Source of the DNA: a virus
Virus genome (UHGV): UHGV-1543744
Length of the DNA: 23,427 bases
Strand: one strand, 5' to 3'
Part shown: piece after piece, positions 1 through 23,427 of the stretch
How positions within the stretch are numbered: position 1 is the stretch's first letter
Layout of the letters: each line of letters begins with the position of its first letter
The notes under the pieces: generated by a model
The model's database searches: none
The model's input: only the letters and a program-made list of their open reading frames with translations
What the model was told of the DNA's origin: nothing
Program-made: the position numbers and the translations under genes

Positions 1-259
1 AAGGAACGACTCTCTTTGTTCGAAAATCAAACAAAAAATGAGCAATACCCGACATTTGGGCAGAAAATTGGATGATAGTTTACCAGATTTTGCGACCATT
101 GTGGTGAGTCGATGCCGGAAATGGGGAAAAAGAGATGCGCTTTAGTCTGAAATAGTTGACTTAGTCCCTTATTGGCGATGTGGTTTTTGTTTTACCTGTC
201 TGTCAGGTGGCAGCAAAAAGCAACTTTCCAGTTTTTACGCTGATTCAGATTTTAGCTAT

Positions 260-284
260 AAAAAAACCCGCCGAAGCAGGTTTT
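260..284 (-). terminator. Rho-independent terminator downstream of the lipoprotein gene
   Basis: Minus-strand reading AACCUGC-UUCG-GCGGGUU followed by a U7 tract: 6-7 bp stem with one G-U pair, UUCG tetraloop. Sits about 15 nt after the stop of CDS 298-975. The plus-strand reading is also hairpin plus TTTT, so it may act in both directions. Confidence 0.6.
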
Positions 285-297
285 AATAAATTATCTA

Positions 298-975
298 TTA
301 TCTAAAGTTACTTATTACTCGATACCTTATGCTTTGGTTACTCGCATCAAGTACTTCGAATTTAGCGCCTTTATAGCCAATTGTTTTAGACTCCGCGAGA
401 TCATACTCAACATCGTTGTTGAAGGCCGGGCGCGCTGTATTCGCTGAAAATTCACGATATCCAATGTTGATTTTGTTTCCGACCCTTCCGTTGTAAAGCA
501 GAGCTTGCTGGAAAGATGAGTCACCACTGATGTTCAGATTAACCTTTTCGATCGGCATGTTGGTTTCACAGGTGGTAGCGCCAAAAACTGTTATTACACA
601 TAAGGCATTATTTTTCTTTTCTACCATGATGCCCTGCCACATATCGGCAAGAGCTGCCTTTTCCACATTGGCTGAATCAGCACCGTTTGTGAGAAAGTAA
701 TAATCTGCCTTGTTATCCTCACCAACCTTTTTCAGCATCCCCGGAGTAATCGTATAAGCCCAGGAAACTCTCGCGGGAGCATTAACCTTCAAACCTTCGA
801 ACTTCTGTGACTCACCCTGCTTAATCATCGAATCACCGACATAAGCTGTATTAATGCTTCCTACAGGAGGCTCACTATAACTTTCTGTTTTTGGTAAATA
901 ATTATACTTTGGAGATGTACATCCCCCGAGTAAAAGAGCCATGCCGACAACTGAATAAACTGTTAGAATTTTCAT
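298..975 (-). CDS. Outer-membrane lipoprotein, unknown function (possible moron/cargo)
   Basis: Start moved to ATG at 975 (MKILTVYSVVGMALLLGGC...), giving a signal peptide with lipobox LGG-C and Thr at +2. The ORF-track start at 1017 is an upstream extension. Visibly more AT-rich than the structural genes, and followed by its own terminator. No recognisable family. Confidence 0.65.
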   Translation of the reverse strand: MKILTVYSVVGMALLLGGCTSPKYNYLPKTESYSEPPVGSINTAYVGDSMIKQGESQKFEGLKVNAPARVSWAYTITPGMLKKVGEDNKADYYFLTNGADSANVEKAALADMWQGIMVEKKNNALCVITVFGATTCETNMPIEKVNLNISGDSSFQQALLYNGRVGNKINIGYREFSANTARPAFNNDVEYDLAESKTIGYKGAKFEVLDASNQSIRYRVISNFR

Positions 976-1007
976 ATCCCTATTCCCATCATTAAATAAT
1001 CGGACTA

Positions 1008-1035
1008 ATCCTACCAAGAATCAGCAAAACGACAA
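1008..1035 (-). promoter_or_regulatory. Possible sigma70-like promoter for the lipoprotein gene
   Basis: Minus strand has TTGTCG, a 16-nt spacer, then TAGGAT about 30 nt upstream of the ATG at 975. Weak match to consensus, read by eye only. Confidence 0.2.
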
Positions 1036-1056
1036 AACCCGTACTTAAGCTGGCTA

Positions 1057-2838
1057 TTAGCCCCCCATACCAAACCGGGTGTAACCAACGTCGTGATTCA
1101 CGTCGATACCACTGGAGCGGGTATCGGTCACCCGCATCCAGGGAGGCGCATCCTTAAACGAGACCGTAATCTCGCCTTCAGCCTTCTTCGGCGCAGCCTG
1201 AACTATCTGATACGGATTGTATCCCTGAGCAGAAACGCCTGTACCGTACGCCCCATAGCCACCGCCCCCCCACTGAGTCGCATTGGCTGCAACCACCGTG
1301 TCGCTGGCACCATCAGTAAACCATTCAATAATCGGCTTCAGCTTGTCCCACATATCCTGAAACCACTTAACAACCGGCCCCCAGTTATTGATCACCATCC
1401 CCAGCGGCGACCAGGCAAAAACTTTCTTAAGGAGTTCCCAGCCAGCCTCAAAATAAGGACCAATGGTTTCCCAGAGTTTCTTAAAATAAGGTCCGACAAC
1501 ATCCCAGTTAGTGATAATTAATCCCGCAGCCAGGGCTATCGCCGTCGCAATCATGCCAATCGGCGTCATCGACATGATCCTGCTGACAATACTGATGGCA
1601 CCGCCAACGCCCATCAATCCCAGTTTCAGAATCGCAAGACCGGCAGCAAGCCCGACGACGCCGCGAATAACCCGGGGATTTTCATCCGCAAACTTCGTGA
1701 ATTTTTCCCCCAACTCCCCCAGCCATTGCGTGATATTTTTGGCGTCACCAGAAAATGCGCCGCCAATAGCCGCAAGGCCGTTAGTTGCGGTCCCCGTCAT
1801 TGCCTCCCACAGGTTGGACAGCGTACCAAGCTGTGCCTGAACACGTTTATTCAGGCTGGCCTGTTTATTCATCTTCTGCTGGATCTGATCGTAGCCATCC
1901 TTTCCTTTATCGATTAGTGCATTGACCACCTGAAGGGTTTCGGCATCATCACCAAATATTGCCTTAAGTACACCTGTTCGCTTAACGTCGGTCAGTTTTC
2001 GCAGCTTTGCCAGTTGCCTGAACATGTTATCAAGACCGCCAAAACTTCCTTTGCCGTCAGTAAAATCGAGCTGTACCCCGAGTTTCTGGCGGGCCATGAC
2101 TTTATTGACGTCCCTGATTTTCTTAACGCTTAATCCGGACTGGATAACTTTTCGCAGGGCATTACCTGCCGACTCCCCGTTCATCCCCATCTGATCCATC
2201 ATGACGCTGATGGGGGCAAGGCTCTGTGCAGCCTGAAGACCGTCCTTGTTCACCATCTTCAGAACAGAACTGGTTTTAGTGAAGAAGGACAACATGTTGG
2301 TATCGTCAACGCCCAGATAAAACGCCTTCTGGATAGTGTCGAACAGCCCCATCATGTCTTCTGACGCCGTTCCGGTAGCATCCTGCATCTTTGCAGCAAA
2401 CTCAGCAGCCGCTTCCGGTGTTTTTTTCAGTTGTACCGCAAGATAAGCTGTCGCTTTACCCACACCACCCAGAATGTTTTCTGCCGGGATCCCCTGACGC
2501 ACCAGCATCTGCATCATGTTCTGGAAATCAGCCGTTGTACCGGGTAGCTGGTTACCCAGGCCAATAGCCAGTTTATTGATGTCCTGAAAGCTCTTTCCAA
2601 CCTCGCCGTTCGCATCCATCATGGCGACTTTCAGCCCGGTAGCGGCGTTTTCCTGATCGGCATAAGATTTCAGGGAAAGCGTCAGACCCGCTGCCAGTCC
2701 TCCACCAAGCGCCAGCCCACCCTGTGACGCTTCTTCCGCCTGGCGTTTAAATCCCCGGATTTTCTTTTGCATTTTCGACAGCGCGGGAGAAAGCCTGTCG
2801 ACACCGGTGATCAACGCCTTAAGCTCAAATTCAGCCAT
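1057..2838 (-). CDS. Tail tape measure protein
   Basis: 593 aa, directly downstream of the frameshifted chaperone pair. Ala/Gly/Leu-rich helical N-terminal half, a central hydrophobic segment, and C-terminal Trp/Phe-rich periodic repeats (GPYFKKLWETIGPYFEAGWELLKK...WFQDMWDKL). ATG start with AGGAGA Shine-Dalgarno. Confidence 0.7.
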   Translation of the reverse strand: MAEFELKALITGVDRLSPALSKMQKKIRGFKRQAEEASQGGLALGGGLAAGLTLSLKSYADQENAATGLKVAMMDANGEVGKSFQDINKLAIGLGNQLPGTTADFQNMMQMLVRQGIPAENILGGVGKATAYLAVQLKKTPEAAAEFAAKMQDATGTASEDMMGLFDTIQKAFYLGVDDTNMLSFFTKTSSVLKMVNKDGLQAAQSLAPISVMMDQMGMNGESAGNALRKVIQSGLSVKKIRDVNKVMARQKLGVQLDFTDGKGSFGGLDNMFRQLAKLRKLTDVKRTGVLKAIFGDDAETLQVVNALIDKGKDGYDQIQQKMNKQASLNKRVQAQLGTLSNLWEAMTGTATNGLAAIGGAFSGDAKNITQWLGELGEKFTKFADENPRVIRGVVGLAAGLAILKLGLMGVGGAISIVSRIMSMTPIGMIATAIALAAGLIITNWDVVGPYFKKLWETIGPYFEAGWELLKKVFAWSPLGMVINNWGPVVKWFQDMWDKLKPIIEWFTDGASDTVVAANATQWGGGGYGAYGTGVSAQGYNPYQIVQAAPKKAEGEITVSFKDAPPWMRVTDTRSSGIDVNHDVGYTRFGMGG

Positions 2839-3249
2839 GTGTGCGTTTCTCCTGCTCTATCCTGTTTGCCTGACTGACCAGTAAGGGAATTTCACTGATC
2901 GGCATATTCAGCAATTCGAAAGGATTAATGCGCCAGTAGCTGGCGCAGTCAAAGAAGCGATCAGTGAGGTATTCAGCCGTCAGGCCTGGAGGAAAAAACC
3001 AGCCACAAGCCACGCCGCTGCATTCAGGTCTGCCGGAGACATCTGGTCGACAGAGCTTTGCGGCACTTTCGCCAGCCGCACAATGTATTTCGACACCACA
3101 TGCGCCAGAAGTCTGACTGACTCATCCTGATTCATCTGGTAGGGATACCCCAGCTCGCGGACATCCTTCCCGGTGGGTTCATCAAACTCCAGTACGGAGA
3201 GTGTCTCGCCATGAGCAGTAATCGGTTTCTTTAACTCAAGCTCTTTCAT
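2831..3249 (-). CDS. Tail assembly chaperone, predicted -1 frameshift fusion product (gpE+E' / G-T-like)
   Basis: The -1 frame ORF 2831-3013 overlaps the 3' end of the chaperone ORF. A shift at the T_TTT_TTC heptamer continues ...FFPPGLTAEYLTDR... exactly as the downstream ORF reads. The extension stops within a few nt of the tape measure start. Confidence 0.5.
2980..3249 (-). CDS. Tail assembly chaperone (P2 gpE / lambda gpG-like), frame-0 product
   Basis: 89 aa between tube and tape measure genes. Start overlaps the tube stop (TAATG). Ends ...AAWLVAGFFLQA, resembling P2 gpE-type chaperones (from memory). Contains a slippery heptamer near its 3' end. Confidence 0.65.
   Translation of the reverse strand: MKELELKKPITAHGETLSVLEFDEPTGKDVRELGYPYQMNQDESVRLLAHVVSKYIVRLAKVPQSSVDQMSPADLNAAAWLVAGFFLQA
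2992..2998 (-). other. Programmed -1 ribosomal frameshift slippery site (T_TTT_TTC)
   Basis: Plus-strand GAAAAAA is the minus-strand TTTTTTC, in X_XXY_YYZ register relative to the chaperone frame (GGT TTT TTC). Placement is the conserved one for tail chaperone frameshifts. Confidence 0.55.
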
Positions 3250-3605
3250 TACTGGTAATCCCCTTCTTCACCGTGGAACTCAAGATCAACCGTGCCTTCT
3301 TCGGCATTATGGTTCGCTTCGCCGTGCAGCCAGGCAGACGACAGTACATAGACCTGACCGTTCGCCAGCTCGGCAGTGATGGTCATCTCATCAGACGAGG
3401 TGATTTTGCTTACCGGAAAATTCTTCGGCACCTTGAAGGTCCCTTTGACATAAGGCGCACGGTGAGTTTCCTTGCGGTCCACAGAACCGTCCAGGCCGAT
3501 GATGTCATCATTGACCGTCCTGTTCATGGGCACCTCAATGCCGCCGGTCAGCGATAGCTGCTGACCGTCAATTTTGAAATAACAGGTTCCCCCGATACGG
3601 GCCAT
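3249..3605 (-). CDS. Tail tube protein (Mu gpM-like size class)
   Basis: 118 aa, immediately downstream of the sheath gene with a 1-nt overlap, and upstream of the chaperone. This is the conserved sheath-tube-chaperone-tape measure order of contractile tails. Confidence 0.65.
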   Translation of the reverse strand: MARIGGTCYFKIDGQQLSLTGGIEVPMNRTVNDDIIGLDGSVDRKETHRAPYVKGTFKVPKNFPVSKITSSDEMTITAELANGQVYVLSSAWLHGEANHNAEEGTVDLEFHGEEGDYQ

Positions 3606-5101
3606 TATGCAGACTCCTCTGAATACTGAAGACGGAACTGGTTAACCACGGCAAAAACACGCAACTGGTTAACATAGTCAGGCGGGAACAGCGTGTTCAG
3701 GCGGTTCGGATCGCTGGCATCACGCTCCACAACCAGGTACTGCTTAAACAGTTCGTAGTTTTCCACGATCCCCGCACGCTCAAGCTGACGGTAGGTTGCC
3801 AGCAGTTCCCCTTTGATTACCGCCGGGGTGACAATCGCCTGACCGGGACCAAAGCGGGTACCGTCGCTGGCAAGCTTGTGACGCCCGTACTTACTGGTAA
3901 TGACGGATTTCAGTTTGCGCAGTACATACGCACTGGTATGCAGCGTCTCGCTGTCGAGGTAGCTGTTATCCGCAACCCCGTAAGCATTTTTCCTGTACGT
4001 GGTGACATCACGCTGAATGCGCAGCACCCCGCTTTCGACATACGCCGTTGCCACGCCATGAGACAGCAGGGTCTGTTGCTCGGTCATCGTGAACCGTTTC
4101 CCCTTCGGCGCAGGCAGCATACCCACCAGCTCACCGGTCTGCGTGGGACGTGCCGGATCGTTGCGGATAAACACCGCTGCGCGGGCGGTACGGCTTGCCG
4201 CCAGCTCATCGGCAGGCGTCTGGGTGTCTTTTTCGTACCCAGCCAGGGTAATGTGCTGCTGGTTAAACTGGTCACCTGCGGTCACCAGTTCTGACAGCGT
4301 GCCGATCTTTGCCGTATACACATGACCATACAGCTGACGCGCATAGCTCCAGCGACCGCTGGTATCGTTCATCTCGGTCACCAGCGTGTTAACGGAGGCC
4401 GTGTCGTTGAACGGCAGGCCGATATAATCAAACGGCTCATCCGCCATTGCAGCCACCGCGCCGGTGAGAACAGGAGAGCCCGTTCCGGCGGTCCCCGTCG
4501 CCACGGCAATCTGTACGCCCGCAGGCAGCACTTCGCCCCCACCAAAGCCGTAGTAATTGAGGCTGACAGGAATTTCATTCCCGCAAAGCCCCTTATGACG
4601 CGCGGTCAGTGTGACCACGCCTGCCGAAGATGAGGCCGTAAACGGCAGGGCCGGAACGGCATTGATGGCATCCTGGATACTGCTGGCAATCGTCGTGACG
4701 TTATCGCCGTTGGTCACCGGTGCCTGCACGCGGGTACGTCCCACATACACATTCACCGTGCCGGTTTCGGTTGCTGCTCCGGTCACCGTCAGCGTAACCG
4801 TTGCCGCCGCGCCTGTGGCTTCCGGAACGGCAATCACATACAGCTCGCCAAACGGGTCGGTCTGGCGATAAGCCTCGACCATACGCGCCAGCTGACTTCC
4901 CGCACCACAAATCTGGCGTGCATAGTCTGCCGACGGCATCAGCACCAGACTGTTGGCAACAATCTCTGCACCGTTATTGGCGTGACCAATCAGCAACGAT
5001 GCCCCGCTGTCCTGTGCAGTATTCGCCGCCGAGTTATCCATTTCCGCATAAAACAGCGGAACCAGCGTATTCGACGGAATGGTGTTAAAGCTTATCGTCA
5101 T
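3605..5101 (-). CDS. Tail sheath protein
   Basis: 498 aa, first gene of the sheath-tube-chaperone-tape measure block. Size and Thr/Ala/Gly/Val-rich composition fit Mu-type sheath proteins. ATG at 5101 with AAGGTG Shine-Dalgarno. Confidence 0.75.
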   Translation of the reverse strand: MTISFNTIPSNTLVPLFYAEMDNSAANTAQDSGASLLIGHANNGAEIVANSLVLMPSADYARQICGAGSQLARMVEAYRQTDPFGELYVIAVPEATGAAATVTLTVTGAATETGTVNVYVGRTRVQAPVTNGDNVTTIASSIQDAINAVPALPFTASSSAGVVTLTARHKGLCGNEIPVSLNYYGFGGGEVLPAGVQIAVATGTAGTGSPVLTGAVAAMADEPFDYIGLPFNDTASVNTLVTEMNDTSGRWSYARQLYGHVYTAKIGTLSELVTAGDQFNQQHITLAGYEKDTQTPADELAASRTARAAVFIRNDPARPTQTGELVGMLPAPKGKRFTMTEQQTLLSHGVATAYVESGVLRIQRDVTTYRKNAYGVADNSYLDSETLHTSAYVLRKLKSVITSKYGRHKLASDGTRFGPGQAIVTPAVIKGELLATYRQLERAGIVENYELFKQYLVVERDASDPNRLNTLFPPDYVNQLRVFAVVNQFRLQYSEESA

Positions 5102-5263
5102 CGGTGTTCACCTTTTTATTCACGCGCCGGATATCACCCGCTGCTTCACGGCGCAGCCAGTAGTTGTTCTCGTCAACATTTCGCCCTTCGGCGGGCAAAA
5201 GGTCACCGCGGGCAGGGTCAGGCACTGACCGCCCTTTAACAGGTTTCACAAACATGAAGATTC

Positions 5264-5824
5264 TCAGGAAGGAAGGGTTATTTCGGTGTGATGTTCGATA
5301 TCGCCGTCAGGCCCGTTACCGGGATCGAGATAATCAACATCAATCGCCAGCGTTCGCAGTTCATCCAGACTGTTCAGCTCATCCTGCTGGCGGGTATCGT
5401 CTTCGGTCAGCTCGCTGATGACCGAAAAATCGAACTGATAAATCAGCTCATGACGATTCAGATCCAGCAGCGTGCCGCCGTCATAGGTAATCGGGTTACC
5501 GCACGCTTCCGGGTTCCAGCCCAGCAGGGCCTTAAAGAGCATCTGCCGGACATCGTCCACCACATCATACGAGGCAAACTGACCGCGCTCATCACGCCCG
5601 TTACTCAGTATGACAACCACGGAGAAGCCCTCTTTCAGCTCCTGCCAGTAGTCGGTCTGGCTTTTGTTTTCTCCCGGAGAGTCATCACCCGGTACCACAT
5701 ACGCCGCCGGGAGTTTCAGCTTTCCGACCTCCGGCAGATTTTTGAACTGGGCCGCGCCTGCAACCCGGTTTTCAAAATACGGGCAGCGGGCACGCAGCGC
5801 AGCAATAACAGGCGTCAGTTTCAT
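5264..5824 (-). CDS. Putative neck / tail-terminator or tail-completion protein
   Basis: 186 aa, ATGA overlap with the upstream gene, placed between the head-completion genes and the sheath. Function is inferred from position only. Confidence 0.4.
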   Translation of the reverse strand: MKLTPVIAALRARCPYFENRVAGAAQFKNLPEVGKLKLPAAYVVPGDDSPGENKSQTDYWQELKEGFSVVVILSNGRDERGQFASYDVVDDVRQMLFKALLGWNPEACGNPITYDGGTLLDLNRHELIYQFDFSVISELTEDDTRQQDELNSLDELRTLAIDVDYLDPGNGPDGDIEHHTEITLPS

Positions 5825-6327
5825 CTGTGTCGTCGCTCCGGCTTCAGTGATTTACGCAATTCCCGCGCCAGAAAATAGCGTGTCCAGCTGCGGTTCTTTT
5901 CAAGAGTTTCCACCATAAAGTTATTACGTGGAGCCAGTCGCCAGCCGCTGCCACCGGATGCACCACGATGATGGCTGCGACGACGCTTTGCCCCTCGCCT
6001 CACGCCATAGAACAGAAAAGCCGGATAAAAATCACCGGTGATACGGCGGTTTCCCTCTCCATTACGCTGGTTAGGGGCTATACGTGCCATAAAACCAGGG
6101 CGATGTTTACTGGCTCTGGGTACCATGTAACCAATCGAACGAGCCAGGCGTCCGGTCTGATAACCGGGGTTTTCACCCGGTGCCGACCGCGCACGGCGCA
6201 TCACCAGCCGACGGGCATCACGCATATGACGCTGACCAATCGTGACAAACGCCCGCCTGACACGGGCGCGGTTAAAGCGCATCTCCGCGGGCTGCTGAAA
6301 ATCAACGTGCAAAAAGGAAGTCGTCAT
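5821..6327 (-). CDS. Putative head-tail joining / virion morphogenesis protein (HK97 gp10-like position)
   Basis: 168 aa, strongly basic and Arg-rich. ATG with GGAGG Shine-Dalgarno. Overlaps the upstream gene by about 26 nt. Confidence 0.4.
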   Translation of the reverse strand: MTTSFLHVDFQQPAEMRFNRARVRRAFVTIGQRHMRDARRLVMRRARSAPGENPGYQTGRLARSIGYMVPRASKHRPGFMARIAPNQRNGEGNRRITGDFYPAFLFYGVRRGAKRRRSHHRGASGGSGWRLAPRNNFMVETLEKNRSWTRYFLARELRKSLKPERRHR

Positions 6328-6712
6328 TGTTGCCTCCGTGACTCTGCCTACATTCGCCCAGCTCCGTACACTCCAGCAGCAGAAAGCGCCGCGCCCCGTT
6401 CAGATCGCGCTGACGTTTCACCCGGTACACACTGTCACCGCAGACCACCTCATAATCAGCGGTGATCCCCCGGCGGTAACGAATGGTGATGTAATGGGTG
6501 ATGGCGTCCCCGGTCTGCGCGGTTTCCTGCCAGGTGGTGGCACTGGTCTGGATAACCTTCGCCCATGTCCGGAACGTAACCGGGTATTGAGGCTCCACGC
6601 CAAAGTTATCCGCGGGCATATCCACCCGCTGGCGAATCAGGACGCGTTTATTCAGTTCGCCGGGGTCCGGCAGAATGTAGGTTGCGCTGGTCTGCGCCTG
6701 ACGAATTTTCAT
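6302..6712 (-). CDS. Putative head closure / head-tail adaptor protein
   Basis: 136 aa, ATGA-coupled to the upstream connector gene. Position and size match head closure proteins of HK97-like heads. Confidence 0.45.
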   Translation of the reverse strand: MKIRQAQTSATYILPDPGELNKRVLIRQRVDMPADNFGVEPQYPVTFRTWAKVIQTSATTWQETAQTGDAITHYITIRYRRGITADYEVVCGDSVYRVKRQRDLNGARRFLLLECTELGECRQSHGGNNDDFLFAR

Positions 6713-7032
6713 TGCGGAAAGTACCTGTACGGGCCGACAAGCCAGCCAAAACTCTGCGGCATGTCGAGTTTCTCCACTTCCGTAACCGACGAGCGGTTTT
6801 CGTAAAAATGGCTGATAAGCATCAGCATCCCCAGACGAATATCATCCGGCAGTTGCAGCCCGTCCGGATCGCTGTCCGGAATGGTTTCATCCGGAGCATA
6901 GAGCTTCCGGTTCAGATACGTTTCCGTCCGCTTTTGCGCCGCACAGGCCAGCAGTTGCAGATGGCGGTCATCAGCATCGAAATCCTCATCCAGCCGGAGT
7001 TGGGCTTTAATCTCTTCCATTGTCAGAAGCAT
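6709..7032 (-). CDS. Putative head-tail connector (gp6-like) protein
   Basis: 107 aa, acidic, second gene after the major capsid protein. GAGGG Shine-Dalgarno. Confidence 0.45.
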   Translation of the reverse strand: MLLTMEEIKAQLRLDEDFDADDRHLQLLACAAQKRTETYLNRKLYAPDETIPDSDPDGLQLPDDIRLGMLMLISHFYENRSSVTEVEKLDMPQSFGWLVGPYRYFPQ

Positions 7033-7034
7033 AC

Positions 7035-7235
7035 TCAGCCCTCTTTACTGGTCGTGGCTTTTTTCTCTTTTGTCGCTTTACTGCTTTTTGCACTGGTTCC
7101 GCGCTCTGCTAACCCGGCCTGAAGTGCAATCTCCTGCACCCGGGCAGGAAGCGCCCCGTCGTCATACTCACCGGCCCGAATGACCTCAACACGCATACCG
7201 TCCGGTGACCATTTCAGATCTTGTTTCAGGATCAT
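7035..7235 (-). CDS. Small Lys-rich protein, unknown (possible head-associated protein)
   Basis: 66 aa ORF directly after the major capsid gene and the GC hairpin. C-terminus is Lys/Ser/Thr-rich (SKATKEKKATTSKEG). Weak Shine-Dalgarno. Confidence 0.4.
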   Translation of the reverse strand: MILKQDLKWSPDGMRVEVIRAGEYDDGALPARVQEIALQAGLAERGTSAKSSKATKEKKATTSKEG

Positions 7236-7256
7236 GATTCTTCACCCGTCAGAACA

Positions 7257-7278
7257 GGGGGCGCGGTTCCGCGCCCCT
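7257..7278 (-). other. GC-rich stem-loop just downstream of the major capsid gene
   Basis: GGGGCGCGG-TT-CCGCGCCCC: 9-bp perfect G/C stem with a 2-nt loop, 7 nt after the capsid stop codon. No U-tract follows, so it is not a classical intrinsic terminator. Confidence 0.5.
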
Positions 7279-7284
7279 GAGTGA

Positions 7285-8490
7285 TTACGCCGCTGCAATC
7301 TTCAGCAGTTTGATGGCCTGCGAATCGACCAGCATCCCGCCGGTGCGCTTGGTGGTATAAAAACCGACAAACGGTTTATTGGTGTACGGGTCACGCAGAA
7401 TGCGGGTGCCGATACGGTCAACGATGGTGTAACCCCGTTTGAAGTTACCAAATGCAATGGCTTTCGCATCAGCGGCGATATCCGGCATCTGTTCGTTTTC
7501 AGCGATACCGTAACCCGCCAGAGAGGACGGCTGCCCCAGTTCCAGCCCCGGACGCCACAGATAGTTACCCTCGGTGTCTTTCAGCAGACGGATGGCAAAC
7601 AGGCTGTTGTTGTTCATCATGAACTTCGCGCCAGTGCGGTGTGCCTTACGCAGCGTGTAAATCAGTTTGATAATGGCGTCTGCGGTCACCGCGGTCGCTT
7701 CGCCGGATACAATATGCTGAAGTTTGCCGAACGCCCGGACCTTGTCGGTTTCATCGGTGGATTCATACGCCAGGAACCCTTTCGGCTTCTTGGTGCCATC
7801 GCCTGAGGTAAAGGCAATTTCTTCCTGTTCGGCAAATTCGGTTGCCAGCTCGCTGTTGATCCAGGCCTCCACGTTGAAGAAGGCATCGTCCAGCATTTTC
7901 TGGGTAGCCTGCGGGTTGCCGTAGATTTCCCCCATGAGAGGTTCAATCAGCTCCAGTCTGGAGGTGGCAGTCTGGGATCGCGTATCCGTTTCCCCCACCC
8001 ATCCGGAAGCCGTACCGCCCAGATTCACCAGTTTTTTGTAGTCGGAACCGCCAACGGTGATCACCGTGGCTTCCTGACGCATCACCACTTCATCTTTCAG
8101 CAGGTTAAGAATGTTGCGATCCAGTTCTTCCGGCACGGCATAGCCACCGTCTTCATCGGTGCCCACCTGCAATGCCTTGCGCTCCAGATCGCGCAGACCG
8201 TCTTCACGGCCTTTACGCAGGAAGCCCACAAACGCCTCTTTATGCTCGGTGGCCAGTTTATTTTGCGCACCACCTGCCGGACGTTTCAGCTCAAGCAGCT
8301 CTTTTTCAAGGTCGCTTTTGAGATTTTCCAGCTCGCTGAGTTTCCCGTTCAGGGTTTCCACCTGCCCGGCAAGTTTGCCTTTTTCCTGCTCAATCGCATC
8401 CACGCGCTTGTCGTTCTTTGCTTTGAAGTCGTCAAACTTCTGCTGCAGTTCCTGCGCGACCTGTTCGACATCTTTAATATCTACCGCCAT
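7285..8490 (-). CDS. Major capsid protein (HK97-fold type with N-terminal coiled-coil scaffold-like region)
   Basis: 401 aa, directly downstream of the prohead protease. N-terminal ~100 aa is a Glu/Lys/Leu-rich coiled coil, typical of HK97-type capsid delta domains. ATG with AGGAGA Shine-Dalgarno. Confidence 0.8.
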   Translation of the reverse strand: MAVDIKDVEQVAQELQQKFDDFKAKNDKRVDAIEQEKGKLAGQVETLNGKLSELENLKSDLEKELLELKRPAGGAQNKLATEHKEAFVGFLRKGREDGLRDLERKALQVGTDEDGGYAVPEELDRNILNLLKDEVVMRQEATVITVGGSDYKKLVNLGGTASGWVGETDTRSQTATSRLELIEPLMGEIYGNPQATQKMLDDAFFNVEAWINSELATEFAEQEEIAFTSGDGTKKPKGFLAYESTDETDKVRAFGKLQHIVSGEATAVTADAIIKLIYTLRKAHRTGAKFMMNNNSLFAIRLLKDTEGNYLWRPGLELGQPSSLAGYGIAENEQMPDIAADAKAIAFGNFKRGYTIVDRIGTRILRDPYTNKPFVGFYTTKRTGGMLVDSQAIKLLKIAAA

Positions 8491-8504
8491 CGTATTTCTC
8501 CTGA

Positions 8505-9155
8505 TTAGAAGTTCAGATTTTTCAGTGCATTCAGTGCAGAGCTCACATCCTCAGCGTCGCGCAGGGACAGTGCGCCATAGCCCCCGGCCATGAATGCTTT
8601 GGCCTGGGTACGGGAGAGTCCGACATCACGCAGGACTCTTTCGATTTTTTTCTGTTCGGGGATTTCCCCGCGGGCCAGTGCGTTCTTGACGTCGCTGATC
8701 CGCGCCTCGTCGTTAGACGGGAACGTCACCAGGCTGACTTCCCAGAGGTCGATTTCTTTCAGCAGAAAGGCTTCTTTGCTCCGGTCGTATTCCCAGTCTT
8801 TCAGGACGTACCCAATAGAAAGGCCGGTTAACGAACCGGCCTTCATGTGTGCATGTGCGCGTTTTGCGAGGGGATCATCATCAATAAGCAACCGTCCCCT
8901 GACGTAAAGCCCGACATCGTCTTCCTTCATTTCGGTGTAAACACCGATGGGTTCATCCATGCGGTGCTGCCAGAGCAGCGCAGGTAACGCTTTTCTGTCA
9001 CTCCACGCCCGCAGGGAAGCAGCAAATGCCCCGGACATCACCACATCATCGTGGCTGTCCTTTACACCAAAGACGGAGCCATACCCTTCAAACTCACCGG
9101 AGTCACTGACAGATTTCAGACTCAGCGGTACATCAAGACGTTGTTTCGTCTGCAT
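8505..9155 (-). CDS. Prohead protease (HK97 family-like)
   Basis: Positioned between portal and major capsid genes. Start moved to ATG at 9155 (MQTKQRLDVPLSL...), which has an AAGGA Shine-Dalgarno. The ORF-track start at 9191 has none and would overlap portal further. Confidence 0.7.
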   Translation of the reverse strand: MQTKQRLDVPLSLKSVSDSGEFEGYGSVFGVKDSHDDVVMSGAFAASLRAWSDRKALPALLWQHRMDEPIGVYTEMKEDDVGLYVRGRLLIDDDPLAKRAHAHMKAGSLTGLSIGYVLKDWEYDRSKEAFLLKEIDLWEVSLVTFPSNDEARISDVKNALARGEIPEQKKIERVLRDVGLSRTQAKAFMAGGYGALSLRDAEDVSSALNALKNLNF

Positions 9156-10374
9156 TGGCGTTATCCTTCTGCTTACCGGCCTTACTGCCATCGGAGGGTT
9201 TCGTGGTCATGTTCATCGGTGTGAGATAGACATCACCACCGGGACGCGGATTCATATCTTCCAGGTCGCGGCAGTCATTGGGAGAGTAAATTCCCCAGTT
9301 AATCCCGGTGGCGTAGGCTTCAAAACGGGACTTCATATCCCCGCGCAGTAACGCCCCGGCGTTAAATTTGGCGTAATAAACGCCCTGCTTACTTTTTCGT
9401 ACCAGTCCGGTGTTGATCCGCTGTTCGATGCGGGTCAGATACGGCACCAGTGAATAGTTGATAAATCCGAGCCCCAGTTCTTCGATATTGTTGAAGGTGG
9501 CGCGATCGGTGTTCTGCACCATGTGCAACGGCACCCGGAACAGACGACAGATTTCTTCAAGCTGAAACTTGCGGGTTTCCAGGAACTGGCTGTCCTCGGC
9601 GTTCAGCGCCATCGACTTCCAGTCCAGCCCCATCTCAAGGATCATCGGGCGGTGAGCATTACCAAGCCCGGTGTGACGCTCCTCAAAATCTTTCTTCAGG
9701 CGCTCGTAAGCCTGATCTGACAGCGTCTGCTCTGTACGCAACACACCCGACGTCACCGCGCCATTGCTGAACAGTCTGGCCCCGTGCTCTTCGGTCGCTG
9801 CCGCCAGCGATATTGCCTCGCGGGCATAGGCGATGGGATTCAGTCCCACCAGACCGTCCAGCGTCAGCGTGCGCACATGCCAGATATCTTCCTGGCTCAG
9901 TACATCCGTGGAGCCGTCCGGGAATGTGACCTGGTAAACCGGTTCCCAGCTACTGTTAAGCTTCGGTACCACACAACCTGGGTCGACGGGCAGCAGTTCA
10001 GCCACTTCGCCAAATGCTTTCACTTTGTAGGCGTAAAAGTTTCCCCGCAGGCACAGACAGGTGACCACCAGCTCCCAGAACTCCTGCGGCGTCATATAGC
10101 CATTGGGACGCGTGGAGATCAGCTTATGCAGACGTTCGCCGGTGGCTCTCTGTTTCAGGCTGCCGTTCAGGTGATACAGGTTGCAGGGCAACATCCCGAC
10201 CGACTCCGCCAGCACCCTGACGCAGGAAAAAACCGCCGTCAGTCGCATGGCCCGCTGGCTGCTGATCTGCTTTCCGGTATAGGTGTCATATGACAGCCCG
10301 ATAGCATCCGCCAGCTCTGCTGGCGTGGTCACCGGTGCGTCACTTTTTCGTTGAAATAATCCCGAAAAGAACAC
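9133..10374 (-). CDS. Portal protein
   Basis: 413 aa, immediately downstream of the large terminase and upstream of the protease. Start codon is GTG at 10374 with a strong GGAGGT Shine-Dalgarno 6 nt upstream. Acidic, Lys-rich C-terminus. Confidence 0.75.
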   Translation of the reverse strand: MFFSGLFQRKSDAPVTTPAELADAIGLSYDTYTGKQISSQRAMRLTAVFSCVRVLAESVGMLPCNLYHLNGSLKQRATGERLHKLISTRPNGYMTPQEFWELVVTCLCLRGNFYAYKVKAFGEVAELLPVDPGCVVPKLNSSWEPVYQVTFPDGSTDVLSQEDIWHVRTLTLDGLVGLNPIAYAREAISLAAATEEHGARLFSNGAVTSGVLRTEQTLSDQAYERLKKDFEERHTGLGNAHRPMILEMGLDWKSMALNAEDSQFLETRKFQLEEICRLFRVPLHMVQNTDRATFNNIEELGLGFINYSLVPYLTRIEQRINTGLVRKSKQGVYYAKFNAGALLRGDMKSRFEAYATGINWGIYSPNDCRDLEDMNPRPGGDVYLTPMNMTTKPSDGSKAGKQKDNANADETTS

Positions 10375-10556
10375 TATTTACCTCCGCCGACAGACGGCTG
10401 TGTACGGTCGAGATATCGCGCCACCAGCCACGACCAGAACAGGCACAGCGCCCCGGCAACAACAAACCCCGCCGGGGGATAAATCAGCCAGGCACCATAC
10501 GCCAGCAAAAGCGCACCCAGCACGCCCACCAGAGGCGCGAGAATCAGCATGATCAT
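10374..10556 (-). CDS. Small membrane protein with two predicted transmembrane helices and a charged C-terminus
   Basis: 60 aa with two hydrophobic stretches and a charged tail ([14 protein letters not shown]). ATG with GAGGT Shine-Dalgarno. Lies between the terminase and portal genes and overlaps the portal start by 1 nt. Confidence 0.5.
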
Positions 10557-10567
10557 AATTACCTCAG

Positions 10568-12301
10568 TTAAAGCGAGCGGATCCCGTAGGACTCAATGTG
10601 ATCAGACAGCGTGTCTTCTTTCTCGTACAGCATGGCTCTGCCAACCGCCATAATCAGCGCAACTGCACCATCAATTTTGTTTTCCGCCTGCTCTTTGACG
10701 GGCTTCACCACATCATCGTTACCCGGAATGGTTTTGCCGACCACATTGCCGATACACCAGGTCATGATGGGATTGCCGTCATGATGAAAGCGCTCCGATT
10801 CAATCGCCGCTTCCAGTTCTTTCATCGGATCGGACATGTTGGTGTAGTTCTGAATGATGGTGATGGGGTTCAGGTCTTCATCAGCAAGGTCATGCGACAA
10901 CCCGGTCGCCCCGAAGGGGTCGATGGGTGACTCACTGACCGGGCTGATTTTGTTCGCCGCTTTGGCCTCCTCGAGGATGTAGCGATAATCCACCTCTGCA
11001 CCATCGGTAACGGTCAGAACGCCCATTTCCACCCATTTCTGAAAGCGTTCGGCTGTCCGGCGATCTTCATTTTTCTCGACGCTGTACACCGTGTCATACG
11101 GTACCCAGAAGCGCGGAGCCACACTGTAGTAATGCGTTTTACCGTCAATCTCGCGGGTATAAAGTCGCGCCATGCTGTTCATATCCAGCTTACGCGCCAG
11201 GTCAAAGGCCAGAATGCACGGCTGCCCCTCGAACTGCTCAAGGGTCAGTGATTTATCCTCGCAGCTCTGCCAGCTCACCAGGTTGAAATACGCCGAACGC
11301 GCCGACACCCAGATATTGAGGTGTTTTGTTTTAAAGACGTTTGCCAGACGGGCGTTATTTTTCGCACGCTGCTGCTGACTTAACAAAAATTCGCGATAAA
11401 CCGACACGCCAATATTTGGATTGGCTTTTTCCAGCACCTGCGGGTCGGTCCAGTCGTCACCTTCATCAACGGTATAGATGATCCCGAACAGTTCATCGTT
11501 AGGCACCGAGCCGTTGAGCATCTCGATAACTTCCCGCCGCTTGTCGTAGCACGGCCCCTCAATGTTGTACCCGGCAGTAGTAATGGCCCACATCAGTGGC
11601 TGACGTCGCGCCCCCATCCCGGTAAGCATCGTGGTGTAAAGCGCATCGGTGGCGTGCTCGTGATATTCATCCACCACCGCACAGTGGGGTGATGATCCAT
11701 CACCGGGGTTACCGATCAGCGGTTCAAACCGCGCGCCATCCTCCGGACGGTTCATGTTTGAGGCGTTAACCTCAATCCCGAACGCTTCCGTCAGCATGGG
11801 TGTGCGTTTACACATCAGTCGCGCCGGGCGAAAGACTTCCCACGCCTGTTTCTCTGTCGTGGCACCGGAATACACTTCCGCGCCAAACTCGTTATCACAG
11901 GCAAAACAATACAGGGCAACACCGGCAGAGATTGCTGATTTGCCGTTCTTACGGGGGATTTCGGTATACACCTCCCGGAAGCGGCGCAACCGGGTGCCTT
12001 TATTGACCCAGCCAAACGCACAGCAGATCACAAATAGCTGCCACGGCTCCAGCGTGATGGGCATCCGTTTAAATGCCCACTCACCCTTGGTGTGCGGCAA
12101 CAGCTGAATAAATTTGGCGGCCCGTTCAGCCAGATCCTTGTCGAAGCGGTAACGAAACGACTTACTTTTTTCCGCCATCAGGTCATCAAGATGGCGCTGG
12201 CAGGCCTGAATCACAAACTGGCAGGCCACAATCTTTCCGCGCACGACATCCCGGGCATACTGATTGGCAGCATTTACGTTGGGGTAAGATTTCCGGCTCA
12301 T
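10568..12301 (-). CDS. terL: Terminase large subunit
   Basis: 577 aa, directly downstream of the small terminase subunit. Size and position fit; the NTPase and nuclease motifs were not aligned explicitly. Confidence 0.75.
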
Positions 12302-12314
12302 GATTCGATGATTT

Positions 12315-12800
12315 TCAGATTGTCAGAAACGGGTTAGTGGCTTTCTTCTTCCCCGCCAGGCCAATCAGACGCTGTCGGCTGCTGGGGTCGAGTCCGAGCA
12401 TTGCCCCCGTGCTGCTCATCTCGGACTCCTGTTCTTTTTTGGCGGTCAGCTCCGGATTTTTGACCATGCCACCCATTGCACCGGTGATGGTGTTACCCTG
12501 TCTGGCAATATTTTTCACGGCACGTCGCCAGAACTCATAGGCCACACACCACCGCTCAAGTACCGCCAGGTCAGTCACGCACAGCAGGCCCTGACCGCAG
12601 AGTTCTTTGGTTGTCAGTTGCCACATGATCGTGGCGAGAGGGAGATCTTCTTCAGCGAACCACTCCGGTGGCTCAACACCTTTGATGGGCGTAAAAACAG
12701 GTTCATCTTTATTCAGGGCTCGCTTGCCGGGGTTTCCGGCCAGCGCCTTGCGCGCCGTTGGCTTGGGGCGACGCCCGGAACGCCCCGCCGTTCCAGCCAT
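12315..12800 (-). CDS. terS: Terminase small subunit (P27-family-like)
   Basis: Gly/Arg/Lys-rich N-terminus ([29 protein letters not shown]) typical of P27-type small terminases. Start moved to ATG at 12800, which has an AGGAG Shine-Dalgarno 8 nt upstream. The ORF-track start at 12809 is a GTG abutting the Shine-Dalgarno. Confidence 0.7.
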
Positions 12801-13010
12801 ATGCGGCACTCCTGGTTAAATTTCATTTTTCGCGGGTATAAAAAAACGATGGGGCGGGCAGTCCCGGATAGTCAGGGCTGTAGAGATTTGACTACCCCCT
12901 CCCCACTGGATTCAGGTTACTGCTATTCCGTTAATCGCTGCTTACGGGGATAGCTGCGTTGTGATTTTGACCATTCAGGTCGCCGCTATTTCCTCACCGA
13001 TTGGGTGCTA

Positions 13011-13034
13011 CGCGTGCGCGTACTTGTCCCGAAA
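13011..13034. repeat. Box CGCGTGCGCGTACTTGTCCCGAAA upstream of terS, repeated at 19144-19380
   Basis: The 14-mer CGCGTGCGCGTACT is identical at 13011-13024 and 19144-19157. TACTTGTCCCGAAA is identical at 13021-13034 and 19367-19380. A 12-mer copy lies at 19263-19274. All copies are in the same orientation. Confidence 0.6.
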
Positions 13035-13076
13035 TACCAGAAACCGCCAGCCAGAGGATGATTTCCCTCTGGTGGT

Positions 13077-13358
13077 CTACCTTTGCCTCTTGCCGCCATT
13101 TAACCGGAAGGCGTTACCGTTCGGTTGCGCTATCCCCATGCGGTGTTGCGTTTCGGTAACAGCTTTATGCAGGTCGCCAAAGTCCTCAACCTTCACGGGC
13201 GGGCGCTTCACGTTCTCCAGACACGTTTCACGGCGGCGCTTTATCCATTCCCGATCATCGTCCTCGGTGCATAACAGCATGACTTCCATCCATCGCGCTG
13301 CGGCGCGTCGGTACAGCCCTTTTGCTTCCAGATCCTCGGCTTTACTGTCGTTTACCAT
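13077..13358 (-). CDS. Small putative transcriptional activator, PerC-like (tentative)
   Basis: 93 aa. N-terminal motif ...KAEDLEAKGLYRRAAARWMEVM... resembles the PerC/Pch family as I recall it; this was not verified by alignment. ATG with GGGGGAG Shine-Dalgarno. Last gene before the terS upstream region and followed by a hairpin (CCAGAGG-N9-CCTCTGG). Confidence 0.35.
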   Translation of the reverse strand: MVNDSKAEDLEAKGLYRRAAARWMEVMLLCTEDDDREWIKRRRETCLENVKRPPVKVEDFGDLHKAVTETQHRMGIAQPNGNAFRLNGGKRQR

Positions 13359-13360
13359 GT

Positions 13361-13831
13361 TTATCTCCCCCAGAATGGCGTTTCATCGTCGAATGGTGGG
13401 CGTTGGTCAAAATCATCAGGGGTATTATATAACTCCCATCCCGGCGCGGATTGTGTTGTGTGGCCCCTGCTGGCTCCGCTTGCTTTGACTGATTCGGCCC
13501 GCTTCCCGCCGGGGCGTACCGTTCTGGCGCTGATCACGCTGTCGGCTACTACCTGATAACCTTGCTGTGTACCGCCATCCTTGCCCGTCCACTGATTGAT
13601 CTGCATCGCTCCGGCAACACTGACTAAATCGCCTTTAACGTGTCCTGCCAGTGCGTCGGCCTGTTTGCCGAATGCCACCACGCCCAGCCAGAAAGTAACC
13701 TCTCCGCCCTCTGCTGCATGGCAGGGCAGTGCCACCGCTAACCGGCCCATTGCCATGCTTGTACCGTTTGCTGTGGTACGGGTCTGGGGATCTGCCACCA
13801 GCCGCCCGTATGCTGAAATTTGTGCTGTCAT
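13361..13831 (-). CDS. Single-stranded DNA-binding protein-like (OB-fold)
   Basis: 156 aa. Residue pattern W..FGK..A...KG..V.V.G.L..NQW...Y.VVAD is consistent with an SSB OB fold, and the C-terminus is acidic with a PF tip (DDFDQRPPFDDETPF...). ATG with GAGGAAA Shine-Dalgarno. Confidence 0.5.
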   Translation of the reverse strand: MTAQISAYGRLVADPQTRTTANGTSMAMGRLAVALPCHAAEGGEVTFWLGVVAFGKQADALAGHVKGDLVSVAGAMQINQWTGKDGGTQQGYQVVADSVISARTVRPGGKRAESVKASGASRGHTTQSAPGWELYNTPDDFDQRPPFDDETPFWGR

Positions 13832-14130
13832 AGATATTTCCTCATGTAGTCACTACCTCCGGGGATAATTTTCATTTCTTCCCTTAAAGGCCACTGCTCC
13901 GCCATTGCTGCGGTCGAGTGATTCCCGTCATCACGTCCGGCCTGTGCTGCCGTCCAGTGTGTTGCATATTCTGTAAATCCAATTTCTGCTGGCTGCCTCA
14001 TCCAGTGGGCGATCATCCTCAAGGTCATTTGCAGGCTTTGGGTGTCGCCCTGTAATGCGCGTTTGTCAGTAAACCCCTTCAATGCTTCACGCTCCTGATA
14101 GGTCATTTTCTGGCTGGTTTCTGTATTCAT
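13828..14130 (-). CDS. Hypothetical protein
   Basis: 100 aa, ATG with AAGGTGG Shine-Dalgarno, ATGA-coupled to the SSB-like gene. First gene after the iteron region. Confidence 0.5.
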   Translation of the reverse strand: MNTETSQKMTYQEREALKGFTDKRALQGDTQSLQMTLRMIAHWMRQPAEIGFTEYATHWTAAQAGRDDGNHSTAAMAEQWPLREEMKIIPGGSDYMRKYL

Positions 14131-14183
14131 TGCCCACCTTCGTTATAAGCTACCCCCCCCATAGAATCTTTTTGGGGGTGTAA

Positions 14184-14433
14184 TATCCCTACCAATCCCT
14201 ACTAACTGTCTCAGGCCACGAATGGCAAGGCTTTCAGACTGGTAGGCATTCAATTTTGTTGCCCTACATAACCCTACTTATCCCTACTAAATCACTTCAA
14301 CGGCATTTTACTGCCTGTTTTATTTGGTAGGGATATGTAGGGATAAGTAGGGATAAAAATATATATCCCTACCTAGTTTAAAGCCTTGCTACGTCTGGCC
14401 TCGTCTCGTTTTTAGTAGGGCAGTAGGGATAAG
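14184..14433. repeat. Iteron cluster, putative replication origin
   Basis: About 12 copies of the core GTAGGG/CCCTAC. Reverse copies lie at about 14187, 14197, 14262, 14272, 14282 and 14367. Three perfect tandem 10-bp units GTAGGGATA(T/A) lie at 14327, 14337 and 14347, followed by the AT-tract AAAAATATATAT (14355-14366). Further forward copies are at 14414 and 14423. The cluster is immediately 3' of the primase-helicase stop. Confidence 0.6.
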
Positions 14434-14449
14434 TGCCGCCGTAAAAGTT

Positions 14450-16891
14450 TCAATCATCACTCTGCCCGCTCTCCACACCGTAAGCGCGTGGCATGAACTC
14501 CTCAGCCTTCTCGTTATAGCCAACGTTGGTTTGCGCTCTGCCGTTAATGCTTCTCGTCAGGTAGCTGGCTCGGTACTCTTTTGCTGCTGATTTTATGGCG
14601 CGTGAAAACTTATTGACGGAAAGCGGTTTACCCAAACCGTGATACTCCATAAACGCCAGATAAAGATGATAAAGATACGTCCTCGGCTCTGGCTGGCCTG
14701 CCCATGTACCTCCGCCCATCATCATGCCTTTGGGTTCGTTCATGAAAAAAAGCGCCGCACACATATCGACAACCGGATCCGTGCCGCGTTTAACCTCTAG
14801 CGCCTCCTGCGAATCGCGCTGCTCTAGTAATAGTGCTTTTGCTTTGTTCTGGTCGGCAAAGGTGGTTAGCAGGTGGCGGATAATCACCGGGATTTCTCGC
14901 CTGATTTTTGCTGTTAAATCCGGGTCTTTGTCTGCGTCTGATACCGGGTTATTAAACGGGAATATCACGCGGCGGCGGGCAATGCCCCCGTTTCGCTCCG
15001 TGAATGTCATCGGCTCGTTATTGGTTGCCATAACAACGGCATTTATCACGGTTGTGAACTGCTTTTCATATTTCCCATCAATCTCTACCGGATCGCCGCC
15101 CGTAATGGCTTTAATCCCCGCACCCTCTCCAACATAGCGGGTCTGGTCAGGCATAATAATCAGGCTTTTTCCTACGAACTGCGCCCGTCCCCGTGCGGTG
15201 TCCAGCGTCATCATGCTACCGCTGGCGGTGTTGTGTTCACCTGCCAGCGTGGTTGCTATACTGCTGAATACGGATTTCCCACTGCCGCCCTCGCCAGTTA
15301 TCTCAATGAATAGCTGCCAGTCGTGACGCTTCGCCAGCACCATAAACAAGGCTGCTTTGATACGCTCGGCCTTATGATGGTCGCCAGCCGTTGCATGATT
15401 CAGCCAACGGGTAAAATTGGGGGCGCTGGTGGTAATATTTTCCCCCGGCGCTGGCGGGGTGTAGGTGATCCCATTGTGGTTCATCAGCCAGTTACCCGGC
15501 GAATGGGCGGAAAACGTCTGCGTGGCGAGGTCATAAACGCCGTTATCAAAACCAATCAGATCCCCGCTCCGCTCACCAATTACCGGTATTTGCAGCTTCA
15601 TGGTTGCGACAACCGATTTAATCCCCTTTTCGGTGTAGTGGGCTTCGTGCTCGTCGAAAATTGCCACCATAACCCTTTCTAATTCACTGTCTGGTAGCTT
15701 CACCCATACGCCAGATTCGTAGCAGTAAACAGTGCCACTATCAGGGTTAACCGCCAACATATCCCATCGAGATGAAAGCAACCGCGCTTTCTGGCTGGCT
15801 GCCATTTGTGCAATATCTCCGACTTCGGCTTTACGGCGGGATTTACCGCCCGCAATGGCCTGTAGTTGTGGTTTCACGGCTTCCCCCTGAATCTGGTACA
15901 TCGAATCGTTAAACGCAGCCGTAGCGACTTCCAGCCCGTTTTGCTGGCGGTAGTCGTCCCAGTCGGCTTTGTAGTCTGTCGGCGGCAGCGCCACCCAGCC
16001 AGCCACGGATAATGCTGCTTTCTCTGCGGCATCTTTGCCCGTGTTCGCCTGTTCGTCCTGCTGGTGGTCGTTATCTGCGGCAATGATAATTTGCGACTGC
16101 GGGTGTTTCCGGCGCATTACTCTGGCAACGTGGATCAGGTTCCCGGCGTCAATTGCCGACACTGTAAGCGCGTCCGGGCGCATCAGGTGAACGGACAGGG
16201 CCGTCGCCAGCCCCTCGGCAATTAATACGCTCTGCGGCTGTTCCGGTGCGTTAACGGCGTGATATGCCCCGCGCTTTGCTGAACCTGTCAGGAGTCGCTT
16301 CTCTCCCTGCGGTGTAATGGTTTGCGCTGCTGCCACTGCGCCGGATTCGTCCACCAGCTCCAGCAATAACGAACCATCCGGCATTACCGGATATTTAAAC
16401 CCGGTCAGCCCTTTTGATTGCAGGTAATCAGATTCGCCCTGTGTGGCACTCTGGCGCATTCCGGCATACAGACGGGCAAACGTAGCCCTTCGCTGCTCTG
16501 CGTCCTCTGCTGCCTGTTTCTGGCGCTCCTGCTCACGCTGCTGGCGGTCAGCTTCCAGTTGCTCCCTTCTATGGCTCGCTGCCACCGGATCGGTTTCCGC
16601 TGCCCGGTAATCAATACCCAGCACATCAGCGGCAAGCCTCGCCGCTTCTGTGGTGGCGCAGTTGTTCACCTTCTTAATCAGGTCTAAACCGTCACCAGCG
16701 CCACACTGATTGCAGATAAAGCTACCGCGCCCGTTGTCGTCGAATCTGAAACGGTCTTTTCCACCACATGCAGGGCATGGAGAATGGCGGCGCGATGAAT
16801 CAGGCACGTCGATAGACAATCCAGCCAGCACATAAGGCCAGCGCCCGGCGGCGGCACTGGTCACTTCGCGGATAAGGTCGATATTACGCAT
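14450..16891 (-). CDS. DNA primase-helicase (zinc ribbon, TOPRIM-like primase core, C-terminal P-loop NTPase)
   Basis: N-terminal CxxC...CxxC zinc ribbon (CPACGGKDRF...CNQCGAGDG), acidic TOPRIM-like motifs (AEG...IIIAADNDH), and a C-terminal Walker A (GEGGSGKS). Start moved to ATG at 16891, which has a perfect AGGAGG Shine-Dalgarno. The ORF-track start at 16948 is a GTG. Confidence 0.8.
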   Translation of the reverse strand: MRNIDLIREVTSAAAGRWPYVLAGLSIDVPDSSRRHSPCPACGGKDRFRFDDNGRGSFICNQCGAGDGLDLIKKVNNCATTEAARLAADVLGIDYRAAETDPVAASHRREQLEADRQQREQERQKQAAEDAEQRRATFARLYAGMRQSATQGESDYLQSKGLTGFKYPVMPDGSLLLELVDESGAVAAAQTITPQGEKRLLTGSAKRGAYHAVNAPEQPQSVLIAEGLATALSVHLMRPDALTVSAIDAGNLIHVARVMRRKHPQSQIIIAADNDHQQDEQANTGKDAAEKAALSVAGWVALPPTDYKADWDDYRQQNGLEVATAAFNDSMYQIQGEAVKPQLQAIAGGKSRRKAEVGDIAQMAASQKARLLSSRWDMLAVNPDSGTVYCYESGVWVKLPDSELERVMVAIFDEHEAHYTEKGIKSVVATMKLQIPVIGERSGDLIGFDNGVYDLATQTFSAHSPGNWLMNHNGITYTPPAPGENITTSAPNFTRWLNHATAGDHHKAERIKAALFMVLAKRHDWQLFIEITGEGGSGKSVFSSIATTLAGEHNTASGSMMTLDTARGRAQFVGKSLIIMPDQTRYVGEGAGIKAITGGDPVEIDGKYEKQFTTVINAVVMATNNEPMTFTERNGGIARRRVIFPFNNPVSDADKDPDLTAKIRREIPVIIRHLLTTFADQNKAKALLLEQRDSQEALEVKRGTDPVVDMCAALFFMNEPKGMMMGGGTWAGQPEPRTYLYHLYLAFMEYHGLGKPLSVNKFSRAIKSAAKEYRASYLTRSINGRAQTNVGYNEKAEEFMPRAYGVESGQSDD

Positions 16892-17225
16892 GGTTGCCTC
16901 CTGCCACGGTCGCGCCCATGTCTTTAACCATGCTTTGCCATATCTCACGCCCGACGTCAGTCAATCCGTCATTAGTGACGCAACGCTCAAGAAGCTCGAC
17001 CCCCACGGTTTCCCACTGCGGGTAGGACACTTTCATGGCTGCCAGTGTGTAGCTATCGATCAGGCTGCGAACGCCTTTTACTCCATTGACGATTTCCACA
17101 CGGACGGCGAGGCCGTCCGCATCAACCATGAAATAGTCACCGCCGCTGGTGGAGGTAATGTGGTTATACAGTGCCGACGCATACTTATTCGCCAGCGCAT
17201 TCAGTCTGAAATTTTTAGTAATCAT
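16884..17225 (-). CDS. Hypothetical protein
   Basis: 113 aa, ATG with GAGGGGG Shine-Dalgarno. Its stop overlaps the primase start by 8 nt. Confidence 0.5.
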   Translation of the reverse strand: MITKNFRLNALANKYASALYNHITSTSGGDYFMVDADGLAVRVEIVNGVKGVRSLIDSYTLAAMKVSYPQWETVGVELLERCVTNDGLTDVGREIWQSMVKDMGATVAGGNHA

Positions 17226-17234
17226 GTCGCCCCC

Positions 17235-17861
17235 TCAGTGCGGCAGCGGCATTTCAGGCCAGCCGTTTTCATCCAGTTCAGCTATAAAGCTGTTGTGAAG
17301 TTCAGCAAGCGTTTCACGCCCGAACGGGGTCAACTCGCCGCGCTCCGTGTCGATCATGGCCTGATAAAAAACAATGGCGTTCGCTGTTCCCTGCTCAATG
17401 CCGTAGCGCTCAACCATTGCGCCCTCCATGTTGTTAGCCATCGCCAGACGTTCCGCGAACGGGTAAACCACAATCCCCGCCGTGCCATTGGAGTAAATCG
17501 CCACCTGCGATGAAGTGCCGTCAGACTCAGTTACCGTGGTTGTGCCGTTTTCGCGCTTCATCTCAGAAATGAACGTCGCAGCAATCAGCCAGCGCCACAT
17601 AGTGACGTTATGCTGCGCGGTGAAGTCGAACCAGCCACGCGCCCCGCCATCAGCAACGGCAAAATGAATGGCGTATCCGATATCTGGCTTATCGTCGTAC
17701 TCTCCGGCGTCAAGGCCGTTCACGGCGCTCTCGTAGCTGATAAGAGCAACCTGCTCATATCCCCCGGCATCATTGCGGGTCATGATATTGACGCCGTGCG
17801 GTGTGGCTTCGGCGTGTAATAAGTCGGCATTTCCCGATTTAATGGTCGGTGCGTTGCTCAT
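17235..17861 (-). CDS. Hypothetical protein
   Basis: 208 aa, ATG with GGAGGG Shine-Dalgarno, ATGA-coupled to the upstream gene. No recognisable family. Confidence 0.5.
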   Translation of the reverse strand: MSNAPTIKSGNADLLHAEATPHGVNIMTRNDAGGYEQVALISYESAVNGLDAGEYDDKPDIGYAIHFAVADGGARGWFDFTAQHNVTMWRWLIAATFISEMKRENGTTTVTESDGTSSQVAIYSNGTAGIVVYPFAERLAMANNMEGAMVERYGIEQGTANAIVFYQAMIDTERGELTPFGRETLAELHNSFIAELDENGWPEMPLPH

Positions 17862-18121
17862 GCGCTGCCCTCCGCATCAATTCTGGCTATATCGACAATC
17901 GTCAGGACTTTACTCAGCCAGCAATACGCGATGGCTGCTTGCTCAACTTCGAGGAGTGGTAATAAATCGGTCATAACGTGAGCCAGCCCATTGCGGGCGC
18001 GGGTCATGCGTTCTGCTGTTCGGTCCGCCAGCGTAAAATCATCCGGGTATGCTTCTTTACGAGATAGCATCGATTCGGCTTCCAGATCTGCCGGGTGGCG
18101 ATAGATGGTATTTATGTTCAT
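17858..18121 (-). CDS. Hypothetical protein
   Basis: 87 aa, ATG with GGGAGGG Shine-Dalgarno, ATGA overlap with the upstream gene. Confidence 0.5.
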   Translation of the reverse strand: MNINTIYRHPADLEAESMLSRKEAYPDDFTLADRTAERMTRARNGLAHVMTDLLPLLEVEQAAIAYCWLSKVLTIVDIARIDAEGSA

Positions 18122-18432
18122 TTGCCCGCCCTCCCTTTGGCTTCTTTTTCACTGATTGAGCGCAAGAATGCGGCGTTTGCAGCGCTATCGTTCAGCGCCA
18201 GCGCAACTTCTCCGATATGTCCCAGCATTGCGCCTAATCTGTACATATCAGCCTTAGCGCTTTCCTCCGGGTAGCCATCGCTACCAGCCGCCCAGAACAT
18301 GAGGCTACCAATGGCACTTACGCCCAGCATTAAATCATCCACGGCATCACTGGCGCAGCTCTCAATTCCTTTCAGATCATCAGGCGTACAACCATCAAAT
18401 TTGCAGGACACTAAATCGTTATACATGCTCAT
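18118..18432 (-). CDS. Hypothetical acidic protein
   Basis: 104 aa, ATG with GAGGTGG Shine-Dalgarno, ATGA overlap with the upstream gene. Confidence 0.5.
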   Translation of the reverse strand: MSMYNDLVSCKFDGCTPDDLKGIESCASDAVDDLMLGVSAIGSLMFWAAGSDGYPEESAKADMYRLGAMLGHIGEVALALNDSAANAAFLRSISEKEAKGRAGK

Positions 18433-18608
18433 GCCGCCACCTCACGAACGCGGGTAATCTGGATGTGGGAAAGGCGTTCATTTCTGGCCTGATTTAGCGC
18501 CTCAGCTTTGGCGCTGATCGCGCTGCGGGCGTCAACGATATAAACGAACTCGACTAATTCGCCGCTCCGGGCGGTGGCGCATCCTGCAACACGGAAGTAA
18601 TTAAGCAT
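18429..18608 (-). CDS. Hypothetical small protein
   Basis: Start moved to ATG at 18608 (MLNYFRVAG...), which has an AGGGGG Shine-Dalgarno. The ORF-track start at 18638 is a TTG. Confidence 0.45.
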   Translation of the reverse strand: MLNYFRVAGCATARSGELVEFVYIVDARSAISAKAEALNQARNERLSHIQITRVREVAA

Positions 18609-18792
18609 GTGCGCCCCCTGTGCGAATACGTCCGGCAAAAAAGCAAACGTGATCCCGCGCCAGAATGCGGCGGGCTTCCTGCTCAGTCTCTGCGGCGATA
18701 TGGTGAATTTTGACGGTAATTGTCGGCATATCGCGGCGAACTGCGGCGATAATCCAGATAAATTGCGGTTTTTGGGTAGGGGTAGTAGCCAT
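18601..18792 (-). CDS. Hypothetical small protein
   Basis: Start moved to ATG at 18792 (MATTPTQKPQFIWIIAAVRR...), which has an AGGAGG Shine-Dalgarno 8 nt upstream. The ORF-track start at 18960 has none. Confidence 0.45.
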   Translation of the reverse strand: MATTPTQKPQFIWIIAAVRRDMPTITVKIHHIAAETEQEARRILARDHVCFFAGRIRTGGAHA

Positions 18793-18950
18793 TATGGCAG
18801 CCTCCTGTAACTGGGATTTATTCCCACCACCGGAAACGCCAATTTCACTGGTGGTGAGCTGAACAGGGTTGGCGTAACCGGCGTTACAGGAAACCGGCGC
18901 GGATCGCTCCGCCCCCATCCAGCCCACCATTACTTTTTGAGCAATATGGG

Positions 18951-19550
18951 CTATAGCCATATCGCTGGGAAAGAGGTGTGCAGATGCGAGGACACAAAAA
19001 AGACGCTCGGCGCGTCATGTGTCGCCTGTAACATTATCAGGACGCCAATCCCGGCACCAGATTTTGCTGGTGCGCTATAACCATAAACCGGGTTGGCGAT
19101 AGTCGGCAAGCCCTTTTTTATGGACTCCAGAAACTCACCTTCGCGCGTGCGCGTACTGTTGCATAAATTCCCTGCATCTAGTGGTGATGTCAGAAAAATC
19201 TTCCCGCCTCGTGTAGTGATGATGGGAAAATCTTCCTCGCGTAGTGACCCCCAATAAATCTTCGTGCGCGTACTGGTCTCGAAACTCTCCTCGTCACCAC
19301 GACGAGAAAATGAGGAGCTGGCATTAGCTGGCACTGTTATGCCAGCTTCGCATTCATGCGCGTGCGTACTTGTCCCGAAAACACCAAGATTTGTAAAGAT
19401 CTGGCGGTGGCAAATGTCAGGTTTTGACAGGTTCCAAACGTCGCTATTTGTCGCAATCTGGCGGCGGGCTGCTTTGCTCCAGACGTTAACATTTGCATAC
19501 ATCAGGCCAGCCAGGGGAAAGGCTTTATTCTGGATGGCGGCATTAAGCAT
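18951..19550 (-). CDS. Questionable ORF spanning the repeat-rich region
   Basis: 199-aa ORF with an ATG at 19550 overlapping the antirepressor stop, and a G-rich weak Shine-Dalgarno. It runs through the tandem repeats, three hairpins and the box shared with the terS upstream region, and uses many rare codons (ATA, CTA, ACA, AGT). It may be a regulatory or noncoding region instead. Confidence 0.3.
   Translation of the reverse strand: MLNAAIQNKAFPLAGLMYANVNVWSKAARRQIATNSDVWNLSKPDICHRQIFTNLGVFGTSTHAHECEAGITVPANASSSFSRRGDEESFETSTRTKIYWGSLREEDFPIITTRGGKIFLTSPLDAGNLCNSTRTREGEFLESIKKGLPTIANPVYGYSAPAKSGAGIGVLIMLQATHDAPSVFFVSSHLHTSFPAIWL
19131..19310. repeat. Array of about six degenerate tandem repeats with a roughly 30-bp period
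   Basis: Units begin at about 19131, 19164, 19194, 19227, 19255 and 19281, with consensus roughly (G/T)AAAT(C/T)TTCC..CG..GTA(G/C)TG(A/G). Spacings are 33, 30, 33, 28 and 26 bp, so they are not locked to codon phase. Flanked by inverted repeats at 19054-19073, 19290-19306 and 19326-19347. Confidence 0.5.
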
Positions 19551-20376
19551 GATTAGCCCCCAGATGTTTAGCTAACCAGCGCTGAGAGAGGCGGATTAGC
19601 TCGGCTTTACGCAGGTCATATCCCATACCCATATCAATCAGCGTAATGTTGGTACTCTCCAGGTAGGCGAGGTGTTCCAGTTGCCCTGCGTTCATGCTGT
19701 CCCGTGGTTCGCCAGTAATGTCATTTGCCTGCGCCCACTGCTTCGCCGTCATGCCACCCAGCACGATACGGGCGATCATGTTGCTCTCGTTGCTGTAGTG
19801 GCGAGCCTGCGTCTGTTTACCCTGTTCTGCGCGGGCGCTTTCCAGCGCTACGCACATCGGTTTAAACAGGTTGGCGGCACTGATACGGGCTTTTAGCTGG
19901 CGACGATAGCGGGCGGCGATTTCAGGCACGCTACGCTGTAATTCTTCCTCGCACTGGATGAAATAACGGCGGATAGCGCGGCCCTGTTCAGTGCGTTCGA
20001 TCATTGCCAGTTCTTTCGCCATTCCGACACTTAACAGATAGTCTTTGCCGGGTCTGCCAGAGTGCTTAATCTTGCTGTAAGCCGCGCCATTCGGGCTTTT
20101 CCCCAGATTTGGGGAAATTGTTTTATGGACTGAGTAATCGTGCCCAATGGTGAAGTCATATTCAGAGATGCGATCAGTGATCCATGTAGAGAAGTCTTTT
20201 CCCACGCCCAACGCTTTGTGTAACGCTTTTGCGCTAACAATATTGGTTTCACGCCCACCGATATGACCAGGAATAACCGGGACAATTGTGGCAAATTCAT
20301 TACCGTTAATTGTTCCCTGATAGGCGTTCAGATGAGGGGCGGCCTCAGAAATTAATCTGCTTTTTTCGATGTTCAT
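19543..20376 (-). CDS. Phage antirepressor-like protein (Ant/Rha-type N-terminal domain with ORF6C-like domain)
   Basis: 277 aa. N-terminal segment ...IVSAKALHKALGVGKDFSTWITDRI... resembles antirepressor N-domains, and ...DYLLSVGMAKELAMIERTEQGRAIRRYFIQCEE... resembles the ORF6C/KilAC-type domain (from memory). ATG with GGAGA Shine-Dalgarno. Confidence 0.55.
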   Translation of the reverse strand: MNIEKSRLISEAAPHLNAYQGTINGNEFATIVPVIPGHIGGRETNIVSAKALHKALGVGKDFSTWITDRISEYDFTIGHDYSVHKTISPNLGKSPNGAAYSKIKHSGRPGKDYLLSVGMAKELAMIERTEQGRAIRRYFIQCEEELQRSVPEIAARYRRQLKARISAANLFKPMCVALESARAEQGKQTQARHYSNESNMIARIVLGGMTAKQWAQANDITGEPRDSMNAGQLEHLAYLESTNITLIDMGMGYDLRKAELIRLSQRWLAKHLGANHA

Positions 20377-20388
20377 TTTCAGTCTCCG

Positions 20389-20823
20389 TTAGGCGGCGGT
20401 GAGATTGTCCGGGTATAGGTTGAGAATGTCGGCAATTTCAGGCTGAGAAAGTCCCTGATAGCCGCCAGCGTCGGCGTTATGGTTCACAAGCCGAATAACT
20501 TTTAGAACGTCACCGCGCCCGGTAAAGCGATAGCGTAAATGTGACCCTATCCCGTCGGGGTTCTTTTCGTCTATACGCTCAAGCTGAATATCAAGCCTGC
20601 GCTCTAACTCGCTGGCGTAGTTCCTTCCAGATGAAAGGCGGCAATATTGCAGAATGTCATTTTCTGTCCATCCCTCTATACCAGTACGCAGCATATAGAC
20701 GCGGGCGCGGTGTTTCTTTGGGGTACGCTTAGGTACTTGTACCGGGCTGGTGGTCGGCGTAATATCAGACGTGCGAATATCTGAGTTAGCCGCCTGCTGT
20801 ACGGGGCGGTTTTTCTTTTTCAT
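20389..20823 (-). CDS. Hypothetical protein with basic, Pro/Thr-rich N-terminus
   Basis: 144 aa, ATG with AAGGTGG Shine-Dalgarno, start overlaps the AlpA stop by 1 nt. N-terminus MKKKNRPVQQ...PKRTPKKHRAR suggests nucleic-acid binding. Confidence 0.5.
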   Translation of the reverse strand: MKKKNRPVQQAANSDIRTSDITPTTSPVQVPKRTPKKHRARVYMLRTGIEGWTENDILQYCRLSSGRNYASELERRLDIQLERIDEKNPDGIGSHLRYRFTGRGDVLKVIRLVNHNADAGGYQGLSQPEIADILNLYPDNLTAA

Positions 20824-21041
20824 TACGCCACCTTTCCCCGGCGCTCCGCCAGCCAGTTGTGAATCTCAACCGCATCAAACGCAGTCACGTTATCTGTTAG
20901 CTTCACTGGGCGTGGAAGAGTGCCATTTTTAACCCATCTATCAATAGTAGGCAGTGAAACACCTAGCAATTCCGGCATGCGAAAGCGACGGATGTATCCA
21001 GTTGTTGGGATAGCTGATGATGCTGGCTTGTGTGCTGTCAT
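20823..21041 (-). CDS. alpA: AlpA-family (MerR-like helix-turn-helix) transcriptional regulator / excisionase-like protein
   Basis: 72 aa. Motif ...RMPELLGVSLPTIDRWVKNGTLPRPVKLTDNVTAFDAVEIHNWLAERR matches the AlpA/Xis helix-turn-helix family of P4-like elements and PICIs. First gene after the AT-rich leader. Confidence 0.7.
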   Translation of the reverse strand: MTAHKPASSAIPTTGYIRRFRMPELLGVSLPTIDRWVKNGTLPRPVKLTDNVTAFDAVEIHNWLAERRGKVA

Positions 21042-21121
21042 ATCTCTAGTAACCTCTCTGATAGCTCATGAAGTTACTTAAAGTTTAGTGGTTGCCCATA
21101 CAGTATTTCTATTAAGACTAG

Positions 21122-21174
21122 AATCTATTGAAAGAAATTATAAATCTATTGAAAAAATACTGATCCACTGAAAG
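21122..21174 (-). promoter_or_regulatory. Putative alpA-operon promoter with flanking operator-like direct repeats
   Basis: Minus-strand TATAAT (plus 21137-21142) lies between two perfect copies of TTTCAATAGATT (plus 21122-21133 and 21143-21154), with a third degenerate copy at 21162-21173. Repeats are spaced about 20 bp apart. No good -35 is visible. About 90 nt upstream of the alpA ATG. Confidence 0.3.
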
Positions 21175-21511
21175 ATTGCAAATGCAGGTGGGATAATTAT
21201 TTTCTTTATTTTCAATTAGTTACCAGTTTAAAAAATCATTGTTTTATCAAAGAGTTATATCTTTCATCGTCATTCATCATGTTTTTACATTTCCTTTTAT
21301 CTTTTATTATTCAATTGGTTGAGTCGGTTTATAATGGCTCATGATGGCTTAAAATGCTAATGATAGCTGGCGTATCTTTTAGAGATGGGGTGATTACAGA
21401 TGAACTAAGCCGAACAGATATAGCAATGGCTAGGCATAGAATTATCTATGCTGGTGGAGATGGGTAAACAGGTAATGCCCCGCCATTGCTTTGGAGGGGC
21501 GTGAAAAGTGA

Positions 21512-22162
21512 TTAGTCGAGATCGTGGACAGCTAATAAAGCCCGTGAGATTTTTTCTAGGAATGTGGCTTTTGCTATTCCTTTATGGGATATCCCTTCAT
21601 CCTTGATTAAGGTTTCTATGTCACGGTATATAGCTGTGCGATTAGGTTTCCCATTTTGGGTGTAGGAAGATGAGCCTGATTTTTTTATCAGCAGATGTAC
21701 TATCAACCCCATCATTTTCATTGTCCCGTTTTCCTCATCCTGCTTTCTATGCTGCCCACGTCCGCTGCGGTTGGTTTCTTTGATGTAGTTTACTAACTGG
21801 AGTCCTCCAAGGTTTCGGGCTTTTTCTTCCCAGCCCTTGGTGCCACGCAAATCATCAATCGCTTCTGATATTTTCTGAACAATTATTTCTGGTGTATTTG
21901 TGTCAATAAATGGGTAAGAAGCTAAGAAAATATCAAGGGCATGGCAAGGCTCGTCTTTACTAGTTTTTTCACCTCTGTACACCTTGATAGCTCTGGCAAG
22001 ATGAGTTCTGACAAAATCGACATATTCGAAATTTTCCTCAGGCACATCGCTAATGCGCATAGATGGGTTTAGGCCAGCCAAGGCCACAGCCATTTCATGA
22101 GGGGTAATCGATACAGATGAACAAAGCCGTTCGATTGGCGATTTTCTCAAGATGTTGTTCAC
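21512..22162 (-). CDS. Hypothetical cargo protein, translationally coupled to the integrase
   Basis: 216 aa. GTG start at 22162 with a strong GGAGG Shine-Dalgarno 5 nt upstream, overlapping the integrase stop (GTGA). Visibly lower G+C than neighbouring genes. No recognisable family or catalytic motif. Confidence 0.55.
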   Translation of the reverse strand: MNNILRKSPIERLCSSVSITPHEMAVALAGLNPSMRISDVPEENFEYVDFVRTHLARAIKVYRGEKTSKDEPCHALDIFLASYPFIDTNTPEIIVQKISEAIDDLRGTKGWEEKARNLGGLQLVNYIKETNRSGRGQHRKQDEENGTMKMMGLIVHLLIKKSGSSSYTQNGKPNRTAIYRDIETLIKDEGISHKGIAKATFLEKISRALLAVHDLD

Positions 22163-23427
22163 ATTTGCCTCCGGGCTTTATCGAATGGCGTTACGTTGTA
22201 GTCTTTTCCGCTTTCCAGTGCCACCAGCAAATCACACCACTGCGCCAGCGCCGCTTTACGCTCATCAAAATACTGGTGACGGTTATAGATACCTTCCACG
22301 CCTTTAATTTTGTGGTTGAGGCATCTTTCAGCCACTACGGGATCAACGCCCAGCGCGGCTAAATGGGTGCGGGCTGTGCGCCGGAAGTCGTGAATCGTGA
22401 AATTAGGCACATCCGGCATTTCAGCGCGAACCTTAGCCAGTGCTACGGGTAAAGTGCTTTCCTGAATATGTGGGATCATTCTGTTTTGCATCTTTCTGGC
22501 TGGCAGTACCCATGCGCTGTTGCATGAGAACGTTTTAAGCTCTCTCAGCCATTCGACGGCTGGCGGTGCTAATGGGATGTCTATAGCGTCGCCGTTTTTA
22601 CTGCGTTCTTCTGGTAAGTGCCAGATGCCTTTGTCCAGGTCGAACTCCTCCCAGCGGGCGGCGCATAACTCCATTTTGCGGACGCATAACGCTAACAGTA
22701 ATTTGAACGTGATTTCGTTCTGGCGACTGAATCCCTTAGCTGTGCGCATAGCCTGAAACAGTCGGATTAGTTCGCCACGTGTTAACCAGCGGTCGCGGGA
22801 AACTTCTTTCCCTCCGGCGTCTGCCACCTCAAAGGCTGAACACGGGTTAATCTCCAGTGCGTGCCGCTTAATGCCGTAGTCAAATATGCGGCGTGTCCAG
22901 CGCAGAACGTCCGTTGCTATGGTCGGCGCTCCACGGTCAACAATACTTTTCAGCATGTCGTCGATATGGCGCGGCTTCACGTCCTCCACCTTCATGCTGC
23001 CAATGCATGGGTTTATATCTTTGTCGATACGGCGGCGGAGTATATCGGGGTGCTTCCAGCGCGGGAGGATCTGACGCTCAAAGTATTCAGCGGCAAGCTC
23101 TGAAACGCGCATAGCGTTCTTCTCTGCTTCCATCTTCGCCAGTGCTTCGGTTTTGCGCTTCTGCTTCTCTCCTGCAACGTCATAGCCCAACGCAACGCGA
23201 GCCGATAGCTCTTTGGCTGTCTCTCTGGCCTTTGATAGTGATAGCTCGGCATATGAGCCGATAACCATTGCTCGCTGCTTACCTGCGAATTTATAGCGAA
23301 AGCGCCAGAAAGGGACTGTGTAGTTTTTGGGGTAGCAAATATAAAGGCCGTTGCCATCGGCCCTTCCTTCAAATCTATCTCCGGCCTTTATCCATGCGCG
23401 GATCTGCATGTCTGTAATCTTTGGCAT
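22159..23427 (-). CDS. int: Tyrosine integrase, P4-like family
   Basis: 422 aa. N-terminal DUF4102-like arm-binding region (MPKITDMQIRAWIKAGDRFEGRADGNGLYI...), then a catalytic domain with HxxR (FTIHDFRRTART) and the tyrosine region (GVEGIYNRHQYFDERK). The ATG sits exactly at the window edge, so the promoter and att site are outside the window. Confidence 0.85.
   Translation of the reverse strand: MPKITDMQIRAWIKAGDRFEGRADGNGLYICYPKNYTVPFWRFRYKFAGKQRAMVIGSYAELSLSKARETAKELSARVALGYDVAGEKQKRKTEALAKMEAEKNAMRVSELAAEYFERQILPRWKHPDILRRRIDKDINPCIGSMKVEDVKPRHIDDMLKSIVDRGAPTIATDVLRWTRRIFDYGIKRHALEINPCSAFEVADAGGKEVSRDRWLTRGELIRLFQAMRTAKGFSRQNEITFKLLLALCVRKMELCAARWEEFDLDKGIWHLPEERSKNGDAIDIPLAPPAVEWLRELKTFSCNSAWVLPARKMQNRMIPHIQESTLPVALAKVRAEMPDVPNFTIHDFRRTARTHLAALGVDPVVAERCLNHKIKGVEGIYNRHQYFDERKAALAQWCDLLVALESGKDYNVTPFDKARRQM

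Follow-up and report, generated by a model that had tools for sequence, protein, structure and literature searches.

The 23,427 nucleotides of UHGV virus genome UHGV-1543744 that we analyzed, referred to here as the window, contain close to their left end a gene for a putative lipoprotein that follows the tape measure gene of a phage tail module. The locus raises the question of whether this gene belongs to the phage or to the bacterial chromosome beside it and, if it belongs to the phage, what an envelope protein contributes there. The explanation that best accounts for the observations as a whole is that the gene is a moron whose product would be located in the envelope and would exclude other phages, and we put it forward tentatively.

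The lipoprotein gene and its predicted product

The features that define the gene and the N-terminus of its product are as follows.

298..975, minus strand: lipoprotein coding sequence, 225 amino acids, member of PHROG 1353 (from the ORF list)
919..975, minus strand: signal peptide (residues 1-18) and lipobox L16-G17-G18-C19, with Thr20 at +2 (read from the sequence)
977..981, minus strand: Shine-Dalgarno sequence AGGGA, ending one base before the ATG

The open reading frame begins with an ATG at position 975 and ends with a stop codon at 298-300. An alternative in-frame TTG at position 1017 would lengthen the product to 239 amino acids, but the ATG is preferred because of the starts of the homologues and the position of the Shine-Dalgarno sequence. 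In the closer homologues of the gene, the arrangement 'ATAGGGAT-ATG' is kept.

The N-terminus of the encoded protein reads MKILTVYSVVGMALLLGG-C19-T20 and continues as -C19-TSP. A sequence-only reading of this DNA had described an outer-membrane-type lipoprotein with an LGG-C lipobox and Thr at +2, and the alignments bear this description out: C19 is invariant in 39 homologues (alignment A1) and also in alignment A3, and at +2 almost every A1 homologue has T, A or S, while no aligned one has Asp. Under the Lol avoidance rule of Enterobacteriaceae, lipoproteins with Asp at +2 are not sent to the outer membrane. The protein is thus predicted to be exported and lipid-modified at Cys19 and, given that its +2 residue is Thr and not Asp, to be sorted to the outer membrane. 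An AlphaFold model of the protein is all-beta with a pLDDT of 86.9, suggesting that the mature lipoprotein forms a compact all-beta domain near the membrane, in which the invariant residues C126 and C136 are probably joined by a periplasmic disulfide.

The window is a mosaic and the gene is phage DNA

The sequence-only reading allowed that the gene might be a host gene flanking the element. Host DNA occupies the following part of the window.

1..256, no strand assigned: host chromosome, sspA-rpsI intergenic region (sspA promoter side), outside the element (matches to E. coli genomes)

The window consists of three pieces, namely host intergenic DNA, an SfV-like prophage and a satellite with a P4-family primase. 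Positions 1-284, which include the rpsI terminator, match 5,375 of 5,426 complete E. coli genomes at an identity of at least 95%, and in E. coli K-12 they lie between sspA and rpsI. The stretch from 257 to about 12904 is 99.8% identical to a gtr-carrying SfV-like prophage at argW in E. coli GDSC2239PM, and its identity to a comparable prophage at thrW in E. coli NT1F10 is 98%. Positions 12807-23427 are 100% identical to a second GDSC2239PM element, located between yicC and dinD, whose content includes an integrase, AntA, Ash, an Icd-like protein, a P4-family primase, SSB and PerC.

Host homology covers positions 1-284 and phage homology runs from 257 on, which places the switch inside the terminator. 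The left junction therefore falls within a 28-bp stretch common to phage and host (257-284, with exact identity over 257-277), and the right junction falls within a 49-bp identical stretch (12816-12864) upstream of terS. Searches for the left junction in IMG/VR, the JGI metagenomes and 5,426 complete E. coli genomes found no occurrence, and the right junction was not seen in the satellite contexts listed, which come from 28 contigs. A chimeric assembly is the more likely origin of the window, as opposed to a doubly rearranged genome. We also considered the 28-bp overlap as an att core at the rpsI terminator; this reading was rejected because intact prophages that carry the same sequence in the middle of the operon integrate at thrW or argW.

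The lipoprotein itself is found, identical in sequence, in 991 blocks of a public collection. Among the 24 longest contigs encoding it, ten annotated contexts were listed, and all ten show the order sheath, tube, tail assembly chaperone, tape measure, lipoprotein, DNA_circ_N and baseplate. The DNA circularization gene (Mu N-like, DNA_circ_N) is found 53 bp after the lipoprotein gene, as it is in the complete E. coli genomes inspected, and starts 12 bp past the T-tract of the terminator. Complete E. coli genomes carry the lipoprotein gene in 55 of 5,426 cases. Its chromosomal positions are many, its alleles fall into two groups (at least 99% and about 95% identity), and its annotation in the 55 is always 'hypothetical protein'. 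All of the E. coli contexts that were inspected are prophage tail modules. In intact prophages carrying the gene, the lysis cassette is located elsewhere.

These contexts bear on two proposals of the sequence-only reading. Its placement of the gene at the end of the tail operon does not hold, since genes for DNA circularization and baseplate proteins follow in the contexts examined and the end seen here is the junction of the window; as the window is chimeric or rearranged, this end is a trait of the window and not of the element. The proposal of a flanking host chromosomal gene draws on the fact that the lipoprotein gene is the last one before host DNA in the window. However, host homology exists only at 284 and below, the sspA-rpsI locus of E. 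coli K-12 has no lipoprotein gene, and the junction occurs in 0 of 5,426 genomes. Had the gene been a host gene, strains lacking the element should have it at a conserved locus, but only 55 genomes have it, at scattered positions and always between the tape measure and DNA circularization genes in the contexts inspected. We therefore discount a host origin almost completely. The lipoprotein gene is phage DNA and lies in the middle of an operon.

The gene has the anatomy of a moron

The following features surround the coding sequence.

1057..2838, minus strand: tape measure gene, 593 amino acids (Pfam PhageMin_Tail)
1008..1035, minus strand: candidate sigma-70 promoter, 8/12 to consensus, conserved upstream of homologues
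1008..1035, minus strand: promoter elements, namely -35 TTGTCG (1030-1035), a 16-nt spacer, extended -10 TG (1015-1016) and -10 TAGGAT (1008-1013)
257..284, minus strand: intrinsic terminator, a hairpin at 267-280 with a UUCG loop and a U7 tract at 260-266 (fold and shuffles)

As published, the hallmarks of a moron in the sense of Juhala and Hendrix are insertion between neighboring genes, deviant composition, a promoter and terminator of its own, and expression from the prophage (PMC3594210). Three features of the cassette correspond to these hallmarks: it is inserted between genes that are adjacent in SfV, its GC content deviates, and it has its own terminator. The sequence-only reading had called the gene AT-richer than the structural genes, in agreement with GC contents of 41.9% in the lipoprotein coding sequence, 52.4% in the tape measure gene and 55.8% across the head and tail genes. 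The 81-bp gap that it reported between the tape measure gene and the lipoprotein gene was likewise reproduced, with the end of the tape measure ORF at 1057.

The insertion is seen most clearly by comparison with SfV. Residues 1-509 of the SfV tape measure protein are identical to those of the window's protein, after which the C-terminus has diverged and the alignment contains a 20-aa gap. The last approximately 84 tape measure codons (about 1057-1311) are unlike SfV and accompany the lipoprotein gene, and DNA homology to SfV, SfII and SfI ends at window position 1295. On the other side, the DNA circularization protein is 99% identical in SfV, where its gene and the tape measure gene are 45 bp apart with no lipoprotein gene between them. 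The complete genomes of SfV, SfII and SfI in the phage collection are otherwise nearly identical, and all three are without the gene. Relative to SfV, the insert thus has three parts, namely the tape measure C-terminus, which has diverged and lost 20 residues, then the lipoprotein gene, and finally a new terminator. At the corresponding place SfV has a hairpin terminator that differs from this one, which indicates that a terminator after the tape measure gene predates the insertion.

The terminator of the cassette forms the hairpin CCUGC-UUCG-GCGGG, 13 bases 3' of the stop codon, followed by U7. Its calculated folding energy is -12.2 kcal/mol (z = -3.1 versus shuffles), in keeping with the earlier description of a strong terminator after the gene. 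The stretch at 257-284 is identical to the E. coli rpsI terminator in 27 of 28 positions, and the window has the phage variant (A) at position 278. A simple consensus scan overlooked the terminator at 260-280.

At the other end of the cassette, a consensus promoter scan upstream of the lipoprotein gene returned 0 sites at a cut-off of 9/12. We compared the DNA preceding the gene in 11 homologous cassettes, which encode proteins of 59-100% identity and whose contexts, assigned from ORF maps, are myoviral, siphoviral or other. A -35-like TTG lies 16-17 nt upstream of TAGGAT in nine of the 11 cassettes, and the extended -10 sequence TGnTAGGAT is present in eight. Homologues in different phages share the arrangement TTGnCn-16-TGnTAGGAT, while the DNA further upstream is unrelated. 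The element in the window, TGNTAGGAT, occurs there only once. This comparative evidence suggests that a promoter travels with the lipoprotein gene.

The description of the gene as a lipoprotein moron is thus well founded, given that it is AT-rich, has its own terminator, is preceded by a conserved promoter-like element and is absent from SfV, SfII and SfI. We conclude with high confidence that the cassette is a classic moron of an SfV-like temperate myovirus, horizontally acquired and consisting of a candidate extended -10 promoter, from which it would be transcribed independently, the lipoprotein gene and an intrinsic terminator. It occupies the space between the tape measure gene and the DNA circularization gene and came together with the variant tape measure C-terminus.

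A role in the phage's own lytic cycle, be it in tail assembly, lysis or infection, would fit the location of the gene on the same strand inside the late tail operon, where it would be transcribed with the tail genes, as well as its steady adjacency to tape measure genes. However, the signal peptide directs the lipoprotein away from the cytoplasm, the site of tail assembly, SfV, SfII and SfI do without the gene, and the gene has a promoter-like element and a terminator of its own. Moreover, the lysis cassette is found elsewhere in intact prophages, and other members of the family reside in an integron-like array and in non-phage loci. We regard a lytic role as very improbable. In particular, a role of the lipoprotein in virion structure or assembly is unlikely because the protein is exported, is dispensable in SfV, SfII and SfI, and is present outside phages.

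The lipoprotein belongs to a large and conserved family, PHROG 1353

The sequence-only reading had recognized no family for this protein and proposed searches for homology and structure. The homology searches placed the protein in PHROG 1353 with E = 8.5e-97, residues 1-225 aligning with profile positions 1-227 of 230, so the protein does have a family, although an uncharacterized one annotated as 'function unknown'. Scans against Pfam, NCBIfam and PADLOC found no family (0 in Pfam and in PADLOC-DB 2.0 at E ≤ 1). The structure searches were negative: fold searches of the model against the PDB and BFVD gave no match, and PDB sequences, searched with a profile, yielded nothing beyond noise (E > 0.5).

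A word-indexed search retrieved 1,068 relatives, and a profile search of 1.84 billion representative proteins retrieved 3,037 clusters at E ≤ 1e-3, nearly all of them single-domain proteins of about 225 amino acids; the family size of about 3,000 clusters refers to clusters at 50% identity. No additional Pfam domain was detected in longer relatives that were checked for extra domains. One sequence, P0157, has a capsid N-terminus fused to the C-terminal 146 residues of the lipoprotein and is probably a chimeric assembly. The named relatives among the matches listed are all called 'hypothetical protein' or 'lipoprotein'. A literature search that included STM2726, WP_040072272, EcHS_A0921 and prophage lipoprotein defenses found no characterized member of PHROG 1353. 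A paper on the Salmonella prophage transcriptome does not extend to Fels-2 in its coverage.

In species-representative genomes, the family ranges over Gamma-, Beta-, Alpha- and Deltaproteobacteria, Nitrospirota, Planctomycetota, Verrucomicrobiota, Omnitrophota, Gemmatimonadota and Bacteroidota, and identity to the E. coli lipoprotein across these diderm phyla is 40-50%. Relatives in phages of Acinetobacter, Moraxella, Klebsiella and E. coli are 45-50% identical. The PHROG 1353 members of Fels-2 (STM2726), Acinetobacter phage Ab1656-2 and Moraxella phage Mcat28 show tblastn identities of 28-46%, and the E. coli SfV-like variant was found by tblastn in no deposited phage genome at an identity of 60% or more.

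Across the 39 homologues, Cys19, Cys126 and Cys136 never vary, and neither do many closely spaced polar residues. The invariant polar residues gather in the C-terminal 70 amino acids, FQQxLxYxGxxGxKxNxxYRExS..ARPAFxNxVEYD, and Y173 and E175 at the core of this motif are kept in the most divergent members. The family is under strong purifying selection, and the invariant polar residues of the C-terminal region could belong to an enzyme or a ligand-binding protein.

Family members occur beside tape measure genes, in a probable integron array and alone

In Fels-2 and many Klebsiella P2-like phages, a relative with 28% identity lies between the gpA/DinI genes and the portal gene, and the Fels-2 relative directly adjoins AbiU (PADLOC E = 2.7e-112). 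In Acinetobacter phage Ab1656-2 and a Klebsiella aerogenes siphoviral prophage, the relative belongs to a cluster of morons that immediately precedes the tape measure gene, and in Moraxella phage Mcat28 it is located among the tail genes. A Geobacter relative comes after an integrase and is a neighbor of a type III-A retron. In Vibrio parahaemolyticus contigs, a relative is part of an array of short genes on the same strand that looks like, and probably is, a chromosomal integron cassette array. The relative is a solitary chromosomal gene in Photobacterium and many other species, and most family members in species-representative genomes lie beside ordinary housekeeping genes and not in phages.

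Of 51 IMG/VR loci whose flanking DNA is long enough, 39 have an ORF of 590 amino acids or more on the same strand within two genes of the lipoprotein gene; counted by clusters at 80% identity, the figure is seven of 11. Tape measure genes, recognized by their Pfam families (TMP_3, TMP_2 and PhageMin_Tail), make up at least 14 of 17 of these ORFs, the window's own included. For the species-representative genomes, we surveyed 147 immediate neighbors. The only recurring Pfam families among them were tape measure (five) and tail chaperone T (two), with all others occurring once, and no further conserved operon partner was found.

Adjacency to tape measure genes may itself be uninformative on function, as this position is known to tolerate morons in general, and Klebsiella phages have Arc, antirepressor and Bro genes there as well.

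The solitary copies on the housekeeping side fit a general envelope function equally well. The lipoprotein could be an accessory factor of the envelope that has nothing to do with phages, either an immunity protein or an inhibitor directed at envelope-targeting toxins or peptidoglycan hydrolases, with lysozyme, T6SS effectors and bacteriocins as conceivable targets, or one for stress or fitness; phages would then carry it for lysogenic conversion, as lambda carries Bor. The wide distribution of the family, with 40-50% identity kept across Proteobacteria, Nitrospirota, Planctomycetota, Verrucomicrobiota and Omnitrophota, is consistent with such a factor, as are the mostly solitary chromosomal copies beside unrelated housekeeping genes, the outer-membrane type of the lipoprotein and the many invariant polar residues, which suggest a conserved ligand or target. 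However, no cognate toxin or partner gene recurs among the 147 neighbors and no known immunity or inhibitor fold was matched. Serum resistance of the Bor/Iss type is implausible for Geobacter, marine Vibrio and hosts like them, and Pfam Lambda_Bor gave no match. On balance, we consider a general envelope factor, the chief alternative to exclusion, somewhat unlikely.

Comparison with known envelope proteins

In gene arrangement, one close likeness is to gp15 of HK97, the superinfection exclusion protein of Cumby et al. 2012. [quoted passage not shown] Both genes are horizontally acquired cassettes with transcription signals of their own, the promoter of the lipoprotein gene being a candidate, both are neighbors of a tape measure gene in the tail operon, both encode an envelope product, a predicted one in the case of the lipoprotein, and both are absent from close relatives. 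The slot of gp15, between tail chaperone and tape measure, is also occupied by the lipoprotein gene in siphoviral relatives, although in the window the gene is downstream of the tape measure gene and gp15 is upstream. Unlike the lipoprotein, gp15 is a small inner-membrane protein related to YebO and not a lipoprotein, and the two have no sequence relationship.

Ltp of Streptococcus thermophilus phage TP-J34 is likewise a prophage-encoded lipoprotein, and lipoproteins of this type mediate superinfection exclusion (PMC3952083). In contrast to the lipoprotein studied here, however, Ltp is surface-exposed and acts in Gram-positive hosts, and there is no sequence or PDB fold similarity between the two. 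Ltp is a helical protein of approximately 140 amino acids, and its gene lies in the lysogeny module. Bebeacua et al. are said to have found in 2013 that the target of Ltp is the tape measure protein of the incoming phage.

Llp of T5 and Cor of phi80, T1 and N15 are exclusion proteins and, like the present protein, lipoproteins of the outer-membrane type whose genes lie among or next to tail genes. Both are specific for FhuA and much smaller, the lipoprotein studied here being about three times the size of either. Lambda Bor/Iss and TraT are also outer-membrane lipoproteins, encoded by morons or plasmids, that alter the host surface, but they are unlike the lipoprotein in size, predicted fold and environmental distribution. 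Pfam returned 0 families at E ≤ 1 for the lipoprotein, and this excludes the Pfam families of Bor and TraT. The intact NT1F10 prophage has an iss gene at another site. The likeness to Llp, Cor and Bor that the sequence-only reading had suggested found no match by sequence or fold.

In exclusion by receptor masking, of the type known for T5 Llp or phi80/T1 Cor, the lipoprotein would bind and block the outer-membrane receptor of its own phage, which would guard lysogens against further phages and progeny against adsorption to debris. Like cor and llp, the gene encodes an outer-membrane-type lipoprotein from within a tail module, and it would be transcribed with the late genes as well. The searches argue against this relationship, with no family match in Pfam or NCBIfam and no fold match in the PDB. 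The lipoprotein family also spans hosts whose receptors presumably differ: identities of 45-50% are found across phages of Acinetobacter, Moraxella, Klebsiella and E. coli, and members exist outside phages too. The 40-50% identity kept across phyla with presumably different receptors would disfavor masking of one specific receptor, and we regard this mechanism as improbable.

Comparison with known exclusion and defense proteins, by PADLOC and by PDB and BFVD folds, found no similarity. Judged by its sequence and predicted fold, the lipoprotein falls outside the Llp, Cor, Bor/Iss, TraT and Ltp families and outside all PADLOC families.

Proposed function

By analogy, superinfection exclusion by the lipoprotein is plausible. 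The exclusion reading draws support from the moron anatomy, the export signature, the single-gene mobility, the adjacency to tape measure genes and the occasional defense-gene neighbors. Counting against it are the permissive nature of that position, the location of most chromosomal copies outside phages, the invariant polar residues and the negative comparisons with known exclusion and defense proteins. The lipoprotein would be expressed from the prophage and also during late transcription. From the envelope, we infer, it could protect the cell by blocking a generic entry step after adsorption, which is possible, though we would not call it probable. Such a block would interfere with the passage of the tail tip or the tape measure protein through the outer membrane, periplasm or peptidoglycan, and exclusion would be achieved without the masking of one specific receptor.

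In a broader form of this proposal, which we consider doubtful, PHROG 1353 would be an unrecognized, broad, single-gene envelope defense that blocks the tape-measure-dependent genome delivery of tailed phages. Such a defense would explain why tape measure genes of at least three families adjoin the gene and why members occur in an integron-like array and in defense-rich islands.

Significance of the family

The characterized exclusion lipoprotein morons are a known kind of protein: they are small, specific for a receptor or host, and narrowly distributed. The present family differs from them in being large, conserved across phyla, mobile as a single gene and without a relative of solved structure, and its only recurring neighbors are tape measure and tail chaperone genes. 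As a moron, the gene is ordinary; the family is unusual in its size, conservation, mobility, unmatched fold and link to tape measure genes. It is missing from Pfam, NCBIfam and PADLOC. Even if its function is not exclusion, PHROG 1353 would still be a sizeable family of envelope lipoproteins in diderm bacteria. If its members do block phage entry, they would constitute a widespread first-line defense that current defense-finding tools overlook, and predictions of host range for phage therapy in E. coli, Klebsiella and Acinetobacter would be affected.

Mosaic structure of the window

Comparison with the closest complete genome, that of E. coli GDSC2239PM, reveals that the window is a mosaic of three parts:

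1-284, sspA-rpsI intergenic DNA
257-12904, SfV-like prophage segment, from the region upstream of terS to the lipoprotein terminator
12807-23427, satellite with a P4-family primase, from its terS-like upstream region as far as the start codon of the integrase gene

These three parts map to three mutually distant loci in GDSC2239PM. Each joint between them falls within a short identical repeat, of 21-28 bp for the joint at 257-277 and of 49 bp for that at 12816-12864, and neither joint was seen in any other assembly that we examined. In addition, the end of the window coincides exactly with the ATG of the integrase gene. A real double rearrangement could be envisioned as the source of such a mosaic; however, it is more likely that the window is a chimeric assembly.

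The tape measure and lipoprotein genes

Residues 1-509 of the tape measure protein are identical to those of SfV, SfII, and SfI, whereas the last ~84 residues (window about 1057-1311) share only ~55% identity with the same phages and carry a 20-residue deletion. Therefore, the lipoprotein gene was gained as one block with the variant C-terminus of the tape measure protein. At the other end of the tape measure gene, a 60-residue ORF overlaps two genes, the tape measure gene at its start and the tail assembly chaperone gene at its 3' end:

2831-3013, minus strand, 60-residue ORF
2980-3249, minus strand, tail assembly chaperone gene (Phage_TAC_7)

This ORF is annotated as a separate hypothetical protein in some genomes, and it may be a frameshift extension of the tail assembly chaperone.

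Upstream of the lipoprotein gene, an alignment of homologous cassettes (A5) revealed a motif immediately 3' of the -10 element of the candidate promoter:

996-1007, minus strand, T(A/T)(G/A/T)TCCGAT motif in the 5' UTR

The motif is kept in most of the enterobacterial cassettes, and it could act in regulation or belong to the leader of the transcript.

The terminator of the lipoprotein gene (window 257-284) is matched at 27 of 28 nt by the E. coli rpsI terminator (4257-4284 of the K-12 locus, L002). For the lipoprotein allele of ~95% identity, the match to the rpsI terminator is unbroken over 27 nt, AAACCCGCTTCGGCGGGTTTTTTTATA (L023, about 5480-5510). This likeness could be the product of past exchange with the chromosome or of convergence toward an optimal terminator with a UUCG loop. 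SfV has a hairpin and T-tract of its own, CCCAC-TCCG-GTGGG-TTTTTT, between its tape measure and DNA circularization genes (L112, about 2164-2208), indicating that a mid-operon intrinsic terminator is ancestral in the SfV-like phage group. Q antitermination presumably allows transcription of the late tail operon to continue past such a terminator.

In Fels-2, the lipoprotein homolog STM2726 is adjoined by STM2723.1, which is annotated as hypothetical and is a full-length homolog of AbiU (PADLOC E = 2.7e-112; L007, 5946-7643). Separately, a 446-residue protein in the representative library, P0157, consists of an HK97-type major capsid N-terminus fused to the C-terminal 146 residues of the lipoprotein, and is probably encoded by another chimeric contig, one that includes part of the same prophage.

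The satellite and its putative helper phages

The satellite encodes an integrase, AntA, Ash, an Icd-like protein, a P4-family primase, SSB, and PerC, and its normal site is between yicC and dinD. It has sequence in common with the region directly upstream of the small terminase gene of the SfV-like phage:

12315-12809, terS
12816-12904, common sequence, consisting of 49 identical bp and ~40 similar bp

This common sequence probably represents a cos or packaging site. If so, satellites of this type would be packaged by SfV-like helper phages, the putative helpers being those with HNH and HK97-type terminases.

Follow-up and report, generated by a model that had tools for sequence, protein, structure and literature searches.

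Variants of PerC on some of the PICI satellite islands of E. coli were noted by Fillol-Salom et al. 2018 (PMC6092414), and three described systems bear on the locus studied here. It has been reported that the group 1 Pch proteins activate LEE1 by displacing H-NS and relieve silencing by H-NS/StpA/Hha (PMC4764244). The PICI EcCIMP1 of E. coli MP1 encodes EcCIMP1_025 which, when expressed from a plasmid, repressed a LEE1-lux fusion in a dose-dependent manner in Citrobacter rodentium, while EPEC perC activated LEE1-lux, and an ANR-like repressor was proposed by its authors. In the same study, the excision, replication and transfer of EcCIMP1 were shown to be helper-dependent with phage Kapi1, a P22-like helper with which transfer occurred only at very low frequency; no packaging site was reported and no packaging mechanism was named (PMC11773190). 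In the third system, PchE is basally expressed, deletion of pchE raises curli production slightly and its overexpression lowers csgD more than 7-fold, while pchE expression itself drops more than 6-fold under SOS or prophage-inducing treatment (PMC6265319). According to Porter 2005, as cited in PMC11773190 and PMC6265319, PchE is without effect on LEE1.

The DNA analysed here, referred to as the window, is a 23,427-nt stretch in which a perC gene lies just upstream of the late genes of a phage. It is 100% identical to bases 1-23427 of a 25,362-bp metagenome contig (ENA ERZ772887, NODE_848_length_25362_cov_3.03), whose k-mer coverage is 3x. A preliminary description of the window had assigned the gene to the PerC family and had proposed that its product activates the packaging operon, cross-talks with host regulons, or does both.

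The perC gene and its product

The ORF at 13077-13358 (minus strand, ATG start, 93 aa) was confirmed as a real gene, and a 175-aa plus-strand ORF that overlaps it was found to be unsupported. The family assignment given in the preliminary description was borne out in a profile search, where the Pfam PerC profile (PF06069) scored 102.5 bits against a cutoff of 22.6 (E = 1.5e-29) and residues 1-85 of the product aligned on profile positions 1-85 of 90. A match was also obtained with phrog_994 (E = 1e-36), and PerC was the sole Pfam domain detected at E <= 0.1. The PerC/Pch-like N-terminal motif described earlier is equally sound: when 29 homologues from Escherichia, Enterobacter, Klebsiella, Citrobacter, Salmonella and their relatives were aligned, the motif KAExLExKGLYRRAAxRW was invariant, the invariant residues being A7, E8, L10, E11, G14, L15, Y16, R18, A19, A20, R22 and W23. 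A block in the C-terminal half, RPPxxxxxFGDLxxAxxxTQxRMGIxQPNG, was conserved in this alignment as well and is specific to the subfamily of the window protein.

An AlphaFold2 model built with the 29-sequence alignment as input was all-helical, with a mean pLDDT of 79; helices at residues 5-13, 16-29 and 33-51 each exceeded a pLDDT of 90, and the C-terminal part was weaker. Neither a sequence search of the PDB nor a Foldseek search against it gave anything below E = 0.5, and the generic helical-hairpin or TPR-like matches above that value were rejected as not meaningful. No HTH fold or classical DNA-binding domain was found by Pfam or by the PDB fold search, which gave no match below E = 1, and the protein contains two cysteines, C30 and C46. 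A helical protein of about 90 aa that lacks a classical DNA-binding domain and is carried by a mobile element is what characterises the PerC family, and the window gene is a PchE-type member, that is, one of the short, 'group 3' kind.

Among 5426 complete E. coli genomes, perC was present in 339, always on the chromosome and always annotated as 'PerC family transcriptional regulator'; proteins identical to the PerC and to the primase of the window were each found across many E. coli assemblies. PerC-family genes also occur on other mobile elements, namely in 378 plasmid records and several phages. Two clusters, of 71 and 45 sequences, consist of alleles that have lost the first 22-26 residues, and with them the invariant motif; such alleles occur in islands whose primase is identical, and one such island is devoid of perC entirely. 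Since the truncated alleles form clusters of this size and an island with the identical primase lacks the gene, perC is not essential to the island and is probably a semi-dispensable accessory regulator.

The satellite island that carries perC

All genes of the window lie on the minus strand in the order int, alpA-type HTH gene, antA, split ash, small ORFs, primase, iteron spacer, hypothetical gene, SSB gene and perC, followed by terS and the genes beyond it. The part of the island at 16884-23427 includes int (22159-23427), the alpA-type HTH gene (20823-21041), antA, ash and the small ORFs. Next comes a P4-type primase/helicase gene (14450-16948) whose product, 813 aa from an internal ATG, contains the Pfam domains Zn_Ribbon_Prim, Toprim_3, D5_N and DUF5906; E. 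coli islands located at yicC encode this exact protein. The spacer at 14183-14401, immediately beyond the primase gene, contains direct and inverted TATCCCTAC / GTAGGGATA iterons (repeat families D2, I1, I2 and I6) in a dense array of low GC content (0.41-0.45), and it is the probable replication origin of the PICI. A gene for a 100-aa hypothetical protein (13828-14130), which keeps the same position in related islands, opens a cluster of three genes: its end overlaps by 4 nt the start of the SSB gene (13361-13831; Pfam SSB, E = 1.2e-14), and this in turn lies 2 nt upstream of perC. Thus, perC closes the PICI replication module formed by primase, hypothetical protein, SSB and PerC.

In the window, the ash-family gene (18601-19550) is split into two overlapping ORFs of 199 aa and 119 aa, a split also seen in E. 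coli GDSC2239PM. As related islands encode one single Ash protein of 300-316 aa, the split is probably a frameshift.

From 12816 to 23427, the window differs from the PICI of strain GDSC2239PM, an island of about 12 kb sited between yicC and dinD, by one mismatch in 10,612 bp (99.991% identity). When 20 other contexts of PerC or of the primase were inspected, every one was an island with the order int, alpA, antA, ash, primase, then either the hypothetical and SSB genes or two other genes, and PerC; PerC was followed by cos and then by accessory genes, and in none of them did terS come after PerC. The genes found after PerC in native islands are a 61-aa gene, a PRiA4_ORF3 gene and a 119-aa gene; in the window, this post-cos island sequence has been swapped for helper DNA. 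The island has the layout of Gram-negative PICIs, with a terminal integrase, an alpA-type regulator and a primase ahead of an iteron origin, all oriented alike, and its native copies are about 12 kb long, contain no virion genes and have a helper-type cos directly after perC. The carrier of perC is therefore an EcCIMP1-type Gram-negative PICI, an element of an already described kind.

A related arrangement was observed in Klebsiella pneumoniae, where the 22.9-kb circular 'plasmid' NZ_CP033626 is a circular copy of a member of this PICI family. There, PerC is separated from the PRiA4_ORF3 gene by a superinfection-immunity gene and a tape-measure gene of 2.8 kb, which shows that structural genes of phages can be acquired at the post-PerC site.

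The cos region and the insertion downstream of perC

Every island aligned has, right after perC, a stretch of about 100 bp that matches the spacer between the HNH gene and terS of SfII, SfV and related phages. In the window, this region of the SfV/SfII/phiP27 type lies at 12805-12912, as judged by alignment to the phages and by the phiP27 annotation, and its counterpart in EcCIMP1 is at about 9264-9370. Because the deposited SfV and SfIV genomes start inside this stretch (base 1 of SfV corresponds approximately to window position 12867) and the phiP27 record labels the homologous stretch 'cos-site', it is identified as the island's copy of the cos of its helper. Within it, the 49 bp from 12816 to 12864, which begin 3 nt inside the left end of SfV, are identical in the PICI and in the phage.

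Between cos and the stop codon of perC there is an indel of 163 bp (12910-13072): of the six islands aligned, the window island, the GDSC2239PM island and EcCIMP1 have it and the remaining three do not. It is missing too from the HNH-terS spacers of SfII, SfV and three other prophages that were aligned. The indel holds a 28-nt box (13011-13038) and a pair of repeats spaced by 63 nt (12908-12933 and 12971-12996; repeats D1 and D3). The shared box noted in the preliminary description does exist: its core, GTGCGCGTACTnGTCnCGAAA, is found at 13014-13034 and twice in the ash ORF (19264 and 19360), with 0 occurrences expected by chance, and there is a fourth, weaker copy at 19144. The three copies in the ash ORF (19144-19384) are in frame and encode an F-x-T-S-T-R-T repeat, and a 37-aa ORF (12986-13099) over the spacer box encodes the same peptide, FGTSTRT. 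Since the other copies are in frame in ash and the peptide is the same, the box may be an ash-related fragment rather than an operator. Scans of positions 12200-14600 found neither a sigma-70-like promoter nor a terminator, and the GC content around perC, cos and terS is 0.50-0.60, so that this region is not AT-rich.

The helper-phage half and the perC-terS junction

The remainder of the window comes from an SfII-like helper phage. The gene for the small terminase subunit, terS (12315-12809, minus strand), belongs to the Terminase_4/P27 family (Pfam E = 2.6e-21), and positions 1-12315 encode, on the same strand, TerL, portal, protease, capsid, connectors, sheath, tube and tape measure. Across positions 1295-12904, DNA identity to bases 22-11623 of Shigella phage SfII is 97.9%, similarity extends to SfI, SfIV and SfV, and the part compared with a separate SfII-like prophage of GDSC2239PM (8068-12904) is 99.69% identical. 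As for the terS gene itself, its listed start is a GTG at 12809; the true start is probably the ATG at 12800, which AGGAG precedes by 7 nt, and the GTG is probably wrong. Gene callers give a 161-aa terS in most assemblies.

In all 19 other contexts of these helper genes (nine with the exact TerL, ten with the exact terS), terS was preceded directly by an HNH gene, and no HNH endonuclease gene was found anywhere in the window; if the hybrid were real, this function would have to come from elsewhere. Since terS stands after the lysis genes and HNH in ordinary helper prophages, the helper late genes are presumably read from far upstream.

In the window, terS lies 267 nt downstream of perC. Read from the perC side, the window follows the island sequence into the shared 49 bp and the phage sequence beyond them. 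In GDSC2239PM, the two parents are separate loci 1.36 Mb apart, the island lying at 0.07 Mb and a prophage whose TerL is identical at 1.42 Mb. Because the halves match separate loci and the switch falls in the shared 49 bp, perC and terS are neighbours only through the joining of a satellite and a helper at their shared cos. The preliminary description placed perC as the last gene before the upstream region of terS; this is true of the contig, but the place is the junction of two mobile elements. Linkage of perC to terS was seen in 1 of 39 contexts examined. The junction was sought as an exact 68-mer and as a gapped pattern, neither of which had a match in the viral, genome or metagenome collections, and none of the 5426 complete E. 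coli genomes covers it.

The simplest reading of the junction is a chimera of short-read assembly at 3x coverage, and we consider this the probable explanation. It is also possible, though doubtful, that the contig represents a genuine recombinant, in which a PICI captured the whole virion operon of its helper by recombination or cohesive-end joining at cos and PerC truly precedes a functional late operon transcribed by read-through from the PICI operon. The position of the switch, so close to the SfV left end, fits such an event, as does the lack of a predicted terminator between perC and terS; the tape-measure gene downstream of PerC in the circular Klebsiella element offers a precedent, and the overall order is the same as in capsid-forming PICIs. 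However, the junction is known from this one low-coverage contig and is absent from all the collections searched, and both parents exist separately in one strain, with TerL identical and a single base-pair difference over 10.6 kb of the PICI. Moreover, an exact repeat of 49 bp suffices to mislead an assembler of short-read metagenomes, and the window is without the HNH gene that for this type of terminase is normally found directly upstream of cos. That the junction is real and represents a snapshot of the origin of capsid-forming PICIs, in which a cos-type PICI has captured the virion operon of its helper and PerC at the boundary helps to switch on the morphogenesis genes, is very improbable.

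Two further candidates were rejected. Salmonella phage 118970_sal3, considered as a genome that spans the junction, is an ordinary prophage of the order Q-lysis-HNH-terS with an unrelated second matching piece. In the model of a helper-embedded PICI, integrated into a late gene of the helper (PMC10111431), the window does not fit, since its junction is at the cos end and not at the int/att end and the native post-cos cargo is missing.

Proposed function of perC

We favour as the likelier account that perC is an accessory, host-directed regulator at the end of the PICI replication module and not a switch for the packaging operon, its adjacency to terS stemming from the cos join, most likely in a chimera. 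PerC, in which a DNA-binding domain is not recognisable and near which no partner regulator is encoded, would be a small all-helical adaptor that acts by protein-protein contacts. Candidate contacts would be H-NS/StpA/Hha complexes or activators of the AraC type, as demonstrated for Pch and the related ANR proteins, and the net effect would be to dampen host regulons for surface structures and virulence such as LEE, curli and flagella. The functional data behind this reading come from plasmid overexpression of homologues of 94% and 54% identity in other strains. The cross-talk with host regulons proposed in the preliminary description agrees with them, that is, with the repression of LEE1 by EcCIMP1_025 (PMC11773190) and of csgD and curli by PchE (PMC6265319).

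The position of PerC at the boundary between replication and packaging is kept across cos-type and capsid-forming PICIs, at 54% protein identity, which is more conserved than is usual for random cargo and leaves room for a role in the life cycle of the satellite. We rate such a role, for instance in anti-silencing, well below that of an accessory regulator. PerC would then be expressed from an AlpA-driven operon after helper induction and would strip H-NS from PICI DNA, helper DNA or both, boosting replication and packaging, with host effects being secondary. Pch works by removing H-NS (PMC4764244), and perC stands in one string of genes with primase and SSB, with a gap of only 2 nt to the latter and no predicted terminator. 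The conserved position between PICI types and the wide distribution of PerC-family genes on mobile elements would also suit a role of this kind. However, pchE is expressed without induction and falls on SOS induction (PMC6265319), truncated perC alleles are frequent, and the region, with its GC content of 0.50-0.60, would be a poor target for H-NS. In addition, the effects published for the closest homologues are repression and not de-repression (PMC11773190, PMC6265319). On balance, we find the anti-silencing role unlikely.

The activation of late genes, which the preliminary description had deduced from the position of perC, fares worse and must be held quite improbable. PerC would be a functional analogue of P4 delta and would switch on terS and the genes beyond it from the adjacent upstream region, perhaps by way of the shared box. 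In the window it is indeed the gene that immediately precedes terS, PchE is likewise found just before the capsid and packaging genes in Sp7/EcCIEDL933, PerC-family members do affect transcription (PMC4764244), and the box between perC and terS is non-random. However, the adjacency is the cos junction of two elements in a single 3x contig, and the linkage is lacking in the 20 contexts of PerC or primase and the 19 of the helper terminase genes. In ordinary helper prophages, terS comes after lysis genes and HNH, presumably transcribed from far upstream. No sigma-70-like promoter was found around the junction (12200-14600), so that a conserved linkage to a late promoter under its control is not apparent, and the box belongs to an indel that is lacking both in three of the six islands aligned and in the phage spacers aligned. 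N-truncated alleles of perC persist, and pchE expression falls on prophage induction (PMC6265319). The likeness to P4 delta and P2 Ogr is one of idea only, a small satellite protein, encoded near cos, that could act on helper late genes: PerC has no sequence similarity to the late-activator families (Ogr/delta, Mor/C, Q), and with C30 and C46 as its only cysteines and no other Pfam match, it has no four-cysteine zinc finger of the Ogr/delta type, nor an evident target promoter. Of the overall interpretation given earlier, the family and the host cross-talk stand, while the late-gene activator does not.

Discussion

A perC gene on a PICI is an already known kind of gene in an already known kind of element, and the finding in itself is of minor importance: PerC on PICIs was reported in 2018, a 94% homologue was tested in 2025 (PMC11773190) and the gene is annotated in 339 complete E. 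coli genomes. Two points about its surroundings may be of use. In PICIs of the EcCIMP1 type, perC is followed directly by a cos of the SfV/SfII/phiP27 type, and Kapi1 does not figure among the phages that match the cos stretch at 12805-12912. As the cos type matches SfII-like myoviruses and Kapi1 does not match, these HNH-dependent phages are the predicted, and likely efficient, helpers. Secondly, about 100 bp at cos are common to satellite and helper, so that contigs can fuse both and create the false appearance of a regulator next to a late operon, which should be taken as a warning in annotation.

Of the known relatives, the ANR family (Aar-type AraC negative regulators, NF033650) resembles the window PerC in being small, helical and repressive in assays. 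The NF033650 profile aligned with residues 6-50 on positions 8-52 of 54 (E = 7.5e-7), but the score of 28.9 bits is below the curated cutoff of 32; EcCIMP1_025 scored 31.1 and PchE 17.9. PerC differs from ANR proteins by an additional C-terminal part of about 40 residues, and no partner of the AraC/XylS type, which would be the cognate activator of an ANR protein, was found among the island proteins scanned. With EPEC PerC and EHEC PchA/B/C, which make up group 1, the window protein shares the Pfam family, the N-terminal helix motif and the location on mobile elements, and group 1 proteins likewise influence transcription though they lack a classical DNA-binding domain (PMC4764244). Activation of LEE1/ler transcription is the property after which the family was named. 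The window protein differs in that its closest tested relatives either repress LEE1 (EcCIMP1_025) or, as related at second hand from Porter 2005, leave it unaffected (PchE), and in that the motif of the C-terminal half is restricted to its own subfamily.

PchE (ECs_1588), a protein of 90 aa encoded in Sakai by Sp7, also known as CP-933C and the cf-PICI EcCIEDL933, is 54% identical to the window PerC over 76 aa. The order primase, hypothetical protein, SSB and PerC is the same, the SSB of the window is 61% identical to Sakai ECs_1587 and the SSB-PerC pair is syntenic, and in Sp7/EcCIEDL933 pchE stands right before the genes for morphogenesis and packaging. However, the capsid and terminase genes downstream in Sp7 are the island's own small-capsid module, whereas in the window the downstream genes, tail genes included, are those of a helper phage, at 97.9% identity, joined at cos.

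The closest described relative is EcCIMP1, whose EcCIMP1_025 is 94% identical to the window PerC over the full length (87/93). The two elements belong to one island family, with int, alpA, antA, ash and a primase, and the 3' two-thirds of perC, the 163-bp insert and cos are nearly identical in DNA; the first 90 nt or so of perC diverge, marking a recombination breakpoint. EcCIMP1 differs in its location at a tRNA-Thr gene beside proA, in its DUF927-type primase, in its P22-like ejection genes and in a perC that is not preceded by an SSB gene. The native EcCIMP1 island continues with the 61-aa and PRiA4_ORF3 genes, and in the window these native downstream genes are replaced by the terS of the phage.

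Follow-up and report, generated by a model that had tools for sequence, protein, structure and literature searches.

A dyad-symmetric iteron array 3′ of a P4-type primase-helicase gene, the likely replication origin of a Gram-negative PICI

The DNA analysed here (the window, 23,427 nt at its full length) is a composite of three parts. Positions 1–284 are core sspA–rpsI intergenic DNA; positions 257–12904 carry the structural module, from the tape measure gene to terS, of an HNH-cos myovirus-type prophage; and positions 12807–23427 are 99.96% identical to a 12-kb island (L001) that E. coli GDSC2239PM carries in its dinD–yicC interval. The genes of this island, every one of them on the same strand, encode or comprise an integrase, an AlpA/Vis-like HTH protein (PHROG 66), antA, ash, an icd-like gene, small ORFs, a primase, ORF100, ssb and perC; virion and lysis genes are absent. 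Because this gene set is that of a Gram-negative PICI, we take window 12807–23427 to be a PICI; since sid, delta and psu are not annotated in the island, we do not regard it as a P4-like satellite.

In the window, island and phage DNA are joined at 12807–12904. The junctions of the composite are absent from all 5426 complete E. coli genomes, and the integrase start codon is the exact end of the window. Either a rare rearrangement or a join made during assembly could account for the composite. The ∼100 bp downstream of perC (window 12807–12904; L001 19008–19105) are 86% identical to the HNH–terS intergenic region of the prophage of the same genome (L002 26551–26648; E 8e-24). The segment is probably a pirated cos site; if so, that phage type would be the likely helper and the fusion point in the window would be explained. 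Elsewhere in the island, the ash/icd-like region contains matches to C4 antisense RNA (RF01695, 76.9 bits) and isrK (RF01394, 75 bits), both above the Rfam gathering score, at 18847–18934 and 18996–19073 respectively, on the minus strand. In this region the island seems to carry an RNA immunity module of the P1/P4 type.

The replication cassette of the island was found in 77 of the 5426 complete E. coli genomes. In E. coli 33-6 (L078; NZ_CP050031, 3602346–3633247), a primase–ori–ORF100–ssb cassette that is 99.6% identical lies in a different island at tRNA-Thr/proA, in which the integrase and the cargo differ. Because a near-identical cassette is present in another island, the replication module is apparently exchanged between PICIs. 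A blastn search of 50,697 phage records with 13800–14700 gave no match, and an IMG/VR scan for the triple iteron described below returned two short contigs, one of which (L079) has an 819-aa ORF beside the site.

All genes around the locus lie on the minus strand. The replication genes, in the order in which they are read, are as follows.

14450–16891, minus strand: P4-alpha-type primase-helicase (Pri-Rep) with Zn ribbon, Toprim, D5_N, SF3 helicase and C-terminal domain (Pfam, PHROG 2249)
14504–14782, minus strand: C-terminal putative origin-binding domain of the primase-helicase, residues 723–815 of the 832-aa ORF, the proposed iteron reader (phmmer, PF03288)
13828–14130, minus strand: ORF100, without a Pfam family
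13361–13831, minus strand: ssb (PF00436)
13077–13358, minus strand: perC (PF06069)

The order ORF100–ssb–perC matches that of the PICI EcCICFT073, and the Pfam families confirm what the preliminary description, made from the sequence and its open reading frames, had assigned to these genes, ORF100 having none. The island SSB probably supports replication. RefSeq labels the primase ‘phage/plasmid primase, P4 family’ and places its start at 16891 (813 aa), overlapping the stop of the upstream ORF; the longest ORF starts from a GTG at 16948 (832 aa), and residue numbers given here follow this 832-aa ORF. The protein is 39% identical to P4 alpha over 812 aa. Its C-terminal domain matches the P4 origin-binding domain, PDB 1KA8 (phmmer, E 4.2e-8, 93/100 residues), and its helicase part, residues 408–668, matches chain 7OLA_A, deposited as ‘DNA primase’ (E 4.5e-11), which we take to be SaPI5 PriRep. 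When the C-terminal 133 aa were modelled with AlphaFold from the single sequence, the mean pLDDT was 51.5, too low for a fold search, and the winged-helix assignment therefore rests on the sequence match to 1KA8. In the alignment of C-terminal domains, no residue-to-base recognition code was evident in the YxTRxxxGxxQTN segment.

The 319-bp gap between the primase-helicase gene and the ORF100–ssb–perC block (14131–14449) is occupied by an array of short repeats, here called iterons, whose parts are listed from the primase side after the array as a whole.

14184–14431, no strand: putative origin as a whole, 12 iterons, dyad-symmetric (repeat searches, hairpin fold)
14415–14431, plus strand: primase-proximal iteron pair (GTAGGGCAG, GTAGGGATA), 8-bp spacing (from the sequence; same position, +22 and +30 from the stop, in L004–L007 and L044)
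14380–14389, minus strand: second motif GCAAGGCTTT in the proximal 42-bp spacer (largely conserved in the five-genus alignment)
14364–14372, minus strand: proximal inverted single iteron (GTAGGGATA), its position, +78, conserved among relatives
14353–14366, no strand: A/T-only tract of 14 nt, of which 8 nt (14356–14363) lie between cores; candidate melting site (least stable 20-mer)
14327–14355, plus strand: proximal triple, three perfect cores at 10-bp spacing (Tandem Repeats Finder, period 10)
14288–14326, no strand: central 39-bp spacer, 67% A+T, alternative candidate melting site (sequence, PICI/SaPI paradigm)
14302–14315, no strand: GGCA-N6-TGCC mini-palindrome at the dyad centre (sequence)
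14259–14287, minus strand: distal triple (GTAGGGATA, GTAGGGTTA, GTAGGGCAA), 10-bp spacing (repeat searches)
14242–14250, plus strand: distal inverted single, degenerate (GTAGGCATT), 2 mismatches, mirroring 14364–14372
14225–14234, plus strand: second motif GCAAGGCTTT in the distal spacer, mirroring 14380–14389
14184–14202, minus strand: distal iteron pair (GTAGGGATT, GTAGGGATA), 10-bp spacing (repeat search)

The array thus contains 12 sites of the GTAGGGATA type, seven perfect and five degenerate, and in the whole 23.4-kb window there is one further perfect GTAGGGATA, at 3139. The GTAGGG core occurs 11 times in the cluster, as against ∼0.14 expected per 250 bp from base composition, and twice more in the remaining window; the degenerate GTAGGC at 14242 is the 12th copy. 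Likewise, the count of the most frequent 6-mer per 250-bp window reaches 10–11 in the cluster, compared with 4 in the remaining window and 4–6 in Markov-1 simulations (n = 100). Within the island this is the single GTAGGG cluster: one further hexamer stands alone at 18776, and the additional part of L001 has none. The presence of one cluster argues for a role as ori, without proving it.

The sites form a near-perfect dyad centred at ∼14308, with two mirror-image halves, each consisting of a pair, ∼40 bp, an inverted single, an 8-bp A/T tract and a triple phased at 10 bp. Read in the sense of the genes, the proximal half comprises a pair (−) at 8-bp spacing, a 42-bp spacer, a single (+), the 8-bp A/T tract and a triple (−); after the 39-bp centre, the distal half comprises a triple (+), an 8-bp A/T-rich tract, a degenerate single (−), a 39-bp spacer and a pair (+). 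The offsets of the iterons from the primase stop, with their orientations, are 22−, 30−, 78+, 98−, 108−, 118−, 163+, 173+, 183+, 248+ and 258+. The 67% A+T centre (14288–14326) has six sites to either side, in line with the PICI/SaPI paradigm of A/T-rich DNA flanked by sets of iterons. A repeat search found the array to be an inverted repeat with 80-nt arms that are 73% complementary, and as single-stranded DNA (256 nt) it folds into one long hairpin with a dG of −57.4 kcal/mol, as against −24.1 ± 3.5 for shuffled sequences (z −9.5).

These results agree with the preliminary description in its count of about 12 copies, inverted on both sides, and add the mirror symmetry. They require some corrections of detail. 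The three head-to-tail 10-bp units, which had been called perfect, do have perfect cores at 10-bp spacing, and Tandem Repeats Finder reports a 10-bp unit in 3.0 copies with 95% matches at 14327–14356; the full units are nevertheless identical at 9/10 positions, the tenth base varying (GTAGGGATAT, then ...A and ...A). The A/T-only tract said to abut the triple is present, but its length is 14 nt rather than 12, with 8 nt between the cores. Finally, 18 nt, and not the 15 nt stated for the cluster, separate the nearest iteron core from the primase stop codon (14450–14452).

Two further elements of the gap are not iterons. The motif GCAAGGCTTT occurs once in each pair-to-single spacer, symmetrically about 14307, and recurs exactly in the Tatumella (L044, +208) and Aeromonas (L064, +113 from the primase stop) origins. 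Because it occurs in origins with other iterons, it is not expected to be read by the C-terminal domain. A C5/G8 inverted run with a 12-nt loop (14150–14177; minus strand CACCCCCAAAAAGATTCTATGGGGGGGG) separates the last iteron pair from the ORF100 ribosome-binding site. A Klebsiella relative (L076) has it too, and the five-genus alignment keeps the G-run and the A-run, but not the pairing. TTATCCCTAC and TTATCCACA were compared as well, and this lead was dropped as they are alike in their first six bases only.

The A/T content of the array offers two candidates for the site of melting. GC is 0.34–0.38 over 14250–14375, and the least stable 20-mer of the region, 14353–14372 (dG −18.9), is in the top 0.14% of the whole window. 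The A/T-only tract in question, whose distal partner is 14251–14258, had been proposed as a DNA-unwinding element. It is indeed the least stable spot, and it is retained in the five-genus alignment, in the Klebsiella relative and, in the form of a T-run, in EcCICFT073. The A/T-rich centre between the triples is, however, the place to which the PICI/SaPI paradigm points. The pair-to-single spacer is A/T-rich in EcCICFT073, in a second PICI, EcCIRM13514, in Tatumella and in P4, but not in the window. Since this spacer is not A/T-rich here and the A/T tracts are short (8–14 nt), the position of the unwinding site is uncertain. No DnaA box (≤ 1 mismatch) was found in 14131–14449, which fits an initiator that loads itself. 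A scan of 13700–14800 detected neither a sigma-70 promoter nor an intrinsic terminator, and no Rfam family was matched in the gap, the only matches being C4 and isrK, 4.5 kb away.

We then compared the locus with those of its relatives, as the preliminary description had suggested. Scanning one genome per species yielded 70 loci encoding relatives of the primase. Approximately 12 of them have clear arrays, whose layout is constant and whose iteron varies. The offsets are nearly the same as in the window in Kluyvera, Atlantibacter and Buttiauxella, which share the iteron GTAGGG, in Rosenbergiella (GTAGAG) and in Tatumella (GTGAACA), and they are similar in Yersinia, Aeromonas, Tolumonas and Klebsiella. 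GTAGGG is also present in Aeromonas; GGTAGA is found in Yersinia and Aeromonas, GGTAGAC in Tolumonas, GTAGA(C/G)GTA in the Klebsiella element, and GTGAACA, the P4 type I iteron, in Rahnella, Erwinia and Serratia in addition to Tatumella. In Rosenbergiella the same G-to-A change has been made in 9 of the ∼11 copies. A five-genus alignment largely retains a CAAGG-TT motif as well as the iteron cores and the A/T tract, whereas the other spacer positions diverge. Most relatives have a single cluster within ±6 kb.

The class of iteron tracks the last ∼117 residues of the primase, and not the body of the enzyme or the downstream genes. The Tatumella and Rahnella primases, whose iterons are of the P4-type GTGAACA class, are 72% and 69% identical to the window primase in the body, but 34% and 33%, respectively, in the C-terminal domain. 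For Rosenbergiella (GTAGAG) the corresponding values are 69% in the body and 82% in the C-terminal domain, and for an Aeromonas locus with GTAGGG (L039) they are 45% and 59%. This co-variation points to the C-terminal domain as the determinant of specificity, and together with the match to 1KA8 it suggests that this domain apparently reads the iterons. The downstream genes behave differently: ORF100 is 76–79% conserved in Tatumella, where the iterons are different, and absent in Kluyvera, where they are the same. We rejected ORF100 as the reader of the iterons on the ground that the iteron class does not follow it among the relatives. The array is kept without ORF100, ssb and perC in several relatives, and it stays with the primase despite different or absent downstream genes in P4, L008, L039, L060, L062 and L064, and in L004, which lacks ORF100.

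Some relatives depart from this pattern. A Serratia fonticola locus (L009) encodes a C-terminal domain of the GTAG class (56% identity), and 3′ iterons were not found in 8421–8900; the next ORF begins ∼85 nt past the primase. Its origin has either been lost or is situated elsewhere. In the Xenorhabdus and Proteus relatives there are 3–4 weak copies only. Separately, the Klebsiella pneumoniae record NZ_CP033626 (L076), a 22.9-kb circle deposited as a non-mobilizable ‘plasmid’, is a related island of the same layout, with int, primase, ori, ssb and perC together with a 2.8-kb tape measure gene. It may be an excised or replicating satellite caught by assembly.

We consider it very probable that the cluster is the vegetative replication origin of the PICI that occupies window 12807–23427. 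The observations that carry this reading are the repeats themselves, the dyad layout and its conservation, and the co-variation of iteron and C-terminal domain. The proposal that it is an iteron origin served by the adjacent primase-helicase is thereby supported, as it is by the PICI context, the homology with EcCICFT073 and the match to 1KA8.

P4 alpha and SaPI Rep serve as models for how such an origin might be used. Induction would be followed by synthesis of the P4-alpha-type Pri-Rep of the island, whose C-terminal winged-helix domain would recognize the 9-bp GTAGGGATA sites, those of the triples being placed on one face of the helix by their 10-bp phasing. Pri-Rep would then oligomerize on each mirror-image half-origin and melt an A/T stretch, either 14353–14366 (and its partner 14251–14258) or the 39-bp centre. 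It would load itself as a 3′–5′ hexameric helicase of the SF3 type, with probably one hexamer on each half and no need of DnaA, DnaB or DnaC. Its own Toprim primase would prime, the host Pol III would extend and the island SSB would coat the single strands. Binding, melting, initiation, self-loading and bidirectionality at the window array are all inferred from these analogous systems.

An alternative, which we regard as improbable, is that the array is a crr-like, cis-acting enhancer: the primase would bind it, replication would start elsewhere, and the array would act by looping. Its position right after an alpha-type gene is exactly that of P4 crr, with P4 ori lying 4.7 kb off, and P4, as the best-studied relative, requires two iteron regions that lie apart, of which crr is not the start site. 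However, the island contains no second GTAGGG cluster and most of the relatives have a single one; in EcCICFT073, a single 3′ array together with Pri-Rep suffices for plasmid maintenance (PMC6092414); and each half of the window array is laid out like the P4 ori core, not like a crr unit. Less probable still is an array of operators whose sole role would be to regulate ORF100–ssb–perC transcription, or to terminate or insulate read-through from the primase gene, upon binding of the primase or a different island protein. This was the refuting case named in the preliminary description, and there is something to be said for it, because the array spans the whole intergenic gap upstream of ORF100 and, as no separate promoter or terminator was detected, transcription probably crosses it. 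Binding of the initiator could well modulate read-through transcription as a side effect. As the main function, however, regulation of the operon is unlikely, since the array persists beside the primase in relatives in which the downstream genes, ORF100, ssb and perC, differ or are missing, the iteron class follows the primase C-terminal domain and not ORF100, and twelve sites in a 250-bp dyad far exceed the needs of an operator.

Short inverted and direct repeats are also typical of other cis-acting sites, such as those for packaging or for partition (centromeres) and integrase arm sites, and they could in principle be a decaying repeat with no function. We give these possibilities hardly any weight. 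A separate cos-like segment is present at 12807–12904, and the island annotation lists no packaging protein; a ParB-type protein was not found among the scanned island proteins; and the integrase is 8 kb away. The array was rejected as integrase arm sites or as a cos site on its position. Decay, for its part, is excluded by a layout conserved across genera in which the iterons change in concert.

The preferred reading, a vegetative origin, places the locus among origins of a kind already described, the PICI ori 3′ of pri-rep, homologous to the P4 ori and crr sites, and our current view of how such origins work is unchanged by it. What is new is the iteron GTAGGGATA, found together with a full-length P4-type primase in a PICI, and the comparative evidence that the layout remains constant while iteron and C-terminal domain change together. 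For annotation, the finding locates the origin within a PICI replication cassette that islands at different att sites have in common, and it shows the island half of the window to be a satellite, distinct from the neighbouring phage. The series of relatives also provides a ready set for studying how the winged-helix domains of alpha and Pri-Rep proteins read DNA, and could help to predict which satellites coexist or cross-replicate. We offer a broader scheme tentatively, believing that it has a smaller chance of being right than wrong. The compact dyad after the primase might be the ancestral origin of the alpha family, from which the P4 ori and crr would have been derived by splitting; exchange of the ∼110-aa C-terminal domain along with the iterons might create replicon specificity (incompatibility) groups among enterobacterial satellites, with GTAGGGATA representing an uncatalogued group; and the iteron-independent GCAAGGCTTT might be a second component of the origin, either a site for a host factor or a priming signal.

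Several known classes of origin resemble that of the window to different degrees. The oriV of iteron plasmids (RepA, pi or TrfA class) likewise has repeated initiator sites beside an A/T-rich region. It differs, however, in having 17–22-bp direct repeats, an initiator that is not a helicase, and a need for DnaA boxes and DnaB/DnaC loading, whereas the window sites are 9 bp, in both orientations and without a DnaA box; in addition, a Pfam search identified no Rep_3-type protein among the neighbours. SV40 T antigen and papillomavirus E1 are SF3 initiator-helicases with a DNA-binding domain of their own that act at dyad origins, in which short inverted sites flank A/T-rich DNA and the assembly of double hexamers has been proposed. 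The likeness is one of mechanism only; these are initiators of eukaryotic viruses and have no fused Toprim primase. In the SaPIs, ori lies directly downstream of rep and contains 6–12 short iterons that flank an A/T-rich region in opposite orientations (Ubeda et al.; Qiao et al. 2022, PMC9371898); the iterons are read by the C-terminal winged helix of Rep or PriRep, and two hexamers are proposed to load (PMC9371898). The window has the same arrangement, with iterons of opposite orientation on both sides of an A/T-rich region directly 3′ of the primase, but the SaPIs are of a Gram-positive lineage, have 5–6-nt iterons and show similarity confined to the helicase part of the protein.

A closer likeness is found among the Gram-negative PICIs, whose origin has been defined as the region immediately 3′ of pri-rep; deletion experiments with EcCICFT073 showed it to be necessary for replication (Fillol-Salom et al. 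2018, ISME J, PMC6092414). A pri-ori plasmid of EcCICFT073 was maintained at the restrictive temperature, and its delta-ori and delta-pri derivatives were not (PMC6092414). As in the window, the EcCICFT073 primase gene is followed by a gap, of 288 bp, and then by a small ORF, ssb and perC. The gap contains 11 GGTAGA(C/T)A sites in the same order of pair, single, triple, triple, single and pair. The two primases are 55% identical over 441 aa that cover the helicase and the C-terminal domain (E 9e-171). They differ at the N-terminus, which in the window protein (813 aa) is a P4-like Zn-ribbon/Toprim region and in the 584-aa EcCICFT073 protein is of another type, and the window iteron is GTAGGGATA and not GGTAGAYA. 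The iteron sequence was not found in the supplements of the EcCICFT073 study, whose Fig. 2a gives the iterons as an image (PMC6092414). EcCIRM13514, a PICI placed at the yicC–dinD locus (PMC6092414), shares with the window island its locus, its gene order and a post-primase origin of the same layout, and its integrase DNA is 74% identical. Its iterons, in contrast, are GGTGAACA (P4 type I) rather than GTAGGGATA, its primase is a 607-aa protein with 48% identity over residues 379–827, and its att repeat, GAGCAGATTCAA, is absent from L001.

P4 itself remains the most instructive comparison. In its GenBank record, crr (4291–4590) lies directly after alpha (stop 4636), and ori is 4.7 kb away. P4 alpha is reportedly a 3′–5′ helicase and a primase in one protein, and is said to be independent of DnaA, DnaB, DnaC and DnaG, its C-terminal domain reportedly recognizing the origin (Ziegelin et al. 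1993, 1995; Yeo et al. 2002). The preliminary description had considered the window motif to be unlike the P4 repeats. This holds for the sequence, since the P4 type I iteron is TGTTCACC and that of the window GTAGGGATA, although a GGT-purine start is common to both, and no GTGAACA cluster is present in the window. It does not hold for the architecture. The window cluster takes the position of crr after alpha, and each of its halves (14327–14431, and the mirror copy 14184–14287) has the layout of the P4 ori core (9310–9413), in which a pair of CTGTTCACC is followed by a 35-bp A/T-rich spacer, an inverted GGTGAACA and three CTGTTCACC at 10–11 bp spacing; the arrangement of the crr units is unlike that of the window halves. 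Whereas P4 has a bipartite system of ori and crr, 4.7 kb apart, the window island has one compact dyad. The putative window origin is therefore made up of two P4-ori-like units, inverted with respect to one another and carrying a different recognition sequence. Its presumed binding protein is homologous to that of P4, and the site itself is a homologue of those of P4 that has another specificity, rather than an unrelated design.

Follow-up and report, generated by a model that had tools for sequence, protein, structure and literature searches.

What six small overlapping genes are doing between an antirepressor gene and a primase gene, and how they are controlled, is the question raised by the 23,427-nt stretch of virus genome UHGV-1543744 analyzed here (the window). 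An earlier note had described six small chained ORFs with Shine-Dalgarno sequences, and their coordinates, overlaps and Shine-Dalgarno sequences were all confirmed. On the minus strand, and from the first cistron onwards, they are ORF6 (18792-18601, 63 aa, pI 10.7), orf5 (18608-18429, 59 aa, basic, pI 9.2), orf4 (18432-18118, 104 aa, acidic, pI 4.4), orf3 (18121-17858, 87 aa, acidic, pI 4.8), orf2 (17861-17235, 208 aa, acidic, pI 4.45) and orf1 (17225-16884, 113 aa). ORF6 and orf5 overlap by 8 nt (ATGCTTAA), the junctions orf5/orf4, orf4/orf3 and orf3/orf2 are ATGA overlaps, and a gap of 9 nt separates orf2 from orf1. Purine-rich Shine-Dalgarno sequences precede every start: AGGAGG (ORF6), GGGGG (orf5), GAGGTGG (orf4), GGGAGGG (orf3), GGAGGG (orf2) and GAGGGGG (orf1). 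The orf1 stop overlaps by 8 nt (ATGCGTAA) with the ATG (16891) of the distal cistron of the chain, a primase-helicase gene of the P4 alpha type (16891-14450, minus strand), which was recognized by its Pfam domains (Zn-ribbon, Toprim, D5_N and DUF5906), by TIGR01613 and by phrog_2249 (E=3e-148). These junctions and domain matches bear out the claim of a single co-directional, translationally coupled operon with a P4-type primase at its end. The arrangement is general. The chain from icd (the ORF6 gene, see below) to the primase is unbroken in 36/36 related loci, whatever their cassette content, with 4-9 cistrons of variable identity spread over 1.1-2.6 kb; among their 226 junctions, 110 are at -4, 62 at -8 and 36 at gaps of 9-14 nt, with no spacing above 40 nt. 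In the window, the scan of the minus strand from 19002 to 16884 returned no terminator-like or promoter-like site.

It could be argued that not all six ORFs are genes, and that overlapping frames have been over-called in a GC-rich leader. The ORF census does contain several short overlapping frames (F10, F14 and others), and an adjoining ORF annotated as 'Ash' mostly consists of translated RNA genes. However, all six ORFs are under purifying selection: over many diverged pairs of homologues, the median pairwise dN/dS is 0.24 for ORF6, 0.25 for orf5, 0.23 for orf4, 0.21 for orf3, 0.21 for orf2 and 0.17 for orf1. In all six the GC content by codon position is of the coding type, their lengths and start/stop junctions are kept in the 36 loci, three of the six have PHROG families, and in a 100%-identical E. 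coli locus RefSeq calls the identical six CDS. The six ORFs are genuine genes and not chance frames; over-calling is already contradicted by the data, and we regard it as scarcely credible.

The region is 99.96% identical to an island of about 12 kb located between dinD and yicC. The island encodes int, an AlpA-like HTH protein, AntA, 'Ash', a P4-family primase, SSB and PerC, and no structural genes are annotated in it; this gene set upholds the earlier view of the element as a P4/PICI-like satellite. A segment of about 98 nt in the matching island has its homologue in front of terS in a resident prophage, and is a probable cos site. In gene set and size (about 12 kb) the island resembles the Gram-negative PICIs EcCICFT073 and EcCIMP1, and EcCIMP1-like elements have the same conserved features (PMC11773190). 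The island likewise agrees with the Integration-Bro-Replication-Late zones described for such elements (PMC10111431); term searches of the PICI literature returned no characterization of the small ORFs that separate the Bro zone from the primase.

That none of the six ORFs has an assignable motif, as the earlier note stated, holds for four of them. It does not hold for ORF6, which matches the Icd-like family NF033153 with 71.8 bits (cut-off 25, E=3.5e-20). ORF6 is also 33% identical to the Icd protein of phage D6 and 40% identical (E=3e-10) to the nested ORF that ends the P4 'cI' ORF, which has been named Kil (PMC10111431). In 27/33 related loci icd is a stand-alone ORF with its frame closed upstream. 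By these matches ORF6 is a member of the Icd family, and by analogy it is likely a cell-division inhibitor. P1 Icd binds FtsZ and halts cell division, an action on FtsZ reported to be species-specific (PMC11897509), and ORF6 may have the same target, although at 33% identity it is rather distant from a P1-like Icd.

Describing the locus as a gene cluster proved incomplete in a further respect: the approximately 750 nt between the antirepressor gene and ORF6 hold two RNA genes that score in Rfam, together with repeated motifs. The first is an isrK-type small RNA (18996-19073, minus strand), equivalent to P4 seqA (RF01394, 75 bits vs a gathering score of 50). It ends in a hairpin (19016-19002) followed by U6, a terminator-like site in the minus-strand scan. 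The second, which the earlier reading had overlooked, is an antisense immunity RNA of the C4/P4-CI type (18847-18934, minus strand; RF01695, 76.9 bits vs a gathering score of 45) that appears to be aimed at the ORF6 ribosome-binding site. The isrK and C4 profiles are known to detect relatives of P4 seqA and CI, and matches to both have been reported in Gram-negative PICIs (PMC10111431). Three copies of a 16-nt motif lie just upstream of the RNA genes and one lies downstream of the replication genes. The RNA locus also accounts for much of the ORF annotated as 'Ash family protein' (18951-19550, minus strand, 199 aa). Its C-terminus is the isrK region in translation, its N-terminal 470 nt or so contain repeats and show no pattern in GC by codon position (0.50/0.49/0.52), and Pfam Phage_ASH aligns with the P4 seqA-cI region and not with epsilon. 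In strain M9682-C1 this ORF and icd are fused in frame into an ORF of 303 aa. Directly upstream and in the same orientation, the gene of the AntA/AntB-type antirepressor (19543-20376, minus strand; PF08346, E=4e-21; phrog_5817) is translationally coupled to the 'Ash' ORF through an 8-nt overlap.

The C4-type RNA is closed by a long stem and has two hairpins, with UUUCCUGUAACG as its specificity loop and ACGCCAA as a segment left single-stranded. Its structure is fully supported by covariation: across 18 distinct homologues 486/486 cells are paired, with both sides changed in 11 pairs, while slid alignments used as a control gave 33-52% paired. The operon leader (18801-18842, minus strand), as read off the sequence and from pairing covariation, contains two target sites, a' (TTGGCGT, 18842-18836) and b' (GTTACAGGA, 18811-18803), the latter overlapping the GGAGG Shine-Dalgarno (18805-18801) of the icd-like gene. 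Copies of both targets are also present upstream, in the isrK-type RNA (TTGGCGT at 19048-19042 and GTTACAGG at 19032-19025). In all 13 loop types (35 loci), the loop b finds in site b' a perfect complement of 8-10 nt at +34/35 nt, and site b' abuts GGAGG-N7-9-ATG in each of them; complementarity between loops and sites of different types, taken as a control, averages 4.5 nt. Segment a and site a' co-vary in five variants including P4, in the downstream and upstream copies alike. Window and strain M9682-C1 differ solely within the C4/target patch, and the changes are compensatory. The C4 loop is thus predicted to pair with the Shine-Dalgarno region of icd, and the predicted pairing co-varies.

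We propose, with a probability of roughly 0.7, that the early replication operon of the satellite begins with the six ORFs and is gated at its first cistron by the C4-type RNA. Two exposed C4 segments would pair with the two leader sites, one of them overlapping the Shine-Dalgarno of the first ORF, with a second copy of both sites available upstream within the isrK/seqA-type RNA. In the repressed state, C4 would block translation of the first cistron. Since each stop and the next start lie only a few bases apart, the later cistrons should be shut off in turn, through lost translational coupling and Rho-dependent polarity, and the primase would be kept silent. Upon a rise of transcription from the AlpA/AntA side, C4 would presumably be outrun or its targets translated through, and the chain would then be read through to the primase. 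Loss of coupling together with Rho-dependent polarity is established for P1 immI and P4; for the satellite, Rho polarity, C4 processing, the promoter and the induction route are postulated by analogy. In P4, a system of CI, seqA and eta/kil with coupling to the alpA homologue has been described, in which translation prevents termination (PMC10111431). This last step may not apply here, since the long eta-like ORF is broken in the window (199 aa plus a separate frame) and the icd frame is closed upstream in most related loci.

The P4 left operon is ordered seqA - CI RNA - seqC / eta-kil - epsilon - orf151 - orf106 - alpha. As in P4, an isrK-type RNA is followed by a C4-type RNA in the same order, complementarity is found at two sites both upstream and downstream, and next comes the GGAGG-ATG-GCT-AC start (protein MATT...) of an Icd-like ORF of about 63-65 aa, 40% identical, then small overlapping ORFs and lastly the alpha-type primase. 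Upstream, both have an AlpA/Vis-type gene and a coupled long ORF, and a weak likeness links the orf2 C-terminus to ORF106. In contrast to P4, none of the six ORFs is homologous to epsilon (PF25738) or orf151, the matching island has no annotated sid, delta or psu, the HTH gene is separated from the RNA locus by the insertion of AntA and a 144-aa ORF, the eta-like ORF is split, and the accessory genes are more numerous and of different families. The P1/P7 immI operon (c4 antisense RNA - icd - ant1/ant2) likewise has a C4-family RNA that lies directly 5' of an Icd-family gene and targets its ribosome-binding site, and distal genes expressed via coupling; the C4/icd patch is similar at the DNA level to the P1-like phages D6, in which icd overlaps ant, and RCS47. 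Unlike in immI, the antirepressor lies upstream of the RNA, and what is gated downstream are accessory ORFs and the primase, so that satellite replication, and not antirepressor synthesis, would be controlled. In the isrK - orf45 - anrP locus of Salmonella Gifsy-1, a stable inactive RNA structure controls the orf45 ribosome-binding site (PMC4825925). Both there and here, an isrK-family RNA carries its own terminator, and the short ORF after it is conserved more at the nucleotide than at the protein level and is coupled (ATGA) to a downstream gene. In Gifsy-1, however, IsrK activates orf45/anrP translation in trans and an antirepressor is encoded distally, whereas here the neighboring C4 RNA, with targets that co-vary, suggests repression of the P4/P1 type. 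As the C4/icd pairing co-varies and the icd-primase chain is unbroken, the design is that of P1 immI and the P4 left operon, borne by a PICI-like satellite of about 12 kb.

What the remaining proteins do is less readily told. orf2 (phrog_1515) gives a confident alpha/beta structure model without a relative among solved structures, Ocr/ArdA-type proteins included; one of the folds that the earlier note had put forward for checking, the Icd-like one, was recovered in ORF6. We take P4 ORF106 (DUF5375) to be the copy-number regulator Cnr, and the helical C-terminal part of orf2 (about residues 139-196) weakly resembles it: hhalign gives a probability of 7-11%, precomputed PF17345.9 matches exist in orf2 family members, and the local PF17345.7 profile does not match orf2. 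In P4, cnr lies between epsilon and alpha, and its family occurs in 90% of P4-like elements (PMC8628076). orf2 itself immediately precedes the primase gene in 38 loci and has no neighboring primase in 45 phage-type loci. Because of the resemblance to ORF106, orf2 is most likely a primase-associated regulator. For orf5, orf4, orf3 and orf1 we propose a role as interchangeable accessory cassettes on the gated transcript. orf5 is frequent among related loci, where it comes as two sequence types (about 90% and about 45% identity), and has no Pfam, PHROG or NCBIfam match. orf4, a facultative cassette present in about one third of the loci, matches phrog_6805 (E=1e-12) and phrog_15327 (E=3.5e-11), PHROGs without assigned function, and had no tblastn match in 50,697 phage records. 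orf3 occurs in nearly all loci, sometimes duplicated or in a 167-aa form, and matches nothing in Pfam, PHROG, NCBIfam, PDB or the phage records. orf1 (phrog_37628; conserved N-terminal motif ITKNFRLNALANxY; single-sequence AF2 model too poor to use, pLDDT 40) is a facultative cassette of about half of the satellite loci.

The earlier note suggested anti-defence, host takeover or helper interference; for anti-defence and helper interference no positive support emerged: Pfam and PADLOC, which models defence and not anti-defence, were both empty. The cluster might nevertheless consist mainly of genes for anti-defence, host takeover or helper interference whose products come first after induction or entry, its link to the primase being only positional. 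The icd-primase interval is a mosaic of small cassettes gained and lost among close relatives, a typical behavior of accessory or arms-race genes; acidity is a trait that orf4, orf3 and orf2 share with many DNA-mimic anti-restriction proteins; orf1 travels with orf2 in early-left operons of some temperate phages, where both adjoin Ant/Bro away from any primase; the P4 helper-derepression gene epsilon occupies the equivalent position; and Icd/Kil is itself a host-takeover function. Yet no ORF matches an anti-restriction, Ocr, Ard or P4-epsilon ('Derepression', PF25738) family, the confident orf2 model is unlike any solved anti-defence protein, and the dN/dS values of 0.17-0.25 indicate ordinary purifying and not diversifying selection. 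Nor do the six proteins all belong to known replication-accessory or structural families, an outcome that the earlier note had named as speaking against its reading. We consider this reading unlikely for the cluster, although orf5, orf4, orf3 or orf1 may have such a role.

Another assignment would make all five unassigned proteins accessories of the primase-helicase in replication (loader, origin-binding helper, copy-number control, partition-like), and the region no more than a replication module. It agrees with the tight coupling to the primase in every locus, with the ORF106-like C-terminus of orf2 and with the layout of the 16-nt motif, which recalls P4 ori and crr. Whole elements also occur as small circular 'plasmid' records (e.g., NZ_CP148430, 12,152 bp), so that control of episomal replication would be useful. 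Against it, orf5, orf4 and orf1 are dispensable in many similar elements with the same primase family, orf2 and orf1 lie far from the primase in phage genomes, and none of these ORFs matches a known replication family. This assignment appears quite improbable.

Under the gated-operon model, a C4-type RNA acting on the ribosome-binding site of the first gene would set the logic of the whole operon. If true, the predicted RNA-gated chain is a case of C4 control applied to the primase operon of a satellite, with variable cassettes carried along.

On the minus strand, from nucleotide 18792 down to 16884, six head-to-tail ORFs encode proteins of 63, 59, 104, 87, 208 and 113 aa (ORF6, 18601-18792; then orf5, orf4, orf3, orf2, 17235-17861, and orf1, 16884-17225). 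Successive ORFs overlap by 8 nt (ATGCTTAA) at the first junction and by ATGA at the next three, and 9 nt separate the last two; the final stop and the ATG (16891) of a P4 alpha-type primase-helicase gene overlap by 8 nt, and a purine-rich Shine-Dalgarno sequence precedes all six starts. The identical six CDS are called by RefSeq in an E. coli locus (strain GDSC2239PM) showing 100% identity across 16800-19600, and the median dN/dS per ORF, obtained against diverged homologues from 36 related loci, is 0.17-0.25. Taking into account these dN/dS values and the RefSeq CDS of the identical locus, all six ORFs are, as judged from sequence comparison, genuine protein-coding genes. Coordinates, junctions, RefSeq calls and dN/dS thus bear out the chain of small ORFs with Shine-Dalgarno sequences that the earlier note had described.

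The run from icd to the primase gene is unbroken in 36/36 related loci, where it includes 4-9 cistrons and has a length of 1.1-2.6 kb. The 226 junctions in these loci comprise 110 of the ATGA type, 62 overlaps of 8 nt and 36 gaps of 9-14 nt, and none of them has a gap above 40 nt. The icd gene is present in every related locus and orf3 in nearly all of them; orf5, orf4 and orf1 are intermittent, and the presence of orf2 is a consequence of the search design. This combination of kept coupling and free cassette exchange fits with the translational state of the first cistron being relayed to the primase. Most of the related satellites (L011-L046) also have, between their orf3 and orf2 homologues, an ORF of a 70-73 aa family (F4) that is absent from the window. 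F4 may be the family of ~75 aa for which a position between epsilon and alpha is reported in 61% of the P4-like elements (PMC8628076).

The ~750 nt separating the AntA gene from ORF6 contain two RNA genes, both overlooked in the earlier note. Rfam detects on the operon strand an isrK-type RNA, equivalent of P4 seqA, at 19073-18996 (75 bits) and a C4 antisense RNA (RF01695) at 18934-18847 (76.9 bits vs a gathering score of 45, full-length match 1-87). The Rfam structure of C4, with 27 pairs, is maintained in 18 distinct homologues including P4 (486/486 cells paired), 11 of the pairs showing change on both sides; controls with slid partners gave 33-52% pairing, and 0/500 shuffles were as good.

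P1 C4 RNA follows a two-site design, in which its a and b segments pair with the a' and b' sites, and for P4 CI we take seqC to be a target in addition to seqA. We scored pairing by loop-restricted complementarity counts, which replaced whole-RNA RNAduplex; the latter was uninformative because it ignored intramolecular structure. In the window, loop b reads CCUGUAAC and site b' GUUACAGG, the C4 hairpin loop UUUCCUGUAACG having a 9-nt perfect complement in GUUACAGGA (18811-18803). This site, which follows the C4 end (18847), overlaps the GGAGG Shine-Dalgarno sequence (18805-18801) of the icd-like ORF, whose ATG is at 18792. Thirteen loop types occur among 35 loci. Every type has a perfect complement of 8-10 nt at a fixed position, +34/35 nt after C4 and abutting GGAGG-N7-9-ATG in all 13, and complementarity between the loop of one type and the target of another averages 4.5 nt. 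A second contact, of the single-stranded ACGCCAA with UUGGCGU (18842-18836, site a'), also co-varies, with five variants including that of P4. An upstream copy of a' is found in the isrK-type RNA of 8/8 loci checked, and one of b', of at least 7 nt, in that of 8 of the 13 loop types; in the window, both target sites are present upstream as well as downstream of C4. On the P4 side, PMC10111431 describes CI together with seqA.

When the window was compared with strain M9682-C1, the sole difference was a mosaic patch of ~250 nt (18795-19045); it has 100% identical flanks and covers precisely the two RNAs, isrK and C4, with their targets. The patch looks like a swap of immunity specificity through recombination.

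ORF6 is the gene directly 3' of the C4/CI-type RNA and has its ribosome-binding site within the RNA target. It matches the NCBIfam family NF033153, of Icd-like inhibitors of host cell division, over model positions 1-48 of 48 (71.8 bits vs a cut-off of 25, E=3.5e-20), and is 40% identical to the nested ORF of P4 and 33% to D6 Icd. The statement of the earlier note that none of the ORFs has a motif does not hold for this gene, and the Icd-like match that was proposed there as a check is found in it. P1 Icd has been shown to bind FtsZ, to block formation of the Z-ring, which it disperses, and to cause filamentation (PMC11897509); being an Icd/Kil homologue, ORF6 most likely arrests cell division.

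Beyond the observed RNAs, structure, pairings, coupling and family membership, a model can be proposed. In the quiescent state, C4 would bind a' and b' and hide the icd Shine-Dalgarno sequence; as the untranslated chain would be subject to polarity, the primase would be off, which would provide immunity and maintenance of the P4 style. Upon induction, transcription and translation coming from the AlpA/AntA side would override the C4 block. We infer processing of C4 and Rho dependence, as well as this route of induction. According to PMC10111431, P4 eta is coupled to the alpA homologue and its translation prevents termination. The 199-aa 'Ash' ORF of the window (18951-19550) overlaps antA by 8 nt and is thereby coupled to it. 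A putative promoter, read from the sequence as TTGCCG-18-TATGGT, lies 7 nt upstream of the isrK 5' end, and a scan of the operon strand from the isrK terminator (19016-19002) to 16884 found neither terminator-like nor promoter-like sites. The cluster is best described as the early operon of a PICI-like satellite, translationally coupled and gated by an immunity RNA, merging the P1 immI design with that of the P4 left operon.

Both RNA genes fall inside ORFs that are annotated as 'Ash family protein' (18951-19550) and 'Icd-like' (18601-18960). The match to Pfam Phage_ASH (PF10554) is divided between two frames in the window, and in P4 (8168-8800) it lands on the seqA-cI region, not on epsilon. 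Because of the split here and of the mapping in P4, we suggest that the 'Ash' family annotation may be mostly translated conserved RNA sequence, that is, an artefact of RNA conservation. P4 epsilon, which is named Ash in one paper, belongs to another family (PF25738). In M9682-C1, one ORF of 303 aa comprises both the 'Ash' and the icd frame, and a programmed frameshift joining the two frames was considered for the window. We rejected it, as the break is not located at a slippery site and the patch is a recombinant mosaic; it is also disfavoured by the icd frame being closed just upstream of the ATG in most relatives. As this closure, 8-17 codons 5' of the ATG, occurs in 27/33 loci, read-through translation in the icd frame is not general.

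The N-terminal part of the 'Ash' ORF includes three tandem direct repeats of ~30 nt (19171-19262; 63-72% identity to the reference copy). This stretch has no codon-position GC pattern (0.50/0.49/0.52) and may represent regulatory or origin DNA, not coding sequence. A 16-nt motif, CGTGCGCGTACTGGTC, is present on the plus strand in four copies with at most 3 mismatches (13013-13028, 19146-19161, 19263-19278 and 19359-19374), all in a single orientation, vs 0.14 expected by chance. Immediately upstream of the isrK/C4 RNAs there are three copies; the fourth lies downstream of PerC, in the vicinity of the probable cos site. The layout is reminiscent of the P4 ori and crr repeats, to which the alpha protein binds.

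The operon belongs to an element of which window positions 12807-23427 represent 99.96% identity to a ~12-kb island located between dinD and yicC. The island comprises int, an AlpA-like HTH gene, a 144-aa ORF, AntA, the RNA locus, the six ORFs, primase, SSB and PerC, and includes no structural genes. Two ORFs conserved in the island, a basic one of 144 aa (20389-20823, minus strand, between the AlpA-like HTH gene and antA) and one of 216 aa (21512-22162, minus strand, adjoining int), gave no match in Pfam, NCBIfam, PHROGs or PADLOC. A size of ~10-15 kb, int, an alpA-type regulator, a primase, lack of structural and lysis genes and a candidate helper-type packaging site are PICI traits found here, and Gram-negative PICIs such as EcCIMP1 have the same make-up (PMC11773190). 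The strict core set of P4-like elements consists of int, psu, delta, sid, alpA, epsilon as well as alpha (PMC8628076). Of these, the element has int, the AlpA-like HTH gene and a primase of the alpha type; the annotation of the 100%-identical island lacks psu, delta, sid and epsilon, and no ORF scanned matches PF25738 (epsilon). With no epsilon-like protein among the six ORFs and no sid, delta or psu in the annotation, the element does not, strictly speaking, qualify as a P4-like satellite. The gene order of P4 is alike in its isrK-type RNA, C4-type RNA and, next, a 65-aa ORF that starts at GGAGG-ATG and shares 40% identity with the window protein; epsilon, orf151, ORF106 and alpha follow. One complete relative (NZ_CP148430.1) is deposited as a circular 'plasmid' of 12,152 bp. 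Together with it, 22 other small records contain whole relatives as non-mobilizable circular plasmids from E. coli and Klebsiella. Such records carry AntA, Icd-like, small ORFs, primase, PerC and integrase, which suggests that they are excised, possibly replicating episomal forms.

The remainder of the window has a different origin. Positions 257-12904 are 99.8% identical to the late genes of an SfV/e14-like prophage at argW of E. coli GDSC2239PM (a hypothetical protein, then tape measure through TerS), so that the two parts, 257-12904 and 12807-23427, correspond to two different loci of this one strain. That the window could be a single, complete myovirus prophage or a capsid-forming PICI was considered and rejected, since late genes and early region match different loci. 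Both parts share a segment of ~98 nt just upstream of terS (12807-12904), 97% identical to the island and 89% to the prophage, whose counterpart is the HNH/terS intergenic region of the resident prophage; the segment is probably a cos site. The junction was found in 0/5,426 complete E. coli genomes, and may be either a satellite-helper recombinant or an assembly misjoin. Positions 1-256 lie outside the prophage late region and probably account for the match of a 1-14400 query to all 5,426 E. coli genomes; if so, the late block is cut at 257 against chromosomal DNA and lacks the genes for baseplate and fibres that the full prophage has.

With respect to the other small proteins, searches of the six ORFs against Pfam, NCBIfam, PHROGs and PADLOC gave only the Icd-like match of ORF6 and PHROGs of unknown function (orf4, orf2 and orf1). 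PDB sequence searches (single sequences of orf1-orf4, profiles of orf1 and orf2) returned nothing below E=0.06. When all ORF families were compared by hhalign with P4 epsilon, orf151 and ORF106 and with one another, only the pair orf2/ORF106 stood out, epsilon and orf151 giving E>=0.29 with each family. For orf5, orf4, orf3 and orf1, no assignable family, structure or P4 counterpart emerged from the Pfam, PHROG, NCBIfam, PDB and hhalign comparisons; orf3 and orf4 have no homologues in 50,697 deposited phage genomes, and the single-sequence model of orf1 was unusable (pLDDT 40). The acidic ORFs showed no sequence or fold likeness to a solved member of the known anti-restriction or DNA-mimic proteins (Ocr, ArdA and similar). 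The anti-defence role that had been proposed for the cluster finds no positive support, and may yet apply to the four small ORFs orf5, orf4, orf3 and orf1.

The C-terminal helices of orf2 (~139-196) are weakly similar to P4 ORF106/DUF5375. Residues 140-196 match phrog_5991, the ORF106 family, at a weak E=0.0015, and hhalign with ORF106 gives E=0.003 over 55 columns with a probability of only 11%. The local copy PF17345.7 gave no match for orf2 or for two family members, even at E<=10; family members have precomputed PF17345.9 matches, for which strength is not given. P4 ORF106 is presumably Cnr, a copy-number regulator acting on alpha, a role that Terzano 1994 and Ziegelin 1997 are said to report. 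In P4-like elements, cnr is located between epsilon and alpha, and its family is present in 90% of them (PMC8628076). The orf2 gene is directly 5' of the primase gene at 38 loci. At 45 loci of temperate phages, it belongs to an early-left operon beside Ant/Bro genes and does not adjoin a primase gene, orf1 being often 1.3-2.3 kb downstream. A profile built from the window orf2 and three phage homologues recovered close relatives only, and a single distant query was more productive. The family comprises ~120 clusters at 50% identity, from satellites and temperate phages, and no structural relative was found; on the basis of its model, orf2 is a candidate for a new fold.

A joint reading, to which we give roughly one chance in four, would be that the variable genes separating the immunity RNA from the primase are a reservoir of new satellite effectors. 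The orf2 product would represent a new fold family and would either partner or regulate P4-type primase-helicases in general or manipulate the helper or host, and orf5, orf4, orf3 and orf1 would encode new small effectors, all co-released by one RNA switch, now diverged into at least 13 specificities.

The architecture was already known in principle, and C4 and isrK matches had been noted in Gram-negative PICIs (PMC10111431). Added here are the co-variation over 13 specificities, the conserved coupling, the cassette mosaic and orf2 as a new-fold candidate. An anonymous cluster of hypothetical genes thereby becomes a defined regulatory unit, and a widespread annotation, 'Ash family protein', is seen to overlie two RNA genes. 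The best candidates for unknown satellite functions are the orf2 family, with a confident model, no known fold relative and a possible Cnr-like domain, and the four small cassettes, absent or rare in deposited phage genomes. One translational gate, set by a single antisense RNA, appears to control an FtsZ-type division inhibitor, swappable small proteins and the primase together. The 13 co-varying loop/target types, which are usable as orthogonal RNA switches, represent natural immunity specificities for PICI-like satellites of the Enterobacteriaceae, and related satellites could therefore coexist.

Follow-up and report, generated by a model that had tools for sequence, protein, structure and literature searches.

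The repeat- and hairpin-dense stretch analysed here is the variable front part of a known P4-type immunity switch and does not represent a new system. It lies in an integrative phage or satellite that is inserted beside yicC, and it forms the upstream half of the immunity control region of this element. The components of the switch present here are an IsrK/seqA RNA, a C4/CI antisense RNA and icd/kil, in the eta/kil/CI arrangement of P4. We identified the region as a P4-type immunity region because of the Rfam matches to isrK and C4, the complementarity between C4 and its targets and the Icd-like domain. All positions refer to the window, the complete stretch of 23,427 nucleotides that was analysed.

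The immunity region and its known counterparts

All genes across the locus are encoded on the minus strand, in the order ant, a 199-aa ORF and a 119-aa ORF that ends in icd. The full minus-strand layout consists of an ORF overlapping ant, a variable insert of about 400 nt (a 90-nt module and six units of about 30 nt), an inferred constitutive promoter, IsrK/seqA, C4/CI, icd/kil and replication genes. The 199-aa ORF (18951-19550, minus strand) corresponds to the 5´ portion of a long reading frame like that of P4 eta, with an overlap between its start codon (ATG, 19550-19548) and the stop codon of the AntA/B gene (19545-19543). The 119-aa ORF (18601-18960, minus strand) is the downstream part of the long frame, which is split in the window.

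The promoter, the putative counterpart of P4 PLE, was assigned to 19080-19121 (minus strand) on account of the conservation of this block and the comparison with P4; a scan with the sigma-70 consensus called no promoter at 19080-19121. It comprises an A-tract, the -35 element TTGCCG (19109-19104), an 18-nt spacer and the -10 element TATGGT (19085-19080), and would start transcription at about 19073. The -35 and -10 blocks show a conservation of at least 80-99% across 70 distinct loci while the spacer is variable, and the position of the block corresponds to that in P4. The sequence from 19074 to 19138 is common to about 500 E. coli genomes.

The IsrK/seqA-type RNA with its intrinsic terminator (18996-19073, minus strand) matches Rfam RF01394 isrK with 75 bits (cut-off 50). 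A perfect inverted repeat at 19054-19073 (GCACCAG/CTGGTGC, 7 bp), which the original prediction had counted as part of a new element, turned out to be the 5´ stem-loop of this RNA, and comparison with one relative (L110) revealed a compensatory A-U to U-A change in the IsrK stem. IsrK carries the a1/b1-like targets UUGGCGU (19042-19048) and GUUACAGG (19025-19032); the Rfam model c4-a1b1 scores 43.8 bits on it, just below the cut-off of 46.7. The C4/CI-type antisense RNA (18847-18934, minus strand) matches Rfam RF01695 with 76.9 bits (cut-off 45). Sequences complementary to its loop UCCUGUAAC (18883-18891) and to the ACGCCAA at 18869-18875 occur at the IsrK sites and at the icd ribosome binding site, with ACGCCAA and CCUGUAAC of C4 facing UUGGCGU and GUUACAGG of IsrK. 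The a2/b2 targets are UUGGCGU (18836-18842) and GUUACAGGA (18803-18811), and GUUACAGGA overlaps the AGGAGG that precedes the ATG at 18792. This ATG, with AGGAGG ahead of it, is probably the true start of the Icd/Kil-like gene; the NCBIfam Icd-like domain corresponds to aa 67-114 of the 119-aa ORF.

In P4, the eta gene contains an internal constitutive promoter, seqA, CI and a nested kil, and the Rfam models isrK and C4 detect seqA/CI elements in PICIs (PMC10111431). IsrK is a structural homologue of P4 seqA (PMC4825925). The locus resembles P4 in that isrK (seqA) and C4 (CI) follow each other in the same order with a Kil/Icd-like gene behind them, that a long ORF, which is continuous in relatives, starts at the stop of the upstream gene and crosses both RNA genes, that a conserved putative promoter block is found at the PLE position and that a P4-family primase is encoded downstream. 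However, the distance from the eta ATG to the start of IsrK/seqA is about 74 nt in P4 but about 477 nt in the window, where it includes the repeat array. The insert is absent from P4 at this position, the repeats thus being an insertion relative to P4. Furthermore, the upstream neighbour is ant here (Bro-N or DUF4222 in relatives) and vis in P4, and the long frame is split by a frameshift in the window's copy, while about half of the relatives have the long frame and icd in different phases.

Similarities to immI of P1 and P7 are the pairing of the loops of a C4-family RNA with upstream a1/b1 targets and with a2/b2 targets at the icd ribosome binding site, and the Icd-like division inhibitor directly downstream; in contrast, ant is located upstream here and downstream in P1/P7, and here replication genes follow downstream. 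A repeat-filled translated leader upstream of the promoter is, to our knowledge, not a feature of P1. In the isrK-orf45-anrP region of Gifsy-1 (Salmonella), IsrK is likewise transcribed from a promoter of its own and has a terminator that is leaky; a C4-like RNA, which is processed, and a small ORF come next. The segment studied here is, however, located upstream of the isrK promoter, in a region outside what the Gifsy-1 work describes, and the downstream cargo is anrP with antQ control there but replication genes here. With translated leaders and uORFs that control Rho-dependent or intrinsic termination by being translated and not through their product, the region shares an open frame without amino-acid constraint that lies directly over a terminator and antisense target sequences. 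The frame is far longer (200-300 codons) than classical leader peptides and, unlike these, it is translationally coupled to the preceding gene and harbours an internal promoter and two RNA genes. Both the annotation as "ash family protein" and the cluster of repeats and hairpins are explained as parts of a known RNA immunity switch, which is common to satellites and small prophages of Enterobacteriaceae, P4 and P1.

The long reading frame

The 199-aa ORF is a frame that was cut by a frameshift; in relatives the frame is kept open, and it is not conserved as a protein. Of 88 distinct relatives, 85 keep one frame free of stops all the way from the upstream gene across the promoter and both RNA genes (IsrK and C4), and the suggestion that the ORF might simply be spurious is not borne out for this P4-eta-like frame. 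Between the promoter and +300 nt, the 88 distinct loci contain 11 stops in frame 0 (all of them in three loci) compared with 364 and 545 stops in the other two frames. In relatives a single continuous ORF of 226-304 aa is found with Icd at its end. Across 90 distinct loci, the long frame is in phase with icd in 36 and open yet out of phase in 41. We also rejected an undetected gene in a different sense frame or on the opposite strand, on account of the many stops in the other frames, as well as the frame encoding EFRDQYA, which is open for only 10-55 codons.

The truncation in the window can be traced to a single nucleotide. The T run of the IsrK terminator (18996-19001, minus strand) consists of six T here and of seven in relatives with the same allele, as became apparent when the DNA was aligned with that of L110 and L111. 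Loss of this T moves the long frame into a stop at 18951, which yields the 199-aa and 119-aa ORFs; one added T restores the peptide of P0052 and P0003. The 119-aa ORF starts with the ATG at 18960, 7 nt ahead of where the stop of the 199-aa ORF ends (ATGGCTATAG).

Alignment of the homologues, which the original prediction had put forward as a check, showed that amino-acid constraint is absent. The conserved module has a pN/pS of 1.22 in loci whose selection was not based on protein differences, compared with 0.17 for icd in the same loci (range for icd 0.13-0.17), and the variable columns of the repeat segment are distributed over the three codon positions as 12/10/9. That the 199-aa ORF is a functional protein with an internal peptide repeat could be argued from the open frame and its coupling to the upstream gene, from the RefSeq label "ash family protein" and from the recurrence of weak peptide motifs (QNKAFPLAGL, FETSTR). 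This is contradicted by the pN/pS of about 1.2, by DNA units that are read in two frames, by the frameshift that truncates the window's copy and by the AlphaFold2 model of the ORF, in which the mean pLDDT is 39.7 and secondary structure is absent. The Pfam Phage_ASH match is likewise confined to aa 157-196 of the 199-aa ORF, that is to IsrK DNA, and continues in the 119-aa ORF over C4 DNA (aa 6-64), and for aa 1-143 no covering family was found in Pfam, PHROG or NCBIfam. The functional-protein reading is already largely refuted, and we consider it very improbable. The Pfam/RefSeq family "Ash" is defined by the translation of two RNA genes, and the best interpretation of the long "Icd-like" or "ash" ORFs, which are found in hundreds of genomes, is that of translated leaders.

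Repression by C4-type RNAs through target pairing is known for P4 and P1. For the element studied here, the RNA families and the complementarity suggest that in the resting state the internal promoter would make IsrK and C4, and that pairing of C4 with its targets would silence icd as well as the replication genes. Once the alpA operon upstream is switched on, ribosomes arriving from ant by translational coupling would proceed along the long frame, over the promoter, the terminator of IsrK and the C4 sequence, and this translation would block the terminator and the antisense structures as well as the action of Rho. We infer such a translation-dependent antitermination from the fact that the frame is kept open, shows no amino-acid constraint and is often out of phase with icd, which argues that the act of translation is selected and not the protein. 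In P4, translation of eta has been reported to prevent termination (summarised in PMC10111431). Since the frame is broken in the window's copy, the proposed bypass may be impaired there, and read-through may be rescued in part by ribosomes that re-initiate at the overlapping ATG (18960). A frame that is open over 250-1000 nt with a pN/pS of about 1 and low nucleotide divergence would be a clear natural example of selection for translation itself.

Repeat units, boxes and palindromes

The front part of the frame is composed of modules. A lineage-specific insert module (YANVNVWSK...GVFG; 19385-19497, minus strand) is present in some relatives and absent from others, as seen in DNA and protein alignments. 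A conserved 90-nt module (19263-19350, minus strand) is nearly invariant in E. coli, Kosakonia, Atlantibacter, Enterobacter and Scandinavium. It contains both palindromes of this part, one at 19326-19347 (AGCTGGCA/TGCCAGCT, 8 bp) and one at 19290-19306 (CTCGTC/GACGAG, 6 bp), and has box 2 (19263-19274) at its end. The three perfect inverted repeats that had been noticed originally (7, 6 and 8 bp) can be read directly from the sequence, and the three boxes of the type CGTGCG(CG)TACT are present as well, two of them exact. The 12-mer CGTGCGCGTACT occurs in exact copies in box 3 (19146-19157), in box 2 and, outside the segment, at 13013-13024; the chance expectation for three exact copies of one 12-mer in 23.4 kb is about 0.003 by simple arithmetic. 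Box 1, AGTACGCACGCG (19359-19370, minus strand), is a degenerate copy of the core with two mismatches, and its flank TTTCGGGACAAGTACGC is common to box 1 and box A. Box A, TTTCGGGACAAGTACGCGCACGCG (13011-13036, minus strand), is a single copy of the unit in an un-annotated spacer between perC (13077-13358) and terS (12315-12809), and it is found in many E. coli elements with perC-terS.

Six degenerate units of about 30 nt with box 3 among them (19110-19294, minus strand) have a 22-nt core with the consensus GAGTTTCGAGACCAGTACGCGC. Unit 1 extends from 19294 to 19264, unit 2 from 19263 to 19236, unit 3 from 19235 to 19204, unit 4 from 19203 to 19171, unit 5 from 19170 to 19143 and unit 6 from 19142 to 19110. 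Three of them are clear, with start-to-start spacings of 32 and 28 nt; the unit pattern yielded 3 matches compared with 0.01 expected, and 3 matches were reached in none of 100 shuffles. The extension to six units (28-33 nt each) is based on shared sub-motifs and on the recurrence of the units in relatives. Tandem Repeats Finder reported nothing across the array, and the ungapped autocorrelation of the array was not significant, being matched by 124 of 2,000 shuffles. The six tandem repeats of the original prediction are accordingly best described as three clear plus three degenerate units.

The repeats are indeed not codon-phased, one DNA unit being read in two different frames of the 199-aa ORF, and within the 22-nt core codon position 2 is the most variable and position 3 is conserved. 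Thus, the repeats are a DNA-level feature and not a protein repeat, and to this extent the original prediction is upheld; a structured RNA is not supported, as discussed below. The core terminates in an alternating purine-pyrimidine run, and dyad symmetry is absent from it. Outside this location and strand the 9-mer AGTACGCGC is rarely found: 51 matches lie inside inserts, compared with 8 elsewhere in 448 kb, and these 8 include three from another eta insert and three that belong to copies of box A. All copies of the repeat are on the sense strand.

The number of repeat units in relatives ranges from 0 to 6, with breakpoints at the boxes. One relative (L002) does not contain the stretch corresponding to window positions 19159-19262, which holds three 32-nt repeats, and has kept the frame. 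The 22-nt core is conserved within otherwise unrelated flanks, and the last box is located about 84 nt upstream of the IsrK +1 in every relative whose array ends in the STR(T/V)REGEFLESIKKG junction. The presence of the box showed no association with the type of upstream gene (Ant, DUF4222, Bro-N or other). In cultured phage records the repeat segment had no match beyond one of 26 nt, and the ORF of one further relative (L034) had no match.

Possible roles of the insert

On balance we lean towards reading the insert as a translated spacer that takes ribosomes across the immunity RNAs and holds a DNA-level minisatellite. Recombination between cores would change the number of units in either direction, and versions containing a stop would be lost. 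The repeats are most likely a length-variable spacer without a dedicated binding factor. However, the nucleotide conservation of the insert (pS 0.03-0.12 compared with 0.31-0.36 for icd in the same loci) exceeds that expected of a neutral spacer and is poorly explained by a plain spacer; upstream of the IsrK promoter, the frame shows 3-10 times less nucleotide variation than the synonymous sites of icd. The conservation of the core, the location- and strand-specific 9-mer, the non-coding box A and the low divergence fit better with a sequence-specific cis function than with a pure spacer, unless modules have been exchanged recently.

It is possible, although we think it rather unlikely, that the 22-nt core is a cis-element not described before, of variable copy number within a translated, protein-neutral frame, bound by a factor of the element, a helper or the host that would tune the immunity promoter and here, through box A, also the packaging operon. 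The units would be operator- or iteron-like sites for a DNA-binding protein (AlpA, ORF144, Ant/Bro, PerC or a protein of the helper phage or host) tuning the IsrK/C4 promoter, a reading to which we give the same limited credence. In addition to the position-specific conservation of the core amid unrelated flanks and the specificity of the motif for location and strand, the fixed distance of about 84 nt from the last box to the IsrK +1 (in relatives with the STR(T/V)REGEFLESIKKG array end), a unit spacing of 28-33 nt, which is about three helical turns, and the extra copy in the non-coding perC-terS spacer are consistent with binding sites, as is the higher conservation compared with icd synonymous sites. 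On the other hand, the box is missing from most versions of the region including that of P4, the copy number varies from 0 to 6 even between close relatives, the core has no dyad symmetry, the presence of the box is independent of the upstream gene type, and the binding protein is only putative. Klebsiella and Serratia relatives with the full eta array also have no box A, and box A was for this reason rejected as a general partner site near late genes. A factor-bound core would add a layer of protein-DNA control to a switch thought to be purely RNA-based. If the core is cis-regulatory, it would be an unrecognised control input to P4-type immunity; if not, the array is an ordinary recombination-prone spacer.

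An action of the repeats as RNA in the long induced transcript, through binding of Hfq, ProQ or CsrA or by providing a processing site or a decoy target for IsrK or C4, appears improbable. All copies are on the sense strand, the neighbouring RNAs are Hfq-associated regulators (PMC4825925), and unit 4 is complementary to the IsrK 5´ hairpin at 10 of 11 positions. But the complementarity of the leader to IsrK and to C4 was matched by 171 and 197, respectively, of 200 shuffled leaders (RNAduplex, which is crude on long sequences). The sense strand folds with a z-score of -2.3, but the antisense strand folds about equally (z = -2.1). Both hairpins of 19290-19347 are broken by substitutions in 16 relatives, compensation being absent, Rfam has no match in 19087-19545, and translation of the region, if it takes place, would make stable RNA structures or binding less probable. 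These results count against the structured RNA considered in the original prediction.

The units could also be functionless relics of a coding sequence in another frame (E/D-F-R-D-Q/K-Y-A-R/H) that were copied in repeatedly. The most variable positions of the core coincide with wobble positions of this other frame, in which all four CGN codons are found at one position. Furthermore, the unit appears as EEFSEKYRRAR in the long frame of one lineage, which comprises L002 and about 12 protein clusters, and in an unrelated viral contig rich in GC the same 22 nt encode PEFRDKYAHARE inside a 99-aa ORF. Nevertheless, in the loci examined this other frame has no start codons, and around the units its open stretches span only 10-55 codons. 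A source gene was not found, a tblastn search of 50,697 phage records with the only longer ORF yielding nothing, and the three-base pattern is based on few positions and could be due to chance. We regard such an origin of the units as quite improbable.

The array had also been considered as a centromere-like site, and a replication origin or partition site might be suspected in view of the direct repeats, their spacing of about three helical turns and the P4-family primase of the element. This reading is already disfavoured and in our view extremely improbable: the array is located inside a translated frame, many relatives have no array, and partition genes are absent, none being found among the annotated features of 13077-23427 or among Pfam matches to the larger ORFs elsewhere in the window. 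The iteron GTAGGGATA has no copy in 19054-19380 and forms instead a typical cluster at 14184-14431, where nine copies in both orientations are located immediately after the primase gene.

IsrK and C4 RNAs

The repeat- and hairpin-dense segment at 19054-19380 is real, and a known system accounts for most of it: it is the leader of a P4-type RNA immunity region, expanded by repeats and probably translated, and a homopolymer frameshift cuts the frame in this copy. Rfam detects an isrK RNA (18996-19073, minus strand, 75 bits) and a C4 antisense RNA (18847-18934, minus strand, 76.9 bits) and, at a relaxed threshold, also the a1/b1 family of C4 targets within IsrK. The eta/cI/kil region of satellite phage P4 gives isrK and C4 matches in the same order. 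IsrK is a structural homologue of P4 seqA (PMC4825925), and the two Rfam models detect relatives of P4 CI and seqA in PICIs (PMC10111431). P4 eta contains a constitutive promoter, with Kil as the nested truncated form; full-length Eta is made only from an upstream promoter, and its translation prevents termination (PMC10111431). The C4 stretches UCCUGUAAC and ACGCCAA are complementary to GUUACAGG and UUGGCGU within IsrK and also, at the ribosome binding site AGGAGG that precedes the Icd-like gene (icd, ATG at 18792), to GUUACAGGA and UUGGCGU.

The three inverted repeats of the original prediction (19054-19073, 19290-19306 and 19326-19347) are all perfect. The first is not part of a separate repeat element, since it is the 5' stem-loop of IsrK. 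In the Klebsiella-type contig L110 an A-U pair of this stem is replaced by U-A, so that GCACCAG...CUGGUGC becomes GCACCUG...CAGGUGC, and this compensatory double change supports a real RNA helix. Both other hairpins are disrupted in relatives by substitutions that have no compensating change, the two strands fold to an equally modest degree, and Rfam matched no family in the leader apart from the IsrK/C4 region, which argues against a structured RNA there. A role as RNA decoy was likewise rejected, as complementarity of the leader to IsrK or C4 is not in excess.

A long reading frame with little sign of a protein

The relatives carry one ORF of 226-304 amino acids, which begins at the upstream gene's stop and ends at that of icd. 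Genome and viral contigs yielded 105 loci through search patterns that needed no open frame upstream. From the promoter to 300 nt beyond the start of IsrK, the long frame contains 11 stops in 88 distinct loci, all of them in three loci, compared with 364 and 545 stops in the remaining two frames. The window is one of these three. Its IsrK terminator has a run of six T (19001-18996), whereas the same-allele Klebsiella-type contigs L110 and L111, otherwise almost identical, have seven. Adding one T recovers the peptide of the intact homologues; the missing T, which may be a genuine mutation or an error in sequencing the homopolymer, divides the eta-like frame into ORFs of 199 and 119 amino acids. 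The ATG of the 119-aa ORF (18960) overlaps the stop of the 199-aa ORF (ATGGCTATAG), and termination followed by re-initiation is therefore conceivable at this junction.

The 199-aa ORF (ORF199, 18951-19550, minus strand) had been suspected to be either spurious or a coding region doubling as a cis element. As a reading frame it is genuine, being kept open in 85 of the 88 loci; as a coding product it finds no such backing. In a conserved 75-nt module (16 distinct sequences, selected blind to protein differences) substitutions are spread evenly across codon positions, with a pN/pS of 1.22 and zero stops, versus 0.17 for the icd core of the same loci. In the repeat segment, the variable columns of 10 loci fall 12/10/9 by codon position and pS is 0.032 (icd, 0.31); because these loci were chosen for amino-acid differences, the low pS is the only unbiased observation here. 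AlphaFold2, run on ORF199 with a 29-sequence alignment, gave a mean pLDDT of 39.7 and no secondary structure, and residues 1-143 matched no family in Pfam, PHROG or NCBIfam.

The Pfam family Phage_ASH (PF10554) matches ORF199 only at residues 157-196, which is IsrK DNA, and its profile goes on across residues 6-64 of the 119-aa ORF, which is C4 DNA. Within the profile, positions 2-43 align with IsrK in translation and positions 46-103 with C4 in translation (window 18769-19082). Thus, it is two RNA genes that define Phage_ASH and the RefSeq name 'ash family protein', and the 'Ash' family is their translation.

The long frame is in phase with icd, as in P4 eta/kil, in 36 of 90 distinct loci and out of phase in 41 (L003, L023, L042-L049, L061-L094 and others). 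In the out-of-phase loci it remains open over more than 600 nt, passing through icd in a different frame and continuing into the gene that follows. Taken together, the pN/pS values, the structure prediction, the family searches and these out-of-phase open frames say that the frame rather than a protein is conserved. Within the searches made, so clear a sign that a frame is selected for its translation and not for its product is apparently new, as are the expansion itself and its 22-nt core.

Repeat units in the expanded leader

From the eta ATG to the start of IsrK/seqA there are about 74 nt in P4 but 477 nt in the window; in relatives this distance is 84-693 nt, and 87 distinct mosaic versions occur. 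A putative promoter lies at 19109-19080, where P4 carries TTGCCT-18-TATAGT. In 70 distinct loci its A-tract plus GGCTTGC and TATGGTTATAG blocks are 80-99% conserved around a variable spacer, and about 500 E. coli genomes have only 19074-19138 in common with the window.

Upstream of this promoter lie the units, with the core consensus GAGTTTCGAGACCAGTACGCGC. Three are clear, spaced by 32 and 28 nt (three pattern matches versus 0.01 expected), and three more degenerate ones can be aligned through common sub-motifs, giving six within 19294-19110. Tandem Repeats Finder and ungapped autocorrelation both miss the array; thus, the roughly six tandem repeats originally proposed are backed by comparative data and not by the window sequence alone. 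The box, a 12-mer, was correctly counted at three copies, two exact (CGTGCGCGTACT, 19146-19157 and 19263-19274) and one with two mismatches (19359-19370). In each box, purines and pyrimidines alternate perfectly over 11-15 nt. That the array is not codon-phased also holds, one DNA unit being read in two different frames of ORF199.

The repeats belong to the DNA level and not to the protein, and unit copy number varies: protein classes have 28, 47, 63-64 or 67 residues between fixed anchors, and one E. coli relative is without 19159-19262, a stretch that holds the three 32-nt repeats together with the spacer following them. Conservation of the core is position-specific amid unrelated flanks; relative to the long frame, codon position 2 is most variable and position 3 conserved. 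In 68 distinct copies the most variable positions lie three bases apart, at the wobble positions of a frame reading E/D-F-R-D-Q/K-Y-A, with all four CGN codons at one position. This frame differs from the long ORF and forms no long ORF itself, being open for just 10-55 codons.

A centromere-like site or origin can be set aside for the array, as the element's iterons (GTAGGGATA) lie elsewhere and none is within the segment. Nine copies in both orientations (14184-14431) flank an AT-rich stretch directly downstream of the P4-family primase gene, probably the replication origin or a crr-like site; allowing one mismatch, the window has 15 matches versus 2.5 expected.

The main alternative is an operator or other cis-regulatory array. 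It is favoured by the conservation of the core, by the constant spacing between promoter and last box, and by a single unit in a non-coding spacer (box A), but the boxes are missing from most versions and from P4, copy number is variable, and there is no co-variation with any neighbouring regulator gene. Furthermore, box A, present in many E. coli elements, was not found in the Klebsiella and Serratia relatives with the full array. Most likely, the repeats are a spacer without a dedicated factor.

Copies outside the array and the element

The 9-mer AGTACGCGC occurs 51 times within inserts, on the sense strand, and eight times elsewhere in 448 kb: three in another eta insert (L033), three in box A copies and two in L034. 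In E. coli genomes every occurrence of the unit was either annotated 'Icd-like' or 'ash' or lay within the perC-terS spacer. Box A (TTTCGGGACAAGTACGCGCACGCG, 13011-13036, with a further exact 12-mer at 13013-13024) lies there, 53 nt past the perC stop, and continues the perC frame as VFRDKYAHA before a stop. L034 (IMG/VR contig 3300012848_000036) is an unrelated GC-rich viral contig with the 22-nt unit plus CGCGCG at 11106-11127, read as PEFRDKYAHARE in a 99-aa ORF for which no homologue was found in the phage collection. As we estimate about 0.6 expected matches for the scan, this occurrence may be chance.

E. coli GDSC2239PM is 100% identical to the window across 18600-20000, and yicC, rph and pyrE adjoin the element. 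All its genes are on the minus strand, in the order integrase (22159-23427), AlpA (20823-21041), a 144-aa ORF, an AntA/B protein (19543-20376), ORF199, the 119-aa ORF ending in the Icd-like domain, small ORFs, the primase (14450-16948), SSB, PerC, terS, terL, portal, capsid, tail sheath (3605-5101) and tape-measure-like protein (1057-2838). Because the last two are encoded besides head and packaging genes, the element looks like something beyond a capsid-forming PICI. Two relatives (L118, L121) have the same early region at yicC, yet lack head genes and are satellites of 11-14 kb. Upstream of alpA is a 470-nt spacer holding three direct repeats of ATCTATTGAAAGA (21123-21175, spacings 21 and 19 nt), which may be regulator or arm-type sites.

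Follow-up and report, generated by a model that had tools for sequence, protein, structure and literature searches.

The sequence analysed here, referred to as the window, comprises the 23,427 nucleotides of the UHGV virus genome UHGV-1543744. Its satellite part (12807-23427) is 99.96% identical to an approximately 12-kb island located between yicC and dinD in E. coli GDSC2239PM. The gene order of this island is int, ORF216, alpA, orf144, antA, ash/icd, a P4-type primase gene, ssb and perC, and the element is a Gram-negative PICI with a P4-like layout. The int gene (23427..22159, minus strand) encodes a P4-type tyrosine integrase with the Pfam domains Arm-DNA-bind_3, Phage_int_M and Phage_integrase. 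Its stop codon overlaps the start of ORF216 (22162..21512, minus strand), which encodes a predicted all-alpha protein of 216 amino acids, and this overlap suggests that the two genes are co-expressed. A 470-bp intergenic region with a G+C content of 34% precedes alpA (21041..20823, minus strand), the gene for a 72 amino acid Phage_AlpA/HTH_17 protein (Pfam PF05930, E = 7e-6; RefSeq annotation). No Rfam family was found in the int-alpA intergenic region. Approximately 2 kb downstream of it, within the ash/icd part of the alpA operon, Rfam models matched a C4 antisense RNA (P4 CI-like; 76.9 bits; 18847-18934, minus strand) and isrK (75 bits; 18996-19073, minus strand), which points to a putative RNA immunity of the P4 type downstream of the alpA promoter.

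In the window, two loci are joined that occupy distant positions in GDSC2239PM, the yicC-dinD island and a part of a lambdoid prophage. Positions 257-12904 correspond to the late region of this prophage, which resides at the intS/KplE1 site and encodes HNH, a P27-type TerS, an HK97-type head and a contractile tail. A 98-bp segment (12807-12904) is common to the prophage, where it lies between HNH and terS, and to the island, where it follows perC. It is probably a shared cos/pac region, a reading that would make the lambdoid prophage the likely helper. The join is present in no complete E. coli genome and represents either a recombinant or an assembly artefact. Between int and yicC, just past the right end of the window, four copies of ATGTACA/GTGTACA are found (L001 22629-22720); they are related to copies at the dinD end (L001 10640-10670) and look like the integrase arm-type sites of the island.

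Upstream of alpA, the minus strand carries a unit of four direct repeats in the order C-B-A-D, with start-to-start distances of 19, 21 and 16 bp. Site C (TTTCAGTGGATC; 21173..21162) is followed by two identical copies of TTTCAATAGATT, namely site B (21154..21143), which starts 19 bp past the start of site C, and site A (21133..21122), which starts 21 bp past that of site B. Site D (TCTTAATAGAAA; 21117..21106) starts 16 bp past the start of site A. On the plus strand, the two perfect copies read AATCTATTGAAA (21122-21133 and 21143-21154) and site C reads GATCCACTGAAA (21162-21173), with three mismatches. An earlier note on this DNA had described two perfect repeats and one degenerate repeat. 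The sequence and a repeat search confirm these three copies and their spacing of 21 and 19 bp, and the degenerate copy aligns with site C of all relatives; the complete unit, however, consists of four sites, and site D, a weaker copy that is recognisable only by comparison with relatives, had been overlooked.

An exact direct repeat of at least 12 nt at a distance of at most 30 bp occurred in none of 2000 dinucleotide-preserving shuffles of the 470-bp intergenic region, and at any distance in 34 of the 2000. Across the whole window, 13 occurrences of the 12-mer with at most three mismatches were found and 15.9 were expected. Because the word is thus not enriched in the window, the signal lies in the local cluster, for which chance is an unlikely source. 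Tandem Repeats Finder reported nothing in the int-alpA intergenic region, and the array motif was found neither in the rest of the element, nor in the att flanks, nor around the ATGTACA/GTGTACA copies at the ends of the island.

The intergenic region hardly varies among E. coli records (113 share at least 90% identity, almost all of them at least 95%), so that a comparison within the species has little power; relatives were therefore sought beyond these copies. They were gathered in three ways: from other E. coli alpA alleles, by an AlpA-profile scan of species-representative genomes, and from contigs encoding ORF216 homologues. The earlier note had reasoned that absence of the repeats from syntenic relatives would refute its proposal; instead, the 19/21/16 spacing or a near variant of it is kept in 14 of the 15 lineages examined, and the gene order int, ORF216, array, alpA is likewise present in 14 of 15. 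In every lineage whose ORF216 homologue is 32-99% identical (99, 82, 71, 68 and 32-34%), the spacing is exactly 19/21/16, and it is 19/20/16, 21/21/16 or 19/21/20/16 where the homologue is only 26-29% identical. The 16-bp offset between sites A and D is preserved in every lineage compared. In an alignment of the relatives, no block of the 390-650-bp intergenic region is as well conserved as the array, the remainder being poorly conserved, and the distance from the array to the alpA start is fixed in all lineages. The consensus of 44 array sites is TTTYAATRGAWT, in which T3 is invariant and T1, G9 and A10 are nearly so. These comparisons sustain the view that the repeats are an operator-like element, non-coding and conserved, in the region that controls alpA. 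This was one part of the earlier proposal of an operator-controlled early promoter; the assignment of the -10 hexamer, its other part, was not supported, as detailed below.

The array follows the ORF216 family and not AlpA. For the reverse comparison, a degenerate four-site pattern was searched for, which retrieved seven IMG/VR loci and 20 metagenome contigs. An ORF216-family reading frame lies upstream on the same strand at all 26 evaluable loci (6/6 in IMG/VR, 20/20 in the metagenomes), with homologues down to 26% identity to ORF216; in the 20 metagenome contigs, 270-440 bp separate its end from the array. The pattern was built from relatives and its recovery of relatives is expected; the informative part is that no array was found without the gene. 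In the opposite direction, one distant and decayed locus (L045) contains an ORF216-family gene and lacks the array. Loci with an AlpA that is 88-92% identical to that of the window carry no array when a different gene occupies the int-alpA slot, and the array precedes AlpA-family genes whose products are only 19-57% identical to the AlpA of the window (57%, 25%, 22% and 19% among them). For the loci compared, this shows that the array is co-inherited exclusively with the ORF216 family and independently of the AlpA allele. Such inheritance across recombination events is found here as it would be for a regulator and its operator, and it could in part reflect linkage, because gene and array are only 270-440 bp apart.

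The earlier note had also suggested that the binding protein could be supplied by a helper phage or by the host. The strict co-inheritance of the array with the adjoining ORF216 family points away from both sources. A blastn search of INPHARED with the array motif returned nothing, an exact two-copy search of IMG/VR returned only the element itself and chance matches in AT-rich viruses, and the probable helper prophage of the same strain contains no motif cluster. A phage origin of the motif was rejected on these grounds, as the INPHARED and IMG/VR searches gave no genuine phage match. The absence of a CI/Cro-type repressor gene, in contrast, could be corroborated for the satellite part of the window.

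ORF216 is the candidate for the protein that reads the array. Its family is small, with 36 clusters at 50% identity, and the gene is always located directly after an integrase gene. The protein matches only PHROG 30524, a family of unknown function, and searches of Pfam, NCBIfam, PADLOC and PDB sequences gave no match. AlphaFold2 predicted an all-alpha structure with a mean pLDDT of 90.4 when 24 diverse sequences were supplied, and a poor model (pLDDT 60.6) with 10 close sequences. No structural neighbour of the ORF216 model was found by Foldseek in PDB or BFVD at an E-value below 0.6, and a profile comparison between ORF216 and AlpA was negative. When HTH families were compared with 24 members, none was significant; the best matches were HTH_Tnp_Mu_2 (E = 0.012) and Phage_AlpA (E = 0.024), and each of the sub-threshold matches occurred in one or two of the 24 members. 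Conserved throughout the family are a TP, a GG and, within a basic segment (pI about 10) in the centre of the protein, a GRGxHRKxDE motif; the C-terminus contains a conserved G(I/L)xKSTFxxK sequence, which resembles an HTH recognition helix at the level of a motif.

A candidate for the alpA promoter emerged from the same alignment. A -10-like hexamer (A2, T6 and at least four of six matches) is found 17-18 nt past site D in seven of eight anchored lineages, and this is the sole position outside the repeats with a consistent -10-like hexamer. In the window it reads TAAACT (21087..21082, minus strand; TAnnnT), 18 nt downstream of site D; variants elsewhere are TACACT, TAGAAT, TATTCT and TAGTAT, and L038 has TAACCT. 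The location of this hexamer implies that site D overlaps the position of the -35 element, where its 3' half, TAGAAA (21111..21106), would be separated from TAAACT by an 18-bp spacer. With TAAACT as the -10 element, the other sites would lie near -52, -73 and -92, and transcription of alpA is predicted to start near 21075, at the foot of a leader hairpin.

Taken together, we find it moderately probable that the array serves as operator for the ORF216-family protein and controls a weak alpA promoter, that this protein is expressed together with int while the island is quiescent and that helper infection alters its action. Translational coupling of its gene to int makes it probable that ORF216 is produced in the quiescent satellite. 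There it would bind all four sites, on approximately the same side of the helix, and thereby set the level of alpA transcription. The array would end 18 nt upstream of a weak sigma-70-type -10 element (TAAACT), with site D overlapping the -35 of the alpA promoter. Upon a signal from the helper phage, the occupancy or the activity of ORF216 would change, and AlpA, the master activator of the satellite cycle, would be switched on. DNA binding by ORF216, the position of the promoter and the link to helper sensing are what we infer from the comparative data. Whether ORF216 represses or activates can be argued in both directions: its expression in the quiescent state fits a repressor, and the poor -35 together with the location of all sites upstream fits an activator. 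We lean slightly towards an Stl-like repressor over a phage-gated activator. Because the array always travels with its gene, ORF216 is the best candidate for the regulator of satellite induction that has long been sought.

The proposal of the earlier note that this region is the main induction switch of the element gains support from what is known of alpA, which in Gram-negative PICIs acts as the master switch that helpers induce (PMC6092414). In these islands AlpA is the master activator, and its gene is autoactivated and induced by helpers via an unidentified factor (PMC6092414, PMC11773190, PMC10803314). In EcCICFT073, a plasmid-borne alpA promoter responds to helper induction without other island genes (PMC6092414), which implies that a phage factor can act directly on the alpA promoter in at least one PICI and counts against a mediating role of ORF216.

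The most probable of the alternatives, although we regard it as unlikely, is a DNA-binding activator from the helper phage that would occupy the four sites and bring RNA polymerase to the weak alpA promoter. ORF216 would then be unrelated cargo, or a helper-specific accessory that is inherited together with the sites since gene and sites are matched to one helper. Helpers induce alpA in EcCICFT073 and EcCIMP1 through the unidentified factor (PMC6092414, PMC11773190), the P4 late promoter in front of vis, an alpA homologue, is activated by the helper proteins Ogr and Cox (PMC10111431, together with established knowledge), and the position of all four sites at or upstream of the -35 is a typical activator layout. 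However, the motif pair or array occurs in no phage record or IMG/VR contig except the element itself, and the lambdoid prophage of the same strain, which shares the 98-bp segment, is devoid of a motif cluster. Moreover, the motif is constant across widely diverged satellites and hosts and yet never accompanies another slot gene, despite the recombination of alpA alleles.

A second alternative concerns the position of the promoter and is compatible with any hypothesis on the binder, so that its probability and those of the binder hypotheses need not add up. According to the earlier note, a perfect -10 hexamer, TATAAT, is flanked by operators B and A and directs a transcription start near 21130. 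The hexamer (21142..21137, minus strand) lies in the spacer between sites B and A, abuts site B and is 3 nt upstream of site A. The statement that it has no recognisable -35 was confirmed by direct reading: at spacers of 16, 17 and 18 bp the upstream sequences are ATCAGT, GATCAG and GGATCA, respectively, none of which resembles a -35 element. A TGn extension is also absent, and a consensus promoter scan does not list the hexamer. In its favour, it is perfect and retained in all members of the near-identical lineage to which the window belongs, and the module of the L003 type has a comparable arrangement, with its second AATAAAATTTA repeat 1 nt from a TGTAAT. Outside this lineage, the 9-bp length of the spacer between B and A is kept, but its letters differ in every other lineage (TTTAGTTTC, TGCGTAAAG, TGATATATC, TGATGTTTT, TGATGGTTT, TGTCGATTT, AGTTACCTG, CTGTGAATA and others), and no other lineage that retains the array has the hexamer there. 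L047 contains a TATAAT in a different spacer, as chance predicts in AT-rich DNA. The hexamer is thus lineage-specific and probably not the main -10 element; that it is the working one appears quite unlikely to us.

It is highly unlikely that the repeats are bound by a nucleoid-associated or global factor of the host (such as H-NS, IHF or Fis) that silences or shapes the promoter. The region has 34% G+C and the motif is constant across host genera; TCAATAGATT agrees with eight of the ten positions of TCGATAAATT, which we take to be the H-NS nucleation motif; and a match to the IHF consensus is present at 21245-21257. The (near-)invariant G9-A10 and the strict 19/21/16 geometry, however, are not features of H-NS or IHF sites, and a host factor fails to explain why the array is found only beside ORF216-family genes and never beside other slot genes in the same hosts. 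The IHF consensus WATCAANNNNTTR is matched perfectly by TATCAAAGAGTTA on the plus strand, approximately 75 bp upstream of site C, and an equivalent match in L021 was read by eye from the alignment.

Binding of the repeats by AlpA itself, in positive autoregulation of alpA, is the least probable of the alternatives. Winged-helix proteins of the Xis/Vis/Cox type typically bind arrays of direct repeats, and AlpA activates its own promoter in EcCICFT073 (PMC6092414). AlpA was nevertheless rejected as the binder, since its alleles do not match the sites. Where AlpA is 88-92% identical and its presumed DNA-binding helix nearly unchanged, the upstream repeats are wholly different; where the array is the same, the AlpA-family proteins encoded behind it are 19-56% identical and differ across this helix. 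The motif is also absent near att, a further place at which binding of an excisionase-like AlpA would be anticipated.

Other genes occupy the same slot in related satellites, and every other slot-gene family brings its own operator-like repeats, located within approximately the last 100 bp before the alpA leader. A palindrome of the form TTCGCAACGAAAA-N4-TTTTCGTTGCGA is retained at 48-49% identity of the slot proteins and 45-59% identity of AlpA, and a CGGAATT..AATTCCG palindrome is retained at 35% slot-protein identity. Further families are accompanied by ACAGTA-N4-TACTGT, by two copies of GTGAG-N10-CTCAC, by two copies of GGAATATTCC 21 bp apart or by two copies of AATAAAATTTA 21 bp apart. 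Nearly identical AlpA proteins stand behind different operators in L003/L005 and in L004. The position between int and a regulator gene is a known site of accessory cargo, which counts against a regulatory role of ORF216. Tentatively, we consider it possible that the int-alpA slot of this widespread satellite family of Enterobacterales holds exchangeable induction cassettes instead of cargo, each composed of a helper-sensing regulator and its own operator in the alpA promoter, as a Gram-negative counterpart of Stl; the ORF216 family would then have a DNA-binding fold not recognised before, by which the four direct repeats are read. Unrelated slot proteins (L002-L008, L014-L030) share the N-terminal sequence F/Y-x-L-x-R-A-A-x-L-L-x-x-x-x-D-D-L, and some of them have only the C-terminal 50-120 residues and the downstream operator in common (L004, L015, L018 and L028; L007 and L025), which suggests that slot proteins are modular and recombine within the gene.

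Control of a satellite activation gene by a regulator and its operator is already known from Stl of the SaPIs and from the P4 promoter PLL with Ogr and Cox. As in the Stl system of SaPIs and other Gram-positive PICIs, a highly variable gene adjoins int, and an operator separates it from the gene that opens the activation operon; such variability is consistent with inducers that differ between helpers, and the island is quiescent until the helper acts. Different from Stl, ORF216 is co-directional with int and alpA instead of divergent, it has no detectable HTH domain, and its target would be the promoter of the activator AlpA and not the whole lytic operon directly; the likeness to Stl is drawn from comparative evidence. 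Gram-negative PICIs have been described as devoid of an Stl-type repressor (PMC6092414).

The P4 promoter PLL upstream of vis, which responds to P2 Ogr, P4 Delta and P2 Cox, is likewise an activator-dependent promoter in front of an AlpA/Vis homologue of a P4-type satellite. Cox acts there through direct-repeat arrays, and the window has P4-like C4/CI and isrK RNAs in the same operon. Motif and spacing differ, however, and the candidate binder of the window is encoded by the satellite; a TGT-N12-ACA dyad of the Ogr/Delta type has no match in 21042-21300 on either strand. The alpA promoters of EcCICFT073 and EcCIMP1, which are experimentally established switches that are autoactivated by AlpA and induced by helpers, precede the same gene at the same position after int, but the array of the window does not track AlpA and is tied to an additional gene that EcCICFT073 appears to lack. 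Co-oriented sites with a period of about 20-21 bp, extending from roughly -100 to -35 at promoters with a poor -35, are also known from OmpR at ompF/ompC and from the I1-I2 arrays of the AraC family. There is no relationship in sequence or family, and by no search was ORF216 identified as a winged-helix response regulator or as an AraC-type protein.

Several other possibilities were discarded. The AlpA antiterminator of Pseudomonas is much larger, consists of eight helices and recognises a GGGACG site between -35 and -10 (PMC9371919), and it is not comparable to the 72 amino acid Phage_AlpA protein. Site patterns for Ogr/Delta, CII, LexA and DnaA were not found in the region upstream of alpA. 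Replication iterons were rejected because there is no DnaA box, the primase gene is approximately 4 kb away and the distance between array and alpA start is the same in all lineages. A search of the literature on Gram-negative PICIs yielded no description of an island-encoded alpA regulator or of a defined cis element of the alpA promoter.

How helpers switch on alpA has been posed as a question from the description of Gram-negative PICIs in 2018 onwards, and once more for PICMIs in 2024. Should the slot gene together with its operator form a sensor-regulator, the question of induction would become accessible to simple reporter and deletion experiments, and the mosaic variability of the int-alpA region would be explained. 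PICIs and cf-PICIs spread virulence and defence genes, and their specificity for helpers could then be predicted or engineered.

A hairpin in the alpA leader (21078..21048, minus strand) is formed by AGUAACUUC and GAGGUUACU, and its 3' arm pairs with the Shine-Dalgarno region. RNAfold assigns it -14.6 kcal/mol, and the same hairpin is present in 22 leaders; loop lengths differ among them, and folding was performed for each sequence and combined with a hand-anchored count of pairs. Compensatory changes comprise G-C, C-G and A-T at one pair and an exchange of A-T for T-A at another. The arms in the window and in L002-L031 are CGUAAC/GUUACG, CAUAAC/GUUAUG, CCUAAC/GUUAGG, CGUUAC/GUAACG and AGUAAC/GUUACU. 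The hairpin ends 2-8 nt before the start codon and its arm pairs with the Shine-Dalgarno sequence in several alleles; the distant AlpA type of L043 and L038 has an analogous CUUCCAC/GUGGAGG pairing. The conserved hairpin suggests a translational control of alpA, for example a silencing of transcripts that read through from int and ORF216, which we propose because no minus-strand terminator was found.

Further minor features accompany the leader and the intergenic region. A 13-nt sequence, C(A/T)TCAT(G/C)AGC(T/C)AT in the sense of alpA, is present three times: far upstream (21334-21346), in the loop of the leader hairpin (21061-21073) and in codons 7-11 of alpA (21010-21022). The core of the hairpin loop, AGCTATCA, is conserved across many alpA alleles. 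The 13-nt sequence could be an AlpA site, an RNA-binding site or the product of chance. Most intergenic regions of the ORF216 type also contain three to five tandem units with a period of approximately 10 bp, located 250-520 bp upstream of the alpA start codon (L017, L021, L031, L033, L039, L043, L044, L046 and L047). The sequence of the unit is specific to the lineage, examples being three copies of TCTAAGGGTC in L046 and three to four copies of GTCATTAAxx in L031. In the window, where Tandem Repeats Finder reports none, a weak tandem signal can be read at 21334-21368 on the plus strand as ATGGCT, ATGGCT, ATGCTA and ATAGCT.
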